Shown here: piece after piece, positions 1-64,000 of the stretch | Layout: each line of letters opens with the position of its first letter | Position numbering within the stretch: position 1 is the stretch's first letter | Source: Bacilli bacterium | GTDB taxonomy: Bacteria > Bacillota_I > Bacilli_A > ML615J-28 > CAG-698 | DNA length: 64,000 nt | Direction of reading: 5' to 3' | Assembly (NCBI GenBank): GCA_017962745.1 | Contig: JAGCUR010000013.1 | Span: forward strand, 1,046-65,045 | Made by a program: the position numbers and the translations under genes | Notes under the pieces: model-generated | Told to the model about the DNA's origin: nothing | The model's database searches: none | The model's input: only the letters and a program-made list of their open reading frames with translations

Positions 1-1078
1 GCTTAAACTCTACATCCCCTTTTACTTCCTCTAAGCTAATAGCATCCTGCTTATCAAGAGGTTCTGGAGTTGCATCGATTAGTTTAAATACCCTTTCACC
101 TGCTGCCAGTGCTGACTGGATATCCACAAATATATTAGCTATTTCGTTAATTGGTCCTGAGAACCTTCTTGAGTATTGAACAAAACTAGCAAGGTTACCA
201 ACTGTAAAGTTAGGATTAGTTAATAAAAGGATTGATCCAAACATACATACAAGTGATAACGATAAATTGTTAACAAAGTTAACACCAGGTCCCGTAATAC
301 TGCCATAAAACTCTGCTTTATAAGCAGCAGTTGTTGCTTTAGTGTTATACTCATCAAAGTTAGCTAATACTTTATCTTTAGTAGCATATGCCTTAATCGG
401 TTTAATTCCCGTGATCATTTCTTCCGAAAAACCATTTAACTCGCCTAAAGTTCTACTTCTAGCTCTAAACATCTTTTGCGTATGTTTAAGCATAAACCTC
501 GTAAATAAAAGTGAAATCGGAATCGTCACCGCAAATACTAATACTAATAGTGGTGATAAAATAATCATCATTATTAAAGAGCCAACAATTGTAATAGCTG
601 ATGTACAGATTTGGATTAAGTCACTAGAAAGCGATGTATTAATCGTATCAATGTCATAACTCATCCTTGAGATGATATCTCCTGTTTGATATGAATCAAA
701 GAAGGAAATCGGTAAGCTCATTAATCTAGAGAATGTATCAGCTCGCATCTTATAAACTATCTTTTTGCTCATCTTCATCATAATGATAGCTAGTACATAA
801 GAGAAGATACTAGATAAGATATAAAAGCCTAACATGAGCGATGTATAAATAAATATATCTTTTAAAATAACGCTATTTGCTTCCCCTACAATTAACGTTT
901 TTATATCGTCAACGATATGGCCAGATAATACCGGTCCAATCAAAGCAAACAGGTTTGCTAAAATGGTTAAGGCTAACGCTAGTAATAGCCACCATTTATA
1001 GTAATACATATAATCCCAAAGACGTCTTAATACATATTTAACGTCTTTTGGTTTTTCTTTTACTTTTGTGGATGACAT
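1..1078 (-). CDS. ABC transporter permease/ATP-binding protein, second subunit of a heterodimeric exporter (partial; 3' end beyond window start)
   Basis: Minus-strand ATG at 1076-1078 with a GAGG RBS 5 nt upstream. The frame stays open to the window edge. The by-eye translation (MSSTKVKEKPKDVKYVLRRLWDYMYYYKWW...) gives a hydrophobic N-terminal TMD typical of ABC exporters. It sits 11 nt downstream of the partner ABC gene. Confidence 0.6.
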   Translation of the reverse strand, partial: MSSTKVKEKPKDVKYVLRRLWDYMYYYKWWLLLALALTILANLFALIGPVLSGHIVDDIKTLIVGEANSVILKDIFIYTSLMLGFYILSSIFSYVLAIIMMKMSKKIVYKMRADTFSRLMSLPISFFDSYQTGDIISRMSYDIDTINTSLSSDLIQICTSAITIVGSLIMMIILSPLLVLVFAVTIPISLLFTRFMLKHTQKMFRARSRTLGELNGFSEEMITGIKPIKAYATKDKVLANFDEYNTKATTAAYKAEFYGSITGPGVNFVNNLSLSLVCMFGSILLLTNPNFTVGNLASFVQYSRRFSGPINEIANIFVDIQSALAAGERVFKLIDATPEPLDKQDAISLEEVKGDVEFK

Positions 1079-1088
1079 TCTACCTCTA

Positions 1089-2801
1089 CTATTCATGTTC
1101 ATCCCCCATTTGTAATTTATATGTATTCAAATATTCTTTGCTACTAGCAAGCAAATCATTATGAGTTCCGTATCCTACTTGTTTTCCATCTTCTAAAAGT
1201 AAGATATGGTTACAGTTAATAATTGAAGATATTCTTTCACTGATGATAATTGTAGTTGTATCTTTATTAAATTCTTTTAAAGCCTTTCTTAAATTAGCAT
1301 CAGTTTTATAATCAAGGGCACTTGAAGAATCATCAAGAATTAAAATATCAGGATTATTAGCGATTGCTCTAGCGATTAATAATCTTTGCTTTTGACCACC
1401 CGATACATTAGTACCTTTAGCCGCAATCATATAATCTAAGCCTTCTTTTTTAGAAAAGACAGTATCGGTTGCTTGTGCTACTTCGATGGCTTTAATAACT
1501 TGATCATCCGTTAAGTCACGATTGAATTTAATATTATCTTTAATCGAAGCGGAGAATAAAATATCATTTTGGAAAGCAACCCCAAACTTCTTCTTTAATT
1601 CTTCATCTTCCATCGATCTAATATCTTTACCATCGATTAAGATTTGGCCACTACCAATATCATATAGTCTTAAAAGTAAACTTATAATTGTTGTCTTACC
1701 TGATCCGGTTGGACCAATGATACCTAAGCTTTCGCCTTTCTTTAAAGCAAAGTTAATATCAGTTAAGTTATCGATTTTACCATTATAAGAAAAGTTTACA
1801 TTTTTAAACTCTACATGGATATCGCTATCTTCTTCATTAATATCTTCTTTCTTTAAATCTTCATCTAGACTAAAGACTGCTTCAATACGTTTTGCTGAAG
1901 CAATTGTACGGCTAGACATCGTAAAGATTCTAGTTACGCTTAACATTGCATTTAAAATTAAGTGGAAATAAGAAATAAAAGCAATGATCTTACCAACTTT
2001 AGTATCTCCACCAATTACTAAATATGCTCCTACAACTAATACACTTACTAAGCCGATATTTAAACATAAGTTAATAAGGGGACTTAAGCGCGCCATCATG
2101 TAACCAGCTTTTAATTCATTATCGATAACATGTTGGTTAACTTCTGAAAATCTTTCTTTTTCGTATTCTGTTTTTGATAATGCTTTAATCACTCTAATAC
2201 CAGTGACGCTTTCTCTTATATCTCTAACCATATCATCACTAGCATTTTGAATATCGGTATATAGTGGTATTCCTTTTTTAGAAATAAATACTGTAATTAA
2301 TACAATAAAAGGTAGGACTGCTAGTAATACTAAAGTTAGTTTCACATTTAATGTGAAAGTAACAATGATGCCACCAACTAGTAGAATCGGTGCTCTAACA
2401 CCAAGTCTTTGGATCATCCCCACAAAATGATGAACATTATATGTATCATTATTCATCCTTGAAATTAATGATGGAATCGTAATATCATCCATCTGCTTAG
2501 GACTCAAATCTTCAATACGTTTAAACAAATCATGCCTTAGGTCAGTTGTAACCATCATGGCAACTCTAGATGCCATTTGGTTAGCAAACATATTTCCTAA
2601 AAAGCAAGCTGCACTGCAGCCAATCATAATAATTCCATATATTATAATTGGCCTAATTTCCCCAAGTGGTACTAATTCATCAATGATAAATGATAAGATA
2701 TAGGGAATTACTAAATCCATTAAAGTTCCAAATATCTTAATCATTAAACCAATTAGCATTCTCGGAGTATATGGTTTAACATACTCTAATACTTTCTTCA
2801 T
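1089..2801 (-). CDS. ABC transporter ATP-binding/permease protein (multidrug-type exporter, fused TMD-NBD)
   Basis: 570 aa. Six-TM N-terminal half. Walker A GPTGSGKTT, ABC signature LSGGQKQR, Walker B ILILDD. Confidence 0.9.
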   Translation of the reverse strand: MKKVLEYVKPYTPRMLIGLMIKIFGTLMDLVIPYILSFIIDELVPLGEIRPIIIYGIIMIGCSAACFLGNMFANQMASRVAMMVTTDLRHDLFKRIEDLSPKQMDDITIPSLISRMNNDTYNVHHFVGMIQRLGVRAPILLVGGIIVTFTLNVKLTLVLLAVLPFIVLITVFISKKGIPLYTDIQNASDDMVRDIRESVTGIRVIKALSKTEYEKERFSEVNQHVIDNELKAGYMMARLSPLINLCLNIGLVSVLVVGAYLVIGGDTKVGKIIAFISYFHLILNAMLSVTRIFTMSSRTIASAKRIEAVFSLDEDLKKEDINEEDSDIHVEFKNVNFSYNGKIDNLTDINFALKKGESLGIIGPTGSGKTTIISLLLRLYDIGSGQILIDGKDIRSMEDEELKKKFGVAFQNDILFSASIKDNIKFNRDLTDDQVIKAIEVAQATDTVFSKKEGLDYMIAAKGTNVSGGQKQRLLIARAIANNPDILILDDSSSALDYKTDANLRKALKEFNKDTTTIIISERISSIINCNHILLLEDGKQVGYGTHNDLLASSKEYLNTYKLQMGDEHE

Positions 2802-2803
2802 AT

Positions 2804-3244
2804 CTAGTCCTCATAATTTAAGTCAATATAACTTGAAGCGTTATTAGCTACCTTTGTTAATAATTTGTTTAGTTCTTCTACTTCATCTTCTTTTAAGCCA
2901 TCAGTAATTATTTCATTAAATTTACCCATGGCTTCTTTAATATATGGCAAAGTATCATAGGCTTTCTTAGTTGGATATACTTTATATGCTCTTTTATCAT
3001 CTTCATTTACTTCACGATAAACGTATCCGGCATCAATTAATGTTTTGATACTTCTCGCAACGCTAGATTTATTAACATATACTTTTTTAGCCAAAGCATC
3101 TTGGCTAACTCCTTCGCTATGATTACATAAATAATAAATATACATATGATGCGATGGTAATAAATCAATATCCTTAAAAGCGATATTGCGATAAAGCATC
3201 GCACATCTTTCAGTTATGGAAATCCATCTTGTAATTCTTGCCAT
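2804..3244 (-). CDS. MarR family transcriptional regulator
   Basis: 146 aa. Winged-HTH region SQDALAKKVYVNKSSVARSIKTLIDAGYV. The gene sits immediately upstream of the ABC exporter pair. GAGGTG RBS. Confidence 0.85.
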   Translation of the reverse strand: MARITRWISITERCAMLYRNIAFKDIDLLPSHHMYIYYLCNHSEGVSQDALAKKVYVNKSSVARSIKTLIDAGYVYREVNEDDKRAYKVYPTKKAYDTLPYIKEAMGKFNEIITDGLKEDEVEELNKLLTKVANNASSYIDLNYED

Positions 3245-3254
3245 AGTTCACCTC

Positions 3255-3280
3255 TAATTAGTTGCATATGCAACTAATTA
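3255..3280. promoter_or_regulatory. 26-bp perfect palindrome TAATTAGTTGCATATGCAACTAATTA, a candidate MarR operator, with TGTATAAT extended -10 immediately upstream on the minus strand
   Basis: Read directly from the sequence. The palindrome lies between an extended -10 (minus strand, about 3281-3290) and the RBS of the MarR gene. This is the classic autoregulatory MarR layout. Confidence 0.6.
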
Positions 3281-3305
3281 CATTATACAACTATTCTTCT
3301 ACTTT

Positions 3306-3650
3306 TCAATAGATAATACAAAAATTCATTCCTTGATTAATAAATGCTTCAAATAAACCTAGGTTATATATAAAATCAGCTTCGGCGTTATTTCTCCATA
3401 AAAATATATAATCATCGTGATATTCTAAATATTTCTCGATTTCTAGTAACATCCTTGCAAGCCTATCACTAAAGCATTCCGATACAATATCATATTTAAC
3501 ACTTTTGCAGCCTTTAAAGATGGGGTATATTCTAATAATATTTAAGCCAATTAAAATGATCTCATCATCTATAAACTTAGAGCAGTTTTTACAATCAATA
3601 ATTTCTAATAAATCATTAAGATTTCTTCTTTTGTTTTTTATACAATACAT
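3306..3650 (-). CDS. hypothetical protein
   Basis: 114-aa ORF. I recognise no family. Cys-rich N-terminus (CKNCSKF). Confidence 0.4.
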   Translation of the reverse strand: MYCIKNKRRNLNDLLEIIDCKNCSKFIDDEIILIGLNIIRIYPIFKGCKSVKYDIVSECFSDRLARMLLEIEKYLEYHDDYIFLWRNNAEADFIYNLGLFEAFINQGMNFCIIY

Positions 3651-3696
3651 ATTAGCCTCCTAATATATATTTAACAAAACTCTCTCTTTTTTCTTA

Positions 3697-3727
3697 AACA
3701 AAAAAAAGTAGATACGATGTATCTACT
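3697..3727 (-). terminator. rho-independent terminator downstream of the LCP gene
   Basis: 8-bp stem AGTAGATA/TATCTACT with GATG loop, followed by a T-run on the minus strand. Confidence 0.6.
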
Positions 3728-3728
3728 T

Positions 3729-4718
3729 TTATTCTTCAGGTGCTTTATCATAGAATGTGGATATAACTAGTTCTTTTAAGTCTTCTTCGTAAGGAATAAA
3801 CTCGATTAAACCTTTGTTCTTTTGCGTATAGCCTTTAATTTGTTTAATTCCATTATAGTGGAATGTCTTTACATAATTTAAGATATCGGCCATATCCATA
3901 TATGTTACATCCATGCACACATAATTGTTAACGATATGCAAAGCATCTAAAATATCTGAGAAAGTATAATCGTTAGTTCTTGCTTTTCTAACTAATTCTT
4001 CCATATAGACTTGTTGACGGCGCATTCTAGAAATTTGCGTACCATCGCCAACTTCCATTCTAGCGCGAAGATATTTAAGGCAAGTATCACCAGTTAAAGT
4101 AATTGTTGCCCCTTCTTCCCAAGTAGGATCAATTACTGTTAAATCTTCTTCAAGAGTAATTGTTACTCCGCCTAGAAAATCATTAAGTAGGGGAACAGTA
4201 GTCATATTGATACCGATATATCTTTCAATATCAACACCCATCAATACTTTTGATGCAGCTCTACAAGTGTTTCTAAAACTCATATCGAGTCCATCACCAA
4301 CTGTATGAGCATAATCAATTTGCGTATACTTTGATCCGATTACTTTTCCGCTTAAACCTAAGACATCAACTTCTACCATTGTATCTCTACTTATTGGAAT
4401 AATTGTATAAGAACTATCTGTTAGATTAAATGATACTAAACAAATTAAATCATTTAATGCAGTATTGTTATATCCATTACTAGCTTTCATTTCACCAGTT
4501 GAATCAATACCAACGACTAAATAATTAACTGTGTCTTTAGCAATATATTTTTCACCATCGATATAAATGATTTCATGTTCCTTTGGCACATTTTGTGCTC
4601 TTTCAGTTTTACTACCTTGGGCAAATAAGAAATACCCACCAGCAATAGAACCTAAAGTAACCACTACACCAACAAGTGAAAGTATTATAATTAATAATAT
4701 TTTTCTTGCTTTTACCAT
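3729..4718 (-). CDS. LCP family protein (LytR-CpsA-Psr cell-wall glycopolymer ligase)
   Basis: 329 aa. N-terminal TM anchor. LCP motifs YLVVGIDSTGE and ...LNDLICLVSFN... Confidence 0.85.
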   Translation of the reverse strand: MVKARKILLIIILSLVGVVVTLGSIAGGYFLFAQGSKTERAQNVPKEHEIIYIDGEKYIAKDTVNYLVVGIDSTGEMKASNGYNNTALNDLICLVSFNLTDSSYTIIPISRDTMVEVDVLGLSGKVIGSKYTQIDYAHTVGDGLDMSFRNTCRAASKVLMGVDIERYIGINMTTVPLLNDFLGGVTITLEEDLTVIDPTWEEGATITLTGDTCLKYLRARMEVGDGTQISRMRRQQVYMEELVRKARTNDYTFSDILDALHIVNNYVCMDVTYMDMADILNYVKTFHYNGIKQIKGYTQKNKGLIEFIPYEEDLKELVISTFYDKAPEE

Positions 4719-4776
4719 AATCTAACACCTACTAATAATAAACTGCCTAGTTGCGCTAGGCAGTTTATAATTTTAA

Positions 4777-7029
4777 TTATTCTTCTGAGCCTTCATCACT
4801 TGGTGATAATAATTGTCCACCAGTTAATGCAACCATCTTAGCAACGCCTAATGTGTAAGCATCGCAATCAATTGTTAAGGCTTTATCCATCTTACCACGA
4901 GGTTTTAACTTGTAAGCTGTCATTGATTTATCTACACCTTTAACTTTTTCTTTGATTGCAGCTAAATCAACTGTAGCGCCTTCTTCAAATGCTTCACATA
5001 ATTGATCTGTGAATACTTCACCGAAGTTAGTCTTGTCAATTTCTCTATCTGAATGACCAACTAAGTTAAGTGCATCATTGTCATCCATATATTTGTTAAT
5101 GTTATAAACAGAAGTTTCTTTTAATAACTTGTATTGACGAGCTCTAGCTTTAGGTTTTTCGCCTCTTTCAACACTCATCTTAATTTGACCTTTAGCAATT
5201 AAAGTCTTTTCAGAATCGCCTCTGAACTCAGCTAATTCATCAATTGGTTCGTATTCTTTTTTCTTTTCAGCTTTAATATCTTTTAATAAGTCTTTTAAGA
5301 TGTTAAGAGCGTATTTAGTTCTTCTCATACTCTTAATCTTCATTACTGCGAAACCATCTTTATCAGGTTGTAATGGAGTCTTAGGATCGCTAGCGTATTT
5401 TTCAACATCAACTGTTAGATATAAGTTAAGTGTTTTACCACGAACCATTAATCTAGCAAATGTTTCTCTACTCTTTGCGAATGTTTCATGTTTCCATGAT
5501 ACTCTATTAGTAATTTGATATGAGCATAATAAGTCTTTAATTAATTGATAGCATTGTTGCATGCTTTCATCTAATGCTACTAATTTAGCAATGTGAGATT
5601 TATTGTAGTTGATTGATAAGTATTCATCTTTTTCTTCTACAACTTCTTCTTCAGCAGCGGCAGCAGCAGCAACGATTGGAACAACAACTGGTTCAACTTC
5701 TGGAGCAGCTTCTTCTTCAGGTGCTTCTTCAGCTTCTTCTGGAGCAGCTTCTTCTTCAGGTGCTTCTTCAGCAGCTGGTTCTTCAGCTACAGGTTCTTCT
5801 TCAGCAGGTGCTTCTTCCTCAGCTGGAGCTTCTTCTTCGTTAGCTTGTTCTTGTTCTTCTTCTGGAGCAGCTTCTTCTTCAGGTTCTTCTTCAGCAGGTT
5901 CTTCTTCTTTATCGTTCTTATCTCTCTTGAAGAAAATATAGATAACTAATAAGATGATGATGATTACTAATAAGATGATGATAACGATGAACATCCAGAT
6001 AGGACCTGAACTTCCACGTTCACCTTTTTCACCTTGATCACCTTTGTCACCTTTTTCGCCTTGTTGACCTTGTTGGCCTTGAGAACCTTCTGGACCTTGA
6101 GGACCTTGAGGGCCTTGAGGACCTACAGCACCTGGATCACCTTGTTGACCAGCAGCAGAGATACCTGTATCTGCGCCATTGATTACCCAGTTACCAGTAG
6201 TAGGATCAATTTCAATAGTTGGTGTATCACCAGCTTGACCTGGTTCACCTTGAGCAGCGATTCCAGTGTCTACGCCATCAATTTGCCAGTTACCATTATC
6301 ACCAATAGTGATTAGAGGACTATGTCCATCTTCACCAGCAGGACCTTGGATTGCAGTAGGAACTGCATTTTCATCAGGTTGTAAGAATGCAACTGGACAT
6401 AAGTGACTGAATTCAACTTCTAATTTTCCGTTTTCATCATCGTATGCAACTTTATCAGAATCAACAACTGTCCATTCTTTAGTTGCTTCATTTTGGTGAA
6501 TAACGACTGGTGATTTACCATTAGAAGATTGATAATCAAATTCGAATTTAATAGTTCCGCCAGCAGCGAATACTGCAGCGATTTCATCAGTTACTGATAA
6601 ATCGAATACTTGTTCAGCATCGAAGTCTTCAGATTTGTACATTTTACCATCAACTAATAAATTAGCTAATGCAGATTGAAGGGCTTCTTGACTTTCTTTT
6701 TGATCGCCTTCCAATGCAGCACCACTGAATATTTCACGTAAAGCTTGTGTTGCTTCGCTTAAAGCTTGAACTTTTTCAGGGTCTCCACCTTCTCCATCTA
6801 TTGGAGTGATAGTAACCTTTGATAAGTCAACACTAGTTTCAGATCCATCAGCATTAATCACAGTTGCAGTTGCTACTTCTGGAGTCTCAGCTGCGAATGG
6901 GCTACCAGCAGGGCTGCCAGTAGGACTTGCAGTAGGACTTGGTTCAGCAAATGCAACAGGGATACTAACTAATACTAATAACATTGCTACTATTACAACA
7001 AATAGCATTTTGAAATTAAATTTTCTCAT
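4777..7029 (-). CDS. type-I membrane protein with collagen-like (Gly-X-Y) ectodomain, acidic E/P/A-rich cytoplasmic linker and unknown C-terminal domain
   Basis: 750 aa. Signal peptide MRKFNFKMLFVVIVAMLLVLVSIPVAFA. GXY run GPQGPQGPQGPEGSQGQQGQQGEKGDKGDQGEKGERG. Twice-repeated motif GNW[QV]I[DN]G[VA]DTGI. Single TM IWMFIVIIILLVIIIILLVIYIFF. Then (EEAPE)n low complexity and a roughly 330-aa C-terminal domain. Confidence 0.8.
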   Translation of the reverse strand: MRKFNFKMLFVVIVAMLLVLVSIPVAFAEPSPTASPTGSPAGSPFAAETPEVATATVINADGSETSVDLSKVTITPIDGEGGDPEKVQALSEATQALREIFSGAALEGDQKESQEALQSALANLLVDGKMYKSEDFDAEQVFDLSVTDEIAAVFAAGGTIKFEFDYQSSNGKSPVVIHQNEATKEWTVVDSDKVAYDDENGKLEVEFSHLCPVAFLQPDENAVPTAIQGPAGEDGHSPLITIGDNGNWQIDGVDTGIAAQGEPGQAGDTPTIEIDPTTGNWVINGADTGISAAGQQGDPGAVGPQGPQGPQGPEGSQGQQGQQGEKGDKGDQGEKGERGSSGPIWMFIVIIILLVIIIILLVIYIFFKRDKNDKEEEPAEEEPEEEAAPEEEQEQANEEEAPAEEEAPAEEEPVAEEPAAEEAPEEEAAPEEAEEAPEEEAAPEVEPVVVPIVAAAAAAEEEVVEEKDEYLSINYNKSHIAKLVALDESMQQCYQLIKDLLCSYQITNRVSWKHETFAKSRETFARLMVRGKTLNLYLTVDVEKYASDPKTPLQPDKDGFAVMKIKSMRRTKYALNILKDLLKDIKAEKKKEYEPIDELAEFRGDSEKTLIAKGQIKMSVERGEKPKARARQYKLLKETSVYNINKYMDDNDALNLVGHSDREIDKTNFGEVFTDQLCEAFEEGATVDLAAIKEKVKGVDKSMTAYKLKPRGKMDKALTIDCDAYTLGVAKMVALTGGQLLSPSDEGSEE

Positions 7030-7192
7030 ATTCTTCTCCTTGTTTTTAAAAAAGTCTAATGCGTTTTATTACTCTCATAACAAAAATAGACACTTCTTTT
7101 CCTTATTTTACTGCCGATTTGTTTTTTTTTCAACATTTTGTTATTTTTTCATAATTAGTGAAAACACTTTCATTAAATTTTTTTATAATTTT

Positions 7193-7238
7193 TATAAAAA
7201 TAGCGCTTATCTAGTTAGCTAAACTAACTAAAAAGCGC
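7193..7238 (-). terminator. rho-independent terminator downstream of leuS
   Basis: Nested inverted repeats AGCGCTT...AAGCGC and TAGTTAG...CTAACTA, followed by a T-run on the minus strand. Confidence 0.5.
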
Positions 7239-7248
7239 AAATTTTCTT

Positions 7249-9666
7249 TTAAATTACAATACTTACTAACTTATTAGGTACTACAATTACTTTCTTAACT
7301 GGGTTATCACCCACATATTGTTTTACCTTTTCGTTAGCTAAAGCGATTCGTTCTAACTCTTCATTAGGTAGTCCTTTAGTAACTTCTACTTTATCTCTAA
7401 GTTTACCATTTACTTGGAAGACAACAGTTACTGTATCTTCATGAGTCTTAGCTTCTTCAAATGTTGGCCACTCTTCGTAGACGATACAGCCAGCTTCTGG
7501 TTTAAGCATACTATATAACTCTTCAGTAATATGTGGACAAATTGGATTTAGTAGTTTTAAGAAGCCTAAAGCATATTCAAGTGGTAAGTTAGGATCTTTG
7601 AAGCATTCATTCATGAATACCATCATTTGACTAATAGCCGTATTAAATCTTAAAGCAGTATAGTCTTCAGTAACTTTCTTAACTGTTTGATGATATAATC
7701 TTTCAAAGTTTTTATTCTCAGGAACGATATGTAACATCTCAGTATAGAATCTATAAACTCTATCTAAGAATCTATGTGGTCCTTCTACACCTTTAGTTGA
7801 CCATGGCTTAGTTGCTTCTAGTGGACCCATAAACATTTCATAAAGACGAAGTGTATCAGCACCATAATCCCTAACAACATCATCAGGATTAATGACATTG
7901 CCTCTACTCTTACTCATCTTTTCACCATCTACACCTAGAATCATTCCTTGGTTAAATAGTTTATGGAATGGTTCTTTACTATCTACAACTCCACAATCAT
8001 ATAATACTTTATGCCAGAATCTTGCATATAGTAAGTGAAGCACAGCGTGTTCAGTTCCACCAATATATAAATCAACTGGTAACCATTTATTTACTTCTTT
8101 TTGAACTTCTTTATCACTTAATGGTAAGAAATCATCACCATCTTTTAGTAAGTAACCAATATAGTACCAACAAGATCCAGCCCATTGAGGCATTGTATTT
8201 GTTTCTCTTCGGCCTTTAACACCATCACTTCTAACTACTTCTAGCCATTCATGCGCATTAGCTAGTGGGCTTTCACCATTATGAGATAGAGTAACTCGCT
8301 TCATTACTGGTAGTTCAAGTGGTAAATCTTTTTCTTCTAGGACACTAACTTTACCATCTTCCCAGAAGATTACTGGGAATGGTTCACCCCAATATCTTTG
8401 ACGGCTAAAGATCCAATCTCTTAGCCTGTAATTTACATCTTTATAACCGATACCTTTTTCACTTAAGAAAGCGATCATTTTATCAATTGCATCTTGCTTA
8501 TTTAAACCATTTAAGAATTCAGAATTGATATGGATACCATCTCCAGTGTAAGCACCACTTGTCATATCGCCTTCAAGGACTTGGATGATATCGATATTAT
8601 ATTTCTTAGCAAAATCATAATCTCTTTCATCATGAGCAGGAACTGCCATGATAGCACCAGTTCCATAACTAGAAAGTACATAATCAGCTATCCAAATTGG
8701 TAACTTCTTACCATTAGCTGGATTAATGGCATATGCTCCTGTAAAGCAGCCGGTTTTTTCTTTATTTAAATCAGTTCTTTCTAGATCACTTTTAGCTTTC
8801 GCAAAATCAACGTAAGCTTGTACATCTTTTAAGTGGCTAGCTGGTGTAATCTTCTTAACAAGTTTATGTTCAGGAGATAATACACAATATGTAGCACCAA
8901 ATAAAGTATCAGCTCTAGTAGTAAATACTTCAAATGTTTCATTAGTGCCATCAACTTTAAATGTGATCTTAGCACCAACTGATTTACCAATCCAGTTCTT
9001 CTGCATTTCTTTTACGTTATCTGGCCAATCAAGTAAATCAAGATCTTCTAATAATCTTTCTGCGTAAGCAGTAATCTTTAAAACCCATTGCTTCATTGGT
9101 TTTTTAACAACTGGGTAGCTACCTCTTTCACTTACCATCTTACCATTATCGTTTAATACTTCTTCGTTTGCTAAAACGGTACCTAATTCTTCACACCAGT
9201 TAACTTCAATATTTTTAACTTCAGCTAATCCTTTTTCATAAAGTTTAGTAAAAATCCATTGTGTCCATTTAAAATATTTAGGATCACAAGTGGCAAGTTC
9301 TTTACTCCAGTCAAAAGATAAACCTAACATTTGTAATTGGTTTTTAAATATTTCAATATTGCGATATGTGAAATCAGCTGGTGAATTACCAGTGTTAATA
9401 GCATATTGTTCAGCAGGCAATCCGAATGCATCAAATCCCATTGGATGAAATACTGCATATCCTTGCATTCTTTTCATTCTTGAAACGATGTCAGTAGCAG
9501 TGTAGCCTTCAGGATGACCGACATGTAAACCTGCTCCACTAGGATATGGGAACATATCTAGTGCATAAAACTTTTCTTTATTTGTTACAAGTGGTTGTTT
9601 AAAGACCTCATTTTCAGCCCAATACTTTTGCCACTTCTTTTCGATTTGTGTAAAATTATAACTCAT
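7249..9666 (-). CDS. leuS: leucine--tRNA ligase
   Basis: 805 aa. Class-I HIGH motif HVGHPEGY and KMSKS motif. Overall LeuRS architecture. Confidence 0.95.
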
Positions 9667-9677
9667 AATCTTATCTC

Positions 9678-10496
9678 CTAATTTCTTCTAATGCTTAATA
9701 ATTGGTTGGAAGCAATCATATTATAAATTACTGCTAGCACAATCCCAATCATATATATAAATCTAAGTCCAAATAATTCTGATAATAATCCGCTTACCAC
9801 CATTGGTGATAGCGCGTAACATGCAATTACATAATTTTCTTTAAATGAAATTATTCTTCTAGTGATTAACCTTTGTACTAAGGCGAGGACTACTCCGATC
9901 GCTAACATAATACCGAGGTTCGATAAAGTATAGCCAATGATTACTCCTATCGTAACATATGGAATATATCTTTTAATTTCTTTATTAACTACATTAAATA
10001 TATCATTCCAAAATTCATAATTTTGATCTGATATGGCATGATGTAAATTGATATTTGTTAACTCCGGATACTCTTCATACTTAAACATTGGCAGCGATGT
10101 AGCAAACCTACCATTTAAATAATAATAAATACTAACGCCATTTTCTAAAAAGACAATGCGGTAACTTGTTTTCTTTTCAGGATCAGATAATTCTTTTAGA
10201 GCAAATGTTACCATAATCTCTTCATCGATATAATAATCAGATAGCATTACTTCACTCGTATTAGATAATTTATTATTAACAATTGTGTAAGGTACTTCTT
10301 TATCCTTAAATGTATCTTGAATCTTTAATCTCTCATCGAGTGATAATTTATCAAACCTAGCTACTTTAATACTAGCCGGTATCATCATAATAAAGGCGAG
10401 TAGTAAAATGTAAACAAAGACCAAACCAAAACTATCAACACGCATGTTGATGATTTCAGTTGGGACAAATAAAGCTGTCTTTAATCTTTTAATCAT
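9678..10496 (-). CDS. hypothetical polytopic membrane protein (possibly DUF1189-like)
   Basis: 272 aa with several TM helices. It ends 11 nt upstream of leuS, so it is probably co-transcribed. Confidence 0.45.
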
Positions 10497-10593
10497 TTTA
10501 TCACCTTTAACTTGTATGCATTATATCACATTTTTTGCCTATCAACAATACACTTTTATGCAGTTTAATCTATTATTAATAACTGATTATTTC

Positions 10594-11421
10594 CTACTTA
10601 TACCAATTGGGATAGCATTCAATTTCAACTTTTTCGTTAGTTATTGGGTGCCTAAATCCTAATTTATAGCAGTGTAGCATCAGCTCACCATCGCCATCGC
10701 CATATAATTTATCCCCTAAAAGTGGGTGATTATGGTAGGCAAAATGCACTCTAATCTGGTGAGTCCTACCAGTAAGTAGCCTTGCTTCTACAGTAGATAC
10801 ATCGCCATTTTCTAACACTTTATAAATCGTATGAGCACTTTTGCCATCGCTAAATACCCATCTTTTAATGTTAATTTCTTCTACTCTTCGAATCGGATCA
10901 GTGTACTCACCTTCTAATTCTTCAAAAGAATTATGCACTTTACACAAATATAATTTGTCAAATTTGGCGTTATTTAGAAGGTTATGGACATATCCATTCT
11001 TGGCAATTAAGACAATACCACTTGTAGAAAAGTCGAGCCTAGTGACAATATGGATGTTAGAATCAATGCCTTTTTCTAAATAATATTTCTTAACTGAACT
11101 TATTAAGTTATCTTCTTGATGCCTTTTAGATGGCTGAATAGCTAGGTTAGATTGCTTATTTACGATTAGTAAATAATCATCTTCATAAAGAATATCGAGT
11201 GGGATATCATTAGTTTTAAAGTCTTCATTTAGCTTTTCATTATATTCTATTTCAATAATATCGCCTTTATTTACTTCGTAATAATTCTTTACGAGATTAC
11301 CATTTACATAAGCAATATCTTCTAATCTTACTCTTTTTAAAAGATTGCGTGATACGCCTTGCAGTTTTAAATAATCTTTTAATTTAATATTATCTTGATC
11401 TACTACATACTTAATTTTCAT
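10594..11421 (-). CDS. RluA family pseudouridine synthase
   Basis: 275 aa. Catalytic motif VTRLDFSTSGIVLIAKN and an N-terminal S4-like region. Confidence 0.85.
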   Translation of the reverse strand: MKIKYVVDQDNIKLKDYLKLQGVSRNLLKRVRLEDIAYVNGNLVKNYYEVNKGDIIEIEYNEKLNEDFKTNDIPLDILYEDDYLLIVNKQSNLAIQPSKRHQEDNLISSVKKYYLEKGIDSNIHIVTRLDFSTSGIVLIAKNGYVHNLLNNAKFDKLYLCKVHNSFEELEGEYTDPIRRVEEINIKRWVFSDGKSAHTIYKVLENGDVSTVEARLLTGRTHQIRVHFAYHNHPLLGDKLYGDGDGELMLHCYKLGFRHPITNEKVEIECYPNWYK

Positions 11422-11444
11422 ATAATCATTATACTCTTAATTAT

Positions 11445-11477
11445 AATAAAATAAAAGACCATACAATGCATGGTCTT
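11445..11477 (-). terminator. rho-independent terminator downstream of the EF-G-like gene
   Basis: Perfect 8-bp stem AAGACCAT/ATGGTCTT with a 7-nt loop, followed by a T-run on the minus strand. Confidence 0.65.
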
Positions 11478-11484
11478 AAATGCT

Positions 11485-13425
11485 TTATTGAGCTTGTTTG
11501 TATTCGTCACAAATCTTCTTGATTAACATTTCAGGAACTTCTTCGTAACGAACGAATTTTCTTGAGAATCTACCACTTGCTTGAGTCATAGCTTTTAAGT
11601 CAGTAGTATATTTAATGATTTCAGCTTCAGGAACTTCAGCGATAATCTTGCTCTTGCCGCCTTCCATTTCTTCAGTAGATAAGATACGGCCACGACGTTT
11701 AGTCATATCACCCATGATAGCTCCGAAGTATTCTGATTTAGCGATTACTTCTACTTCCATAATAGGTTCTAAGATTGTAGGACGTAATTTATCAACAGCA
11801 TTCTTGAATGCTAATCCAGCAGCGATAACGAATGAAATTTCGTTAGAATCTACTGGATGGTAGCTTCCATCATATAGAGTAGCCTTAACTTTGATTACAG
11901 GGAATCCAGCTAATGGGCCATGTTCTAGTACTTTAATTAAACCTTTTTCTACAGCAGGGAAGTAGTTTTTAGGAACTGATCCACCGAAGATTTCTTCGCA
12001 GAATTCGAAGTCTTTATCAGTAGGTTCAAATCTAATCCAAACATCACCGAATTGTCCAGCACCACCAGATTGCTTCTTATGACGTCCTTGAGCTTCACCT
12101 TTAGAGCGAATTGTTTCTCTATAAACAATCTTAGGATCTGCTAAGTCAACATCTACTTTATACATATTCTTCATCTTTTCAAGAATATATCCGATGTGAG
12201 TCATACCTTGACCACCGATTAAAGTTTGAGATGTTTCAGCATTTCTCTTGATTTCGAATGTTTCATCTTCTACAGATAACTTTTGTAAAGCTGTAGAGAT
12301 CTTTTCTTCGTCTTGTTTATTCTTAGGGTTAATTGCTACATAGATTGTAGGAGTTGGATGTTCTTCCTTCTTGAAAGTAACCATATCTTTCTTATCACAT
12401 ACTGTGCAGCCTGTGAATAAGTTAGCCATCTTAGCAACTGCTACGATATCACCAGCAAATGCAGCATCAACTGGAATTTGAGTCTTACCCATCATTGAGA
12501 ATAATTGGCTCATTTTTAATGCTTCACCAGTATTTGCTAAAACTGCTTCTTGCGCAACTTTTACAGATCCTGAGCAAACTTTTAAGAAGTTGATTGAACC
12601 AACGAATGGGTCAGAAATTGTCTTAAATACTTTTGCACTGAATGGAGCGGCATCGCTTACCTCTCTTACTACTTCTTTACCAGCAGCATCGATTCCTTTG
12701 ACAGGAGCAACGCTACAAGGAGATGGTAATACATCGATTACTTTATCCATTAATTCTTTAACGCCTTCATTCTTAATTGCACTTGCAGTAACAATTGGGA
12801 AGAAGTCACAGTTTAGAGTAGCATTTCTTAAACCTTTAACAGTATCTTCTTCGCTTAACTCTAATTCTTCTAAATATTTATTTAATAATTCTTCATCACT
12901 TTCAGCAGCAATTTCCATTAATTCTTCACTGAATGGAGCATTAACTTCTTTTGCATGGCTTGATAATTCATCATTAATTTCAGCTAGTACAGCATCCATC
13001 TTAACATTTTCTTTATCAGTCTTATTGATCAAGATTAATGTAGGGATCTTACGAGCACGTAATTCGTCCCAACATCTTTCAGTACCAACTTGAACACCAC
13101 TTGATGCATCGATTAATAATACAGCACCCTCTACTACACTTAATACATTTTCGATTTCACCGATGAATTCTTCAGAACCTGGAGTATCAATGAAATTGAT
13201 TTTGTATCCATTATATTCTACTGGGATTAAACTAGCAGTTAGTGTAGTTTGTCTGTTTTGTTCTTCAGCTGTATAGTCACCAACAGTATTCTTTCTTTCA
13301 ACTTCGCCCTTAGCTTTAATAGCTCCACTTACGAATAGTAAGCTTTCAGCTAATGATGTTTTACCAGTTCCTAAGTGACCTAGTAAAGCGACGTTTCTAA
13401 TTTGTTTGCTATGATATTCTTTCAT
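11485..13425 (-). CDS. elongation factor G family translational GTPase (EF-G paralog / ribosomal-protection-like)
   Basis: 646 aa. G1 GHLGTGKTS, G3 DTPGSEEF (atypical; EF-G has HVDF), G4 NKTD. EF-G domains II-V are recognisable. Confidence 0.75.
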   Translation of the reverse strand: MKEYHSKQIRNVALLGHLGTGKTSLAESLLFVSGAIKAKGEVERKNTVGDYTAEEQNRQTTLTASLIPVEYNGYKINFIDTPGSEEFIGEIENVLSVVEGAVLLIDASSGVQVGTERCWDELRARKIPTLILINKTDKENVKMDAVLAEINDELSSHAKEVNAPFSEELMEIAAESDEELLNKYLEELELSEEDTVKGLRNATLNCDFFPIVTASAIKNEGVKELMDKVIDVLPSPCSVAPVKGIDAAGKEVVREVSDAAPFSAKVFKTISDPFVGSINFLKVCSGSVKVAQEAVLANTGEALKMSQLFSMMGKTQIPVDAAFAGDIVAVAKMANLFTGCTVCDKKDMVTFKKEEHPTPTIYVAINPKNKQDEEKISTALQKLSVEDETFEIKRNAETSQTLIGGQGMTHIGYILEKMKNMYKVDVDLADPKIVYRETIRSKGEAQGRHKKQSGGAGQFGDVWIRFEPTDKDFEFCEEIFGGSVPKNYFPAVEKGLIKVLEHGPLAGFPVIKVKATLYDGSYHPVDSNEISFVIAAGLAFKNAVDKLRPTILEPIMEVEVIAKSEYFGAIMGDMTKRRGRILSTEEMEGGKSKIIAEVPEAEIIKYTTDLKAMTQASGRFSRKFVRYEEVPEMLIKKICDEYKQAQ

Positions 13426-13497
13426 ATTCGATAATCTCCTTTATTTGTCCTTTACCATTATACTATATATAAGTATCTTTTACTAGTTTTTTTTATT

Positions 13498-15777
13498 TTA
13501 TTCAATTCCTTCTTTATAATGGCCATATGTCACATCATCTAAATCATATTCTTCAATATACTTATCATTATTTAGATATGCATTAAAGGCTTCAAGATAC
13601 TCTTCAATTACTAATTCATAATCTTCTTCTACACTTAAATCGACAAGTAAATTGTTAACGCCCATCTTCAAAAGTTCATCAACTTGATTCACTAAATGTA
13701 GTCTCTTTGAATTAAGTAGTTTTAAATGACATGCTCCATCATTTACAAGTGGGAATTTATAACCTAGTCTATCTACTAAATAATACTTACTAGCCTTACA
13801 TGCTCCGCAGCCTAGCTTATCATAGCCTAAAGCTTTATTAATTAAGCAATGCTTCATAATCATTAATTCATAATATCCATATACCATAACCATGATATTA
13901 GGAATATTACCATATACATGTTTATAAGTATCAATAGTTGATTTAATGTCATCCTTACTTGCTTCGATTGACATACCAACAATCTCGCACCCATTCTCTA
14001 ACATATTTCTTACACTAGCATAATTAATAATATTAGAATAAACATTAACCACTTTCTTATTATATATACTGTTATTATTAATTCTACGGTCAACTAGTAT
14101 TACATTTAATTCTTCATCAAGCAATTTATATTTATTAGCTGCTTCATATAAATTCTTATCATCAACTAATAAATCTTTAACACCCTGATTTATACAAGCT
14201 TCTAATTGATTCAAATTACTTACTTTAAAGAATAGATGTTTATCATTACTGCTATATACTTCTTTTGTACTTGGAATAAATTTGTTAACTCTAACTTCTT
14301 TATTTCCTTTTCTTATATTATTAAGAGCATCAATGGCTTTTCTTCTTAATTCATTAATCTCTTTAATCGGTAAGAATATTAAATCAGTTATTTCAATATT
14401 TCTAAATTCATATACTGAATCACTAGTCTTTCTAAGTTGTTCTATTTGTCTAGATTTAATATCAGCATTCTTAGCCGCTTCATATGGATAATCCGACTTA
14501 ATAGTTACTTTGTTTTTACCATCACTAATTTGTAAGCAGGCAACATCATCTAGATAAAGTTTGGCATCAAGCAATACTTTATCTTCTTTTTTATTAATAA
14601 CTTCATCTTCTAAATTAGCATCACTAGTCTTAAGCACAGTGGCACCAACTTCAGCTACCTTGTGTACTTTTATTTGAATTAAGTCACCAGCTTTAGCGAA
14701 AGTTCCTTTAATGCCATTAACAAACATTTCATTAACGATAACAGCATCGTTATCTTTATTTAGAATTCTTAAGCCATCACCACTTCTAATGCTATCTTCT
14801 AATTTAATATAAGCATAACCATTATTGTACTTTGTAACTTTACCTACTTTAATACCTATGTGGTTAGATGTAGCTACATTAGAAAAATGTTTATTATCTT
14901 CATTAAATAAATAGCCTTTAGTAAATGTACGATTAAACATTACTGCTAAATCTTTTTTATAGTTAGCTACTTGTTCACTATCAAGCATACTATCGATTGC
15001 TTTTCTATATCTATTAGTGATTAAGCCAACATATTCTGGTCTTCTCATTCTACCTTCTAGTTTGATTGATGTAACACCAATGTTAGCTAGCTTATCTACA
15101 TTTTCAATTTCACATAAATCTCTTGGACTTAAATAAAATCTCTTTTGTCCTTTAGTTTCATCATCTTTAACTAGTTCATAAGATAGTCTACAAGGTTGAG
15201 CACATTTACCTCTATTGCCACTTCTTTTACCAATTACACTTGATAAATAGCAGTTACCTGAATAGCACATACATAATGCTCCATGGGCAAATACTTCTAC
15301 TTCAATATCTACTTCTTCAATAATCTTTTGGACTACTTCGATTGGTGTCTCACGGGCAAGGATGATTCTTTTAAAGCCAAACGCTTTTAAATCCTTAGCG
15401 TGATTTACGCTTAAGCAATTCATTTGCGTTGAAGCATGCAATACTAAATCCGGATATACTTGCTTTAAAATCGATGCTAATCCTAAATCTTGAATGATGA
15501 TTGCATCTACTCCACCTTTGTAAAGTTCCCCTACAAAATCAACGCAGCTAGATAACTCGCTATTTTTAATTATCGTATTGACCGTAACATATACTTTCTT
15601 ATCACGGATATGGGCATACTCAATAGCTTCAATTAATTCTTCAGTTGTAAAGTTAGTAGCATATGCTCTAGCACCAAAGTTTTTACCAGCGATATATACG
15701 GCATCAGCCCCATTATTAATTGCCAGTTTAAATGAAGTCATATCACCAGCTGGTGCTAATAATTCTAATCTATTCAT
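13498..15777 (-). CDS. U32 family peptidase (collagenase-like, with long C-terminal extension)
   Basis: 759 aa. U32 signature EVFAHGALCMCYSGNCYLSSVIGKRSGNRGKCAQPCR. Confidence 0.85.
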   Translation of the reverse strand: MNRLELLAPAGDMTSFKLAINNGADAVYIAGKNFGARAYATNFTTEELIEAIEYAHIRDKKVYVTVNTIIKNSELSSCVDFVGELYKGGVDAIIIQDLGLASILKQVYPDLVLHASTQMNCLSVNHAKDLKAFGFKRIILARETPIEVVQKIIEEVDIEVEVFAHGALCMCYSGNCYLSSVIGKRSGNRGKCAQPCRLSYELVKDDETKGQKRFYLSPRDLCEIENVDKLANIGVTSIKLEGRMRRPEYVGLITNRYRKAIDSMLDSEQVANYKKDLAVMFNRTFTKGYLFNEDNKHFSNVATSNHIGIKVGKVTKYNNGYAYIKLEDSIRSGDGLRILNKDNDAVIVNEMFVNGIKGTFAKAGDLIQIKVHKVAEVGATVLKTSDANLEDEVINKKEDKVLLDAKLYLDDVACLQISDGKNKVTIKSDYPYEAAKNADIKSRQIEQLRKTSDSVYEFRNIEITDLIFLPIKEINELRRKAIDALNNIRKGNKEVRVNKFIPSTKEVYSSNDKHLFFKVSNLNQLEACINQGVKDLLVDDKNLYEAANKYKLLDEELNVILVDRRINNNSIYNKKVVNVYSNIINYASVRNMLENGCEIVGMSIEASKDDIKSTIDTYKHVYGNIPNIMVMVYGYYELMIMKHCLINKALGYDKLGCGACKASKYYLVDRLGYKFPLVNDGACHLKLLNSKRLHLVNQVDELLKMGVNNLLVDLSVEEDYELVIEEYLEAFNAYLNNDKYIEEYDLDDVTYGHYKEGIE

Positions 15778-15829
15778 ATACCCTCCTACAATTAATAAAG
15801 CGAATAGATTATCTACTCGCTTATTATTT

Positions 15830-16675
15830 TTATTCTTTTACGATATATAAAATACCAATAGTTCTTGGTCCACAATGAGCAGCGATAACGCTACTTGCAT
15901 TCGTTTCTACAAGATTATCAATTTGGACATCACGTTTCTTTAATTCATCCATTAGATAAATAGCATCTTCATGTGTATCAGGATGTGTAACAAATACGAA
16001 ATCAGGATCGATATTATTAATATCCGCATCAAACATTTCTAATTGTAGATCTAATGCTTTCTTAAAATTACCGATTGGCTTTTTAGCAACTACCATTTTA
16101 CCATCAACTACTTTTACGATTGGTTTAATCTTAAGTAGTGTACCAAATAATCTAGCAGTTCCTGAACATCTTCCACCTTTATGTAAGTAATCAAGCGTAT
16201 CAATCGCAAACTGCGTTCTAACTCTTGGTTTAATCTTTTCGATTTCCGCTACGATTTCTGGAGCACTCATTCCAAGGTCACGAAATTTAGCAGCTTTTAA
16301 TAAAAGTAAGCCAATACCTGTAGATAAGTTAGCACTATCAATTGGATAGAAGTTAGGACATTCTTCACTAGCAATTCTAGCGTTATTAAATGTACCTGAA
16401 ATTCCACCACTTATACCCATATAGATGACATCTTCATCTTCTGGATATTCTTTCACTAAATCAACAAAGAATGCTGGTGGTACACTAGCAGTGTGTGGCA
16501 TTTGGCCTGTCTCATCAATTAGTTTAAATAACATCTTAGTATCGATGTCAACGCCACCTTTGTATGATTTTTCCCCAATGTTAATAATTAATGGGAATTC
16601 TCTAATACCATACTTCTCTTTTAATTCAGGTGTTAAGTCAGATGTGCAATCTGTAATTATATTTACTTTTCTCAT
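15830..16675 (-). CDS. DegV family fatty-acid-binding protein
   Basis: 281 aa. The DegV N-terminal pattern MRKVNIITDCTSDL matches over full length. Confidence 0.85.
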   Translation of the reverse strand: MRKVNIITDCTSDLTPELKEKYGIREFPLIINIGEKSYKGGVDIDTKMLFKLIDETGQMPHTASVPPAFFVDLVKEYPEDEDVIYMGISGGISGTFNNARIASEECPNFYPIDSANLSTGIGLLLLKAAKFRDLGMSAPEIVAEIEKIKPRVRTQFAIDTLDYLHKGGRCSGTARLFGTLLKIKPIVKVVDGKMVVAKKPIGNFKKALDLQLEMFDADINNIDPDFVFVTHPDTHEDAIYLMDELKKRDVQIDNLVETNASSVIAAHCGPRTIGILYIVKE

Positions 16676-16737
16676 AATTTACCTCTCGCTAGTTTAATTA
16701 TATATTCTTTACTACGTTTAAACAATGTTTTTGTTTA

Positions 16738-18600
16738 CTACTTGTTTTTCGCATCCCACTTTTTACGTTCAACAGTATCTAAGATTCGCTTTCTTAATCT
16801 AACGCTTCTTGGTGTTATTTCAACAAGTTCATCATCGTTAATATAATCTAAGCATGCTTCTAGACTCATACGACGTGGTTTCTTTAAAACAACAGTAACT
16901 TCTTTATTTGATTCACGCATGTTTGTTAAATTCTTTTGTTTAGCAACATTAACGCTCATATCTTCTTCACGGTTACATTCACCAACGATTTGGCCTTCAT
17001 ATACTTCTTCATGTGGTTCAATAAATAATACGCCTCTGTCTTCAATATTACCAATACCATATGCATTACTAGTTCCGGTAAAGGCAGCAACTAGTACTCC
17101 CCACTTACGATTACCTAAAGTCGCATTTGCATCCATTGGACGGTAGTCTAAAAATGAATGTGATAAAGTTCCATAACCTTTTGTGGCAGTAAGGAAAGAT
17201 GTTGATAAGCCAATTAGTCCGCGGGAAGGGATTGTATAGATGATTCTAGTTTGGCTACCATCAGCACTCATATCTTCAAAGATACCACCACGGTTTCCAA
17301 ATAAGCTAATAACATCTCCTGCTGATTCATTTGGTACATCGATTTGCGCAAATTCGTAAGGTTCGCAAACGACCCCATCGATTTCTTTTAAAATCGGTTT
17401 TGGTCTTGATACTTGGAATTCATATCCTTCGCGACGCATATTTTCGATTAATATACCAAGATGTAATTCTCCTCTTCCGCAGACGATCCATTCATCACTA
17501 GTACCAATTCTTTTTACTCTTAAGCTAACATCCTTTTGAGTTTCTTTAAATAATCTATCATCAATTTTAGTACTAGTAACAAACTTGCCTTCTTTACCCG
17601 CAAATGGTGAAGTATTAGTACCAAAGATCATTTCGATAGTTGGTTCACTAACATGGATTGGTGGTAGGGCTTCTTCAGCGCCAACATCGCACACAGTTTC
17701 CCCTACATATATGTCACCAAGCCCAGCTATCGCTACGATATCACCTGCATAAGCGACTTCTGTTTCAATTTTATTTAAACCTAAAAATGTAAAGATCTTT
17801 TGAATTCTAAATTGCTTAATTGATCCATCCATTCGCATACAACTTGCCATTTGGTTAACGCGCATTACTCCGCGTTGAATCCTTCCAATTGCCATTCTAC
17901 CAACGTAGTCATTATAATCAAGTAATGATCCTTGGAATTGTAAGCTACCATCTTTGTTTACTGCTTTATGCGTTTTATCAGGAGCCGGAATTTCACTAAC
18001 AATTAAATCAAATAAAGGATCCATTGTCTCCTCTTGGGTTTCTAAGTCACTTGACAAGCTACACGTTCCTTTTAAAGCACTAACATATGCAACTTTAAAA
18101 TCAATTTGTTCATCTGTGGCACCTAACTCAATAAATAAGTCGATTACTTCATCTACAACCTCTTCGCATCTAGCCGAATCTTTGTCAACTTTATTGATAA
18201 CTACAATTGGCTTTAAGCCATATTCTAAAGCTTTCTTTAAAACAAATCGTGTTTGTGGCATTGTACCTTCATAGGCATCTACTACAAGTAATACACCATC
18301 AACCATTGTCATGATTCTTTCAACTTCGCCTGAAAAATCTGCATGGCCTGGTGTATCCAAAATATTAATTTTATAATTCTTATAATATATAGCAGTATTC
18401 TTAGCTAGAATAGTAATTCCTCTTTCACGTTCCAAATCATTAGAATCAAGTGCTCTTTCTTCAATTTGTTCTCTAGCTTGAAGAGTTGCACTCTTTTTTA
18501 ATAACTGGTCAACAAGAGTAGTTTTACCATGGTCAACATGTGCAATAATAGCTATATTTCTAATTTCCATATTTTCCATATATTCACTCTTTCTAGTCAA
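16738..18600 (-). CDS. typA: translational GTPase TypA/BipA
   Basis: IRNIAIIAHVDHGKTTLVD, DTPGHADF, NKVD motifs. The true start is probably at MENMEIRN, about 18576-18579, rather than the longest ORF. Confidence 0.9.
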   Translation of the reverse strand: MTRKSEYMENMEIRNIAIIAHVDHGKTTLVDQLLKKSATLQAREQIEERALDSNDLERERGITILAKNTAIYYKNYKINILDTPGHADFSGEVERIMTMVDGVLLVVDAYEGTMPQTRFVLKKALEYGLKPIVVINKVDKDSARCEEVVDEVIDLFIELGATDEQIDFKVAYVSALKGTCSLSSDLETQEETMDPLFDLIVSEIPAPDKTHKAVNKDGSLQFQGSLLDYNDYVGRMAIGRIQRGVMRVNQMASCMRMDGSIKQFRIQKIFTFLGLNKIETEVAYAGDIVAIAGLGDIYVGETVCDVGAEEALPPIHVSEPTIEMIFGTNTSPFAGKEGKFVTSTKIDDRLFKETQKDVSLRVKRIGTSDEWIVCGRGELHLGILIENMRREGYEFQVSRPKPILKEIDGVVCEPYEFAQIDVPNESAGDVISLFGNRGGIFEDMSADGSQTRIIYTIPSRGLIGLSTSFLTATKGYGTLSHSFLDYRPMDANATLGNRKWGVLVAAFTGTSNAYGIGNIEDRGVLFIEPHEEVYEGQIVGECNREEDMSVNVAKQKNLTNMRESNKEVTVVLKKPRRMSLEACLDYINDDELVEITPRSVRLRKRILDTVERKKWDAKNK

Positions 18601-20116
18601 AATTGATATGAATCATTTTTAGTTCATCATAAAAGTTCTTTTCGTGTGATACTAAAATAACAGTTCCGGGATAAGTTGCTATCTTTTCAAATAAAGATTT
18701 TTTAGCTAACTTATCAAGATGGTTAGTAGGCTCATCCAAGATTAGCAAATTAGATTTAGTTAAAGATAATTTAGCAAATCTAACTTTAGCAGCCTCGCCT
18801 CCGCTTAAATACTTCATACTCTTTAAAGGTAATTCTCCACTTACTCCATAACGAGCGAGGATTCCACGAATCTCTTTATCATCCAGCTGTGGATAATCAT
18901 TTCTAAAGTATTGCATAGCAGTAATATCTTCGGGTTCTTCTTCTTGAGCATAATAATAAATTGTATTTAAATCAGTTAAATCAAAGTTTCCTTTAATTGG
19001 TGCTAGCTTTCCTAAAATAGTTTTTACGAAAGTCGTCTTACCAATACCATTTTTCCCAATGATTACATACTTTTTACCAAATTCTAGTTTTAAGTTAATA
19101 TGTTCTAAAATTGGATGCGTATAACCAATACTTAAATCATTAACAACTAATGGTGATTTATGAAATGATTTTGTAAATTCAAAATTAAAGTGTACTGGCT
19201 TTTCGCTAACTGGCTTTTCCATTACTTCCAACCTATCAAGTATCTTTTGTCTACTTTGCGCACGGTGCGTAGTAGATGCTCTAACTAAGTTTTTATTAAT
19301 GAAGTCTTGTTGATGCTTGATATAAGCTTGTTGACGATTATATGCTTTCTCATAAGCGATACGATTTACTTCGTGTTGCTTTAAGTAAGCATCATAATTA
19401 CCTTTATAACGAGCAAGCAGTTTGTTTTCTAAAACCAATGTCACATCGCATACATTATTTAAAAAATCTACATTATGGCTAATTACAATAAAACTATTCT
19501 TATAGCCTGTTAAAAACTTAGTTAACCATTCTACGTGTCTAGCATCTAAAAAGTTAGTAGGTTCATCTAGTAACAATACATCTTTTTCTTCAAGTAACAT
19601 CTTACCTAAAAATACTTTAGCTCTTTGTCCACCTGATAATTCTTTTAAGCTTCTACCTTCTTCTATATCAATACCTAAACCGTTTATTACATTACCAATT
19701 TTAGATTTAATCATATAAAAGTTGTTTTCATCTAAAAAAGTTTGAATGTTTTCCGCTTTTCTTAAAATCTTATCATAATCATCAGGATTAGCATCAACTA
19801 AACTGTTATATAAATTATTCATCTCCTCTTCTTTTTTAAATAATGGTGTATAAACGTCATATAAATAGTCAGTTATTGAAATATCAGTTTTAACTTCAAG
19901 TTGTTGATCCAAATACGAAAATGTTACATTCTTATCCCAAATGATTTTACCTTCATCTGGAGTTAGGCGAAAGGCAAGTAAATTCATTAATGTAGATTTA
20001 CCAACACCATTTAGCCCAATCAAGCCAACATGTTCGCCATTATATATAGTTACTGATGCTTTATTAAAAAGTTCTTGTGCACCATAACCAAATTTTAAGT
20101 CGATAATCTCTAACAT
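18593..20116 (-). CDS. ABC-F family ATPase (tandem NBDs, no TMD)
   Basis: 507 aa. Two Walker A motifs (GLNGVGKST, GKNGIGKTT) and two LSGG signatures. No membrane domain. Confidence 0.85.
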   Translation of the reverse strand: MLEIIDLKFGYGAQELFNKASVTIYNGEHVGLIGLNGVGKSTLMNLLAFRLTPDEGKIIWDKNVTFSYLDQQLEVKTDISITDYLYDVYTPLFKKEEEMNNLYNSLVDANPDDYDKILRKAENIQTFLDENNFYMIKSKIGNVINGLGIDIEEGRSLKELSGGQRAKVFLGKMLLEEKDVLLLDEPTNFLDARHVEWLTKFLTGYKNSFIVISHNVDFLNNVCDVTLVLENKLLARYKGNYDAYLKQHEVNRIAYEKAYNRQQAYIKHQQDFINKNLVRASTTHRAQSRQKILDRLEVMEKPVSEKPVHFNFEFTKSFHKSPLVVNDLSIGYTHPILEHINLKLEFGKKYVIIGKNGIGKTTFVKTILGKLAPIKGNFDLTDLNTIYYYAQEEEPEDITAMQYFRNDYPQLDDKEIRGILARYGVSGELPLKSMKYLSGGEAAKVRFAKLSLTKSNLLILDEPTNHLDKLAKKSLFEKIATYPGTVILVSHEKNFYDELKMIHINFD

Positions 20117-20282
20117 GGTTACTCCCCTTCTTATCTAACTATTGCATTTTACCATAAATAGCATCCATTTACAATAAAATGAGAAATGTAAAAGGTTACA
20201 GCTATTGAAATTATGAGAGTTATCTGTGATTATTTATTTCATTAAACACGCTTTATAATAAATTAGATATTTTAATAATATA

Positions 20283-20345
20283 ATTAAAAAGAAATGATAA
20301 TCAATAATTAGCATCTATTATGCTTTATTAATAATTATCATTTCT
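20283..20345 (-). terminator. nested inverted repeat / terminator at the distal end of the Rhs-immunity locus
   Basis: 11-bp perfect IR GAAATGATAAT...ATTATCATTTC with an inner AGCAT/ATGCT stem, followed by a T-run on the minus strand. Confidence 0.5.
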
Positions 20346-20376
20346 CAATTGTGACATTTTTTCACAAACTAATATA

Positions 20377-21525
20377 TTATTGTAAAAACTCATATATAAA
20401 GAATCTATGGCTATCAATGTCTACCGTTAGAACTAGATATTCATCATATTTGAAGTAATCTATTTCGTTTTCTTTCAATCCTTCAATAGAATATACAAAA
20501 CAATAATCTATTTCCTCGTTGCTAATCGTTAGAGCAACATCGTATGGAAAATCGCTTGGATTACATTTTATAAAATCATTATTATTTTTAAGTTCATTAA
20601 ACTTTATAGCAAATTCATCTTCATTTGTTGTTGTAACAACAATTTCTCTAGTTGATTTGACAACTCTGCTTTCAATAATTGCATTTTTTGGTAATTGATA
20701 ACTTATTTTACTTTCAATATTCTTGATGATATCTGAATCGTAAGTAACAGGTGATACCCTTTGAAGGACTACGGAAAATGTGAACGCTAATAAAGCAAAC
20801 GATATTACTAATATTGATGTAATAAAAAACTTCTTCGCTTGTAGTAACAATCTCTTCCAAAATGCAGCAAAACATAACAAAAACATTGCTGGGATCATAC
20901 TTAATATGAATATCCACGATAAACTCATTACTTTGTCAACATACCAATAATAATCATTAGCTATTATTTTTGTTATCAAAAGACCAATAGGAAATACGTT
21001 CAAAGTGGTAATAAACAATAAATCCGTTATGGATGATGTATACACAATCTTTCTATCACTAATTTTACATCTACTCATATGCACATCATTGATACCTTGT
21101 TTACAATGCATGCTTAAGTAATCAATATATTCCTTTCGTTTATAAATTTTTACGTCATACATCTTTTCATTTGCGATGATATTACAATCAAAATATCCTC
21201 GAGAATTTAATGTATACATATACTTTTTTATGTCTGAAAGTTTAATAATATCGTTTTTTATACCTCTTAATATGTATAGCTTTTCATCTGTTCCAATCAC
21301 TTTATACTGAGTTTCGAATAGCACTATGAAATATATGATGGATAAAAAAAGCACAAAAATAATTGGTATTATGCGAACAAAAAAGTTTACTTTTCTATCC
21401 ATCAGCCAACTCGTCAACATTGACACAGCGAAAATAATTGATGGTAAAAAAATAGCAACCGCAGTAGCATTTTTGTTATAATCCACAAAAGAATAAATAC
21501 TTGAATCTTTGCTTTTATTAACCAT
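20377..21525 (-). CDS. polytopic membrane protein, candidate immunity protein for the orphan Rhs toxin cassette
   Basis: About 382 aa from the ATG at 21523-21525 (AGGTG RBS). The track ORF starts at an upstream GTG. Several TM helices. It overlaps the 3' end of the orphan CT by 8 nt. Confidence 0.6.
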   Translation of the reverse strand: MVNKSKDSSIYSFVDYNKNATAVAIFLPSIIFAVSMLTSWLMDRKVNFFVRIIPIIFVLFLSIIYFIVLFETQYKVIGTDEKLYILRGIKNDIIKLSDIKKYMYTLNSRGYFDCNIIANEKMYDVKIYKRKEYIDYLSMHCKQGINDVHMSRCKISDRKIVYTSSITDLLFITTLNVFPIGLLITKIIANDYYWYVDKVMSLSWIFILSMIPAMFLLCFAAFWKRLLLQAKKFFITSILVISFALLAFTFSVVLQRVSPVTYDSDIIKNIESKISYQLPKNAIIESRVVKSTREIVVTTTNEDEFAIKFNELKNNNDFIKCNPSDFPYDVALTISNEEIDYCFVYSIEGLKENEIDYFKYDEYLVLTVDIDSHRFFIYEFLQ

Positions 21526-22381
21526 AGTATGCACCTAACAAATTATCATTATCGAATTCTTTAACACAGCAGTATCTACCGCCTCCGCAAAAGCAACTAA
21601 CGAGTACAGTTCCTGCAACACCAACAATAATAGCACCGGTGGCTTGCTTTCCCTCAATCGCCATTGTTGAGTAAATTCCATCTGAAGAATACCCAGATTT
21701 AAAACCCATTGTTCCATCTTTTGATATTGTGACACCATATACAACACCATTTTTTAATATAACATCGATTCCAGCTGTTTTTTTTGATTGATAAAGTTCA
21801 ATTTTTACAGAATCACCGATTGGAAATCCAGAGCCAAAATAGGTTGTATCATTTCCCCGATCAACAAATGAATATCGTCCACCGTAGTTTTCGTGACTTT
21901 CTCCAACTGTGAAGGTGATGTTAACTATAGTATTACCAAACAGTTCATTACTGATCAAAGAATGTGTATAATGTGTCCTATCTGATACGTTTATTACCAC
22001 GTGACAACTAAGTAACAAGCCACCATTTTGCTGAAATGCGCTTGTCATTTTTTTATTAGAGGATAATAAAAATATACCAGTTGTTCTTCTCGTTATAGTC
22101 ACACTTGAATTTTCATAAACCAAAAGTATAGGATTATTTAAACAATACGCATATAGATTTAATCCACCAGCTACATTAGCATTTAAGTAATCCACACTAT
22201 CATACGATATAAATCTACCCCAATTAGGATTATAATATCTAGTTTTTAAATAATATAAATTATTTTCATAATCTATATAATATGATTTATAAATAATATG
22301 ATTAATATTACTTAAATCAACGCCTGGTAAATGACTTACATCAATTATATTACCATATGCATCATAAGTATATTCTAACAC
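21518..22381 (-). CDS. orphan Rhs C-terminal toxin cassette (5'-truncated, no ATG; about 80 aa of conserved Rhs core end plus about 207-aa novel CT)
   Basis: First about 80 aa (VLEYTYDAYGNIID...RYYNPNWGRFISYDSVDYL...NLYAYCLN) are near-identical to residues of the large Rhs protein. The apparent start is GTG, which equals the Val of the parent sequence. Divergent tail with a C-terminal Gly/Cys-rich hydrophobic segment. Confidence 0.7.
   Translation of the reverse strand: MLEYTYDAYGNIIDVSHLPGVDLSNINHIIYKSYYIDYENNLYYLKTRYYNPNWGRFISYDSVDYLNANVAGGLNLYAYCLNNPILLVYENSSVTITRRTTGIFLLSSNKKMTSAFQQNGGLLLSCHVVINVSDRTHYTHSLISNELFGNTIVNITFTVGESHENYGGRYSFVDRGNDTTYFGSGFPIGDSVKIELYQSKKTAGIDVILKNGVVYGVTISKDGTMGFKSGYSSDGIYSTMAIEGKQATGAIIVGVAGTVLVSCFCGGGRYCCVKEFDNDNLLGAYYG
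22142..22381. repeat. about 240-bp direct repeat (copy 2) of the rhs core-end region, about 90% identical to 23841-24080
   Basis: Judged by direct DNA comparison of the two segments. Confidence 0.8.
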
Positions 22382-22437
22382 AATCTTTTTATATTTTTAA
22401 GATTTTGGCTTCATATTATTTGCAATTAAACATTGCA

Positions 22438-23310
22438 TTAATTGCGATTTGAAATATACTCATATCTTTCATCAGAAAAGACACTTTTATTAAAATAAAC
22501 AAATTGTATACTATTATTTTCTAAATCGTATTCATATACTATATCAGAAGTAAAAATGTTATTCAGGCCAAGCCGATAAATAAGTAAAATATGACCATAA
22601 GAAATATATATTTTACATGGCTTATATTCAACTTTTGACATATCTTCGCGGTATTGAGAGTTTTCAAAATAGTCATTATTAATGATAGTAACTTCGTCTG
22701 TCAAAAGATCTTTTATTTCAAAAGATTTTCTATCATCGGTAATTTTTACATCAATATTATATTTCTTTTTTTGCTCCTCATATCTAATATCTTCTAGATT
22801 GACGTTTTCGCCTTTTGAATAATTGTAATATCTTTTTTCTATCACATCATATACATCAATAATATTTGATTCATCTTTAGTACTATATAAAATATAAAAA
22901 CAATTATCAAAAGTCATATACTTTGGGTTCTTTTTTATTGATTCAGTGGTGTATAACTGATTTACTACATTATCAAGCATATTCATCGAATAAAAAGTTA
23001 TTTTTACATTTGACAAACCGCGCTCATATAAATAGAATACTTCATTTGATGTAAGAATTATTTGATTATTGTCATAAATCTTGTTTATAGCAAAAATTGA
23101 TTTTTCATATTCTCTATATTCAACAGAAGCACTTGTTATATCAGCTATATTTTCGTTATTTTCGTATTTTTCGAATATTTTTTCAATTTTGTCTTCAGTT
23201 CGATATCTTTTTTCATCTCTTATATATAGCCATAGTTCAAAAATTACAAATAGGATGCTTACTACTATTATTGGGAAAATTATAAAGTAAATCTTTTTCT
23301 TAATTGCCAT
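22438..23310 (-). CDS. candidate immunity protein for the main Rhs toxin (N-terminal TM anchor)
   Basis: 290 aa. AGGAGGG RBS. ATG overlaps the rhs 3' end by 31 nt. N-terminal TM FIIFPIIVVSILFVIFELWLY. I recognise no family. Confidence 0.6.
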   Translation of the reverse strand: MAIKKKIYFIIFPIIVVSILFVIFELWLYIRDEKRYRTEDKIEKIFEKYENNENIADITSASVEYREYEKSIFAINKIYDNNQIILTSNEVFYLYERGLSNVKITFYSMNMLDNVVNQLYTTESIKKNPKYMTFDNCFYILYSTKDESNIIDVYDVIEKRYYNYSKGENVNLEDIRYEEQKKKYNIDVKITDDRKSFEIKDLLTDEVTIINNDYFENSQYREDMSKVEYKPCKIYISYGHILLIYRLGLNNIFTSDIVYEYDLENNSIQFVYFNKSVFSDERYEYISNRN

Positions 23311-26300
23311 GGGTACCCTCCTATAAAATTGTAAAAATCTTGGGTTGCAGCAAAAGGATTAAAGTTCCAATAAAGAAGTTGCATACCAGCCGAACACACT
23401 ATTTCATCTATCTCTGTTCTCCCGATAATATCGTTATAAATTGTATGCCCCACATCCAAATCTTTAAATCGTGGATTTTTGGTCAAAGCGTATGCGATAT
23501 TATGACAAAGCCACTCAAACTCGACACCTATAGACGAGCCATCAATAATATCTCTCGTTTTTTCTTTAAAATAATTCAAATATATGCTGTATCCATATTT
23601 TATCCATGGGGTATGTATTTTTGACGAATCTTTCAAAGTCACATTACCATCTTTTACTATGATGTCGTCTTCTTCATTTATATTGCCCATAGCAATAATA
23701 TCCGATGTTGTTGATGCAACAGCGCCTATCATAGTGGCAATAGGATCTGCTAGTACTGCACCAATATACATAACGATCGTCCAAAATTTTCCCCAATCAA
23801 ATGTCCCTTCTGGATCGCAGCCATTTACAGGATCATTCAAGCAATATGCGTATAAATTTAATCCACTAGCTATATTAGCATTTAAGTAATCTACACTATC
23901 ATATGATATAAACCTACCCCAATTAGGATTATAATATCTAGTTTTTAAATAATATAAATTATTTTCATAATCTATATAATACGATTTATAAATAATATGG
24001 TTAATATTACTTAAATTAACGCCTGGTAAATGATTTACATCAATAATATTCCCATATGCATCATAAGTATATTCTAAAACAATATTACCAATGCTGTTAG
24101 AAATGTATTTAATTACTCCTAATATATCTTTAATATAGCAATATGTACTACCATTATATATAAAGCCATATACATTATTATCTTTATCATATAAATACTT
24201 AACAATATAAAAACTATTATTATTTAAATTTGTTATCTTTTCCCCAACTAAATTACCTTTAATATCATAAACATATTTAAATGATTTGTCATCAGTTACT
24301 TTTTTAATTCTTCTGCCTAAATGATCATAATCATAACTAATAGTACCATAGCTCTTTAGTTTCATCCCTTCCCAAGTTAAATTGGTATTGTTGATTGTTG
24401 ATGGGAGGGAATTGGTATAAGAATCATATGTGATGATTTCAATATCATTATTATTTTCATCTGTTATTCTAGTTAATGCATTTTTGTTTAGATTATCTTC
24501 ATATTTGTAATTTCGTGTATTAACAACAACATCGTTTACTTTAATCTCTCTTTTTAAAATGTTACCACTATTATCATATGTATATACTCTTTCTTGAGCA
24601 GAGTTTTGTTCTAAATTCTTGTCATGTGTTAAGTAACCTAATGCATTATATTCATATTGTTTAATAATATTATTATTTCTTTTGATCTTTTTTATTCGAT
24701 TCATTGAATCATATATGTATTCTAATGTCATATTATTATTTAAGTAAGATATGATTTCATTTTCAACTTTTGATGTTCCATTATAATCATATGCATATGA
24801 TGTCTTTTTGTAATTATATGTATTACATATAATTAGATTATCATCATGTATTATATTTCTTTTTGATAATCTATTTAGGCTATCATATTTATTTTCTAAT
24901 AATGAATGATTTAAGAACATCATATCGTTTTGTAAAGAACTGATACTTTTATATGTTCTATCGATGCATAGCATCTCAATAAAACCATCTAATGGCTCAC
25001 TTAAATCATTGGTATTACCTAACTGTAATTTTAAATAATTACTATCCAGATTTATACTTAATGCATAGTCGTCTATATAATTATTATTAAGTACAACTCT
25101 ATAATTAAATGTACCATTATTATAATAATACGAAAAAGCTAATGTATTTACATCATTATTAATAACTAAACTATTGCTAATTAAATTATTATTTAAATAT
25201 AGTTTATTATTAATTATTGATAATTTAATAGCTTGATTATCTGCAAATAATCTAAATAATGTTTTTGATTCAGCTTCATTAATATTATTCTCGTTTATTG
25301 TAAACCTTAATAAAATTGTACCTGAATTCGTTAAGCCTGTCTGATAAATTACTTTATTTTTATTTACGTATAGATTACATCTATGCGACTTTTTATTATA
25401 AATAAAGGAATTATCAATAAGTTCGTTATTATCTTTAGTTACATCAATTAAATCCACTTGCAAAGTATGCATATTTGGTAAAGTTTTAAAATCATTAAAT
25501 AATGGTAAAACTTTATAATTATCTAATAGCGATTGATTGAACAATGTAGTTGAAGTAAAGCCTGTGAATGTATAATTACCATCATATTCAATATTACCAA
25601 ATACATAGTTTAGACCAAAATATGATAATTCATATACGCCATTAAAGTTAATCCCTCTATGTGCAATAATCCCATATACATATAAATTAGCACCATAAGT
25701 TTGATTATCGGAAGTGCATCCAATTGAAAGTTTTTTAAATGTTACATTACTAACACTACAATTATAATCTTTATTGTTAATGAGTAAATGCAATGTATTA
25801 CTATCAAGCACTAAAGATATCGCATATATTTTATTAGTATCTAATTCAATATATTCATTGATTAACTGATTATTACCATAATTGCAACTTATATAATGAG
25901 TACTAGAATTATAAGTTACATATAGATTAATATCACTTGAACTTTTGAAAGATGCAATTATGCCTCCTGCTTTAATTTTTGAAAAGACTGTAACGCCATT
26001 AATTTGTTTATTTGTAATATCGTAAGTTAATCTAGTTTGCGTGCTTATAAGTTTTATTATTGAAACGCAGTGCTCACTAACAATTAAAGGGTTAACATTT
26101 GATGTAATAACATCTTCATCTATTCCCCCGTTATCGCCTTTATAAACTAAATTACTACTTTCTAAATCAAAAAAACACGAATAATTAGCATTATGATCAT
26201 TTGATCTTGCTAGCCTTATCTTTTCATAATAATGCTCAGGTGCAAATACATTGCTTTCTTTAGAATCAGTAAATGCTTGAAACGTCTCATTACTATCGTT

Positions 26301-28817
26301 AAATATCAAATTATATAATCTAATAATACTATTTGTATTATCACGAAGCATATTTGATACAATTTCGTTACTTTCAATTTCGCACAAATTATCTTCTTCA
26401 TCATATGCTAAATTAATGGTAGAATCATTTGTATTATTATGGATTTCTTTTAATCTATTATATGCATCATATAGAAAACTAAATTTACTAATATCTGTAC
26501 TAGTACCATGATCTCTATATTTTACTGTCGATAAATTATATTTGTTATCATAATCAAAAATGTATTTATCCCCATTATCACCATACTCTTTTGATTTAAT
26601 TAAAGATAGATGGGGAAGAGATGATGAATCTTCATTTACATATTTAATATTTATTAAACTTTTATATATAATCTGATAGGTATCATCATATATTAATCTT
26701 ACACTTGATAATCGATTATCATTATTATAAACGCTTTGTACCTCATTATCGCGTCTGTCAGTTAAAACATCAACTGCTAAATTAGATCCATAACTTATTA
26801 AATTTTGATCTTTAAGTACATCGTTGTCATCTTTGATGACTACGCTATTTAATAAATTCTTTTGATTATATGAATAAAAATATTGGCTACCATCTGGTAA
26901 TACCTTTCTTTCCACTAAATAATGTTTTGTCCCATTACTTTCATATTCTATTTGATAATCTTCTACTTTTTCTCTAGAAATGAATTCCCCATTTGATTCA
27001 TATTCATATTCTTTTCTTAGATATATTTTTCTATCTTTGAAAACAGATGCATCATACTCATGACTAGTTAATACTTCGTTTGTAACTTCGTTATAATTAT
27101 TGTATTGGTAATTTGTTTTATTGCCAAATAGCCCTGCTTGTTCTTCTATTAAATCATCACTCACTAAGTTATTATCTCTAGTAGCAATATAGTTATAATC
27201 ATAATGCGTTATATTATATTTTCCAAATGCACTAATTACTTTATTGTTTTCATTTATTAAATATTTAGTTTCGTTTTTACCAACTAATATATTCGTAATA
27301 TTATTGTTATTATCATAAGTATATGCAAAACCTGCTATTTGTTTAGTTAAACATATTGAATCAAATGTGTATGTGGCTCCACTTCCTTTTATAAAGAATA
27401 ATACTTTGATTTTGTCAAAACCAACTTCTGGATTAATCTCAAAAAAGAATAATTCTTTATAATCCGTGTTACTTGGCAACGCCTTAGAATAAGTTATCCA
27501 CTCATTGTTACCTTTTAATAATGATATTTTAACTGTCGCGCTAGTTCCTTCTACTTCACATTTAGTTAAACATCTAAATACATAAGTATCTAAAGGCGTA
27601 CCGCTAACATTAATTATTTGATATGTACTGCTTACAAAAGGTATGGAATTGTTTTGTATTTTTAATAGTTTTGAAGATGTTACATATTCATTATTGTAAT
27701 AATAATTAGCATCAGCATTATTTATATATGATACATTAGCATTATCAGACTGCCAAGATGGTGTACTTCCTTGGCAAAAACCATCACTTATTAAATTATT
27801 AATTTCTGTTTGATGTAAATAATTATTTTTAAAAGCATTTGATTTAAAAATAATATTTTTGCGTGAATCAAATCTTTGCCCTGCTATATATTTATTTGTA
27901 TCAATTATATGATTAATTAAATAATTATCATCAAAATAATAATGAGTATGCATATTATTATAACTAACAACTGTGTGATAATTATTTATTAAATTAATAG
28001 AGGTTACATCAAAAGTATTATCATTAGTGCCTCTACCTTCATATACTGTATATGTACCATTTGTTGGGTGTTCTACTAATATTCTTTCTTTTGTGATTGT
28101 ATTGTACATTTGATAAACCGGATCGAATGATAATTGTATATTATTAACTAGATTATTTGTTCCATTATTAATAATATAATAATTAATATTGTTTATATAA
28201 TTTGAAGAAAAAGTAATTATAACTTTGCGTACGTTTACATAATCTTTTCTAATTGTTGCTTCGAGTGCCCCATAAATCATTGGCATAAAATCTATTGCTT
28301 CACCATAATTATTATAAATAGATTCTATGTAGTCTTCATCATAACTGAAATGGATTTTATTAATTGTATTATTTCTATCTTCAATTAATATTAATTTGTA
28401 TGAAGAATCAAATGTATATACACTATCAATATAGACAATCTTTTTTTGATTGTTCTCTATTACCATATATGAAGCAAGGTCAATATTTTCATATCTATTA
28501 TTTTGATTGATGTAATCTTCTGTTGACATATCAGCGTTTGTAACTACATATTTATCATTTTGACTATCGTATGATAATTCTTTCATAATAGACAGTTTAC
28601 AACCAGTTTTAAAATTACAATCAACTTCATTGCTTGAGGAAGTATATATTAAAGATAAATTTATTGGAGATAATTTATAAGGGGAATTATAAAGGGGAAT
28701 TATAAAATGAAGATTATCAAAGTTTTTTGATAAATTAATATACGTGTTAGATCCATCGCTTATAGATGCATTGAAATATGTTCCATATGATTTGATACCT
28801 TGATTAGCCATAATCAT
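23280..28817 (-). CDS. Rhs / YD-repeat polymorphic toxin (1845 aa)
   Basis: Many YD-type repeats (YDxxGN..., YxYDxxGR...). Rhs core end RYYNPNWGRFISYDSV...NLYAYCLNDPVNGCDPEGT. A variable CT of about 175 aa follows. AGGAGT RBS. No signal peptide. Confidence 0.9.
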   Translation of the reverse strand: MIMANQGIKSYGTYFNASISDGSNTYINLSKNFDNLHFIIPLYNSPYKLSPINLSLIYTSSSNEVDCNFKTGCKLSIMKELSYDSQNDKYVVTNADMSTEDYINQNNRYENIDLASYMVIENNQKKIVYIDSVYTFDSSYKLILIEDRNNTINKIHFSYDEDYIESIYNNYGEAIDFMPMIYGALEATIRKDYVNVRKVIITFSSNYINNINYYIINNGTNNLVNNIQLSFDPVYQMYNTITKERILVEHPTNGTYTVYEGRGTNDNTFDVTSINLINNYHTVVSYNNMHTHYYFDDNYLINHIIDTNKYIAGQRFDSRKNIIFKSNAFKNNYLHQTEINNLISDGFCQGSTPSWQSDNANVSYINNADANYYYNNEYVTSSKLLKIQNNSIPFVSSTYQIINVSGTPLDTYVFRCLTKCEVEGTSATVKISLLKGNNEWITYSKALPSNTDYKELFFFEINPEVGFDKIKVLFFIKGSGATYTFDSICLTKQIAGFAYTYDNNNNITNILVGKNETKYLINENNKVISAFGKYNITHYDYNYIATRDNNLVSDDLIEEQAGLFGNKTNYQYNNYNEVTNEVLTSHEYDASVFKDRKIYLRKEYEYESNGEFISREKVEDYQIEYESNGTKHYLVERKVLPDGSQYFYSYNQKNLLNSVVIKDDNDVLKDQNLISYGSNLAVDVLTDRRDNEVQSVYNNDNRLSSVRLIYDDTYQIIYKSLINIKYVNEDSSSLPHLSLIKSKEYGDNGDKYIFDYDNKYNLSTVKYRDHGTSTDISKFSFLYDAYNRLKEIHNNTNDSTINLAYDEEDNLCEIESNEIVSNMLRDNTNSIIRLYNLIFNDSNETFQAFTDSKESNVFAPEHYYEKIRLARSNDHNANYSCFFDLESSNLVYKGDNGGIDEDVITSNVNPLIVSEHCVSIIKLISTQTRLTYDITNKQINGVTVFSKIKAGGIIASFKSSSDINLYVTYNSSTHYISCNYGNNQLINEYIELDTNKIYAISLVLDSNTLHLLINNKDYNCSVSNVTFKKLSIGCTSDNQTYGANLYVYGIIAHRGINFNGVYELSYFGLNYVFGNIEYDGNYTFTGFTSTTLFNQSLLDNYKVLPLFNDFKTLPNMHTLQVDLIDVTKDNNELIDNSFIYNKKSHRCNLYVNKNKVIYQTGLTNSGTILLRFTINENNINEAESKTLFRLFADNQAIKLSIINNKLYLNNNLISNSLVINNDVNTLAFSYYYNNGTFNYRVVLNNNYIDDYALSINLDSNYLKLQLGNTNDLSEPLDGFIEMLCIDRTYKSISSLQNDMMFLNHSLLENKYDSLNRLSKRNIIHDDNLIICNTYNYKKTSYAYDYNGTSKVENEIISYLNNNMTLEYIYDSMNRIKKIKRNNNIIKQYEYNALGYLTHDKNLEQNSAQERVYTYDNSGNILKREIKVNDVVVNTRNYKYEDNLNKNALTRITDENNNDIEIITYDSYTNSLPSTINNTNLTWEGMKLKSYGTISYDYDHLGRRIKKVTDDKSFKYVYDIKGNLVGEKITNLNNNSFYIVKYLYDKDNNVYGFIYNGSTYCYIKDILGVIKYISNSIGNIVLEYTYDAYGNIIDVNHLPGVNLSNINHIIYKSYYIDYENNLYYLKTRYYNPNWGRFISYDSVDYLNANIASGLNLYAYCLNDPVNGCDPEGTFDWGKFWTIVMYIGAVLADPIATMIGAVASTTSDIIAMGNINEEDDIIVKDGNVTLKDSSKIHTPWIKYGYSIYLNYFKEKTRDIIDGSSIGVEFEWLCHNIAYALTKNPRFKDLDVGHTIYNDIIGRTEIDEIVCSAGMQLLYWNFNPFAATQDFYNFIGGYPWQLRKRFTL
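23841..24080. repeat. about 240-bp direct repeat (copy 1) inside the rhs gene, homologous to 22142-22381
   Basis: Judged by direct DNA comparison. Encodes VLEYTYD...AYCLN. Confidence 0.8.
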
Positions 28818-28921
28818 TTACTCCTTTTTCTTTATAATAAAATTATACATTTATAATATTGCATATGTAAACATTATAAAAGAAAAACAATGACTATAGT
28901 TAGCCATTGTCTTTCTTTTTA

Positions 28922-30463
28922 TTAATCATCAGCACCAAGTGCATCTAATCCTTTAGCATTTTCACCAGTATCTTTTTTATGTGGTGCCTTTACAAAGAAG
29001 AATACAGCACCAGCTATACCCATTAGGGTAGCTGAGTAAATTGGTAAAGCAACCCAACTAGTTTTGATGAAGATGAAACCGATTAGAATTGGTGTAATCG
29101 ATTGAGCTAACATACTAGCTGTATAGTATAGTGAAGTAAATCTTCCAAGTTTATCTGATGTACAATAATCAGTTACAAGAGGGAATGAACAAATATGGAT
29201 TAATGATGATCCAAATCCGATTGCTGGTAACAATACGAAGAATAACCAAGGAAGGCTAGCTGCGAATGTTCCATGAGTATTTGATTCAGGAATTAATGAA
29301 TAGATGATGTAACATACACATACTAAGCAAATACCTGAGAATATTGTCCATTTACGACCAATCTTATCAGCTAAGAAACCAGCTGTTAAGAAACCGATGA
29401 TTGAAGCAGCACCTGATACAACTGTCATGATAGCTCCACCGGCACTAGATGTATCTAGCCAGAACATTACATAGTTTGTTTGGAATGTTTCTACGGCATT
29501 TAGTGACATGAACCAGAACATTTCTGCAATTAGAATTAACACTAAGTTACGCATATTGTTCTTTGATAGTTTTTCAGTAGTTGTAACTTGTTCTGCAGAT
29601 TCACCCATCGCATCACCAAGTTTGATTTCTTCATCAAGTTCTTCGTGTAATTTATTTTCTCTTACTTTAAATAATAAAAGAACTAAAGATCCTAGCAAGC
29701 AGACGCTGCAAACAATAAATGGGATTTCTAACATTAATAATGATCTATTAGAACCATCAATATATTTTGTAACTGGAATTACGATAGCTGCAACTGATCC
29801 AACTGCTCCACCAACATAACCAACGATATTGATAATACCATTAGCTCTACTTCTTAGTGGTTTTGGTGTTAAGTCTGGCATTAATGCAACAGCTGGTGAA
29901 CGATAACTCATCATGAAGATGATGATTAAGCACATCATTGCAACCATTCCGACAATCATTCCTAGCATAGCTGCGCTTTCAGCTGCCATTGCTTTAACGA
30001 AGAATAGTGGAACAAATGGTAGAACCATTGCTGTAACAACTGATCCTACGATGATAAATGGCATTCTCTTACCAAGTTTAGTTTTAGTCTTATCTGATAA
30101 GTTACCAAATATAGGCATAATGAATAAAGCAGCGATATTATCAAGTGCCATGATAATACCTACTTTCCATTGAATTTGTAAGTAATCTTGTTCAGTAATA
30201 AAGTTATGTGCTAGCAAGTCTTTCATTGTAGCATAACCGGCAGCAGCACCAGCTGCTACTTGATCAGCATAATCATGTCTAGCAAACATAAATGATAACA
30301 TTGGTGCACAATATGAATTATATAATTGCCATACAAGTAAAATACCAAAGAAGGCAAGTCCAATCCACATCGTACGTTTTAAATAATCTTTATTAAACGA
30401 TATCTTTTTTGTTTCTGTTATTTCCATAAACTCCTCCATAACATAACCATTATACCAATTCAC
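28922..30463 (-). CDS. MFS transporter (with long central cytoplasmic loop)
   Basis: 513 aa, at least 12 TM segments. A charged central loop of about 60 aa. Confidence 0.8.
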   Translation of the reverse strand: MNWYNGYVMEEFMEITETKKISFNKDYLKRTMWIGLAFFGILLVWQLYNSYCAPMLSFMFARHDYADQVAAGAAAGYATMKDLLAHNFITEQDYLQIQWKVGIIMALDNIAALFIMPIFGNLSDKTKTKLGKRMPFIIVGSVVTAMVLPFVPLFFVKAMAAESAAMLGMIVGMVAMMCLIIIFMMSYRSPAVALMPDLTPKPLRSRANGIINIVGYVGGAVGSVAAIVIPVTKYIDGSNRSLLMLEIPFIVCSVCLLGSLVLLLFKVRENKLHEELDEEIKLGDAMGESAEQVTTTEKLSKNNMRNLVLILIAEMFWFMSLNAVETFQTNYVMFWLDTSSAGGAIMTVVSGAASIIGFLTAGFLADKIGRKWTIFSGICLVCVCYIIYSLIPESNTHGTFAASLPWLFFVLLPAIGFGSSLIHICSFPLVTDYCTSDKLGRFTSLYYTASMLAQSITPILIGFIFIKTSWVALPIYSATLMGIAGAVFFFVKAPHKKDTGENAKGLDALGADD

Positions 30464-30536
30464 ACATAAAAAGACAAATCATTTAAGGGCAAATAACAAA
30501 AAAGGCAAGCTCCAGTTTGCCTTTTCTTATTATATA

Positions 30537-31718
30537 TTATTCTTTAGTATAATCATCAAAGTAACCTTGGATGTAAATAACTGGTGTACCTTTATCTCCT
30601 GATCCACTTGTTAAGTCGCATAAGCTACCAAGTAAATCAGTTAAGTTACGAGGTGTAGTACCAAGCGAGTTATGAGCATCTTTAGTCTTTGATTTATTTG
30701 ACTTAATATATTCAGTCATTGCGATTCTTGCTTCTTCACCTTTTAGGTTAGCAAATGTAGTATCAGCTAATAACTTGAATTTTAATTCATTAGGTTGACC
30801 AATTAAGCCTGATGTGAAGAATGGAGAAACAACTGGATCAGCTAATTCCCAAATCTTACCAAATGGATCTTTAAATGCTCCATCACCATAAATGAATACT
30901 TCTACAGTCTTACCATACTTTTCAAACATCTTCTTTTGAATAGCATCAACTGTACCTTGTGAATCTCTTGGGAATAATTTAATCTTACCATTTGATGCAT
31001 AGTTAGAACCAAGAACACCATAGTTTTGATTATATCCACTACCATCAACTGATGAAGTAAGAAAATCATCTAAGCCTAAAACTACTTTAGCGCCAGCTTC
31101 TTTTAAGATACGTTTAGTTCTAGCACGTGTATGGATGTCTCCACAAATGACTTTATCTGTGTATTTTAGAATGGCTGTTGCTTGATTAGCAAAAATAATC
31201 TTAATGTTAGGAGCAGCTTCGCTATATAATCTAACATAATCTGTTTTTGTGAATGGATGAAGTAAATCTTTACCAAATAAATCTCTAAATTCTTTTTCAG
31301 TAAATACTCTATCATATGGGTTTACATGATTATTATCTAAATCATCAAATGAAATGATTGGGTTACCTACTTCATCAGATGGATAACTTAGTTGAACGAT
31401 TAATTCATCTACTCCACTAGCAATTGCCTTTAACATTTCTAAGAAACGATTTCTACTTAAAATCGGAAATACTAAACCGACTGTTCCACTTCCCATTTTA
31501 TTTCTTACATCTTTTGAGAATTGTTCGATTGTAGCATAGTTACCTTGTGCTCTAGCTACAACTGATTCAGTAATACCAATAACATCACGGTCGCATACTT
31601 TAATACCACTTTCATCAATTGCTTTCATCAATGTATCACTAACAACTGATACAATGTCATCGCCCTCTTTAATAACGGGCATTCTTACACCTCTAACAAC
31701 AGTTCCAAAATAACGCAT
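30537..31718 (-). CDS. CofE-like (F420-0:gamma-glutamyl ligase family) protein of unknown function
   Basis: 393 aa. The N-terminus MPVIKEGDDIVSVVSDTLMKAIDESGIKVCDRDVIGITESVV resembles the CofE fold. Glycine-rich motif LGTTPRNLTDLLGSLCDLTSGSGDKGTP near the C-terminus. Confidence 0.5.
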   Translation of the reverse strand: MRYFGTVVRGVRMPVIKEGDDIVSVVSDTLMKAIDESGIKVCDRDVIGITESVVARAQGNYATIEQFSKDVRNKMGSGTVGLVFPILSRNRFLEMLKAIASGVDELIVQLSYPSDEVGNPIISFDDLDNNHVNPYDRVFTEKEFRDLFGKDLLHPFTKTDYVRLYSEAAPNIKIIFANQATAILKYTDKVICGDIHTRARTKRILKEAGAKVVLGLDDFLTSSVDGSGYNQNYGVLGSNYASNGKIKLFPRDSQGTVDAIQKKMFEKYGKTVEVFIYGDGAFKDPFGKIWELADPVVSPFFTSGLIGQPNELKFKLLADTTFANLKGEEARIAMTEYIKSNKSKTKDAHNSLGTTPRNLTDLLGSLCDLTSGSGDKGTPVIYIQGYFDDYTKE

Positions 31719-31737
31719 TTATTTATCCCCTTTTTCA

Positions 31738-32094
31738 TTAAATTCTTTCTACAGTTCTAGTCGCTACAATATCAACACCAAGTCCAAGGACGTTTTTAAT
31801 TACCGCGTCACCACATTTAATCGGTGCTTTAACACTTACTTTATTAATTTCAGTCATCACATCAAAGATTTTACCTTTAGGAATTGGCGAGGCTGTTGCT
31901 ACCGGTAAGCGAATTATTTCTCCATCAGTAATTTTGACTGTGGAAGAAATCATTCTAGTTGGGTTAGTAACTTCGGCTATGCCGTAAGCTTTACCTCTAG
32001 CGCAAGAATTACCAGTTACATTTAAGTTTTCATCTACTTCTAAATGGCATCCTCTAGGACAACTAATACATATAAGTTTTCTTACTTCGCTCAT
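31738..32094 (-). CDS. DUF1667 domain protein
   Basis: 118 aa. CxxC...C motif ICISCPRGCHLEVDENLNVTGNSCARG. Conserved partner of GlpA-like FAD oxidoreductases. Confidence 0.75.
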   Translation of the reverse strand: MSEVRKLICISCPRGCHLEVDENLNVTGNSCARGKAYGIAEVTNPTRMISSTVKITDGEIIRLPVATASPIPKGKIFDVMTEINKVSVKAPIKCGDAVIKNVLGLGVDIVATRTVERI

Positions 32095-33341
32095 TATTCT
32101 TCCACCTCCAATGTAACATTATCTAGGTTAGTTAAGATACTAGAATCAATCTTAACATTTTCCATTTCTGATGGAATCATATAAAGTTTCTTAACTCTCT
32201 TAATTTCTTTATCGCCTTGTTTTACAACTAAATAACAATTCTTAAGTGGCTTTCTAACTCTAAATGAAATACTAGCCCCATTAGAATTAATCGATTGTGG
32301 TAAAACATAACCGATTAGATTTCCATTAACTACTTTAATCTTTGGTAAATCTTCTAATTCACCTTTAATATATTTAGCACAGTTTTCACCAGCTTTAGTA
32401 CCTTCAATACTTACGAAGTCTACAAGGTCATGAACATGTAACCCATTTCCGCACGCAAATACACCTGGAATCGATGTCTGTAAATTAGAATCAACTACGG
32501 CCCCTTTAGTAAGCGGGTCAATTTTAACTCCAGCTTCTGTAAGTAGATTAATTGAAGGAATTAAACCAACTGATAAAAGTAATGTATCGCATTCAATTTC
32601 GCGATCTGTCCCTGGTACAAATTGCAATTTATCATCAACTTCGCAAAGAATGATTTTTTCTAACCTATCTTTACCAATAATATCTTTTACAGTGTGATGT
32701 AAGTAAAGTGGAATATCATAATCATTTAGACACTGCACGATATTTCTGTTTAAGCCATTTGAATATGGCATGATTTCCGCTACACCGATAACATTAGCGC
32801 CTTCTAGCTTCATACGTCTAGCCATGATTAAACCAATATCACCACTACCTAAAATGAATACATTATTACCAATCTTTAATCCATCTACATTTAAATACTT
32901 TTGGGCAACTCCGGCACACATTACACCACTTGGTCTATCGCCTGGAGTATTGATAGCGCCTCTTGTTCTTTCAATACAACCTGCAGCCATGATAATTGAT
33001 TTAGTAGCCACTCTTAAATAACCATCGGAAGCATTTGAATAAGTAACAAATAACTGGCCATTATCATTTTCAATCTTTAGAACCATTGATTGAAGTTTAT
33101 AATTAATACCTCTATCTTTTACTTGTTTAATAAACCTCTCCGCATAAGCTGGTCCTGTTAGTTCTTCTTTAAATGTTTGAAGACCAAATCCAGAATGAAT
33201 GCACTGAAGTAATATTCCTCCTAGAAAATCACCTTTTTCTAGAATCAAGATATCTTTAATACCATTATCATAAGCCGATATAGCGGCAGCTAAACCTGCT
33301 GACCCACCACCGACAATAATTACATCATATGATTTTTTCAT
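32094..33341 (-). CDS. FAD/NAD(P)-binding pyridine nucleotide-disulfide oxidoreductase family protein
   Basis: 415 aa. N-terminal GxGxxG VIIVGGGSAGLAAA and a second Rossmann motif ILGSGDIGL. Confidence 0.8.
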   Translation of the reverse strand: MKKSYDVIIVGGGSAGLAAAISAYDNGIKDILILEKGDFLGGILLQCIHSGFGLQTFKEELTGPAYAERFIKQVKDRGINYKLQSMVLKIENDNGQLFVTYSNASDGYLRVATKSIIMAAGCIERTRGAINTPGDRPSGVMCAGVAQKYLNVDGLKIGNNVFILGSGDIGLIMARRMKLEGANVIGVAEIMPYSNGLNRNIVQCLNDYDIPLYLHHTVKDIIGKDRLEKIILCEVDDKLQFVPGTDREIECDTLLLSVGLIPSINLLTEAGVKIDPLTKGAVVDSNLQTSIPGVFACGNGLHVHDLVDFVSIEGTKAGENCAKYIKGELEDLPKIKVVNGNLIGYVLPQSINSNGASISFRVRKPLKNCYLVVKQGDKEIKRVKKLYMIPSEMENVKIDSSILTNLDNVTLEVEE

Positions 33342-34759
33342 TATTTGCCCTCCTTAGTAGGTCCAAGCACGATATATGAATTAGCATTAGCATACATGAT
33401 ATCTTCTGGATTCTTATTAAGTTCTTTAGCTAAAATATCTAAAACAATTGCTTGGCAGAATCCGCCTTGGCATCTACCCATTCCTGGGCGGCATCTTCTC
33501 TTAACGCCTTTAATAGTTGTAGCTCCGCAATTTCTTCTAATGCAATCTAAGATTTCACCTTCTGATACTGCTTCGCATCTACAAACGATACGACCAAATT
33601 TAGGATCCTTTTTGATCAATGCATCGCGTTCTTCGATGCTCATCTCTTCCATTCTAATTACTTTTCTCCTAGATGGCTTAAACTGAGGATTAACTTCTTT
33701 ATCTTTGATAAATTCACTAACCATCTTAGCAATAGCAGGTGATGCAGTCAGTCCTGGTGATTCAATACCTGCCGCATTAATAAAGCCATCTGCTTCATTA
33801 ATAATAAAGTCATGAGTATCACCAACTGCTCTTAAACCAGCAAATTCAGTAATTTGTTCACGATATGGAATATTATCAACTAGTCTAGTCGCATTAGTTC
33901 TAACATTATCTAAGACATCTTTATTAGTTCTTACACTATCAAATTCTTCAATAAATTCACTAGATGGTCCTACTAAATAATTATCATGAGTAGTAGGAGA
34001 TACTAGTACACCTTTACCTTTATCGCTAGGGACATTAAATAAAGTATGTTTTACATATCCATTTTGGAAATGATCTAAAACATAATATTCACCACGTCTA
34101 GGTCTAACGCTAAATGTATGTGGATTTACTAAATCATTGATCTTAGATGAATATACACCAGCGGCATTAACTACATACTTTGCAAAGTATTCGCCTTTGT
34201 TAGTTGTAATAATGAAGCCATTATCTTTTTTAATGCTAACTACTTCTTCAGCTAAATGTAAGCTAACACCATTATCCATAGCATTTTCCATTGCCGCTAC
34301 AACTAATTCAAATGGATTGACAATACCAGCTGTTGGGCAAAGTAAGCCACCTTTAGCACTTGCAGTAATATTAGGTTCAATTTCTTTTAATTCTTTTTCA
34401 TCTAATACTTTATAAGGTACACCGTTTGCTTCACTTCTTTTCGCAAGTTCAGCAAGCGTTACTAATTCTTCTTCGCTATTAGCAACAGTAATTGAGCCAA
34501 TTCTTCTAAACTGAACATCAAGTTCCTTACACATTGCTTCATACATCTTATTTCCTTCCACGTTAAGCTTTGCTTTAAGCGTACCTGGAACTGGATCATA
34601 TCCAGAATGCACAATTGCACTATTAGCGCCACTGGCACCACAGCCAACATCGATTTCTTTTTCTAGTACTAAGATATTTAATTTATATTTAGATAATTCT
34701 CGAGCACATAGTGCACCAATTACACCAGCACCGATTATGATACAATCATATCTATTCAT
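33341..34759 (-). CDS. FAD-dependent oxidoreductase (anaerobic glycerol-3-phosphate dehydrogenase GlpA-like) with C-terminal BFD-like [2Fe-2S] domain
   Basis: 472 aa. CIIIGAGVIGALCA GxGxxG motif. C-terminal CRCEAVSEGEI...CRPGMGRCQGGFC. Confidence 0.8.
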   Translation of the reverse strand: MNRYDCIIIGAGVIGALCARELSKYKLNILVLEKEIDVGCGASGANSAIVHSGYDPVPGTLKAKLNVEGNKMYEAMCKELDVQFRRIGSITVANSEEELVTLAELAKRSEANGVPYKVLDEKELKEIEPNITASAKGGLLCPTAGIVNPFELVVAAMENAMDNGVSLHLAEEVVSIKKDNGFIITTNKGEYFAKYVVNAAGVYSSKINDLVNPHTFSVRPRRGEYYVLDHFQNGYVKHTLFNVPSDKGKGVLVSPTTHDNYLVGPSSEFIEEFDSVRTNKDVLDNVRTNATRLVDNIPYREQITEFAGLRAVGDTHDFIINEADGFINAAGIESPGLTASPAIAKMVSEFIKDKEVNPQFKPSRRKVIRMEEMSIEERDALIKKDPKFGRIVCRCEAVSEGEILDCIRRNCGATTIKGVKRRCRPGMGRCQGGFCQAIVLDILAKELNKNPEDIMYANANSYIVLGPTKEGK

Positions 34760-35381
34760 TTTCCACCTCGCTACAAAATTTTGTTAAGTCATCATAACTT
34801 ACTTTCGTAACATCATATAGGTCTTTTTTATAAGTAGTAATAATGCTTAGGTAATCATCAAAACAAAGAGCTACTTGTTTAGATGAATTTAAAATATCAT
34901 TAATTGATTCTTTAGTTAGATTAGAGCCAATCCCTTCACCCGTCATCTTAAAGAAGCTTTCTTTACGAACAAAACAGTCAATTAAATATTCGCTACCTTT
35001 ATGTTCATTATAAAATTCATATTCTTCTTTAGTTAGGATTCTTGTGGCGATCTTATCATCGATGTTTCTTTTCTTTTCTAGATCAATACCAACTGGGTTA
35101 TTTGATACTGCTACCATTACAGCCCCAACCGTATGGGTAATTGAAAAATAAACATCGCTTGCATGAGGCTTACCCGCCTCATCATATGCATATTGCTTAG
35201 GAACATCAAAACCATATTCATAAAATGCATATTGAAGTAAAACTTCAGCCGCAATGCGCTCTATTTTCACTTCTTCATTAGTGATTAGTTTAAGTTTTTC
35301 TTTCCTAACATCAGAAAATACTTTTTCAAACTTATCATCAATTTTAAAATCATTTAATTTTAAATAATAAATATTTACCAT
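34752..35381 (-). CDS. 4'-phosphopantetheinyl transferase (Sfp type)
   Basis: 209 aa. FSITHT...GIDLE motif pair characteristic of the PPTase superfamily. Confidence 0.7.
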   Translation of the reverse strand: MVNIYYLKLNDFKIDDKFEKVFSDVRKEKLKLITNEEVKIERIAAEVLLQYAFYEYGFDVPKQYAYDEAGKPHASDVYFSITHTVGAVMVAVSNNPVGIDLEKKRNIDDKIATRILTKEEYEFYNEHKGSEYLIDCFVRKESFFKMTGEGIGSNLTKESINDILNSSKQVALCFDDYLSIITTYKKDLYDVTKVSYDDLTKFCSEVENE

Positions 35382-35416
35382 CTATATCACCACAATAAAT
35401 CATTATACTATTTTTT

Positions 35417-36241
35417 TTAAATTACTCCATAATTTTCTAGTGCTTTTTTAACACCATGATTATCATTAGTATCAGTTACAAACTTTGCGACCTTTTTTAC
35501 TTCTTCTACGCTATTACCCATCGCAATACCGTAGGCAGCATCTCTAACTAATTCGTAATCATTCATCGAATCACCAAAGGCCATTATCGCATCTTCTTCA
35601 ATACCATATAGCTTAGCTACTTCATATAAGCCTTTATATTTATTTGATTCTTTTTTGATTACTTCAATAAAGCATGGCATTGATACCATCACATTAAAAT
35701 AAGGTTCAATCTTTTCTTTAATTAGCGGGAATAGTTTTGCAATAATATCTGGGTCAGCATCAATCATAAATTTACAAGCATCATTGATACCACTATCTAA
35801 GAAGTCACCAATAAATAATTTATTCTTATTTAATCTTACTTCTAAATCTAGATATTCATTGTTAGCTGTTGCATATACATTACCATTATGGTGAACGCAT
35901 AATGCTAAGTTACTAACATCGATTGTCTTTTCCAGATCTTTGATCGCTTTTTTTACTATATCCATAATAAAGAATAGTTCATCTTTATTTAAACTATTCT
36001 CGTAAACTATTTCTTCAGTTTTTATATCGTAAATTACCGTGCCGTTATATGCACAAAAGTAACCATCGCTAATACCTAAATCGTTATAGTATTCTTTAGT
36101 TCTTTTAGAAAATGGTCTACCAGAACAAAGTACTACTTTAACCCCATTAGCAATTGCTTTTTTAACCGCTTCTAAATCTAAGATATTTTTATTAGAATCT
36201 AAAAGCGTATCATCTAAATCAAAACCAATTAATTTAATCAT
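35417..36241 (-). CDS. Cof-type HAD-IIB family hydrolase (sugar-phosphate phosphatase-like)
   Basis: 274 aa. Motif I FDLDDTLL. C-terminal GDSMNDYEL. Confidence 0.85.
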   Translation of the reverse strand: MIKLIGFDLDDTLLDSNKNILDLEAVKKAIANGVKVVLCSGRPFSKRTKEYYNDLGISDGYFCAYNGTVIYDIKTEEIVYENSLNKDELFFIMDIVKKAIKDLEKTIDVSNLALCVHHNGNVYATANNEYLDLEVRLNKNKLFIGDFLDSGINDACKFMIDADPDIIAKLFPLIKEKIEPYFNVMVSMPCFIEVIKKESNKYKGLYEVAKLYGIEEDAIMAFGDSMNDYELVRDAAYGIAMGNSVEEVKKVAKFVTDTNDNHGVKKALENYGVI

Positions 36242-37136
36242 TTTCTATTTCTTCAATCTTTAATTCTAAATCGGTAGTGCGAACAAATTCTTGATTTAAT
36301 TTCTTTGATGTAGCTGATAAACTTTGAAGGCTAGCAAAGCTTGAAGCAATACCCCATTGTAATTGTTCATCAAATACACAATCTAGTTTAGCAGCAAACC
36401 CGGCAAGTAGAGCGTCTCCTGCTCCGTTTGTATTAACAGGAGTAATTACTTTGTGAGTTACCTTATATAAGCCACTTGGATCTTGATATAAAAGCCCTTG
36501 GTCGCCTAAGCTTACGATAACGCTTTTAACACCAGCGCTTCTTAAAGCTTTGCAAATCTTAAGCGGATCTTTTTCGCCAGTTAAAGCTTCACCTTCAAGT
36601 GGTGTAACTTTAAGCATATATATTTGATCTAAGAATGGCTTTAGTTTAATCGCTTTTGCTGAAGATATCGCATCTACAATCTTACGATTATCTTGGTCAA
36701 ATAAAAATTCGAGAACGGATTCGTTAAAGTTTGTATCGATGATGAAGATATCATCTGGTCTAAATGGAATATTGTGAACATCGCTTTTTGTTAATAGTTC
36801 GTAACTTTCCATTGAAGCAAGCCCAAAATATAAATCATTATTATCATCGATTACATTTAGATAACTTGATTGTGGTTTATTTGTTATTTTACAAAATTGT
36901 AATCTAATTCCAAGACTTGCTAAGCTATTAAACATCGCTTGACTAATCTCATCTGAACTAAATACGCTGACAAAGAATACTTCGCAGCCAAGCCTAGCCA
37001 AGTTTTCCGCGATGTTTCTGCCAACGCCACCATAACTAAAAGAAATTTTACCAATGTTTGAATCGTGCAAAACTAGTCCAGAAGGTACAGTAACATTGAT
37101 ATCTACATTAGCTCCACCAAATACAAAATAACGCAT
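36234..37136 (-). CDS. PfkB family carbohydrate/nucleoside kinase
   Basis: 300 aa. N-terminal GG motif FGGANVDI. C-terminal TNGAGDALLAGF anion-hole motif. Confidence 0.8.
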   Translation of the reverse strand: MRYFVFGGANVDINVTVPSGLVLHDSNIGKISFSYGGVGRNIAENLARLGCEVFFVSVFSSDEISQAMFNSLASLGIRLQFCKITNKPQSSYLNVIDDNNDLYFGLASMESYELLTKSDVHNIPFRPDDIFIIDTNFNESVLEFLFDQDNRKIVDAISSAKAIKLKPFLDQIYMLKVTPLEGEALTGEKDPLKICKALRSAGVKSVIVSLGDQGLLYQDPSGLYKVTHKVITPVNTNGAGDALLAGFAAKLDCVFDEQLQWGIASSFASLQSLSATSKKLNQEFVRTTDLELKIEEIEND

Positions 37137-37145
37137 GGTCCCCTC

Positions 37146-38027
37146 CTAATCGATATTAATTAACTCGTATGCTCTTTCACCAAAACCAAGTCTTGATGCA
37201 GCATCTAAAATATATTCACCATTTTGACGATTTACACGCGCCATGAAATGGTCTTTTCCTTTATCATTTGATTTCTTTACTAAATCAATACATGCTTGAT
37301 CAATCGCAATTGGATCAGTTGATGCTAGGATACCAATATCTGCCATGCATGGATCTTCTGCTACTTCGCAACAATCACAGTCAACCGATAAATTGCACAT
37401 AATATTAATATATACTACTTTATCTTTAAATAAATTATGTACTGCACTTGCCGCATCAGCCATTGATTCTAAGAAAGCATTTTGCGGAGGTAAATCATTC
37501 CACAAGTTATATTGGTCGCAAGTTCTACCAGCTGAATGAATATAAGCTTTACCAGCACTTGATGCACAACCAATTGAAAGTTGCTTTAAAGCCCCACCAA
37601 AGCCACCCATTGGGTGCCCTTTAAAGTGTGAGCATACTAATAAGCTATCATAGTTAAGTAAGTTTTTACCAACATAGTCTTTTTTAATAGTAATCCCATT
37701 TGGGATATCTAACTCTACATCAGGTCCTACTTCATCCATTAAATCTACTTTATAATATTTAGTCCATTCATGCTCAGCTAATAACTTTAAATGTTTATCT
37801 GATTCATTTCTAGCTCCACCGTATGCCGTATTACACTCAACAACGGTTCCGCCAACTAGTTTAACTAGTTTTTCCATAAATTCAGGATGTAAATAGTTTT
37901 GGTTACCATGTTCTCCTGAATGTACTTTAAATGCTACTTTGCCTTCTAGTCTTTTTCCAACTTGATTAAATATTTTAACTAAACTGTCCGGTGTAATTTC
38001 TTTTGTAAAGTAAACTTTTGCTTTCAT
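37146..38027 (-). CDS. DUF362 domain protein (putative Fe-S cluster binding)
   Basis: 293 aa. Cys cluster CNLSVDCDCCEVAEDPC. Confidence 0.65.
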   Translation of the reverse strand: MKAKVYFTKEITPDSLVKIFNQVGKRLEGKVAFKVHSGEHGNQNYLHPEFMEKLVKLVGGTVVECNTAYGGARNESDKHLKLLAEHEWTKYYKVDLMDEVGPDVELDIPNGITIKKDYVGKNLLNYDSLLVCSHFKGHPMGGFGGALKQLSIGCASSAGKAYIHSAGRTCDQYNLWNDLPPQNAFLESMADAASAVHNLFKDKVVYINIMCNLSVDCDCCEVAEDPCMADIGILASTDPIAIDQACIDLVKKSNDKGKDHFMARVNRQNGEYILDAASRLGFGERAYELINID

Positions 38028-38111
38028 CTTATAACTCCTATATATTAATTTTACATTATCTAAAAATAATTGTTAATAAAAACATTTATTATAAGAAATA
38101 AAAATGTTTTC

Positions 38112-38149
38112 TTAAAAAACCAAAAAAGCCTTGGTTAGTATACCAAGGC
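38112..38149 (-). terminator. strong rho-independent terminator downstream of the MscS gene
   Basis: Perfect 8-bp stem GCCTTGGT/ACCAAGGC, followed by TTTTTTGGTTTTTT on the minus strand. Confidence 0.75.
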
Positions 38150-38157
38150 AATAGATT

Positions 38158-39168
38158 TTAATTTTTCTCTTCTAAATCTTTCGATAATTGTCTTTGTTCC
38201 TTAACAAAATTTTCTACTTCTTTATTGGAAGTAAAGTTTTGATCTTTCTTTTCTTCAAGTTTAGAAATAGTAACTTGAGGGAATGGAACATTAATTCCGT
38301 TTTCATCAAACATCATCTTAAGTTCTCTATTTAGCGCTCTTTTAACAATATATAAATCTTCTTCTTTACATTTAGCCATGAATAATAGGTTTACTGAAGA
38401 TGCAGCAAGCTCATCAACTCCTTTATAGAATGGTCCTTCGATAATTTCTGGAACATTTGCTCTAATTCTATCTAAGTTATCCATAATAACTTTTTCAACT
38501 TCTGGAATTGGTTTACCATATTCAATACCAATGTAAGCAACAGCGATTGATAATTGTTTAGTTTGGTTAACAATTGAAGCGATATGTGAATTGTTAACAA
38601 TCTTTACATTTCCACCCCAGTCGATAATCTTTGTAGTTCTAATACCAATTTCTTGAACTTCACCACGCCAGTTATCTACAACTACGATATCGCCAACTTC
38701 AAAATCACCTTCAAATACAATAAATACACCCGCAATAATATCGGCGATTAAGCTTTGAGCACCTAAACCTATAACTAATCCTAAAATTCCAGCACTAGCA
38801 AGTAGAGTTCTACCATCTACACCAAAAGCAGATAATATTAGAAGAATCGCTACAATCGCGATGGCATATTTAATAAAACTAGCAAGTAGCTTAACGATAG
38901 TTAAGCTTCTTTTGTTGTTAGCAAACAACTTTGTTAAGACAAATTTAAATACAATATAAATAATATATCCAAAAGTTATTATTTCAATTGATCTAATAAC
39001 TGCAGGAATCTTACGATATAGTGTATCAATTGCTTCATGCCCAACCGGGTTATTATTAAATATTGAATTTTCTGAGAATAGTTGTGTAGAAAATATAAAA
39101 CTTAAAACACATACTATAATACCTATAATTAGTAATACTAATCCTGTAACATTAATTTTCTTTTTCAT
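38158..39168 (-). CDS. mechanosensitive ion channel family protein (MscS-like)
   Basis: 336 aa. Three N-terminal TM helices and an MscS beta-domain region (GDxVxV...GxVxxI). Confidence 0.8.
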   Translation of the reverse strand: MKKKINVTGLVLLIIGIIVCVLSFIFSTQLFSENSIFNNNPVGHEAIDTLYRKIPAVIRSIEIITFGYIIYIVFKFVLTKLFANNKRSLTIVKLLASFIKYAIAIVAILLILSAFGVDGRTLLASAGILGLVIGLGAQSLIADIIAGVFIVFEGDFEVGDIVVVDNWRGEVQEIGIRTTKIIDWGGNVKIVNNSHIASIVNQTKQLSIAVAYIGIEYGKPIPEVEKVIMDNLDRIRANVPEIIEGPFYKGVDELAASSVNLLFMAKCKEEDLYIVKRALNRELKMMFDENGINVPFPQVTISKLEEKKDQNFTSNKEVENFVKEQRQLSKDLEEKN

Positions 39169-39169
39169 A

Positions 39170-41179
39170 TTATCCTCCTAATTCTAATGTGAAATTACTC
39201 CAATTTTGTGGTTCTAAATTTGTGCCATCATTTTCAAACAAGATGAAACAGCATTCTCCATCTTCCAATTCTTCTAAAGACACAAACAATCTTGTTCCTT
39301 CAAACATTTCGTTAGCATCTATAAACACTGGATATTCGTTACCATTTTTATTTAACAATAAATAACTCCAGCTATATTCATTTTCTCCAACGTTCAATGA
39401 GATATATGGTTCTGGATATTGATCTTTATCATACAAATGTTCAACACTAACTGGAACATAAGTGGCTGATTGATATGTGATAATACCACTAGACACCATG
39501 GCTGTCCCATTGGCATATACTATATAACTATAATTGCTTCGATATTCTCCGCCATTATCATATAAAATAGAATACTTTTGGCCAGTTGCACTTTCATGCA
39601 TTTCTAAATCAAATGATTTATTATATCCCTTATCACTAGTTAGATTAATGCTTAAAGCTTCGCTTTCATCATATTCACCTATGTCCACAATAGCTAATAT
39701 GTTGTGTATAAAAGATATAATTTGTACATTACTTATACTAGATGACGCTACATTATAAACAATATTCTTTTCATCATAGTAAACACTATAATTATCAATT
39801 AATAATTCATACCTATAATATTCATATTCGCTAATTTGATAATTTAATTCATAATAATACATATCATCAAATTGTGGGTTAGTGATTGTTTCTTCTAAGA
39901 AAACATTATCATCTTTATAAACAACTAATTTAACTATCTCATTTTCACTAAATTCACTAAAAGCTAAATTAACATATACATCCTTATTTTCATTATTAAC
40001 GTCTAATTCATATAATACTGTATCCCAAATATAGCCTAATACTATTTCTTCTTGGTAAATAACATTATTATTAGCATAAATGACTGCATCATATTTACCA
40101 TCAGTTAAATTGTTTACTTCACCATCGCATCTATAATATTCTTCTTCTTGAATTATATTATCTAATTCAATGCTATTAACTAGATTACCATCTAAATATA
40201 AATTTAAGCTAATTATTTCATTATCTACATAATTATCAAAATCAATATAGTAATAGAAAGTTAAATCACCATATTCATATCCAAAACAACTAGCAGTTGT
40301 ATAAGTTGGCATTTGTACATCTACTTTATTAATCATTTCTAAATTATTATTAATATATAGACATACATTATATTCTCCATCACTATTTACGCTAAATGAA
40401 TTATCATAAATATAACTATATTCATTTTGCATAACTTGATCAATTGGAATCGTTTCTATAATCTCTCCTTCTTTTTCAAGTTGTAAAAGAACATAATCAT
40501 CACTATTAAACTTGCTAAATTCTACGCTTACACAAATTAGTTCATCAACATAATTAGCATCCATTTTACTTACTATGGTTTGTGAATTCCTCGATTCAAT
40601 TACATAATCATTTTCATAAAGTGTATTAAAACCGCTTACTACACTTATATTATAAGATACGTTTTCTTTTAGCCCTTCCACATCCGCAAAATACATGTAT
40701 TGTTTTTCTTCTTCAGGGCCTTCCTCAAATGCTTCAATTTTATAAACTCGATCAGTAAATTCATTTTTAATTACCAATTCTAAGTTATCTTCTTCATAAT
40801 ATTCTGAAAATATTATGCTTATAAATAACATATTTTCGTAGTCTTCAATAAAGACATCATTAATTTTACTCTTTGGGCCAAAGATAAAACTAGTACCCAT
40901 AACTACTGCCATTGTAATAACAAGGGCTGAAGATAATATTTTAGTAAATATACTTGATAACTTTCTTGCTTTCAGACTTGATTTATTATCATTAAATTCT
41001 TTAAAGGAAGTGAATTCTTGGAATTCTCTATTGGAATAATTAGCACTATTATATTCATTATAATCATGATATTCGTTGGTAATAGCTTTTAGGCTATTAG
41101 AGCTTTCGATCTTATTTTTTTCATTATCCAAGCTAATCACTTCCTTTCTTATATAATCTAAGTTCATTATAACATACAA
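39170..41179 (-). CDS. hypothetical membrane-anchored surface protein (Tyr/Asn-rich beta-repeat ectodomain)
   Basis: 669 aa. About 80-aa cytoplasmic N-terminus, one TM (ILSSALVITMAVVMGTSFIF), then repetitive Y/N/E-rich modules. Confidence 0.55.
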   Translation of the reverse strand: MYVIMNLDYIRKEVISLDNEKNKIESSNSLKAITNEYHDYNEYNSANYSNREFQEFTSFKEFNDNKSSLKARKLSSIFTKILSSALVITMAVVMGTSFIFGPKSKINDVFIEDYENMLFISIIFSEYYEEDNLELVIKNEFTDRVYKIEAFEEGPEEEKQYMYFADVEGLKENVSYNISVVSGFNTLYENDYVIESRNSQTIVSKMDANYVDELICVSVEFSKFNSDDYVLLQLEKEGEIIETIPIDQVMQNEYSYIYDNSFSVNSDGEYNVCLYINNNLEMINKVDVQMPTYTTASCFGYEYGDLTFYYYIDFDNYVDNEIISLNLYLDGNLVNSIELDNIIQEEEYYRCDGEVNNLTDGKYDAVIYANNNVIYQEEIVLGYIWDTVLYELDVNNENKDVYVNLAFSEFSENEIVKLVVYKDDNVFLEETITNPQFDDMYYYELNYQISEYEYYRYELLIDNYSVYYDEKNIVYNVASSSISNVQIISFIHNILAIVDIGEYDESEALSINLTSDKGYNKSFDLEMHESATGQKYSILYDNGGEYRSNYSYIVYANGTAMVSSGIITYQSATYVPVSVEHLYDKDQYPEPYISLNVGENEYSWSYLLLNKNGNEYPVFIDANEMFEGTRLFVSLEELEDGECCFILFENDGTNLEPQNWSNFTLELGG

Positions 41180-41235
41180 ATAACTAACTTAGTATCAATA
41201 AAAAAAGAATTGATGAAACATCAATTCTTATAATA

Positions 41236-41311
41236 TGGTGCCCGAGACAAGATTTGAACTTGCGACCTACGCATTACGGGTGCGTTGCTCTACCAGCTGA
41301 GCTACTTGGGC
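41236..41311 (-). tRNA. tRNA-Thr (anticodon CGU)
   Basis: Cloverleaf folded by hand: acceptor GCCCAAG/CTCGGGC (one A.C mismatch), U8 A9, D-arm GCTC-AGCTGGTA-GAGC, anticodon arm ACGCA-CCCGUAA-UGCGU, T-arm GCAAG-TTCAAAT-CTTGT, encoded CCA. Position 33 is C, which is unusual. Confidence 0.7.
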
Positions 41312-41318
41312 ACCGATA

Positions 41319-42608
41319 TCAATCTAGATTCTCATACATGTAATTATTCCATGGATGATTCTTATAAAAGTTAACATGAAGTCTATGCATTTCTTCAATC
41401 AATATGCTCCACTTCATCATGCAGTGACTATCTGGGAATATATCCACATATTCATTATCTACATATATATTAAAACTTTGCGCATCTTGAATTGAAATTA
41501 CTGTGTATAATTGTTTCCAGTTTAAATCAAAATCATGTTCTTTAGTATCTTCACCTCTAAAATGTAAGCCATCATGATCTAAGCTTAATAATCCATTTGC
41601 TACTATTTCACTAGTAGCTTTGTGTTTTAAGTAATGATCATTAGGAAGTTTACCCAGTTTAACATGATCACTATAAACATAATTTGGATCTTTACGAATA
41701 TCTTTGATGATTTGAATTCTCTCGCCATTCACCCATTCCGATATCGTATTAGGAATTACGCAACTATCATCATATGGATGGAAATCATAATAATCATCTA
41801 GTTCAGCCCCGTTTCCGCAAGCTTCACAAGTAAACTTGTTACCCTCGCCTTTCATCTTAAACTCAGCACCGCACTTAGGACATCTATAAAGTAAATCTTC
41901 TAAATGGTAGCACATACGGCCATTACCTTCATATTTATAATGCTTTTCTTTATTCCATGCATATTCATCATGCCTAAAAGCATTATTAATTATTTCATCA
42001 ATTTCTTCGCTTGATTTAGCTTCTAAGTCAGCTGGTGATAAAAGTAGCGAACTTGTAGCATAAGTATTACCGCTTCTAATATCTAAGCATGCTTTAGTGT
42101 TAAGTAAGTGTTGACCTCTTAAACGTACAAAGTAAACTGGTAATTTATAATGTTTAAGCATATGGCCAGTTCCGGGAACGATTGGTTTATTCATACCGTC
42201 ATTAGTGGCTAAGCCTTCAGGTGCAAAAGCAATGCAAGCACCAAGGTTGATCATCTTACGCATGATACGTGTTGATAAGATATCGTTAACATAAGGCTTT
42301 TTAGGTAAAACATTATTATGCTTAAAAGCAAAATGTAAATGTGATCTAAAGAATTCCCCATAAGAACATAAAATGTTAACTCTTCTAGGGTATGCTATCT
42401 CCATTACATACATATGATCTAGTCTTGATAAATGATTGAAGATTACAAAGCAAGGGCCCTTGCAATCGTTAATATCATCAATCTTTTCGTAGTGAGGATG
42501 ATACTTCCTACCTACAATTCTCATAACATTACGGTAAATAAAGTACCATAACCTTTTAGTTATATGATAATTACGATTAGTAATTTCTTTTCTTATATCT
42601 TTTTTCAT
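41319..42608 (-). CDS. lysophospholipid acyltransferase (PlsC-like) family protein with C-terminal zinc-ribbon-containing extension
   Basis: 429 aa. HX4D motif FNHLSRLDH and APEG block. Later CPKCGAEF...CEACGN. Confidence 0.7.
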   Translation of the reverse strand: MKKDIRKEITNRNYHITKRLWYFIYRNVMRIVGRKYHPHYEKIDDINDCKGPCFVIFNHLSRLDHMYVMEIAYPRRVNILCSYGEFFRSHLHFAFKHNNVLPKKPYVNDILSTRIMRKMINLGACIAFAPEGLATNDGMNKPIVPGTGHMLKHYKLPVYFVRLRGQHLLNTKACLDIRSGNTYATSSLLLSPADLEAKSSEEIDEIINNAFRHDEYAWNKEKHYKYEGNGRMCYHLEDLLYRCPKCGAEFKMKGEGNKFTCEACGNGAELDDYYDFHPYDDSCVIPNTISEWVNGERIQIIKDIRKDPNYVYSDHVKLGKLPNDHYLKHKATSEIVANGLLSLDHDGLHFRGEDTKEHDFDLNWKQLYTVISIQDAQSFNIYVDNEYVDIFPDSHCMMKWSILIEEMHRLHVNFYKNHPWNNYMYENLD

Positions 42609-43534
42609 TTAGACTTCCCTTTTTCTTTTGATCTCTTGTCATTTATTATTTGCATTTCTTTTTCAGTAATTAATGTACAGTTATTTTCTTTAGCCCAGTT
42701 AACACAGCCCGTTAATACTAGTTTTAAGAATGGGCGAGGGACTTTAACTAACATCTTTAGCGCATCATCAGAAAACTTAACTACATCATCAATACGATCG
42801 GCTGCATATCTTACACTAGTTAAATCCACTTCACGGTTAGGAATAGGTTGCGCATTTGGCTTTTTATAATCCGAACACCAGAAGTTTTTCGAATCTCTAT
42901 AGCCCCAGTTTGTGGCAAGAGGCATAAAGTTCGATTTAGTTACACCATTGATGATCGCATCATAATACTTTTCCTTCATCAAAATCTTATCGACTTTTAA
43001 AATGAAGTGGGCACCAAACTTTGATGTAATACCATTAAAGTTATGATATGGACCGCTATATTCTTCTTGAACAGTAGTATCTTCACAATCTTCTAATTCT
43101 TTCCACCAACTACATTCAAAAACTTGTAGAGCTTCACTTATAACTTTTGGATATTTTTCATCTTTATTAGCTTCAGCTAATAAGCCATCTTCTAGGTGGA
43201 AACAAAAATCTTTCATCTTCTCTTCTGGTGTATCACCAGGAAAGCCTAAATCAACGTGTTTAGCAAATATCTTTTTTGAATATGGTAAAAAGTTAATCGT
43301 GCATTTACCATGTCTAATAATACCCTTAGCGGTATTCGATGTGTTTCTACATTCTAACACCATTGCATAGTGATCTTTACCGGCAATGTAATAAGGAAAA
43401 CATAATGAGTAAGCTCCAAAACTAGTCTTTTCCCCTTTTTCATCAAGCGTCCCAATTAAGCATAGTGGCATTGGGAAGAATGATGAAGTTTGATAAAAGT
43501 TATCAACTATTCTTAAATTTTTAAAACTGCTCAT
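42605..43534 (-). CDS. hypothetical protein with flavin-reductase-like N-terminal domain
   Basis: 309 aa. The N-terminal pattern PMPLCLIGTLDEKGEKTSFGAYSLCFPY...VLECRNTSNTAKGIIRHGKCTINF resembles FMN-binding split-barrel flavin reductases. Confidence 0.45.
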   Translation of the reverse strand: MSSFKNLRIVDNFYQTSSFFPMPLCLIGTLDEKGEKTSFGAYSLCFPYYIAGKDHYAMVLECRNTSNTAKGIIRHGKCTINFLPYSKKIFAKHVDLGFPGDTPEEKMKDFCFHLEDGLLAEANKDEKYPKVISEALQVFECSWWKELEDCEDTTVQEEYSGPYHNFNGITSKFGAHFILKVDKILMKEKYYDAIINGVTKSNFMPLATNWGYRDSKNFWCSDYKKPNAQPIPNREVDLTSVRYAADRIDDVVKFSDDALKMLVKVPRPFLKLVLTGCVNWAKENNCTLITEKEMQIINDKRSKEKGKSK

Positions 43535-43553
43535 ATTTACCCTTTCTTTTATA

Positions 43554-44561
43554 TTATAAGAATATAAATTCTAAAATCATGGCGATAACGCCAATCAAAC
43601 AAAATGCACTCGCAAAAGCGATATATTTAGTCTTTTTAGAAGCGATTGCATTAATAAGCGTTGGAATAGCACTTGCTAGTAATACTACTAAAAAGATTGA
43701 GCATACAATCATACCAATTCCTTGGTTGATTAAAAAGATAATTATACCTAGTGTTACTAAGGCTGCTAAAACGAATGATACGTTTAGGCCAGTCTCAACT
43801 CTACTATAAACTTTACCAAATAGTTTTAAGATGAAATAAGCAGCTAGTGGCACTAATAGCGTACCAACACCGATAATTAAAACATAAATTAATTGTCCAA
43901 AACTACCTAAACTATTAACCAAAGATACTCTAACGTTTTCTAAGAAATCCGCATTGCATGATCTAAAGTTATTGAAGTTAGTATCAATTACATTAGCAAG
44001 TACACCAGCAATTACTGCATAAATTGCAAAAGCGATTAAGATTGCTTTAATATCTTTCTTTGTGTCAAATTCACATACGCCGCCGCACACAAAGAAAAAG
44101 AATGGTAACAAGGCAATATTATGAAAGATTACTGAGTGGAACTGGAAGAATCTATAAATATCTTCACCACTAAAGAATACTTTAATCATGCGAATATCAT
44201 TATCTGGATAAATCAGTAATGGATATACTGACATAAACAAGAATAAACAAGTCGATATAACCCCTGCTAATACTCTAAACGTATTTTTATATTTACCTTT
44301 ATAAAATACAGCTAAAGGTAAGAAATATAAAAACAGTGAACAAAAATGAAGTGGAATATGATACAAATCATATCCACGAATAATACTTAGTAATTGTTTA
44401 AAAAACTCTAATACTAATAAAACAATTGTTACGATCGTGATCGGTAACATTTTTTTATTATCATCTTTATTCTTAATTAATTTATATAAGAAAAAAGAAA
44501 ATAAGATAATAACAATGAATACGGGAATGAGCGTATAAGCCCTAAACCTTGACCAAAACAT
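43554..44561 (-). CDS. hypothetical polytopic membrane protein
   Basis: 335 aa, 8-9 predicted TM helices. No recognisable motif. Confidence 0.55.
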   Translation of the reverse strand: MFWSRFRAYTLIPVFIVIILFSFFLYKLIKNKDDNKKMLPITIVTIVLLVLEFFKQLLSIIRGYDLYHIPLHFCSLFLYFLPLAVFYKGKYKNTFRVLAGVISTCLFLFMSVYPLLIYPDNDIRMIKVFFSGEDIYRFFQFHSVIFHNIALLPFFFFVCGGVCEFDTKKDIKAILIAFAIYAVIAGVLANVIDTNFNNFRSCNADFLENVRVSLVNSLGSFGQLIYVLIIGVGTLLVPLAAYFILKLFGKVYSRVETGLNVSFVLAALVTLGIIIFLINQGIGMIVCSIFLVVLLASAIPTLINAIASKKTKYIAFASAFCLIGVIAMILEFIFL

Positions 44562-44593
44562 TTTTTTTCTCCTTTATCAATACATTTTATTAT

Positions 44594-45112
44594 TTATTGT
44601 AATGTTTTCCAGTAACGTCTTGTTAAGAACATTATGCCATCTTCTTCTACGTTTACTTTATCGGCTAAAGTAAAACCATTCTTTTCCATAACTTTAGCTG
44701 ATGCATAATTATCATCATTACAAGTTATTAAAACGCGCTCTAGTTTCAACTCTTTAGCCTTCTTTAAAGCTAATGATAACATTAGTGTTCCGTATCCTTT
44801 ATTCCATTCAGAGAATCTTACACCATATCCAATATGACCACCACGCAATATGAGGGCATCATTTAATTTATGGCGGATAGATATCTCCCCAATGAAATAT
44901 TTAGTATCTTCTTCTACAAGCCAGTACTTGTCTTCCCCAACACGGTTAGATGGAAGATTACGCTCGAGGCGATAATTTTCAAACTTCTCAAAAATATCGC
45001 AAGCTGCGGGATCGCTAAACCTATAAGTACTCACTTTATTTTTAGTGTATTCTTCTCTAGCCTCAATGTAAGATGCTAAATAGTCTTTACAAGGTATAAC
45101 TAACTTTACCAT
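44594..45112 (-). CDS. GNAT family N-acetyltransferase
   Basis: 172 aa. Acetyl-CoA binding region GYGVRFSEWNKGYGTLMLSLALKKA. Confidence 0.8.
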   Translation of the reverse strand: MVKLVIPCKDYLASYIEAREEYTKNKVSTYRFSDPAACDIFEKFENYRLERNLPSNRVGEDKYWLVEEDTKYFIGEISIRHKLNDALILRGGHIGYGVRFSEWNKGYGTLMLSLALKKAKELKLERVLITCNDDNYASAKVMEKNGFTLADKVNVEEDGIMFLTRRYWKTLQ

Positions 45113-45146
45113 CGTTACTCCTTAAATAATAATTTGTTTATTTTTA

Positions 45147-45221
45147 TGGCAGGCACTATAGGATTCGAACCTATGAATGACTGGGTCAGAGCCAGTTGCC
45201 TTACCGCTTGGCTAAGTGCCT
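45147..45221 (-). tRNA. tRNA-Gln (anticodon CUG)
   Basis: Perfect 7-bp acceptor AGGCACT/AGTGCCT. D-loop AGCCAAGCGGTAAGGCA typical of tRNA-Gln. Anticodon arm ACTGG-CTCTGAC-CCAGT. T-arm ATAGG-TTCGAAT-CCTAT. Encoded CCA. Confidence 0.85.
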
Positions 45222-45252
45222 AAATTAAACTTATATGCTAAGCATATAAGTT

Positions 45253-46563
45253 TTATAATTTCATAATTTTATAAATATCTTCAATTGATTGAAGTTCACT
45301 TCTAATAGTGACCTCTCCATCATTAATTACTAAATCTTTTTCTTCCGGAAGTAAGCAGTGGTGAACACCACCTTTTCCATTCATACTATTTTGATACGAT
45401 CCAGTTCCCATTAGACCAATATATAATTCATCAATCTTTGGTAAATTAATATAACCTTTATCTTTTTCAAAATATACATCATCACAGTCGCATGTAATTC
45501 CGGCTAAGTATCCTTTGACCATTTCTTGATCAAGACCATTGATTGGTCTTACCTCAATTGGTTCACCTAAAGCATACATTTCAGGCATGGCTATAAGCAA
45601 GCTACCATCGACGATATGCCATGGATATTTATCAGTATATTTAATACCAACTACTTTATAAATATTAACTGTTGCATCCTTTTGTGAATACTTACCATTT
45701 TCACTCATTAAGTTAGGATAAGGTAAGCCTTCTTTATTGCATAACTTCATAATTAAGTTAAGGACATAATTTGCCCACTTATCGTAATCAAAACCTTCAT
45801 CAACGGGAAGTGGTGTTCCTCCACCCATATTAAAGTTAGTTACTGACTTATAAAGCTTAGCGGCTTTTATGTAATATTTATTAAATACTTTTTCAAAATT
45901 AGCTTCAAATTTATCTTCCTCGTAATCAAAACCTCTTTGGTGGAAATGGATGGTAGATAAAGTAAGGTTAGTATTTTTAATATCATTTAAAATATAATCA
46001 ATTTCACTATCCATCAAGCCAAAGCGATCATTTTTGATTTCTTCTTCCTTTTCCGAATACATCGCTTCAATATGAATACGCATACCAACTTCAATTGCTA
46101 GGCCACTTTTCTTTAAAGCAACATACTCAGAAACTGAATCAATGATATCGATAATCTTAATTCCTTCATTATGAATTTTAATAATCTCCCCGATATAATC
46201 ATCTAATTTATATCCATTACAAACGATATATTTATATTTGTATTCCGGATAACGATTAAATAATTCATGAGTGAATAGTAAATCATAATAACTTGAAGTC
46301 TCTAATCCATCCGCATGTTTAAATGCTTCAATTACTTCTAAAGCCCCATAGTTAGCTTTATTAGCATTTAAGTAAATAAATTTAGCTGGATAATTATTCT
46401 TTTTAATCGCTTTATCAAAACTAGCTTTTAAGCTGACGATATGATCTTTAATAACATCTAAAAATGTTATTTTTAAAGGAGTACCATATTTTCTTGCTAA
46501 AGCGGTTAAAGAATAACCATTATAAAATAATTCGTTATTTTTAATTTCTTTTAATCTTTTCAT
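45253..46563 (-). CDS. type III PLP-dependent decarboxylase (Orn/DAP/Arg decarboxylase family; ornithine/lysine/DAP decarboxylase-like)
   Basis: 436 aa. YGTPL N-terminal motif, ANKAN (PLP-Lys region), MGGG glycine motif. C-terminal CDCDD resembles the CESGD active-site region. Confidence 0.7.
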   Translation of the reverse strand: MKRLKEIKNNELFYNGYSLTALARKYGTPLKITFLDVIKDHIVSLKASFDKAIKKNNYPAKFIYLNANKANYGALEVIEAFKHADGLETSSYYDLLFTHELFNRYPEYKYKYIVCNGYKLDDYIGEIIKIHNEGIKIIDIIDSVSEYVALKKSGLAIEVGMRIHIEAMYSEKEEEIKNDRFGLMDSEIDYILNDIKNTNLTLSTIHFHQRGFDYEEDKFEANFEKVFNKYYIKAAKLYKSVTNFNMGGGTPLPVDEGFDYDKWANYVLNLIMKLCNKEGLPYPNLMSENGKYSQKDATVNIYKVVGIKYTDKYPWHIVDGSLLIAMPEMYALGEPIEVRPINGLDQEMVKGYLAGITCDCDDVYFEKDKGYINLPKIDELYIGLMGTGSYQNSMNGKGGVHHCLLPEEKDLVINDGEVTIRSELQSIEDIYKIMKL

Positions 46564-46566
46564 AAG

Positions 46567-47484
46567 CTAAAGTCTAATAGTTGTTCCACTTAATCCTTGT
46601 AATGCTTCGCTAGCTTTTTCAATAGAAGTAATAATCGCTATGCGGCTCTTACCACCCTTGGCAAAGTCGATACTAGCTTCGACTTTTGGTTTCATACTTC
46701 CAGCCTTAAAATGACCTTCAAGATTATATTTTTCCATCTCATCTACAGTTGCTTTTACTAATTTTTGTTCATTTGGCATTCCAAAATTAATTAGCGCATT
46801 ATCTACAGCAGTAAGTATTAGTAAGCAGTCAGCATCAATTTGATCAGCTAATTTACTTGATGCAAAATCTTTATCGATTACCGCATCAATACCACTTAAC
46901 TTTCCATCACTAGATATGACTGGGATTCCCCCGCCGCCACATGCAATTACGATAAACCCAGCATTAACTAAGGAAGCGATTTGTTCGCTTTCAATAATCT
47001 TAACAGGTTTTGGGCTAGCGATAACGCGTCTATAGCCTCTTCCTGCATCTTCTTTTACCGGATAACCCAGTTTGAGCGCTTCTTCTTTAGAATAAAAAGA
47101 ACCAATTGGTTTAGTTGGGTCTAAGAAAGCCGGATCATCTTTAGCTACTTCTACTTGGGTAATTAAAGTAACTACTTTCTTATTAATATTATTAAGAGCT
47201 AACTCGTTACTAATCGCATTTTGTAAGTGATAGCCAATATAACCTTGGCTCATCGCTCCACATTCACTAAATGGCATATCTTCAACTTTTGGATTTACCT
47301 TTTTACCTTCGCTAAAAGCGAGGTTAATTAAGCCCACTTGCGGACCATTGCCGTGTGAAATAATAACATCATGCCCTTGTTTAATAATCTCTACAATCTT
47401 TTTAGCAGTTAGGGTAGCATTCCCTTTTTGTTCAGCTACGCTACTGCCTAATGCATTGCCACCTAAAGCAATAACTATTTTCAT
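46567..47484 (-). CDS. arcC: carbamate kinase
   Basis: 305 aa. [13 protein letters not shown]-terminus. Full-length match to the carbamate kinase pattern. Confidence 0.9.
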   Translation of the reverse strand: MKIVIALGGNALGSSVAEQKGNATLTAKKIVEIIKQGHDVIISHGNGPQVGLINLAFSEGKKVNPKVEDMPFSECGAMSQGYIGYHLQNAISNELALNNINKKVVTLITQVEVAKDDPAFLDPTKPIGSFYSKEEALKLGYPVKEDAGRGYRRVIASPKPVKIIESEQIASLVNAGFIVIACGGGGIPVISSDGKLSGIDAVIDKDFASSKLADQIDADCLLILTAVDNALINFGMPNEQKLVKATVDEMEKYNLEGHFKAGSMKPKVEASIDFAKGGKSRIAIITSIEKASEALQGLSGTTIRL

Positions 47485-48473
47485 TATCGCACCATCGTAG
47501 CATAGATTACGGCTTTAATTGTATGTAATCTATTTTCTGCTTCATCAAAGACTTTTGACTGGTTTCCTTCAAAAACATCTTCAGTAACTTCTAGGCCATC
47601 TAGACCAAACTTTTCATATACTTCCATTCCAATTTTAGTTTCTAAGTTATGGAATGATGGTAAGCAGTGTAAGAAAATAGCATCATTTTTAGCTTTAGCC
47701 ATCAGGCCGCTATTTACTTGATATGGAAGCAGCATCTTAATTCTTTCTTCCCATACGCTATCAGCTTCACCCATTGATACCCATACATCAGTTACTACTA
47801 CATCAGCATCTTTAATTGCTTCATCGATATCTTCAGTTAGGTGAACACTTGCTCCAGTTGAGTTAGCTACATCTTCACATTTATTAAATAATTCTTCCGT
47901 AGGCCATAAAGCCTTTGGCGCACATGCCACAAAATTCATACCCATCTTAGCAGCACCAATCATTAGTGAATTACCCATATTATATCTAGCATCACCAAAA
48001 TATGCCATCTTGATACCTTTTAAGCGCCCCTTATGTTCTTTAATAGTAAGTAAGTCAGCTAAAATTTGCGTTGGGTGATATGTTTCAGTTAACCCATTCC
48101 AAGTAGGTACTCCACTATACTTAGCAAGGCATTCGACTGTTTCTTGTTTAAAACCACGATATTCAATACCATCAAACATTCTACCTAGTACTCTAGCTGT
48201 ATCTTTAATTGATTCTTTTTTACCCATTTGACTACCAGTTGGTCCAAGGTAAGTCGCATGCATTCCGAGGTCGTATGCGGCAACTTCAAAAGCGCATCTT
48301 GTACGCGTTGAATCTTTTTCAAATAATAAGACAATGTTTTTACCTTCTAATACATTAGTCTTAATTCCTTTTTTCTTAGCATCTTTCAATTCTGCTGCTA
48401 AATTTAATAAATAATCAATCTCTTCAGGTGTGAAATCTAAAAGTGTTAATAAATTTCTTTTATATAAATTCAT
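47484..48473 (-). CDS. arcB: ornithine carbamoyltransferase (catabolic)
   Basis: 329 aa. STRTRCAFE carbamoyl-phosphate motif and HCLP motif. Confidence 0.9.
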
Positions 48474-48477
48474 TTTC

Positions 48478-49686
48478 TTACTCTCTTTCTAATGGCATAC
48501 ACATACATCTAGGGCCACCGCGGCCACGTGACAACTCACTTGATGGAATTGTATGTACAGTTATTCCATAATTTTTCAATGTTTTATTCGTTATATCATT
48601 TCTTTCATATGCTATTACTTCACCAGGAGCAATTGCGATCGTATTCGATCCATCACTCCACTGTTCTCTAGCAGCAGACACGCTATCTTCCCCTCCACAA
48701 GGAATAAGCGTCACTTTTTTACCAATATAAGCTTCTAAAATATCTTCTAACGTATCATTTAATTCTTTAACTTTTAATTTACCGACCTTTTCTTCATCTT
48801 TAGTAACTTCATAAACCTTTAGAGTCTCATAACATTCTTTATGAATCGTAAATTTATCATAGTCTACTTGGGTAAAGACTGTATCAAGGTGCATAAAAGT
48901 TCGCATCTTTGGAATTGTGAAAGCTAAAACTCGTTTTAGCGAAGTCTTTTGTTCATAAAACATATTTTTAGCTAATTTTTCAATCGCTCCACTATGAGTT
49001 CTTTCACTTACACCAACGATTAGGGTTTCTTTATTTAATACTAAGATATCTCCACCTTCAATATTTAACTCATTATCGCGGTTATAGAATAATTTAGTAC
49101 CTTTATAATCCTTATGATATAAGAAAATATACTTAGCATAAATCGTTTCACGGCTACGGGTAGCTGAATACATCTTGTTTAAGCAAATTCCATCATAAAT
49201 GGAAGCAAATGGATCTCTAGTAAAATATAAATTAGGCATTGGATTACAAACAAATGGATAATCAACTACATAATCGGTTAATGTAATCTTTTTATCTGAT
49301 TCCATTTCACTCTTTTTAATACCAGCCATCGTTTTTAACACTAATTCTTTAGGATCAGTAATTCCCATTAGGTAATCAGTAACGATTTCTTTTAAAGTTT
49401 CACTATGAATACTAGCTTCACTAACAAATTCCTTAACAAATTTCTCTTTAATTTCACTATCTTTTAATACATCAGCTACTAAATCTTCTAAATAAACTAC
49501 TTTTACACCGGCATTTCTGAATGCATTAGCAAATGCATCGTGTTCAGCGCGGGCAAGTGGTAGCCATGGGATATCATCAAACAATAATTCTTCTAAATAG
49601 CGAGGAATTAAATTGTTTAATTCTTCTCCTGGATAGTGAAGAAGCACGGTTTTTAGCTTCCCAATCTCTGAATATACATTAATCAT
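48478..49686 (-). CDS. arcA: arginine deiminase
   Basis: 402 aa. The N-terminus [23 protein letters not shown] and the C-terminal catalytic Cys region ([10 protein letters not shown]) are typical of ADI. Confidence 0.9.
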
Positions 49687-50260
49687 GGTCTTCCTCCATA
49701 CAAAGTGCGCTAATAATCTTATTAATTATCCTACTCATTTCGCTAATTTCCATCTTCGGAATGCGTTTATCTTCATCTTGACCTAAAAAACTTGGTAAAT
49801 GGATAAATAAACTATCAATTTCTAACTCTTTTAGCGTGCAATAATAGACGTAATTACATAGATATGAGCCACAATTTTTAGAAATTGTGATCTTTTCTTC
49901 GCCAACTTTATTTATTATACTTTCTAAATTCAATTTAGTATACAAATAATGGCTAGAATTTTCATAAATTTCCTCATTTGGGTAGTATTCATCCATATCT
50001 TTAGCCTTCGGATTGTTTAAATTCGTGGCTCTAGATTCTAAACTGATGGCCTCTCTACCACGGGCCTGACCAAGCATTAAAATTAAATCGTATTTATTAG
50101 CAAATGCTTTATCCTTTATCGTTTGAAAATCTTTTAAGTACTTAACTTCAAGCCTTATTTTATCCACATTTTCGAAGTCGATAACTTTCGCAACTTCTTC
50201 GCTAGAATTTGTACTAATTTCCCCAAAAGGAGCAAAATAAGTTAGCAATATTTTTTTCAT
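49679..50260 (-). CDS. pcp: pyroglutamyl-peptidase I
   Basis: FAPFG, GQARGR and catalytic Cys NCGSYLCN motifs. Start taken at MKKILL (GAGG RBS) rather than the longest ORF. Overlaps arcA by 8 nt. Confidence 0.8.
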   Translation of the reverse strand: MKKILLTYFAPFGEISTNSSEEVAKVIDFENVDKIRLEVKYLKDFQTIKDKAFANKYDLILMLGQARGREAISLESRATNLNNPKAKDMDEYYPNEEIYENSSHYLYTKLNLESIINKVGEEKITISKNCGSYLCNYVYYCTLKELEIDSLFIHLPSFLGQDEDKRIPKMEISEMSRIINKIISALCMEEDHD

Positions 50261-50297
50261 CACTTTTTGCCTCATTTTTTTAGCTATTTTCTATATC

Positions 50298-50326
50298 ATT
50301 TTATACTTATTTTTCAAAAATATCAA
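50298..50326 (-). promoter_or_regulatory. sigma-A type promoter for the pcp-arcABC operon (-35 TTGATA, 17-bp spacer, -10 TAAAAT)
   Basis: Minus-strand read: gttaTTGATAtttttgaaaaataagtaTAAAATgatatag. This lies about 40 nt upstream of the pcp start. Confidence 0.5.
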
Positions 50327-50707
50327 TAACGCAAAATTTTAGGTATAATCGCGTTTATCCCGAATCTTAAAACTTATTTGAATAATTTACTAAATTACAA
50401 AATAAGGGCAATTTTAGCCAAAAAAAGACCTAAATTTTTGGCATTTTAAACGCATGGGTAAATTTTAAATATATACTTTGGCAAATTTTGCCTTTTTTTT
50501 AAAATTATAAAAAAAATGCTATTTTTTATATTCATTTTTTTGCCTTAATTTTGCGCTATTTTTTTTCCTTTTTTTGGCATCATTTTTTAATCACTTTTGG
50601 CAAGACCCAATTCATGCAGTTTCTAGCAACTTGGACTAGCGATTTTAGCCAAATTTACTCACTTCTACCAATTTAGAACTTGATACCAGTAAGGCTTTTG
50701 AAAAATT

Positions 50708-50747
50708 AGTCCAAAATTAAGAGGCAAAACATCATATTTTTGCCTCT
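50708..50747 (-). terminator. rho-independent terminator downstream of the methyltransferase / Fec-type operon
   Basis: Perfect 9-bp stem GAGGCAAAA/TTTTGCCTC with an 8-nt loop, then a T-rich tract on the minus strand. Confidence 0.65.
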
Positions 50748-50760
50748 AATTTTAGTTATT

Positions 50761-51336
50761 TTATTTCTTTTTTAGTACCATTAAATAATACTTATCGTTA
50801 TCAACCCAATTTTGTAACTCGAAGTAGTCTAAAAAGGCCTTAGATTCATCTGATGGAGCCTCTAATACCCTACTTATATGGTTTGAAACGCTCATATGAT
50901 GCTTAAATAAAGCTTCCCTCGACATCCCGTGCGCAATTACTAGCTTACCATTTTCTTTAAGTAAGCTATTTACCTTCTTTGACAAAGCGTCTCTATCTAA
51001 AAAATGGGGGTATGCGTTATAAAATATTATAAAATCGTACTTGTGATCATCATTATATTCATAAAAGTCATAGCATTCAAACTCTAAAACGATAGAATTC
51101 GGATGAAGTTCTCTTGCGCCTTTAATCATATTCTCGCTTATGTCGATTGCTTTAACAGGGACTTGGGTAATTTCGTAAATAAACGGTGTAATTATCCCTT
51201 TTCCGCAGCCAACATCTAATACTTTATCGCCCTTTTTGATTCCGGCTTCTTTTAGTATGCGTTTAATTAGTGATATATCGTCTTTGTTATGCCAATTAAG
51301 AGCTGCTTTTTCAAAAAACTCTTTAATTTCGTTCAT
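50761..51336 (-). CDS. class I SAM-dependent methyltransferase
   Basis: 191 aa. Motif I VLDVGCGKGIITP. Confidence 0.8.
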   Translation of the reverse strand: MNEIKEFFEKAALNWHNKDDISLIKRILKEAGIKKGDKVLDVGCGKGIITPFIYEITQVPVKAIDISENMIKGARELHPNSIVLEFECYDFYEYNDDHKYDFIIFYNAYPHFLDRDALSKKVNSLLKENGKLVIAHGMSREALFKHHMSVSNHISRVLEAPSDESKAFLDYFELQNWVDNDKYYLMVLKKK

Positions 51337-52490
51337 TAATTAAGCACTTCTTTGTTTAACTTTCCGTATCCACCATAGCTCATTGGATAACTATTAATCT
51401 TAGATGCTAGTTTTACACCTAAAAATGCTTCTGTAATTTCATCAAGTTTTTCATTAATATCAATATCGCTAAATAATTCTGGATAAATTACTTTAGCATT
51501 AAACCAAGTATTGCATAAAGCAATTTCTAGGTTAGTATAATATGCATTATATGCCATTTGAAGATATACTTCACCATCTTCCCATGCTTTGCATGCATCA
51601 AACATTGTATTATCAGCCTGATATAAGCCTTTAATATTCTTAATAGCAGCTGCATCAAGGATCATTACATCCATTTGTGGAGCTAAACTTAAGAATTTTT
51701 CAGCTTCAATTCCTTGAATACCATCTTTTGCTAAATCAGTAACAATATTATTAATCTTTGCAATATTGAATGGTTCGTAATTTTGGGCAGTCATTAAATG
51801 ATTTGTAGTACCCCAGTTACCTAAACCTGCAATATATACTTTCTTTTGCTCGCTTGCAGTAATATCTTTAACACGACGTTCGATTTCTTCTCTAGATGAA
51901 GCAATATAATCATTTAAAGTTTTAGCTTTTTGTTCTTTATTAAAGATTTTACCAAGTAAAGTGATTGTCTTCTTTACATTTTCATCAAATACACCTTTGT
52001 TACCGTATTTAATTACGACTACTGGAACACTAACTAACTCTTGTAAGCTGTTAGCTTTATCGATATCTTCGTATTCAGAAATAATAATATCAGGGTTACA
52101 TGCTAAAATCTTTTCCGTTTCCGCAAATTGTGATTGTGGGCCACCGACGCCACAACTAGGTAATTTTTTAAATGCTTCTTCATTAGCAATAAAATATGGT
52201 CTAGCTACACCATCAAACATCTTAGGACGTTCGCTTAAACTTGAATTATCAATATCTTCAACCCCAGCTAGTAAGCTTACATCGCCAATATAGCAATACA
52301 TTCTAAGTGCGCCTGCCCCAATGCAGATTACTCTTTGGTAAGATCCAGGTGTAATATTTAGTTTACGACCTAACATATCTTCTACTTCTACTGGGCCAGT
52401 TGGCTCATTTTTATCTTTACATCCGCTTAAGCTTAAACTTAAGCACAATCCTAACACTAATACTAATAAAATTCTTAGACGTTTAATCAT
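51336..52490 (-). CDS. ABC transporter substrate-binding lipoprotein (iron-siderophore/cobalamin/heme type, class III SBP)
   Basis: 384 aa. Lipobox LSLSGC. FecB/BtuF-like fold pattern. Confidence 0.75.
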   Translation of the reverse strand: MIKRLRILLVLVLGLCLSLSLSGCKDKNEPTGPVEVEDMLGRKLNITPGSYQRVICIGAGALRMYCYIGDVSLLAGVEDIDNSSLSERPKMFDGVARPYFIANEEAFKKLPSCGVGGPQSQFAETEKILACNPDIIISEYEDIDKANSLQELVSVPVVVIKYGNKGVFDENVKKTITLLGKIFNKEQKAKTLNDYIASSREEIERRVKDITASEQKKVYIAGLGNWGTTNHLMTAQNYEPFNIAKINNIVTDLAKDGIQGIEAEKFLSLAPQMDVMILDAAAIKNIKGLYQADNTMFDACKAWEDGEVYLQMAYNAYYTNLEIALCNTWFNAKVIYPELFSDIDINEKLDEITEAFLGVKLASKINSYPMSYGGYGKLNKEVLN

Positions 52491-53245
52491 ATTTCCTCCT
52501 TAACACTAACTAGTAAATTATCGTCTACTTGTCTAATTTTAATATCTTTTCCATATACTTTAGATATATTTTCTTCATTTAATTCATCCCTACCGCCAAA
52601 TGAGATAATCTCGCCTTCTTTTAAAAGTAAGAATTTATCACCTAGGCGATATGCCATATTCAAATCATGGACCGCGATAATACAACTTATACCATCTTGC
52701 TTGATTTTTTTGATCTGTTTTTCTAGTAAATCGATATTTAAAATATCCAAGTTACTGCTCGGTTCATCAAATACAATAATCTTTGGCTCTTGGGCAAGGC
52801 TACGTGCAATGGCAACGAGTTGCGCTTCACCGCCTGAAGTAGCTGATGCTTCTTTATCTTTTAAGCTAGCAAGCCCTAAATCTTCAATTATTTTATTCAC
52901 TACTTCTAAATCGTGCGCCCCCGGGGCAAAAGAATAATAAGATAAGCGCGCTGATAATATAGTATCAGTAACACTTAATGGTGGCAAGGTTACATTTTGC
53001 GGAACATAACTTATAAGTTTAGCTTTTTCTTTAATGCTTAAATCTTTTAAGTTAGCATCGTCAATTAATACTTCACCGCTAGATAACTTAACTAGCCCTA
53101 ATATTGCTTTTAGAATAGTTGACTTACCAGCTCCGTTTTTGCCAAGAAGCACAAGTGTTTCGCCTTGATCTAAGCTAAAACTACAATTTTTAATAACATC
53201 TACATTTTTCTTGTATCCACAAGTTATATTTTTAACTTCAAGCAT
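52487..53245 (-). CDS. ABC transporter ATP-binding protein (FecE/BtuD-like)
   Basis: Walker A GKNGAGKST, signature SGGEAQLV, Walker B IIVFDEP. Start placed at MLEVKNITCGY. The longest ORF adds 32 non-conserved residues overlapping the permease gene. Confidence 0.85.
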   Translation of the reverse strand: MLEVKNITCGYKKNVDVIKNCSFSLDQGETLVLLGKNGAGKSTILKAILGLVKLSSGEVLIDDANLKDLSIKEKAKLISYVPQNVTLPPLSVTDTILSARLSYYSFAPGAHDLEVVNKIIEDLGLASLKDKEASATSGGEAQLVAIARSLAQEPKIIVFDEPSSNLDILNIDLLEKQIKKIKQDGISCIIAVHDLNMAYRLGDKFLLLKEGEIISFGGRDELNEENISKVYGKDIKIRQVDDNLLVSVKEEI

Positions 53246-54275
53246 GGCTATCTCCTTTCTTTGAAAAGATAATAAATAAAAAGAATGGAGCACCAATAAT
53301 TGATGTAATGATGCCAACTGGAATTGCACTGCCTTTACCAATCGTTCTTGCTAGCATGTCAGCTACAACAAGTAAAATTGATCCACAAAGTAGGCTTGCT
53401 GGAATTAAGATTTTATGGTTGTGACCAAATATCTTTTTAGCGATATGCGGACAAACTAGCCCCACAAAACCAATAATTCCTAAATGTGATACGATGCTTG
53501 CACAAATTAAGGATGCTAAAAGGAGTGAAATTAATCTTAACCTTTGCACCTTAACCCCTTGCGTCTTCGCTACATCATCACCTGATAGCACTGAATTATA
53601 TCTATTTGCCATTAAGAAAAAGAATATACAAGACACAACTAAAACAATAGTTATTGTTAAATCGATTTTTAAGTTAGCTCTAGATAAATCGCCAAACGAC
53701 CATATTATTGCCGCAGACAAAGATACATCCGATGAATAATACTGTAACAAGCTCGTTAGTGCTGTCCAAATAGAACCAATGGCTACGCCTATTAAAATAA
53801 TAGTCTCTTTAGCCATATTTTTTAGTCTACCTAGTCCTAGTATTAATAAAACTGATGCAAAAGCAAAAACGAATGCTAGGATTGATGTAGGGATAAGTGG
53901 GGCATTAGCTAAATAATTATTTAAATTATTACCCGTAATTAAAAAGCCCCCGCTTAAAACAATGATTGCCACATTTGCCCCGAATGTTGCTGCGTTACTA
54001 ACACCAAGCGTAGATGGGGATGCCATCTGGTTACCTAAACATGTTTGCATGATTAGGCCAGCTACTGCTAATCCTGCTCCGCAGATTAAGCTAGCAATTG
54101 CACGCGGCAATCTAATCTTTTGCATTATTACTATATAGTTGTTTGGGCCTTTACCAAATAAGCCGCCTATCGCATCCTTAAATGACATATTGGAAGAACC
54201 CACAAATAAAGATAGGCCAAACAGCAATATAGTTACAATTATTAAAATAATGATAATATAGTTTTTCTTTTTCAT
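53238..54275 (-). CDS. iron-chelate ABC transporter permease (FecCD family)
   Basis: 345 aa, about 9 TM. FecCD-type glycine-rich loops. Confidence 0.85.
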   Translation of the reverse strand: MKKKNYIIIILIIVTILLFGLSLFVGSSNMSFKDAIGGLFGKGPNNYIVIMQKIRLPRAIASLICGAGLAVAGLIMQTCLGNQMASPSTLGVSNAATFGANVAIIVLSGGFLITGNNLNNYLANAPLIPTSILAFVFAFASVLLILGLGRLKNMAKETIILIGVAIGSIWTALTSLLQYYSSDVSLSAAIIWSFGDLSRANLKIDLTITIVLVVSCIFFFLMANRYNSVLSGDDVAKTQGVKVQRLRLISLLLASLICASIVSHLGIIGFVGLVCPHIAKKIFGHNHKILIPASLLCGSILLVVADMLARTIGKGSAIPVGIITSIIGAPFFLFIIFSKKGDSHA

Positions 54276-54339
54276 ATTATCATTATACTTTAAGGTAGTA
54301 AGTGTTTCAATCGTAATGTACTAAAAAAGAAGTGATTGC

Positions 54340-55926
54340 TCACTTCTTTTTATTTTCATATATAATTTCTGGAAGTTCATCTGCTTTATATGGATAAATA
54401 CGATTAACTTCGCTTTTTTCATGTTCATCATACCAAACTTGGGCATAGAATGGGACGTGTGATGCAATATAGTCTAGTTGCCAGCTATTCGCATCAAAAC
54501 ACTCTGTGCACCAGTGCCCAGCAAATAAGACCGCATATGGAGTCGCATAGAATTCGTGGCCTTGGAAGCATCGCCAACGAAGTGGTTTATAAATATCGCC
54601 TTTTTCCATTTTAGTCGATAGACATTTACCACCTCTAAAAGCAGCTGCTTTGATGCAATCGTTTAAATCAATTTCACTTGGCTTTTTGTATTCATCAAAA
54701 CCAAGGCTAGTTAAAACGATATTAGAGCCACTCTTCTCTTCAATATATCCTTCTTCTTCACACCATAACTTATAATACTGCCAGTCTTCACCAATCTCTT
54801 TATACTTATCAATTGATCCAAAGAAGCAATCAATTCTTCCTTCAATATTATGATCAATCCAGTAACGTGGTGCATTTGGATCTTTAAATAATCTTTGGAT
54901 TACTAATTTAGAAATCCAACTCTTTGGAATAATACGACCAACTTTAAAGTACCAATGGCTTTTAGTGTATTTTTTCCAAAAGTATGAATAACTCTTATTT
55001 AAATAATCAGTATAACTATTTAGCACTAATGAATCCGCAAACCAAACTCCATGGAAGTTACGCGTGATATTATAATTTGGTTTGAAATAATCTTTAGCGC
55101 TTCTACCCATAATCATAAAACCATCATTAATGGCTTCAAACCCGGTTTTTCTACCATCAACACCAGAACCTACATTATAAACTTTATTCCAAAATTCTTT
55201 AGCTAACATTTTTGATGCATCTTTTAGAATAATATTCTTAAATAAAATGGCAGTATCATAATCAGTTACCCATTCAAGTGGTCCATTGAATGGTGTATGG
55301 AAGATTAGGCCATCATTCATATTTTTAAGAATCAAATCTTTATATAGAACTGCTGATTCTCTTAAAGATACATAATATTTTAAATTAGAATCTAGAACAG
55401 CACGTTCAGCTAATATCTTAGAATAACTATAAGTATCATATATTGATGGAATTAAAGGATCACCGACTCTTGCCCATGGATGTTTTTTATTTCTGCTGCC
55501 ATATACTGCTATACTTGATACGTGAATTAGATGAATATTATCACCATCAAAATCACTTAAAATCGCATCAATGATATTTTTAGTCCCATCTACATTAGTT
55601 TTAATGGTTCTTTCTGGATAGTGGTCTGTAGCAGGTGGGATAACTCCAGCTGCATGAATAATATATTCACAGCCATGAACAAACTGGCTACAATCATTTT
55701 TATTTGTAATATCACCATACATTATCGTGATATTATTTTTATATTTTTTCTTTAATGCCCTAGCAAAGCGTATATTTTTCTTACTTGGGCGAATAATGAT
55801 TTTTAAAGCAATATTATCAACGCCAAGCAAAATAGGTATACTAGCTTTGCCTAGTGTACCGGTTGCTCCTGTTAACCCCACATTGATTTTAATCATAATA
55901 CCCTCCAAGCGATTATTTGATAACAA
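54340..55926 (-). CDS. NAD-dependent epimerase/dehydratase (SDR) family protein with about 200-aa Cys/His/Trp-rich C-terminal extension
   Basis: Rossmann GLTGATGTLG near the N-terminus. The true start is probably MIKINVG. C-terminal region with CWYY...HWCTECFD motifs of unknown function. Confidence 0.7.
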   Translation of the reverse strand: MLSNNRLEGIMIKINVGLTGATGTLGKASIPILLGVDNIALKIIIRPSKKNIRFARALKKKYKNNITIMYGDITNKNDCSQFVHGCEYIIHAAGVIPPATDHYPERTIKTNVDGTKNIIDAILSDFDGDNIHLIHVSSIAVYGSRNKKHPWARVGDPLIPSIYDTYSYSKILAERAVLDSNLKYYVSLRESAVLYKDLILKNMNDGLIFHTPFNGPLEWVTDYDTAILFKNIILKDASKMLAKEFWNKVYNVGSGVDGRKTGFEAINDGFMIMGRSAKDYFKPNYNITRNFHGVWFADSLVLNSYTDYLNKSYSYFWKKYTKSHWYFKVGRIIPKSWISKLVIQRLFKDPNAPRYWIDHNIEGRIDCFFGSIDKYKEIGEDWQYYKLWCEEEGYIEEKSGSNIVLTSLGFDEYKKPSEIDLNDCIKAAAFRGGKCLSTKMEKGDIYKPLRWRCFQGHEFYATPYAVLFAGHWCTECFDANSWQLDYIASHVPFYAQVWYDEHEKSEVNRIYPYKADELPEIIYENKKK

Positions 55927-55960
55927 AACTAACCAAGAAATTGGTTAGTTTTTTAATTAA

Positions 55961-56932
55961 TTATTTTAAGCCAGCTGTAATGATTGCCATTTGATATACT
56001 TCATAAGCATTGCATCCACGACTTAAGTCGTTGATTGGAGCATTTAAGCCTTGAAGAATTGGACCGAAGGCATCATAGCCGCCAAGTCTTTGGGCAATTT
56101 TATAACCGATATTACCAGCATTGATATCTGGGAAAATAAATGTGTTAGCTTGTCCAGCAACTTTTGAATCTTTGGCTTTAGTCTTTGCTACAACTGGTGA
56201 TACAGCTGCATCGAATTGAAGTTCGCCATCAACTGGAAAATCTAAATCCATTTCTTTTAATTTATTAGCAGCGCTTCTTACTTTATCAACACTTTCACCT
56301 TTGCCAGAGCCTAGTGTAGAATAAGATAGCATAGCAAGTTTTGGATCGATTCCGAATGCTTTAGCAGTTCTAGCAGTTTCTACAGCAATTTCAACTAACT
56401 CATCATCTGATGGGAATAAGTTAATTGCGCAATCACCCATAGCAAGTTTAGTTTCTTTACCATTTTCTTCTTTGAATAAAATAAATGAACTAGATACGAT
56501 TTTACTACCAGGTTTAGTCTTAATTATTTGTAGAGCTGGTCTAACTGTATCAGCAGTAGAATATGTTGCGCCACCTAGTAAGCCATCTGCTAAGCCCATT
56601 TTAACTAACATAGTACCAAAGTAATTTGATTTCTTTAATAAAGCTGCGCATTCATCCCAAGTTTGTTTACCTTTTCTAATTTCAGCCATTAAATCAACCA
56701 TTTTATTCATATCAGCATAGCTTAGTGGATCGATGATTTCAATACCATCAATATTAAATCCGCATTCTTTAGCTTTAGCTTTTACTTCTTCTACATTACC
56801 AAGTAGTAATGGCTCTAGTAAGCCTTCTTGTTTTAAGCGTGAAGCTGCTTCTAAAATTCGAGGATCATTACCTTCAGTAAACACTAATTTTCTTTTGTTT
56901 TGTTTTAAAACTTCAACTAATTTTTCTAACAT
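55961..56932 (-). CDS. pta: phosphate acetyltransferase
   Basis: 323 aa. Full-length match to the Pta pattern (LVFTEGNDPRILEAA..., GDCAINL..., DLSRGC). Confidence 0.9.
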   Translation of the reverse strand: MLEKLVEVLKQNKRKLVFTEGNDPRILEAASRLKQEGLLEPLLLGNVEEVKAKAKECGFNIDGIEIIDPLSYADMNKMVDLMAEIRKGKQTWDECAALLKKSNYFGTMLVKMGLADGLLGGATYSTADTVRPALQIIKTKPGSKIVSSSFILFKEENGKETKLAMGDCAINLFPSDDELVEIAVETARTAKAFGIDPKLAMLSYSTLGSGKGESVDKVRSAANKLKEMDLDFPVDGELQFDAAVSPVVAKTKAKDSKVAGQANTFIFPDINAGNIGYKIAQRLGGYDAFGPILQGLNAPINDLSRGCNAYEVYQMAIITAGLK

Positions 56933-56979
56933 TTTATTCCTCCAAATACATCTTCATTATACTATCTTTAATCATCATT

Positions 56980-57975
56980 TTAAAGCAAATAGATATTTTG
57001 TTTTTTAAGCTCTTCTACTTCTTGCTTATCCCATACCGATACTTGTACTTCACCGATATGCGCTTTGCATAACATGTACATACATAATCTACTTTGACCA
57101 ATACCACCACCAATAGAAAGTGGTACTTTATCTTCCATTATCCATCTACAATATTCATTGTTAACTTTATTTAATTCATTCTTTTGTGTTAACTGTTTAA
57201 TTAGACTAGACTTATCTACTCTAATACCCATGCTTGATAGTTCAAATGCTATTTCGTATAAATCATACCAAAGTAAGATATCACCATTTAAGTTCCAATC
57301 ATCATAGTCAGCTGCTCTGCCATCATGGCTTGCCCCATCTTCAAGAGGCCAACCAATTTGGTATAAGAATACTGCTTTATATAATGAACATATTTTATTT
57401 TCTCTTTCTTTTCTAGTTAGAGTTGGATATAACTTTTCAAGCTCAGCGGTAGAAATAAAATAAATATCATCCGGTAAGTCACAATTTTTAATTTTAAATT
57501 TGCTACTTACTTTTTCGTTTACTTCTTTAATACAGCTATAAATGTCTTTAACTGTTTCTTTTAAGTAATCAAGAGTTCGATCGGCTTCACTTATTACTTT
57601 TTCCCAGTCCCACTGGTCCACATATACTGAATGCATAAAATCAACTTTTTCATCACGACGAATAGCATTCATATCCGTGTATAATCCTTCGTGCATCGAG
57701 AAATTGTATTTAGCTAGGCCGTAGCGCTTCCACTTAGCAAGCGACTGAACAATTTCAACTTCTTTATTTAGGCTTGCTACATCAAACTTAACAGGGCGCT
57801 CATACCCATTTAAGTTATCGTTTAAGCCTGTTTCGGGATACACAAATAAAGGAGCTGTAACACGTCTTAAATTTAGTTTTTCGCTTAAGCAACCAATAAA
57901 TTCATCTTTGATGAACTTAATCGCTCTTTGCGTATCAAAAATGTTTAAACTCGATTTGTATTTTTTAATTTCCAT
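56980..57975 (-). CDS. asnA: aspartate--ammonia ligase (asparagine synthetase A)
   Basis: 331 aa. The AsnA N-terminal pattern (FIKDEF...L.L.RVTAPLFV) and class-II aaRS-like core. Confidence 0.85.
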   Translation of the reverse strand: MEIKKYKSSLNIFDTQRAIKFIKDEFIGCLSEKLNLRRVTAPLFVYPETGLNDNLNGYERPVKFDVASLNKEVEIVQSLAKWKRYGLAKYNFSMHEGLYTDMNAIRRDEKVDFMHSVYVDQWDWEKVISEADRTLDYLKETVKDIYSCIKEVNEKVSSKFKIKNCDLPDDIYFISTAELEKLYPTLTRKERENKICSLYKAVFLYQIGWPLEDGASHDGRAADYDDWNLNGDILLWYDLYEIAFELSSMGIRVDKSSLIKQLTQKNELNKVNNEYCRWIMEDKVPLSIGGGIGQSRLCMYMLCKAHIGEVQVSVWDKQEVEELKKQNIYLL

Positions 57976-58058
57976 AATGTTTCCTTTATACCATTAGGAT
58001 TATACACCAAAATTGTAATTTTTGCCACACATAAATTAAAAAAGGACGTGTAAGTCCT

Positions 58059-59195
58059 TTATAAATTCTTATTAGCTTTAGCGATATATTCGTTTGCTAA
58101 TTTATTAAAATTGCCTCTATTGCTAGTTACATAATCAACCATATAAATTGGCATGGCATCTAAGTACTTCATAAATAGGTCTTTATCTTTAACCATCTTT
58201 TTATTAAAAGATGCTGCCATATCTAGTAAACTCCAAGAAAACATACTTCTAAGTAATTTTAAGTTCGTGAAGAAACCGGTCTTTTGCGCTTGGTTTACTC
58301 TTAAGATGTTAGCGTAATCGTGAGTTTCAATAAACTTATATTCGTTTTCGATTGAACTTCTCATCTTATTAGTACTATTATCGTTATGCCAATATGATCT
58401 AATAGAAGCGTATTCCCTTGCTTCATTTGTATCAGCATCCCCATCACGCTTATAAATTAGTGAATTACCTTCGCATTTAGCAAGCATTATAATACCAGCA
58501 TCAGTTCCAATTACTTTTTGATAAGTTAAATCAGCTAAGTTATCAAAATTAGTATCATAATGAATGTAATCCACAAACGATTTATTCTGATCATTTTTAT
58601 ATGTATTCATATAATCGATGAATGCTTGATACTCACTACTTGCCAAATCATAGTTTTCACCTGCAGAAGAGTGGAAATGTTGAAGATCAAAGATGATGAA
58701 TTCACCATCATGACTACCCAAAAAATCTACAATCTCTTTCACATATTCGATGATTTCGCGGCCAATATAACCATGCGTTGCATAATACTTATCGTCGATT
58801 TTAGTAGCCCTAACATCAAAATATCTTACCCCTGCTTCAAGCATTTTAGAAGCGCTAGCATTTTGCGTTCTAGTTAGTCTTACAACTAAGCCTTTAGCAA
58901 GCAAGTTAACGGCTTTATTAGTGACAATGCCCCCTTCAATTGTGTTAGGTTTGCTATTAAACTTAATACCATCAGTAAAAGCATCGTGAGCTCCAAGCAT
59001 TTTGATATCCACGACTTTAGCGTTAACATTTGTAATGTTATCCCGCATTATGTGGTCATAACCGGTATTTGCCTTTTTTGATACAAAAGAAAAAGGCATG
59101 AATAACGTTAAGAATAATAATAGAATAATCAATATTATTGTTTTGGTTTTTTTATGTTTTTTCATTTTCCCCACCTTCACATTAATTATACACAA
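58059..59195 (-). CDS. secreted PLC-like phosphodiesterase (PI-PLC X-domain-like) protein
   Basis: N-terminal signal/anchor. LGAHDAFT and VRYFDVRA...THGY resemble the bacterial PI-PLC X domain. Start probably at MKKHKK. Confidence 0.5.
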   Translation of the reverse strand: MCIINVKVGKMKKHKKTKTIILIILLLFLTLFMPFSFVSKKANTGYDHIMRDNITNVNAKVVDIKMLGAHDAFTDGIKFNSKPNTIEGGIVTNKAVNLLAKGLVVRLTRTQNASASKMLEAGVRYFDVRATKIDDKYYATHGYIGREIIEYVKEIVDFLGSHDGEFIIFDLQHFHSSAGENYDLASSEYQAFIDYMNTYKNDQNKSFVDYIHYDTNFDNLADLTYQKVIGTDAGIIMLAKCEGNSLIYKRDGDADTNEAREYASIRSYWHNDNSTNKMRSSIENEYKFIETHDYANILRVNQAQKTGFFTNLKLLRSMFSWSLLDMAASFNKKMVKDKDLFMKYLDAMPIYMVDYVTSNRGNFNKLANEYIAKANKNL

Positions 59196-59244
59196 AACAT
59201 AAAAAAAAGTATTAGCAAAATTGCTAATACTTTATCTATTTATC

Positions 59245-59688
59245 TTATTTCTTTAAAAGTTTTGATACGCCGAAACAGCATAATCCACAAGCAGCAACTA
59301 AGCCACTAATTGCGCATAAAACCGCACCAGCTCCTAACTTAATATATTCAGATGTGTTGCTACCATTAACAATGCTTTCAGTTAAGAAGAATAGGATCAT
59401 AGCAACAAGAGCAAATAAAGCTGTTCCTAGTGCAATAAAGTGAGCAAATGGAACTTTGTCAAGTTTGCCTAATAATGCAGCAGCACATAAACATGCTGAT
59501 ACTAAGAATACTAAAATCATGAATACGAAGGCAATAACCATTCCAGCGCCTTCATCTAAAAGATTGTAAACATTAGTTGTTGTATCAAACAATGTTTCTT
59601 TTAGGCCAGGTAATGCCATCCAAACAAAAACTAGTAAACTGAAAAATGCGGCAACGCCTAATAAAATTAAATCTAAATACTTTTTCAT
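59245..59688 (-). CDS. small hypothetical membrane protein (4 TM)
   Basis: 147 aa, four hydrophobic helices. Cys-rich tail CGLCCFG. Confidence 0.5.
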   Translation of the reverse strand: MKKYLDLILLGVAAFFSLLVFVWMALPGLKETLFDTTTNVYNLLDEGAGMVIAFVFMILVFLVSACLCAAALLGKLDKVPFAHFIALGTALFALVAMILFFLTESIVNGSNTSEYIKLGAGAVLCAISGLVAACGLCCFGVSKLLKK

Positions 59689-59754
59689 TTTCTCCTCCTG
59701 TTTAATTTTTACACTTATAGTTTAACACATTAATCCTAATAGTAAAGACTATTA

Positions 59755-61032
59755 TTATTTAAAATTACCAAATTCAGCGATAGCTTCATCTACTGTCATT
59801 GTACCATTTGTAACTTGGGCACCAGCTCTACGAACTTGTACGTCTGGTGTATCAGCTAAACCTAAAGTGTACATGTAAATGATACTATCTTCTTTAATTT
59901 CATCGAATGAAGAATATACTTCATCAAGTGCCATGTTTTTACAAGGTGTCACCATACGTTTATTTTGGGCCATAGCATTTAATTCACTTGTAGAAACAAG
60001 GAAACGCATAAATTCGTTAGCGATATCTAAGTTCTTGCTATCCTTATTAACTGAGAAGCCAATTGAAATAGTATTCAAGAAATATCCACCACTTTGTGTA
60101 GATGGTACTGGATGGAAACTATATTTAAATGGATTAGCAATAAATGCTTCTGATTGTGTTTCACGTTTCTTTGTACCCGATACTGTATTAACTGATGAGA
60201 ACATCATTGGAATATCACCTTCAAAGAATCTCATGATAACTGCATTATAATCATTAGCTAATTCATTGCAACTTTCTAAATTAACAATATTCTTACTCAT
60301 GAAGTCGCTAATTAAGTTTAATGTAGAACGCATATATTCACCAGCGCCTTCTTTCATTTGGTTAAGATCTTGAATAGTTTGGGCATTATTTGCAATACTT
60401 CCGCAGAAATATGGGAAGAATAATGAGTATAACATTGATGTAGTTTCATTGTTATAACCCATAACTGGATTAGCATAACCTTTTTCTTTTAGTTGTAAGC
60501 TAACATTTACTAATTCTTCATATGTTTTAGGAATTGATAAACCTTCTTTTTTGAAGATATCTTCATTAACCATCATTCCATAAGTAGTTGTATAGATTGG
60601 AACAAGTGAAGTTTTACCATATCTATCTTTAGCAAGTAAGCCATCTCTAATGCAAGATAAGTTAATCTTTAGTGAAGCATCAGATAAATCTTCTGCTTTT
60701 TCAAATACAGCATTATAACTATCTGAATTTAACCATGCTGATTGTGTGAAATAAATATCTGGAGCTGTATCGCTAAGTAGCGTAGTAGCAATAATTTTAT
60801 TGTAATTATCAAGCTTTTCATATTTTAACTTTACATTTGGATAATATTCTTTGAAGCGGTTGAATTCTTCTTCTAATGCTTCAAAGTTATCATAATGTCC
60901 AGCAATAGTTAGTTCACCTGTTATTTCTTTATCAAGCGATGGAGTGAACTTTTCTTCTTTTTCTTTTTCCTTACAACCAATTAGTAAAGCAATCATTAAA
61001 AATACTAACAATATGCTAAATGCTTTTTTCAT
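59755..61032 (-). CDS. ABC transporter substrate-binding lipoprotein (family 1, carbohydrate type)
   Basis: 425 aa. Lipobox LIGC. Size and pattern of sugar SBPs. Overlaps the upstream sensor kinase gene by 4 nt. Confidence 0.75.
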   Translation of the reverse strand: MKKAFSILLVFLMIALLIGCKEKEKEEKFTPSLDKEITGELTIAGHYDNFEALEEEFNRFKEYYPNVKLKYEKLDNYNKIIATTLLSDTAPDIYFTQSAWLNSDSYNAVFEKAEDLSDASLKINLSCIRDGLLAKDRYGKTSLVPIYTTTYGMMVNEDIFKKEGLSIPKTYEELVNVSLQLKEKGYANPVMGYNNETTSMLYSLFFPYFCGSIANNAQTIQDLNQMKEGAGEYMRSTLNLISDFMSKNIVNLESCNELANDYNAVIMRFFEGDIPMMFSSVNTVSGTKKRETQSEAFIANPFKYSFHPVPSTQSGGYFLNTISIGFSVNKDSKNLDIANEFMRFLVSTSELNAMAQNKRMVTPCKNMALDEVYSSFDEIKEDSIIYMYTLGLADTPDVQVRRAGAQVTNGTMTVDEAIAEFGNFK

Positions 61033-63554
61033 TTTTTGTTCTCCTTTATTTTCCTTATTTCTTTAATAACAAACTTAATATCAATAGGTTTAGCAATATG
61101 ACCATTCATTCCCGCATTTATACATTCTGCCACATTTTCAGAGAATGCGTCAGCTGTCATAGCAATGATTGGAATATTAGCTTTTTCTTTATCTTCTAAT
61201 TTTCGAATTGCCCTAGTAGCATCTAAGCCATTCATCTCTGGCATCTGAATATCCATAAAGATTAAATCATATTCACCAGGTTTAGCTTCCATTAATTTTT
61301 CTAGACAAACTTTACCATTATTAGCTCTAACTGATCCTACTTTATGCATTTCAAGAAGCGTATGAATGATTTCCCAGTTGATGTCATTATCTTCCGCAAT
61401 CAAAGCAACCATTCCTTCAATATCTGAATAATCATCTTCAACTTCAACTTGGGCTACTTTCATATCTAATAATTCGCTAATCTTAGCATAAAGAGTTGAT
61501 TTGAATAGCGGTTTACTGATGAACCCATTGATACTAGAATCTTTGATTGCTTCTTCCGCATCATTCCAATCATAAGCAGATGTTAAAAGGATTGGCGTTT
61601 TATCGCCGATAATTTCCCGAATCTTGCGCGCTGTCTCAATTCCATCCATCGCTTTCATCTTCCAGTCAACGATAATAACATCATACATCTTAGAATCTTT
61701 ATGACTGCTAACTAGCTCTACCCCTTTAGCACCGCTATTTGCTTTTTCAGCCGTAGCGCCAAGAGATGCAAGAGTATCAGCTGCGGTAGCAAGAAGATCT
61801 TCATCATCATCTATTAGCAATACATCAATTGGTTTAAGCATCATCTCATCATTTTGCTTATCCGCAATCTTTAAGTCAATCGTTACAGTAAATGTAGTCC
61901 CTTTACCTAATTCACTTTGGCATTCAATAGTTCCACCCATCAAGTCTACCATTTTCTTAGTTATCGCTAAACCTAAGCCCGTTCCTTGAATCTTATTAAC
62001 GCGTGAATCTGTTTGACGGGAGAATGGTTGATACATTACGGCCATGAATTCTTCGCTCATGCCCATACCAGTATCAGAAACTATATATGTTTGCCTAATG
62101 AAACCTTCTTTATCGCTATCTTCTTGTTTTAAAGCGATACTTACTGTCCCACCAGGTTGGGTATATTTAATAGCGTTAGAAAGTATATTAATAAATACTT
62201 GGTTTAATCTAATTTGGTCAGCGTATAAATATTCCGTATTAACATTATCAACTCTAACGTTAAAGTTAATATCCTTTTCTTTAATCATCGGTTGCGAAAT
62301 ATTAACTAATGTTTCTACCATCTCTACAACCGAGAAATTAAGTGGGTTAAGTGATAATTTGCCACTTTCAACTTTTGATAAGTCTAATACGTCATTTATC
62401 AGTGTCAGTAAGTGATTACTAGCAAGCGAAATCTTGCGCAAGTTCTCGCTAACAATTTTCTTGTCATCAATCTTCTTTTCTGAAATCGCAGTTAGGCCAA
62501 TAATTGCATTCATCGGTGTACGAATATCATGCGACATTGTAGATAAGAAATCAGTCTTAGCTTTATTTGCTGACTCTGCTGCGATTGCCATTTGGTGCAA
62601 GCGCTTATTGACAAGGCGCATATAAATACCATTGGCAAGTAATAATAAGAGTAATGCAACGCTTACAACTCCAATTAACAACCAGTTTCCAGTACTAGTT
62701 GATAATTTACTATTTTGAATATAGTTAAGCATAACCCATCCATTTGCGGTAGCGATTGGTGTATGGGCAATAACGCAAGTATCGCCTCTTGAATCTTTCA
62801 TAAAGAGATTACCAGTAGTTATAGTTACTTCTTCTTTAAGAGTTTGTAGTTCAGTATTACTAATTGCGTTATATGATTTATAGAATTCAAAGAAATTATT
62901 ACTCTTAAACGAGCTACCTCTGATGATGTAATCACCATTAGCGTTAATGATTGATAGTTCCGCATCTTTAAATTCTTGTTGAGGGAAAGTCCATTTGTCT
63001 TCTAATTCAGATACTAATACGATTCTTAGAAGGAGGGCATCTCTTGGACTTCCACCATCATCAACTGTAATCTTATTGATAAATGCTAGAGATTGCTTTC
63101 CATTCATTGGATTAGTATATGCTCTAGATACATTAATTGCTTTACCAACATCAGCGATCCATTCTCTATTACCAAATATATCTACATTGCTATAAGATAC
63201 ATCATAGCTATAAGGATTCATAATATTTGGTCTAGTAGATAGGCCACTTAATGTATCTGCATAAATCAGGTGAGCAGCAGTATTTGTTAAGACATGTGAA
63301 GACTTAACAAATTCAGTTGCTTCATCTAATGTCATATTATTTTTATTGATATAACTTGCCCATACGTCACAAATACCTTGTTCACCTTGAAGATAGTTTT
63401 CCGTAATGCTTTCTAGCGCAATAGTCAAATTTTCAAAGCTAGCAATTCTATTGTCATAAATCTTCTTTTGTTCAGAACGCGAGTATAAAACAACGAATGT
63501 CAAAATACCAAATATGATTAAAACATTAATGATGGCGAGCAATTTATTTCTCAT
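61029..63554 (-). CDS. hybrid sensor histidine kinase with two C-terminal receiver domains
   Basis: 841 aa. Two TM flank a periplasmic sensor of about 270 aa. H-box SHDIRTPMNAIIGL. HATPase G-boxes DTGMGM and GTGLGL. REC1 LLIDDDED...DWKMKAMDG. REC2 LIAEDNDIN...MDIQMPEMNG. Confidence 0.85.
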   Translation of the reverse strand: MRNKLLAIINVLIIFGILTFVVLYSRSEQKKIYDNRIASFENLTIALESITENYLQGEQGICDVWASYINKNNMTLDEATEFVKSSHVLTNTAAHLIYADTLSGLSTRPNIMNPYSYDVSYSNVDIFGNREWIADVGKAINVSRAYTNPMNGKQSLAFINKITVDDGGSPRDALLLRIVLVSELEDKWTFPQQEFKDAELSIINANGDYIIRGSSFKSNNFFEFYKSYNAISNTELQTLKEEVTITTGNLFMKDSRGDTCVIAHTPIATANGWVMLNYIQNSKLSTSTGNWLLIGVVSVALLLLLLANGIYMRLVNKRLHQMAIAAESANKAKTDFLSTMSHDIRTPMNAIIGLTAISEKKIDDKKIVSENLRKISLASNHLLTLINDVLDLSKVESGKLSLNPLNFSVVEMVETLVNISQPMIKEKDINFNVRVDNVNTEYLYADQIRLNQVFINILSNAIKYTQPGGTVSIALKQEDSDKEGFIRQTYIVSDTGMGMSEEFMAVMYQPFSRQTDSRVNKIQGTGLGLAITKKMVDLMGGTIECQSELGKGTTFTVTIDLKIADKQNDEMMLKPIDVLLIDDDEDLLATAADTLASLGATAEKANSGAKGVELVSSHKDSKMYDVIIVDWKMKAMDGIETARKIREIIGDKTPILLTSAYDWNDAEEAIKDSSINGFISKPLFKSTLYAKISELLDMKVAQVEVEDDYSDIEGMVALIAEDNDINWEIIHTLLEMHKVGSVRANNGKVCLEKLMEAKPGEYDLIFMDIQMPEMNGLDATRAIRKLEDKEKANIPIIAMTADAFSENVAECINAGMNGHIAKPIDIKFVIKEIRKIKENKK

Positions 63555-63681
63555 TATGTATCGTTCCTCGTTACGTTATATTATTTATAGACTATATACA
63601 AATTCAATGTATCATAATTTTTTTATCTTTTCAATAAATTATTAAGTTAGCTTACTTTACTCAATACATTTTGCTTTTGAA

Positions 63682-63708
63682 ATAAAAAAAATACGCATCC
63701 TGCGTATC
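63682..63708 (-). terminator. rho-independent terminator after the rRNA/tRNA operon
   Basis: Stem ATACGCA/TGCGTAT with TCC loop, followed by T9 on the minus strand. Confidence 0.6.
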
Positions 63709-63770
63709 CAATAAAATATATATACTCATCTACTTAATTTAATCTTTAAATTAAATAGGATGTTACAAAA

Positions 63771-63847
63771 TGGTGACGAATACGGGATTCGAACCCGTGT
63801 ATGTATGCGTGAAAGGCATATGAGTTAAACCGCTTCTCCAATTCGCC
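63771..63847 (-). tRNA. tRNA-Glu (anticodon UUC)
   Basis: D-loop AAGCGGTTTAA. Anticodon loop CTTTCAC. T-arm ACGGG-TTCGAAT-CCCGT. Encoded CCA. Close to Bacillus tRNA-Glu. Confidence 0.8.
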
Positions 63848-63851
63848 ACAA

Positions 63852-63928
63852 TGGCGCCTCAACTAGGACTCGAACCTAGGACCCCCTGATTAACAGTCAG
63901 GTGCTCTAACCAACTGAGCTACTGAGGC
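63852..63928 (-). tRNA. tRNA-Asn (anticodon GUU)
   Basis: U8 A9. D-arm GCTC-AGTTGGTTA-GAGC. Anticodon arm CCTGA-CTGTTAA-TCAGG. T-arm CTAGG-TTCGAGT-CCTAG. CCA. Confidence 0.8.
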
Positions 63929-63940
63929 GTTAGAAATAAA

Positions 63941-64000
63941 GTTGGCAACTACCTACTTTTGCAGGGTAAAGACCCAACTATCATCGGCGTAAAAGTGCTT
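63941..64000 (-). rRNA. 5S rRNA, 3' portion (continues beyond window end)
   Basis: The reverse complement GCCGATGATAGTTGGGTCTTTACCCTGCAAAAGTAGGTAGTTGCCAAC matches the conserved 3' half of Firmicutes 5S rRNA (GCGCCGAUGGUAGUCGGGG...GAGAGUAGGACGCCGCCAAGC). Confidence 0.75.

Follow-up and report, generated by a model that had tools for sequence, protein, structure and literature searches.

A recurring family of Rhs toxin tips with a hydrophobic N-terminal segment and a candidate immunity partner outside the cytoplasm

Rhs proteins carry a PxxxxDPxG motif at which C-terminal autoproteolysis frees the tip. Polytopic membrane proteins are the usual source of immunity to pore-forming or ionophoric toxins; the C-terminal fragment of Pseudomonas aeruginosa Tse5 forms pores and is countered by an integral membrane protein. 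Retention of an immunity gene next to a decayed toxin is typical of toxin/immunity cassettes. To our knowledge, few envelope-acting tips have been characterised for Gram-positive or wall-less targets. Precedents for tips that act outside the cytoplasm and are countered by exported immunity proteins are TelC with TipC and the Lipocone toxins (PMC12419801), and LrhA with LrhI of Listeria monocytogenes (PMC10327511). TelC of Streptococcus intermedius is an LXG/T7SS lipid II phosphatase, and TipC is its exported immunity protein (PMC12419801). A further such precedent comes from Bacillus inaquosorum, where the C-terminal domain (CTD) of a teneurin-like protein (BiTLP) contains a transmembrane segment, is toxic only on export and damages the membrane (PMC13018210).

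We analysed a 64,000-nucleotide stretch of a contig from a Bacilli bacterium (the window, whose positions are used throughout; all genes and domains described lie on its minus strand). Going by sequence comparison, the tip of an Rhs protein encoded there is a member of a real, recurring and unnamed family of putative toxins borne on Rhs proteins. We hypothesize that this tip anchors itself in the target membrane and acts catalytically on its outer face.

The Rhs protein and a neighbouring orphan module

The ORF list, the translation, TIGR03696 and matches in the PDB together identify a full-length Rhs/YD-repeat polymorphic toxin gene at 23280-28817, encoding 1,845 aa. Residues 1364-1678 of the protein match Rhs and teneurin-like shells in a sequence search of the PDB, and the Rhs-associated core domain at the shell end (aa 1585-1671; 23805-24065) aligns to positions 1-75 of the 76 in the NCBIfam model TIGR03696, Rhs_assc_core (E 1.5e-17). 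The core closes with ...NDPVNGCDPEGT (aa 1662-1672, nt 23802-23834). Two features of an Rhs cassette are present: a YD/Rhs shell, and a core-end PxxxxDPxG motif (DPVNGCDPEGT, read directly from the sequence) followed by a variable tip. By analogy with other Rhs proteins, DPEGT is expected to be the cleavage site, predicted to free a tip of 173 aa (nt 23283-23801) that is unrelated to the core. We found no recognisable N-terminal signal peptide, LXG domain or other secretion-system domain in the Rhs protein, and a scan of the neighbouring genes, covering about 1-41 kb of the window, met housekeeping functions and no secretion system, such that no export route is visible in the protein's own domains or in the scanned neighbourhood.

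A further feature of Rhs cassettes, orphan tip/immunity modules that begin with a stub of core-end homology, is also present. At 21518-22381 lies an orphan module of 287 aa, in which a core-end stub (TIGR03696, E 8e-16 at aa 6-86, without DPxG) leads into a beta-rich tip that is unrelated to the present one and has a transmembrane segment at its C-terminal end. A 261-nt repeat, 92% identical, links the two modules (22127-22387 and 23826-24086). Overlapping the end of the orphan gene is one for a polytopic membrane protein of 385 aa (20377-21534), whose translation contains five hydrophobic regions and has no Pfam or NCBIfam match; this protein is the candidate immunity protein for the orphan tip.

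The tip family, its hydrophobic segment and its domain

An exhaustive HMMER search of 1.84 billion representatives recovered relatives of the tip in 123 clusters (50% identity) at E<=1e-3 and in 59 at E<=1e-10. A word-indexed homologue search was nearly blind to the family, returning one match with the single sequence and five with a profile. The genome scan used a 10-sequence subset, the 53-sequence alignment (alignment A2) being too diverse. The domain is always C-terminal in family members, and about 67 of the 70 with upstream sequence (all but three) continue from an Rhs core end, with a core/tip junction of the same kind as in the window. In three of the related loci (L004, L011 and L012) this tip stands as an orphan. 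The host genomes belong to Anaeroplasma/Acholeplasmatales, Erysipelotrichaceae, Bacilli and Clostridia. Since members with intact partner genes occur in wall-less lineages (Anaeroplasma bactoclasticum, Acholeplasmatales), the distribution hints at a membrane component rather than peptidoglycan as the target of the toxin. Immunity genes in wall-less hosts could also persist merely through linkage.

The tip opens with a hydrophobic stretch of roughly 29 residues, WGKFWTIVMYIGAVLADPIATMIGAVASTT, whose best 19-aa Kyte-Doolittle (KD) window scores 1.75 and which is broken by 'ADP'. From this score, the helices in the AlphaFold2 (AF2) model and the scores of the family, we treat CT residues 3-31 (23709-23795) as a candidate anchor. 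The model resolves the segment into two helices, residues 3-16 and 20-41; a score of at least 1.6 is reached by 72% of 94 family members, the other 28% falling below 1.6, and the distance from DPxG to D34 has a median of 22 aa in the same 94. Two points count against an anchor: the marginal hydrophobicity of the helix in the window sequence, with its Asp-Pro break, and the 28% of members with lower scores. Small-xxx-small motifs are found in the window sequence (G14xxxA18, G26xxxS30), while column conservation over 99 sequences shows that hydrophobicity alone is conserved in the helix, with no conserved glycine across the family.

Behind this segment lies a compact, mostly alpha-helical domain of about 135 aa (CT residues 34-162; 23316-23702), delimited by the AF2 model and by column conservation. 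With the 53-sequence alignment the model reached a mean pLDDT of 89.8 (89-98 over residues 21-160) and a pTM of 0.79, whereas the single sequence gave a mean pLDDT of 35, so that a confident model needed the family alignment. Family members share an arrangement that combines a hydrophobic helix, a beta-hairpin and a helical domain, and the same kind of downstream gene recurs with it. Conserved in the domain, in the alignments of 99 and 53 sequences, are D34, N58, S59, N76, K83, D84, G88, G92, E96, W97, H100, N101, D116, G118, T120, D124 and D155. Among the 99 sequences, G88 is found in all, E96 and H100 in 98 each, S59 in 97, N101 in 96, W97 in 95, D155 in 92 and D34 in 90; E96 and H100 are invariant in the 53. 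Column conservation singles out EWLCHN (23499-23516), with the signature E96-W97-x-x-H100-N101, as the candidate catalytic centre. Because D34, S59, G88, E96, W97, H100, N101 and D155 form a near-invariant, largely polar set, conservation suggests an enzyme rather than pore formation or a simple membrane-perturbing helix.

The domain resembles no described family in the libraries that we searched. The window's CT has no match in Pfam or NCBIfam at E<=0.1 and no sequence match in the PDB, the 53 members give scattered single matches only, and no nuclease, deaminase, ADP-ribosyltransferase (ART) or NADase signature appears; the window's CT likewise matches no curated peptidase or lipase tip. Foldseek searches of the AF2 model against PDB and BFVD returned nothing below E=1 (best PDB match, E 1.4). 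Weak matches to PrsW (PF13367) occur in 2 of the 53 members (best E 5.7e-4); compared with CPBP/PrsW intramembrane proteases, whose EExxxR, FxxxH and HxxxN motifs lie in TM helices, the family has one TM-grade helix and a different spacing, F-E-W-x-x-H. We set aside a GxSxG lipase or patatin, the centre of G88-x-x-x-G92 being T, S or A and not invariant, as well as PAP2, HKD, HExxH/aspzincin and the DxYD of colicin M, whose spacings do not fit by eye. A resemblance by eye of EWxxHNxAY to the CCxxHDxCY of sPLA2 finds no support in Foldseek and was likewise rejected.

These results largely bear out a sequence-only reading of the window, which had described an undescribed tip domain that follows the core-end DPEGT, opens with a hydrophobic helix and lacks nuclease, deaminase and ADP-ribosyltransferase motifs. 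The 173 aa after the core read exactly as quoted there, the domain has no family match in Pfam, NCBIfam or the PDB, and the outcome named there as a refutation, a clear match in fold to a known soluble enzyme toxin family whose immunity partner is cytoplasmic, did not come about. The opening helix proves to be a property of the whole family. That reading had also called the helix a glycine zipper, a description that suits the small-xxx-small motifs of the window sequence but does not extend to the family, in which the glycines of the helix are unconserved.

The downstream partner and the proposed activity

The ORF downstream of the tip (22438-23310; 290 aa) starts with ATG, shares 31 nt with the end of the Rhs gene, stop codon included, and is preceded, 5 nt upstream, by the Shine-Dalgarno sequence AGGAGGG (23316-23322), which lies within the last Rhs codons and is kept in the related locus L001; its position suggests translational coupling. 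The protein has one strong N-terminal TM segment (about aa 7-29; 23224-23292; KD 2.77) after MAIKKK. From the translation, homology and alignment A4, we take it as the cognate immunity candidate, in which an N-in anchor carries a domain of about 260 aa outside the cytoplasm. Each of the 12 related genomic loci, and L001 in addition to them, has a partner ORF that starts between -36 and +11 nt from the toxin stop; among the 12, its length is 270-293 aa in eleven and 210 aa in L010, and homology to the 290-aa ORF was found by phmmer for six (E 6e-26 to 3e-8) and by blastp for the others. Locus L001 retains an immunity copy that is 95% identical beside a 5'-truncated, decayed remnant of the toxin. 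Canonical lipoboxes are present at the N-termini of 7 of the 12 partners, three share with the window's protein a clear anchor of K/R and then a TM segment, and the Cys motifs of the remaining two are atypical; all five have hydrophobic N-termini. The body of the partner, about 260 aa on one anchor or lipobox, is non-hydrophobic, unlike that of a polytopic immunity protein, and has a weak match to the TolB beta-propeller. Because 7 of the 12 homologues are lipoproteins, the immunity domain is predicted to be extracytoplasmic and therefore to face the outside of the cell. The earlier claim of an overlapping downstream protein with an N-terminal TM anchor thus holds, and extends to a family found beside the toxin in 12 of 12 loci; the suggestion that immunity sits in the membrane stands as regards the tether, but understates a protein with some 260 residues outside it.

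The family, its architecture and conserved residues, the strict pairing of the two genes and the partner's export signals are what the sequences show. We hypothesize, with a probability of about one half, that the tip is a self-anchoring toxin with a catalytic activity directed at the target membrane from its outer side, and that the partner protects against it. Autoproteolysis at DPEGT would leave a freed tip with a hydrophobic helix of 20-30 residues very close to its new N-terminus, as may be expected from other Rhs proteins. This helix would enter the target's cytoplasmic membrane from outside and hold the helical domain of about 135 aa at the outer leaflet, where catalysis could take place in an assumed pocket formed by E96-W97-x-x-H100-N101 together with D34, N58-S59, K83-D84, D116, D124 and D155. 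Candidate substrates are the head group of a phospholipid or glycolipid, or an envelope precursor linked to polyprenyl phosphate. The producer and its kin would be shielded by the co-translated 290-aa protein, which presumably binds the toxin domain outside. A further claim, that the tip is a new enzyme fold which, tethered by its helix, destroys a universal membrane lipid or the polyprenyl-phosphate carrier from outside, is one that we put forward only tentatively; if it is true, the universality of the substrate would mean that even Mollicutes-like gut bacteria without a wall, such as Anaeroplasma and Acholeplasmatales, need a surface lipoprotein dedicated to their survival.

A non-enzymatic toxin, in which the hydrophobic helix and amphipathic helices insert and oligomerise until membrane potential is lost or the cell is permeabilised, seems to us a possible but unlikely alternative. 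It would make good use of a hydrophobic helix at the extreme N-terminus of the released fragment and of a domain that is largely alpha-helical in the AF2 model, it agrees with the failure of Pfam/NCBIfam, PDB and Foldseek searches to assign an enzyme family, and it has precedents in Tse5-CT and in the BiTLP CTD, the latter with its TM segment, simulated membrane deformation and propidium iodide (PI) uptake on export only (PMC13018210). A dozen near-invariant polar residues, among them a Glu and a His on one helix face, would however be unusual for a pore-former, and there is just one TM-grade segment, the domain's other helices having a mean KD of about 0.6-0.7 (calculated by hand from column values). 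The partner, moreover, is not polytopic but consists of a large exported domain tethered by a lipid or a single helix. Searched at E<=10 against a PDB library with Tse5 and teneurin-like entries, the A2 profile matched nothing, and neither it nor Foldseek (best E 1.4) related the tip to a solved pore-forming domain of the Tse5-CT, colicin or BiTLP CTD type.

We consider improbable a reading in which the tip is a divergent, unrecognised Lipocone member (resembling TelC, CapCone or Min-Wnt) and cleaves head groups linked through phosphate, for instance those of lipid II, in the outer leaflet. The acid four positions before His in E96xxxH100 recalls the description of the ClaspCone-CapCone-TelC clade (PMC12419801), many members have an Asp with Asn at +4, behind a small residue, and then Gly (D155-L-I-V-N-G-G), and the beta-hairpin with an extra strand in the AF2 model recalls the CapCone 'clasp'. 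Lipocone tips also occur on polymorphic toxins, with immunity proteins that are all TM proteins or lipoproteins (PMC12419801); all 13 partner proteins (the 12 and that of the window) have a lipobox or a hydrophobic N-terminus, a trait common to other toxin classes and not diagnostic of Lipocone. Against this, HHalign gave P 0.11-0.62 for the family with CapCone-2, CapCone-1, ClaspCone-2 and Min-Wnt, whereas control comparisons of these four with one another gave P 5e-4 to 2e-7 in 5 of the 6 pairs and 0.28 for Min-Wnt with CapCone-2. Membership is thus unsupported by comparison with these four. The Lipocone fold is a cone of four helices with His (H2), Glu (H3) and Asp (H4) around its aperture. 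In our family, the helix that would be H3 has no conserved Glu, the signature motifs of the family are not in the sequence tables of PMC12419801, and TelC, SAA and Wnt structures are absent from the Foldseek matches in the PDB.

Although many Rhs tips act in the cytoplasm, we regard as very improbable a cytoplasm-acting toxin whose helix helps it to enter or translocate (like the entry domains of CdiA-CT) or serves in shell packing and whose partner is not its immunity protein, because a partner domain outside the cell could not neutralise such a toxin, while the partner accompanies the tip in 12 of 12 loci, its start overlapping the toxin's stop and most copies bearing lipoprotein signals, and nuclease, deaminase, ART and NADase signatures are absent.

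Comparison with known systems

Rhs toxin/immunity cassettes are already well known; the present tip family is without a Pfam/NCBIfam entry or a structural neighbour in the PDB. A self-anchoring catalytic tip paired with a lipid-tethered, exported inhibitor would, if true, be new both as an antibacterial activity and in the fold of the inhibitor. Given its gut hosts among Erysipelotrichaceae, Clostridia and Acholeplasmatales/Anaeroplasma, the family could shape competition in the animal and human gut, and could point to an exposed, conserved membrane target. The toxin and its partner are a small pair and easily expressed.

LrhA is encoded in a T7SSb locus with WXG100-like partners (PMC10327511), none of which was found in the scanned parts of the window, and no protein of 1,656 aa is among the family matches of the exhaustive HMMER search. 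Tse5 is delivered by a T6SS in a Gram-negative bacterium and has no sequence similarity to our tip; as is predicted for our tip, however, the C-terminal fragment of Tse5 is enclosed in an Rhs shell, freed by autoproteolysis and directed at membranes. The BiTLP CTD measures about 90 aa, as implied by PDB chain lengths, against 173 aa here, no profile match was obtained up to E 10, and the conserved E/H/D set is not reported for it; the two systems nevertheless share a Bacillota YD/Rhs shell, a C-terminal fragment (cleaved there, predicted to be cleaved here) with a predicted TM helix, and an immunity gene, a candidate in our case, directly downstream. The same mixture is seen with TelC and the Lipocone toxins. 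There is no sequence, profile or Foldseek similarity to them (four Lipocone families being compared by profile), the immunity family differs in size (about 260 aa) and possibly in fold, and, in contrast to TelC, the tip sits on an Rhs shell in place of LXG and has a candidate N-terminal anchor of its own. Yet both have a small toxin domain made of helices, in which His, Asp and Glu are conserved, and immunity proteins (a candidate in our case) that are lipoproteins or otherwise tethered to the membrane and expose their domain on the outside. Like those tips, ours is predicted to use a lipid-linked substrate and to be active solely outside the cytoplasm, which for TelC has been shown.

The Rhs tip, its partner gene and their surroundings

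The Rhs gene is an ORF of 1,845 codons on the minus strand (23280-28817), whose product carries an Rhs-associated core domain (aa 1585-1671; TIGR03696, E 1.5e-17) with the core-end motif NDPVNGCDPEGT readable at aa 1662-1672. Its C-terminal part also matches solved Rhs and teneurin-like shells, and at its N-terminus we found neither a signal peptide nor a domain match. The core end is followed by 173 residues, the C-terminal tip (CT), placed and quoted correctly, residue for residue, in the sequence-only reading. The first ~30 of these (WGKFWTIVMYIGAVLADPIATMIGAVASTT) are hydrophobic, with a best 19-residue Kyte-Doolittle (KD) mean of 1.75, and the hydrophobic stretch is broken by Ala-Asp-Pro. 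Pfam, NCBIfam and the PDB sequence set contain no match for the CT.

A partner ORF of 290 codons (22438-23310, minus strand), with the ribosome-binding site AGGAGGG legible ahead of it, has its start 31 nt upstream of the Rhs stop. Its product has one strong hydrophobic segment (KD 2.77) directly after the N-terminal MAIKKK, in agreement with the earlier proposal of an overlapping downstream protein with an N-terminal transmembrane (TM) anchor. The partner gene is followed by an orphan Rhs tip module (21518-22381, minus strand), the first 87 codons of which repeat the main core end; the two are linked by a 261-nt direct repeat of 92% identity (22127-22387 versus 23826-24086), which is an expected substrate for tip-swapping recombination. 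The module diverges from the main gene ahead of the DPxG motif, which is consequently absent. Its tip is beta-rich, with a C-terminal TM segment and a Cys-rich tail (…VSCFCGGGRYCC…), and its end is overlapped by the gene for a polytopic membrane protein of 385 aa with about five hydrophobic segments (20377-21534, minus strand); together these may constitute a second, unrelated membrane-directed toxin/immunity pair without a family match.

The G+C content of the Rhs island (~20.3-28.8 kb) is 22-30%, versus 31-38% in the flanking housekeeping genes, which suggests horizontal acquisition. Its neighbours are an MFS transporter on one side and ABC-F/TypA genes on the other, and a scan of ~1-41 kb of the window showed housekeeping genes, and no secretion system, among the genes flanking the island. 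The window also encodes a 750-aa protein containing collagen triple-helix repeats (4777-7029, minus strand), a 669-aa protein without a Pfam match at E<=1e-5 (39170-41179, minus strand) and an LCP (LytR-CpsA-Psr) protein (3729-4718), the last of which suggests a walled host.

A conserved toxin-tip family confined to Rhs proteins

The CT belongs to a conserved toxin-tip family that is restricted to Rhs proteins. A word-indexed search with the CT returned a single fragment; an exhaustive HMMER search of 1.84 billion cluster representatives yielded 123 relatives at E<=1e-3, of which 59 reach E<=1e-10. The domain is always C-terminal, it is preceded by an Rhs core end in ~67 of the 70 relatives having upstream sequence (three are exceptions), and the full-length relatives are Rhs proteins of 1,200-2,200 aa. 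The sole public name for members is 'RHS repeat-associated core domain-containing protein' (e.g. Anaeroplasma bactoclasticum WP_162849745.1, Acholeplasmatales MBQ9900648.1). Scanning one genome per species gave 12 loci, in Anaeroplasma, 'Bacilli' and Bacillota MAGs, Erysipelotrichaceae, Oscillospiraceae, Christensenellaceae and another Clostridia MAG. None of the 53 sequences in our family alignment has a convincing match to a curated family (two match Pfam PrsW-protease weakly, with E 5.7e-4 at best), and no PDB chain is matched by the family profile at E<=10; the toxin domain is undescribed in Pfam, NCBIfam and PDB, in keeping with what had been supposed.

All members share one order of elements (residues in CT numbering): the core-end DPxG motif; a hydrophobic stretch whose median length is 22 residues (KD of at least 1.6 in 72%); the near-invariant D34; a beta-hairpin that closes with N58-S59; the motifs TPWxxYGYSFYLNH, TKDxIxG88(S/T)xxG92xxxE96-W97-x-x-H100-N101-x-A-Y and D116-x-G118-x-T120-I-F/Y-x-D124; and two more helices, the second bearing D155. 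This helix-plus-domain layout comes with a set of near-invariant polar residues: across 99 sequences E96 and H100 are each present in 98, S59 in 97, N101 in 96, D155 in 92 and D34 in 90, while G88 occurs in all 99. Structure prediction, which had been suggested as a check, gave a confident AF2 model of the CT from the 53-sequence alignment (mean pLDDT 89.8, pTM 0.79; residues 21-160 at 89-98), with helices at 3-16, 20-41, 65-78, 90-107, 131-147 and 149-161, a hairpin at 47-56 and a short strand at 115-117.

The N-terminal segment alone reaches membrane-spanning hydrophobicity in the family. The hydrophobic helix noted in the sequence-only reading is a family feature, but its GxxxA/GxxxG-like pattern is not: the helix is variable in sequence and contains no conserved glycine, so that the 'glycine zipper' (G14xxxA18, G26xxxS30) is peculiar to the window's sequence. 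In P0003, the closest relative of the window's CT, the helix is likewise split (ANP versus ADP in the window); it has glycines at 14 and 26, L in place of A18 and G in place of S30.

Pairing with an exported, membrane-tethered partner

The tip family is strictly paired with an exported, membrane-tethered partner family. At all 12 genomic loci an ORF starts within the interval from -36 to +11 nt relative to the toxin stop codon, with a product of 270-293 aa in eleven loci and 210 aa in the other (L010). Six of these ORFs are homologous to the window's 290-aa ORF by phmmer (E 6e-26 to 3e-8), the others through blastp chains. Canonical lipoprotein boxes (L-S/T-A/S/C-C) occur in seven partner proteins and atypical Cys motifs (LQGC, LRGC) in two; in three others, and in the window's copy, a K/R-rich N-terminus precedes a single TM helix. 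Standard lipoprotein and signal-anchor rules place the ~260-aa domain of the partner outside the cytoplasmic membrane. That domain has no Pfam match; positions 91-211 of the partner-family profile weakly match a TolB beta-propeller (PDB 7mx5, E 0.035), and the exported immunity domain may be propeller-like. In several relatives (L003 at ~560-575; also L008, L010 and L012) a 13-nt overlap encodes both the last codons of the toxin (N-G-G-F-stop) and the immunity start (M-E-D-S/F-K), so that the conserved NGGF tail and MED start constrain each other.

In the window and in L006 the module forms the tip of the full-length or main Rhs protein. In L004, L011 and L012 it stands as an orphan behind other Rhs genes. 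The Oscillospiraceae MAG locus L004 has it at 5623-6384, behind a full-length Rhs gene (3-4976) with a different tip, and the Bacilli MAG locus L012 has two modules in tandem (4276-5067 and 5740-6429). On a 1.2-kb metagenome contig (L001), an apparently intact, 95% identical copy of the partner gene adjoins a 5'-truncated, diverged toxin remnant (1-444; from residue ~69, 76% aa identity, stop codons upstream), a pattern of orphan retention of the immunity gene after toxin decay.

Proposed action at the membrane and comparison with known systems

Rhs proteins in general release their tip at the core-end motif, and here the tip would be freed at DPEGT. We propose that its N-terminal helix would then enter the target membrane from outside and that the toxin domain would act on the outer leaflet, where the tethered partner would neutralise it; a membrane-associated toxin with a membrane-located immunity protein, the arrangement originally put forward as plausible, holds as a reading. 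A conserved Glu and His separated by one helical turn, several Asp/Asn residues, Ser59 and a Gly-rich loop speak for a catalytic domain. Tips that form pores or act as ionophores usually come with polytopic immunity proteins and contain few invariant polar residues; the single TM-grade segment and the large, soluble immunity domain favour an enzyme working at the membrane interface, on a lipid or lipid-linked substrate, over a pore. Intact toxin/partner pairs in wall-less lineages (Anaeroplasma, Acholeplasmatales) hint that the target is the membrane rather than peptidoglycan, an occurrence for which linkage alone could also account.

We compared the tip with TelC/TipC and the Lipocone toxin tips, the teneurin-like CTD of B. 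inaquosorum and Tse5. Some motif features of the family resemble those of the ClaspCone-CapCone-TelC clade (PMC12419801): an acid at -4 from the His, and an Asp, an Asn at +4 and then a Gly cap. In HHalign comparisons with CapCone-2, CapCone-1, ClaspCone-2 and Min-Wnt the family profile reached P 0.11-0.62, with five of the six control pairs among those four families at P 5e-4 to 2e-7 (Min-Wnt versus CapCone-2, 0.28), and the family's signature motifs are absent from the sequence tables of PMC12419801; Lipocone membership is therefore not supported, though a very remote relationship may exist. We found no sequence relation to BiTLP or Tse5 chains. The B. inaquosorum CTD, which includes a TM segment, shows toxicity only upon export and leads to PI uptake (PMC13018210). 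TelC/TipC and the Lipocone toxin tips likewise act outside the cell, and their immunity proteins are without exception TM proteins or lipoproteins (PMC12419801).

Follow-up and report, generated by a model that had tools for sequence, protein, structure and literature searches.

An eight-gene operon of an uncultured Bacilli bacterium as a probable mosaic of independent modules

Described systems related to the cluster

A three-gene type of glycerol-3-phosphate (G3P) dehydrogenase, GlpTk-NOX-MOX, is described in the part of PMC11962113 that deals with it (citing Koga et al. 2019). The order given there and in its preprint is a DAAO-superfamily G3PDH, a pyridine-nucleotide-disulfide oxidoreductase (NOX) and a DUF1667 protein (MOX), and NOX is presented in PMC11962113 as the electron-transfer partner of the dehydrogenase. 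Other heteromeric DAO/Pyr_redox_2 flavoenzymes, namely archaeal L-proline dehydrogenase (PDB 1y56), heterotetrameric sarcosine oxidase and HcnABC, likewise combine a DAO dehydrogenase subunit, a Pyr_redox_2 subunit and a small Fe-S/Cys subunit. Two further systems invite comparison: CofE, a single-domain F420-0:gamma-glutamyl ligase of ~250 aa that belongs with the N-terminal domain of FbiB to one fold family (PF01996; PDB 2phn, 2g9i, 7uld), and PsuK/YeiC, a pseudouridine kinase that is paired with PsuG.

Relatives of these proteins are encoded together in the MAG of an uncultured, low-GC 'Bacilli bacterium', in a cluster that an initial annotation had read, with an MFS gene included, as an operon for one unfamiliar pathway. 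We consider it quite probable that the cluster is instead a lineage-specific mosaic operon of independent modules and not a hidden eight-step pathway.

Layout and boundaries of the cluster

Within the window, by which we mean the whole 64-kb stretch of DNA that was analyzed, eight ORFs on the (-) strand fill positions 30537-38027 with gaps of at most 35 bp. Their coordinates agree exactly with the initial annotation, and its family calls are all backed by Pfam (DUF362, PfkB, Hydrolase_3/Cof, ACPS, DAO+Fer2_BFD, Pyr_redox_2, DUF1667 and F420_ligase). Read 5' to 3' along the cluster, the features are as follows.

38112..38149, (-) strand: intrinsic terminator of the upstream MscS-like gene and 5' boundary of the unit (hairpin and T-run)
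38048..38115, (-) strand: two sigma-70-like promoter candidates and an AGGAG ribosome-binding site before the DUF362 start (consensus matches only)
37146..38027, (-) strand: DUF362 protein, 293 aa (Pfam PF04015, E 9e-48)
36234..37136, (-) strand: PfkB-family kinase, 300 aa (Pfam PfkB, E 4e-34)
35417..36241, (-) strand: Cof-type HAD-IIB phosphatase, 274 aa (TIGR00099, 172 bits)
34752..35381, (-) strand: Sfp-type 4'-phosphopantetheinyl transferase (PPTase), 209 aa (Pfam ACPS PF01648, E 2e-12)
33341..34759, (-) strand: predicted GlpTk-type glycerol-3-phosphate dehydrogenase catalytic subunit, DAO with C-terminal BFD (Pfam DAO and Fer2_BFD)
32094..33341, (-) strand: NOX subunit, Pyr_redox_2 flavoprotein, 415 aa (Pfam)
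31738..32094, (-) strand: DUF1667 or 'MOX' small Cys-motif subunit, 118 aa (Pfam PF07892, E 3e-33)
30537..31718, (-) strand: long-form CofE-like protein, 393 aa (Pfam F420_ligase)
30498..30527, (-) strand: intrinsic terminator after the CofE-like gene and 3' boundary of the unit (hairpin and T-run)
30449..30477, (-) strand: extended -10 promoter-like site for the MFS gene (TTGTCT-17-TGgTATAAT)
28922..30427 (longest ORF to 30463), (-) strand: MFS transporter (Pfam MFS_1/MFS_2)

The seven junctions measure +9, -8, +35, -8, -1, -1 and +19 bp from 5' to 3'. Of the five said to touch or overlap, four do (-8, -8, -1 and -1 bp), and the fifth, 37136-37146, is a 9-bp gap. That all eight genes lie on the minus strand is correct as a fact, but it is uninformative as evidence of a relationship, because 47 of the 48 ORFs of at least 80 aa across the 64 kb share that strand. 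Close packing is also common in the window, where 23 of 46 same-strand junctions are 40 bp or shorter and 12 overlap, including those of unrelated pairs such as BipA/ABC-F and arginine deiminase/pyroglutamyl peptidase. Outside the cluster, 16 of 39 junctions are 40 bp or shorter, and against this background a run of seven successive junctions of at most 35 bp is tighter than average, with a probability of 0.41^7, or ~0.002, under a crude independence model.

The upstream terminator reported previously is real: nucleotides 38149-38128, followed by a T-run, form a hairpin with an 8-bp GC-rich stem (dG -15.5 kcal/mol, z -3.8). The promoter candidates before the DUF362 gene, TTAAGA-16-TATAAT and TTAACA-17-TAAAAT, are consensus matches only. 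Inside the eight-gene unit we found no terminator-like hairpin with a convincing T-run, and an Rfam search found no riboswitch or other Rfam element. The hairpin 3' of the CofE-like gene (dG -13.3, z -2.5) has an equivalent with a T-run at the same place in the related genomes L007, L172 and L173 (dG -19 to -29).

The initial annotation had counted the MFS gene as part of the set, missing both this terminator and the extended -10 promoter-like site behind it. The GTG at 30463 that begins the longest MFS ORF falls within that site, and the likelier start is the ATG at 30427, which is preceded by GGAGG; the reported 73-bp gap to the CofE-like gene thus holds for the longest ORF, whereas the likelier start gives a true gap of 109 bp. 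The slot also differs among relatives, which carry a different paralogue or have other genes between the MFS gene and the operon: the proteins in L173 and L001 are only 40% and 46% identical, and an opposite-strand gene parts the MFS gene from the operon in L007. Because a terminator and a promoter-like site lie between the CofE-like and MFS genes, the eight genes, with their tight gaps, upstream promoter candidates and terminators only at the ends, plausibly form one transcription unit, and the MFS gene is probably transcribed separately.

Modules within the cluster

The DAO/BFD, NOX and DUF1667 genes are directly consecutive, with 1-bp overlaps at 33341 and 32094, and the same order, with NOX directly after DAO/BFD and DUF1667 third, recurs in L001, L007, L172, L173 and at L088-L091, the four homologous loci inspected outside the genus. 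The catalytic subunit contains PF01266 (E 3e-73, aa 5-349) and a BFD [2Fe-2S] domain, PF04324 (E 8e-9, aa 391-444), and the DUF1667 protein carries a CxxCxxxC...C motif. The best NCBIfam match of the catalytic subunit is type 2 G3P oxidase (NF033460, at 313 bits short of the 460 required), and its best PDB match is Mycoplasma pneumoniae GlpO (4x9m, E 1e-41), whose catalytic His51 aligns with His51 of the window protein; this His is also common to L2HGDH and hence is not substrate-specific. The proline dehydrogenase subunit 1y56_B matches at E 3e-17, much weaker than G3P oxidase, and the SoxA family matches the NOX subunit (NCBIfam).

The trio is therefore best read as a G3P dehydrogenase: it has the gene order and domain content of the type in the literature, its best NCBIfam and PDB matches are G3P oxidases, and the catalytic His is aligned. 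Judged by these features it is of the known GlpTk-NOX-MOX type, an autonomous three-gene module with a predicted activity. The initial annotation had called the trio functionally unassigned, but the type was already published, at least as PMC11962113 presents it in the part concerned (citing Koga et al. 2019). Compared with the description in PMC11962113, the window's catalytic subunit additionally has a C-terminal BFD domain, and the fusion of BFD to this subunit, as well as a substrate that is inferred to be glycerol-3-phosphate and not an amino acid, sets the trio apart from the other DAO/Pyr_redox_2 flavoenzymes. A further difference from GlpTk-NOX-MOX is that the three genes form part of a longer operon whose other genes are unrelated to them, and no glpK or glpF (FGGY or MIP family) occurs among the ORFs of the 64-kb window. 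Elsewhere, the trio is intact at all four loci outside the genus, in differing contexts and with none of the other cluster genes flanking it, and at L091 a 58% identical homologue of the catalytic subunit lies 16 bp after glpK (FGGY kinase), while at L089 a GDPD gene is near the trio. The DAO/BFD subunit would oxidize sn-glycerol-3-phosphate to DHAP on FAD, and by analogy with the family electrons would pass from FAD to the BFD domain with its [2Fe-2S] cluster, then by way of the DUF1667 protein and its Cys motif to Pyr_redox_2, and finally to NAD+/O2 or some other acceptor.

Upstream of the trio, the PPTase translation shows GID and KES motifs. It was correctly described as lacking a carrier protein, since no PP-binding domain was found in the eight ORFs (Pfam), and the cluster contains no carrier protein, NRPS or PKS gene. 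The ACPS domain is present, but we rejected assignment to an NRPS/PKS-type cluster with a dedicated carrier because a carrier gene is absent from the unit. The protein is probably a housekeeping carrier-protein activator, which most simply would serve the carrier proteins of the cell in general. The 8-bp PPTase/DAO overlap, which is kept in L007, L172 and L173, raises a different possibility, that of a supra-operon for glycerolipid or glycerol-phosphate metabolism, in which the PPTase would activate an ACP or teichoic-acid carrier and the dehydrogenase would balance the G3P pool for phospholipid or teichoic-acid synthesis. G3P is the backbone of phospholipids, a DegV fatty-acid-binding protein (15830-16675) is encoded downstream, and the orthologues of an acyltransferase-like ORF (41319-42608) in L007, L172 and L173 have a weak PF01553 acyltransferase match; DegV and the acyltransferase-like protein would then serve this physiology as well. 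The window ORF itself, however, has no Pfam match at E 1e-5, and MscS, a 669-aa ORF and a terminator stand between it and the operon. Unrelated genes and a distance of over 13 kb lie between DegV and the operon, and no PPTase stands beside the trio in L001 or at L088-L091. We regard this arrangement as very unlikely.

The PfkB kinase is, by its matches, a lineage-specific member of its family that is nearest to pseudouridine kinases. Within the genus its homologues share 80-98% identity with it; after that identity is at most 37%, and among the matches found none falls between 37% and 80%. Its best NCBIfam match and best distant homologues (35-37% identity) are of the PsuK/YeiC kind, and it has two ribokinase-superfamily motifs, GG and NTNGAGD. 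In contrast to PsuK, it pairs with a Cof phosphatase instead of PsuG, and no PsuG glycosidase or Indigoidine_A family member was found among window ORFs of at least 150 aa. A bona fide pseudouridine kinase was rejected on the lack of a PsuG partner in the window and on the equivalog score, which at 116.8 bits is far below the cut-off of 540. The Cof phosphatase exceeds the TIGR00099 cut-off (172 bits versus 137). Its gene has diverged further than any other in the cluster, with 59-71% identity to relatives, and its 8-bp overlap with the PfkB gene is kept in L007, L172 and L173. Together, the divergent kinase and the translationally coupled phosphatase would make up a small-molecule (nucleoside or sugar) phosphorylation/dephosphorylation pair.

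The first gene encodes a Cys-rich DUF362 protein with a CNLSVDCDCC...C motif. We found no PDB sequence relative for it; the family shares a Pfam clan with LarA/DUF2088. At the 80 best-scoring metagenome loci among the matches listed (60-70% identity), 45 of which are 6 kb or longer, no other cluster gene was found within 9 kb, and the gene is missing from the otherwise syntenic L172. Its distribution thus marks it as an autonomous, widely conserved singleton gene.

The long CofE-like protein at the other end of the cluster presents a similar picture. Pfam F420_ligase (PF01996) matches at E 3e-49, with its 218-position profile spread over residues 10-385 of 393, and the N-terminal 'IKEGDD...' motif region aligns with CofE. 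PDB CofE sequences match only at E 4e-5, and the CofE equivalogs TIGR01916 and NF009809 give 50-51 bits where their cut-offs are 180.65 and 274, in a match limited to the N-terminal 60 residues. Structure prediction, which the initial annotation had proposed and which we ran for this protein (pLDDT 74), gave a CofE fold: CofE structures were the only significant Foldseek matches (2phn, E 2e-6, target-normalized TM 0.51), and the protein differs from CofE in an alpha/beta insertion of ~130 residues (roughly aa 81-210), which the model shows as a well-predicted domain at about aa 80-215. Asp109 and Glu208 of A. fulgidus CofE, which we take to be Mn-binding, align with Leu236 and Ser373 (phmmer). 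None of the window ORFs is an F420 biosynthesis gene (cofC/cofD/cofGH or fbiC). We rejected a bona fide CofE on the missed equivalog scores, the length and the lack of F420 genes in the window; unlike CofE, proteins of this type occur in gut anaerobes as singletons, and no F420 genes lie near them.

Could the CofE-like protein nevertheless be tied, within this lineage, to the function of the trio, perhaps as a modifier of a flavin/deazaflavin-like cofactor or of a substrate that the complex uses? The two are adjacent in the window and in L001, L007, L172 and L173, spaced 2-25 bp apart, and no other part of the cluster is as stable. This adjacency, however, is limited to one clade and explained by descent: the trio occurs at none of the 80 best-scoring CofE-like loci of other species, and the CofE-like gene at none of the four trio loci. 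More broadly, in the 80 best-scoring species genomes among the matches listed, the surroundings of the CofE-like homologues (56-61% identity) contain no further gene of the cluster out to 10 kb. The annotated recurrent neighbors there are a PP-loop ATPase, an ABC transporter, MatE, TrkAH and similar genes, the commonest being the GMP-synthase-type PP-loop ATPase (11 of the 80 loci). A tie to the trio is thus quite unlikely. It is also unlikely that the protein is a near-housekeeping, nucleotide-dependent amide-bond ligase with a non-F420 substrate that was recruited beside the G3P dehydrogenase, perhaps through a flavin or phospho-metabolite link, or that the PfkB-Cof-PPTase-trio-CofE block constitutes a new pathway.

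Conservation of the cluster and its mosaic character

L007 and L173 carry the full set of eight. L172 has the PfkB-Cof-PPTase-trio-CofE part, with tRNA-Thr, a terminator and a promoter before PfkB in place of DUF362, and L001 has the trio and the CofE-like gene without the first four genes. Gene order and both 8-bp overlaps are kept in the three genomes with those seven genes (PfkB 80-84% identical).

If the eight genes, alone or together with the MFS gene, were a genus-specific novel pathway of small-molecule or cofactor modification or salvage on a common scaffold, then tight packing, translational coupling, the shared order, the lack of internal terminators and the presence of several uncharacterized members (DUF362, the long CofE-like protein and the divergent PfkB) would all be expected. 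The single-pathway reading fails by the refuting condition that the initial annotation itself had set, because the genes are not co-located outside one genus (0 of 80 best-scoring listed DUF362 loci, 0 of 80 best-scoring listed CofE-like loci and 0 of 4 trio loci). In addition, relatives are natural variants that lack DUF362 or four genes, the trio belongs to a self-contained type with a known function and moves as a unit, and the MFS gene stands behind a terminator in a slot with different paralogues. The first four genes also evolve much faster (59-84% identity to relatives) than the trio and the CofE-like gene (85-93%). A single pathway is accordingly highly improbable; of the operon proposed initially, the transcription unit is plausible and the shared pathway is unsupported.

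On the mosaic reading, one promoter (about 38115-38048) probably drives an eight-gene transcript that ends at the terminator at 30527-30498, and the MFS gene downstream would be its own transcription unit. The transcript would carry at least four functionally independent modules, joined by dense one-strand packing and kept by descent within the genus: the stand-alone DUF362 protein; the PfkB/Cof pair, followed by the PPTase; the G3P dehydrogenase; and the CofE-like protein. The order and overlaps kept in three genomes speak against a pure mosaic, and some selection for co-expression is possible. Three further observations count against the explanation offered here, namely the junction run (p ~0.002), the lack of glpK and glpF in the 64-kb window and the shortfall of the catalytic subunit (313 versus 460 bits).

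Since the DUF362 and CofE-like genes are each singletons almost everywhere else, their functions are not readable from this operon. Stand-alone DUF362 proteins are a very widespread, highly conserved and uncharacterized family in gut anaerobes, and long CofE-like proteins, also uncharacterized, are very widespread and highly conserved, at 56-62% identity across many classes of these organisms. Our analysis corrects the idea of the DAO/Pyr_redox_2/DUF1667 trio as unassigned. The cluster also provides a worked example of how compact, strand-biased genomes can produce overlapping co-directional genes that do not necessarily share a pathway.

Gene layout and predicted transcription units

The ORF listing returned eight minus-strand ORFs exactly where the initial annotation had placed them, and Pfam and NCBIfam upheld the family it had assigned to each of the eight genes.

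Genes of the cluster in 5' to 3' order, and the gene next downstream
37146-38027, minus strand: DUF362 protein (Pfam E 9e-48)
36234-37136, minus strand: PfkB kinase (Pfam E 4e-34)
35417-36241, minus strand: Cof-type HAD-IIB phosphatase (TIGR00099, 172 bits, cut-off 137)
34752-35381, minus strand: ACPS-superfamily PPTase (E 2e-12)
33341-34759, minus strand: DAO plus BFD [2Fe-2S] protein (E 3e-73 and 8e-9)
32094-33341, minus strand: Pyr_redox_2 protein (E 4e-30)
31738-32094, minus strand: DUF1667 protein (E 3e-33)
30537-31718, minus strand: F420_ligase (CofE-like) protein (E 3e-49)
28922-30463, minus strand: MFS transporter, longest ORF, next downstream of the cluster

The exact proteins of the cluster are present in GenBank as MBP5551179-MBP5551186 ("Bacilli bacterium" MAG), where the record names the CofE-like protein a coenzyme F420-0:L-glutamate ligase and lists the PfkB protein as hypothetical. 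The gene junctions measure, in order, +9, -8, +35, -8, -1, -1 and +19 bp. Because 47 of the 48 window ORFs of at least 80 aa lie on the minus strand, co-orientation has no evidential value here. Same-strand junctions of 40 bp or less account for 23 of 46, 12 junctions overlap, and unrelated genes are also among the overlapping ones (BipA/ABC-F and arginine deiminase/pyroglutamyl peptidase, -8 bp each). The cluster's run of seven tight junctions is denser than this background (roughly 0.41^7, about 0.002), which supports co-transcription but not shared function. GC skew is negative throughout the window (1-64000), which, together with the strand distribution of the ORFs, indicates an extreme leading-strand gene bias across the 64 kb.

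The terminator reported upstream of the cluster proved to be real (38149-38128 plus a T-run; dG -15.5, z -3.8), and downstream of it lie two sigma-70-like promoter candidates, along with an AGGAG ribosome-binding site. The 73-bp gap reported between the CofE-like and MFS genes is also present, but it holds three features that had been overlooked: a terminator-like hairpin with a T-run (30527-30498; dG -13.3, z -2.5), an extended -10 promoter-like site (TTGTCT-17-TGgTATAAT, 30477-30449) and a GGAGG ribosome-binding site before the ATG at 30427. A hairpin and T-run 3' of the CofE-like gene recur in three relatives, where they are stronger (dG -19 to -29). These signals lead us to predict that the eight genes share one transcript and that the MFS gene has its own; the proposed eight-gene operon is a plausible transcription unit. 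An Rfam search of 28500-39500 (E at most 1) returned no Rfam element, and hence neither a riboswitch nor a leader from which a ligand might be named.

Since the GTG at 30463 falls inside the predicted extended -10 promoter, it is unlikely to be the MFS start. A start at the ATG at 30427, which follows the GGAGG ribosome-binding site, is likelier and would make the protein 12 residues shorter. We rejected as unsupported the idea that this protein is a GlpT-like glycerol-3-phosphate transporter matching the dehydrogenase, given that the OPA-family model scored only 53 bits against a cut-off of 408; its best match is of the GPH/MFS_2 type.

Conservation within and beyond the genus

Among loci of related genomes, L007 (CofE-like protein 93% identical) and L173 (PfkB 80%) carry all eight genes in the same order. 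L172 (PfkB 84%) lacks the DUF362 and upstream MscS genes and has a tRNA-Thr(CGU) gene (L172:9743-9818), a terminator and a promoter directly 5' of PfkB; this same-genus relative shows a recent rearrangement at the operon's 5' end. L001 (CofE-like 78%) has only the DAO/BFD, Pyr_redox_2 and DUF1667 trio and the CofE-like gene, with TrkAH and a Flg_new protein upstream and no DUF362, PfkB, Cof or PPTase gene within 21 kb; its downstream synteny (ABC-F, BipA, DegV, U32 peptidase) matches the window. Across relatives, divergence is faster in the first four genes, at 59-84% identity, than in the trio and the CofE-like gene, at 85-93%. The MFS-slot proteins of L007 and L172 show 89-91% identity, those of L173 and L001 only 40% and 46%, respectively, and in L007 an opposite-strand SASA/CBM gene lies between operon and MFS gene.

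Between the MFS and ABC-F genes of the window lies a low-GC (23-27%) block at 20377-28817, which contains a 1845-aa ORF with YD/RHS-like repeats by eye and no Pfam match at E 1e-4, and three downstream ORFs (385, 287 and 290 aa), likewise without a Pfam match. Because L172 and L173 have their MFS and ABC-F genes side by side, this block looks like an inserted island of the toxin/immunity type. Upstream of the cluster, three ORFs at 39170-43534 (669, 429 and 309 aa) have no Pfam match at E 1e-5, and the orthologue of the 429-aa ORF in relatives has a weak PF01553 acyltransferase match. An arginine deiminase pathway cluster at 45253-50275 (arginine deiminase, ornithine carbamoyltransferase, carbamate kinase) forms a tight group with genes for a pyroglutamyl peptidase and a PLP-decarboxylase-like protein and is conserved in L172.

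The initial annotation had proposed a single unknown pathway plus transporter, a reading it would have abandoned had the genes never been co-located in other genomes. In a GTDB species-genome scan, the 80 best CofE-like loci (56-61% identical; Clostridia, Erysipelotrichaceae, Negativicutes and other groups) had no homologue of another cluster gene above 28% identity within 10 kb (tblastn, E at most 1e-5, coverage at least 50%). The 80 best DUF362 loci of a metagenome scan (60-70% identical; 45 of them at least 6 kb) likewise contained other cluster genes in 0 of 80 cases. The tight trio was kept in all four inspected loci with 58-65% identical DAO/BFD homologues, with varying flanks, and none of the four had a CofE-like, DUF362, PfkB, Cof or PPTase gene. 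For the PfkB protein, six cluster representatives from the genus are at least 80% identical, and the next relatives are proteins at 35-37%, mostly pseudouridine kinases. At these loci, the genes are found together inside one genus and not beyond it, the outcome that the initial annotation had named as refuting its proposal; the single-pathway reading is not supported.

In the "Firmicutes bacterium CAG:313" lineage, the sole case we found outside the genus with two of the eight families close together, a DUF362 gene with 59% identity is found 3 kb downstream from a CofE-like gene with 62% identity (L003:10001-14945, L004:10001-14948), and between them are genes for a cellulase and for an aldo/keto reductase-ferredoxin protein. 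Given the absence of such pairs from both 80-locus sets, this proximity is probably due to chance.

The oxidoreductase trio

The trio had been described as functionally unassigned, but it probably belongs to an already described enzyme-complex type (PMC11962113). The GlpTk family was defined in a 2025 Communications Biology paper on archaeal glycerol-3-phosphate dehydrogenases (PMC11962113; preprint 10.1101/2024.02.29.582781), and sequences from Thermotoga maritima and Clostridium perfringens belong to it. In vitro, the three GlpTk-NOX-MOX proteins assemble into a soluble complex, as Koga et al. 2019 is cited there, and they are fused in Giardia and Entamoeba (PMC11962113).

The window trio shares the GlpTk-NOX-MOX architecture. 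In NCBIfam, its catalytic subunit matches type 2 glycerol-3-phosphate oxidase best (full length, 313 bits, short of the 460-bit cut-off), ahead of L-2-hydroxyglutarate oxidase at 174 bits, and its best PDB match is Mycoplasma pneumoniae GlpO (4x9m, E 1e-41), whose proposed catalytic base, His51, is aligned in the subunit. In L091, one of the four inspected trio loci, a 58% identical DAO/BFD homologue lies 16 bp 3' of an FGGY (glpK-type) kinase gene. On this evidence, we consider it likely that the trio is a glycerol-3-phosphate dehydrogenase module. Electrons would pass from FAD through the BFD [2Fe-2S] domain and the DUF1667 Cys motif to the NOX FAD and on to an acceptor. The 64-kb window contains neither glpK nor glpF.

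The kinase, phosphatase, PPTase, CofE-like and DUF362 proteins

The PfkB protein keeps the GG and NTNGAGD motifs of the ribokinase superfamily. It differs from pseudouridine kinase in scoring far under the cut-off and in having no PsuG partner. The 8-bp overlap of PfkB and Cof is conserved in relatives, which suggests that the two are a coupled kinase/phosphatase pair acting on a small molecule. We rejected a ThiD/Cof-like HMP salvage pair as unsupported, since for HMP-PP phosphatase Cof scored 52 bits against 336. As initially noted, the unit has no carrier-protein gene, and the Sfp-type PPTase would most simply be a general PPTase.

Judged by sequence comparison, the CofE-like protein is a PF01996 member but not CofE. 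The CofE equivalogs (cut-offs 181-274) give it 50 bits in a match confined to about 60 N-terminal residues, and it matches Archaeoglobus fulgidus CofE at E 4e-5 only. The protein is 393 aa long, and an AlphaFold model (pLDDT 74) shows, with confidence, an alpha/beta insertion at about aa 80-215. Structure prediction, which the initial annotation had suggested, recovered the CofE fold (Foldseek against PDB: CofE alone, E 2e-6, target-normalised TM 0.51), but the inserted domain gave weak generic Rossmann-like matches and no functional lead. At 90% identity the family divides into more than 8000 clusters, and many residues are invariant in an alignment of homologues that share 61-93% identity with the window protein. 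Neighbour clustering of the 80 best loci revealed only one recurrent partner, a stand-alone PP-loop ATPase of 336 aa whose C-terminal domain is of the GMP-synthase type; at 11 of the 80 loci its gene comes directly after the CofE-like gene on the same strand (for example L044:11206-12216). It is possibly a functional partner of the family; its gene is absent from the window. A literature search on CofE-like function in Firmicutes gave nothing specific, and a review of F420 biology names Firmicutes only as predicted, unverified producers.

The DUF362 protein belongs to a Pfam clan common to LarA/DUF2088 and had no meaningful match in a sequence search of the PDB. Its homologues at the 80 best metagenome loci are stand-alone proteins of about 290 aa with an invariant HFKGHPMGG...SVDCDCC motif, and their neighbours are not consistent (no cluster in more than 9 of 80), leaving a highly conserved family without a functional lead.

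The operon illuminates the function of neither the CofE-like nor the DUF362 protein. At this locus, independent modules make up a mosaic specific to the genus. One of them is probably of an already described enzyme-complex type, and what novelty is left concerns the long CofE-like and the stand-alone DUF362 families.
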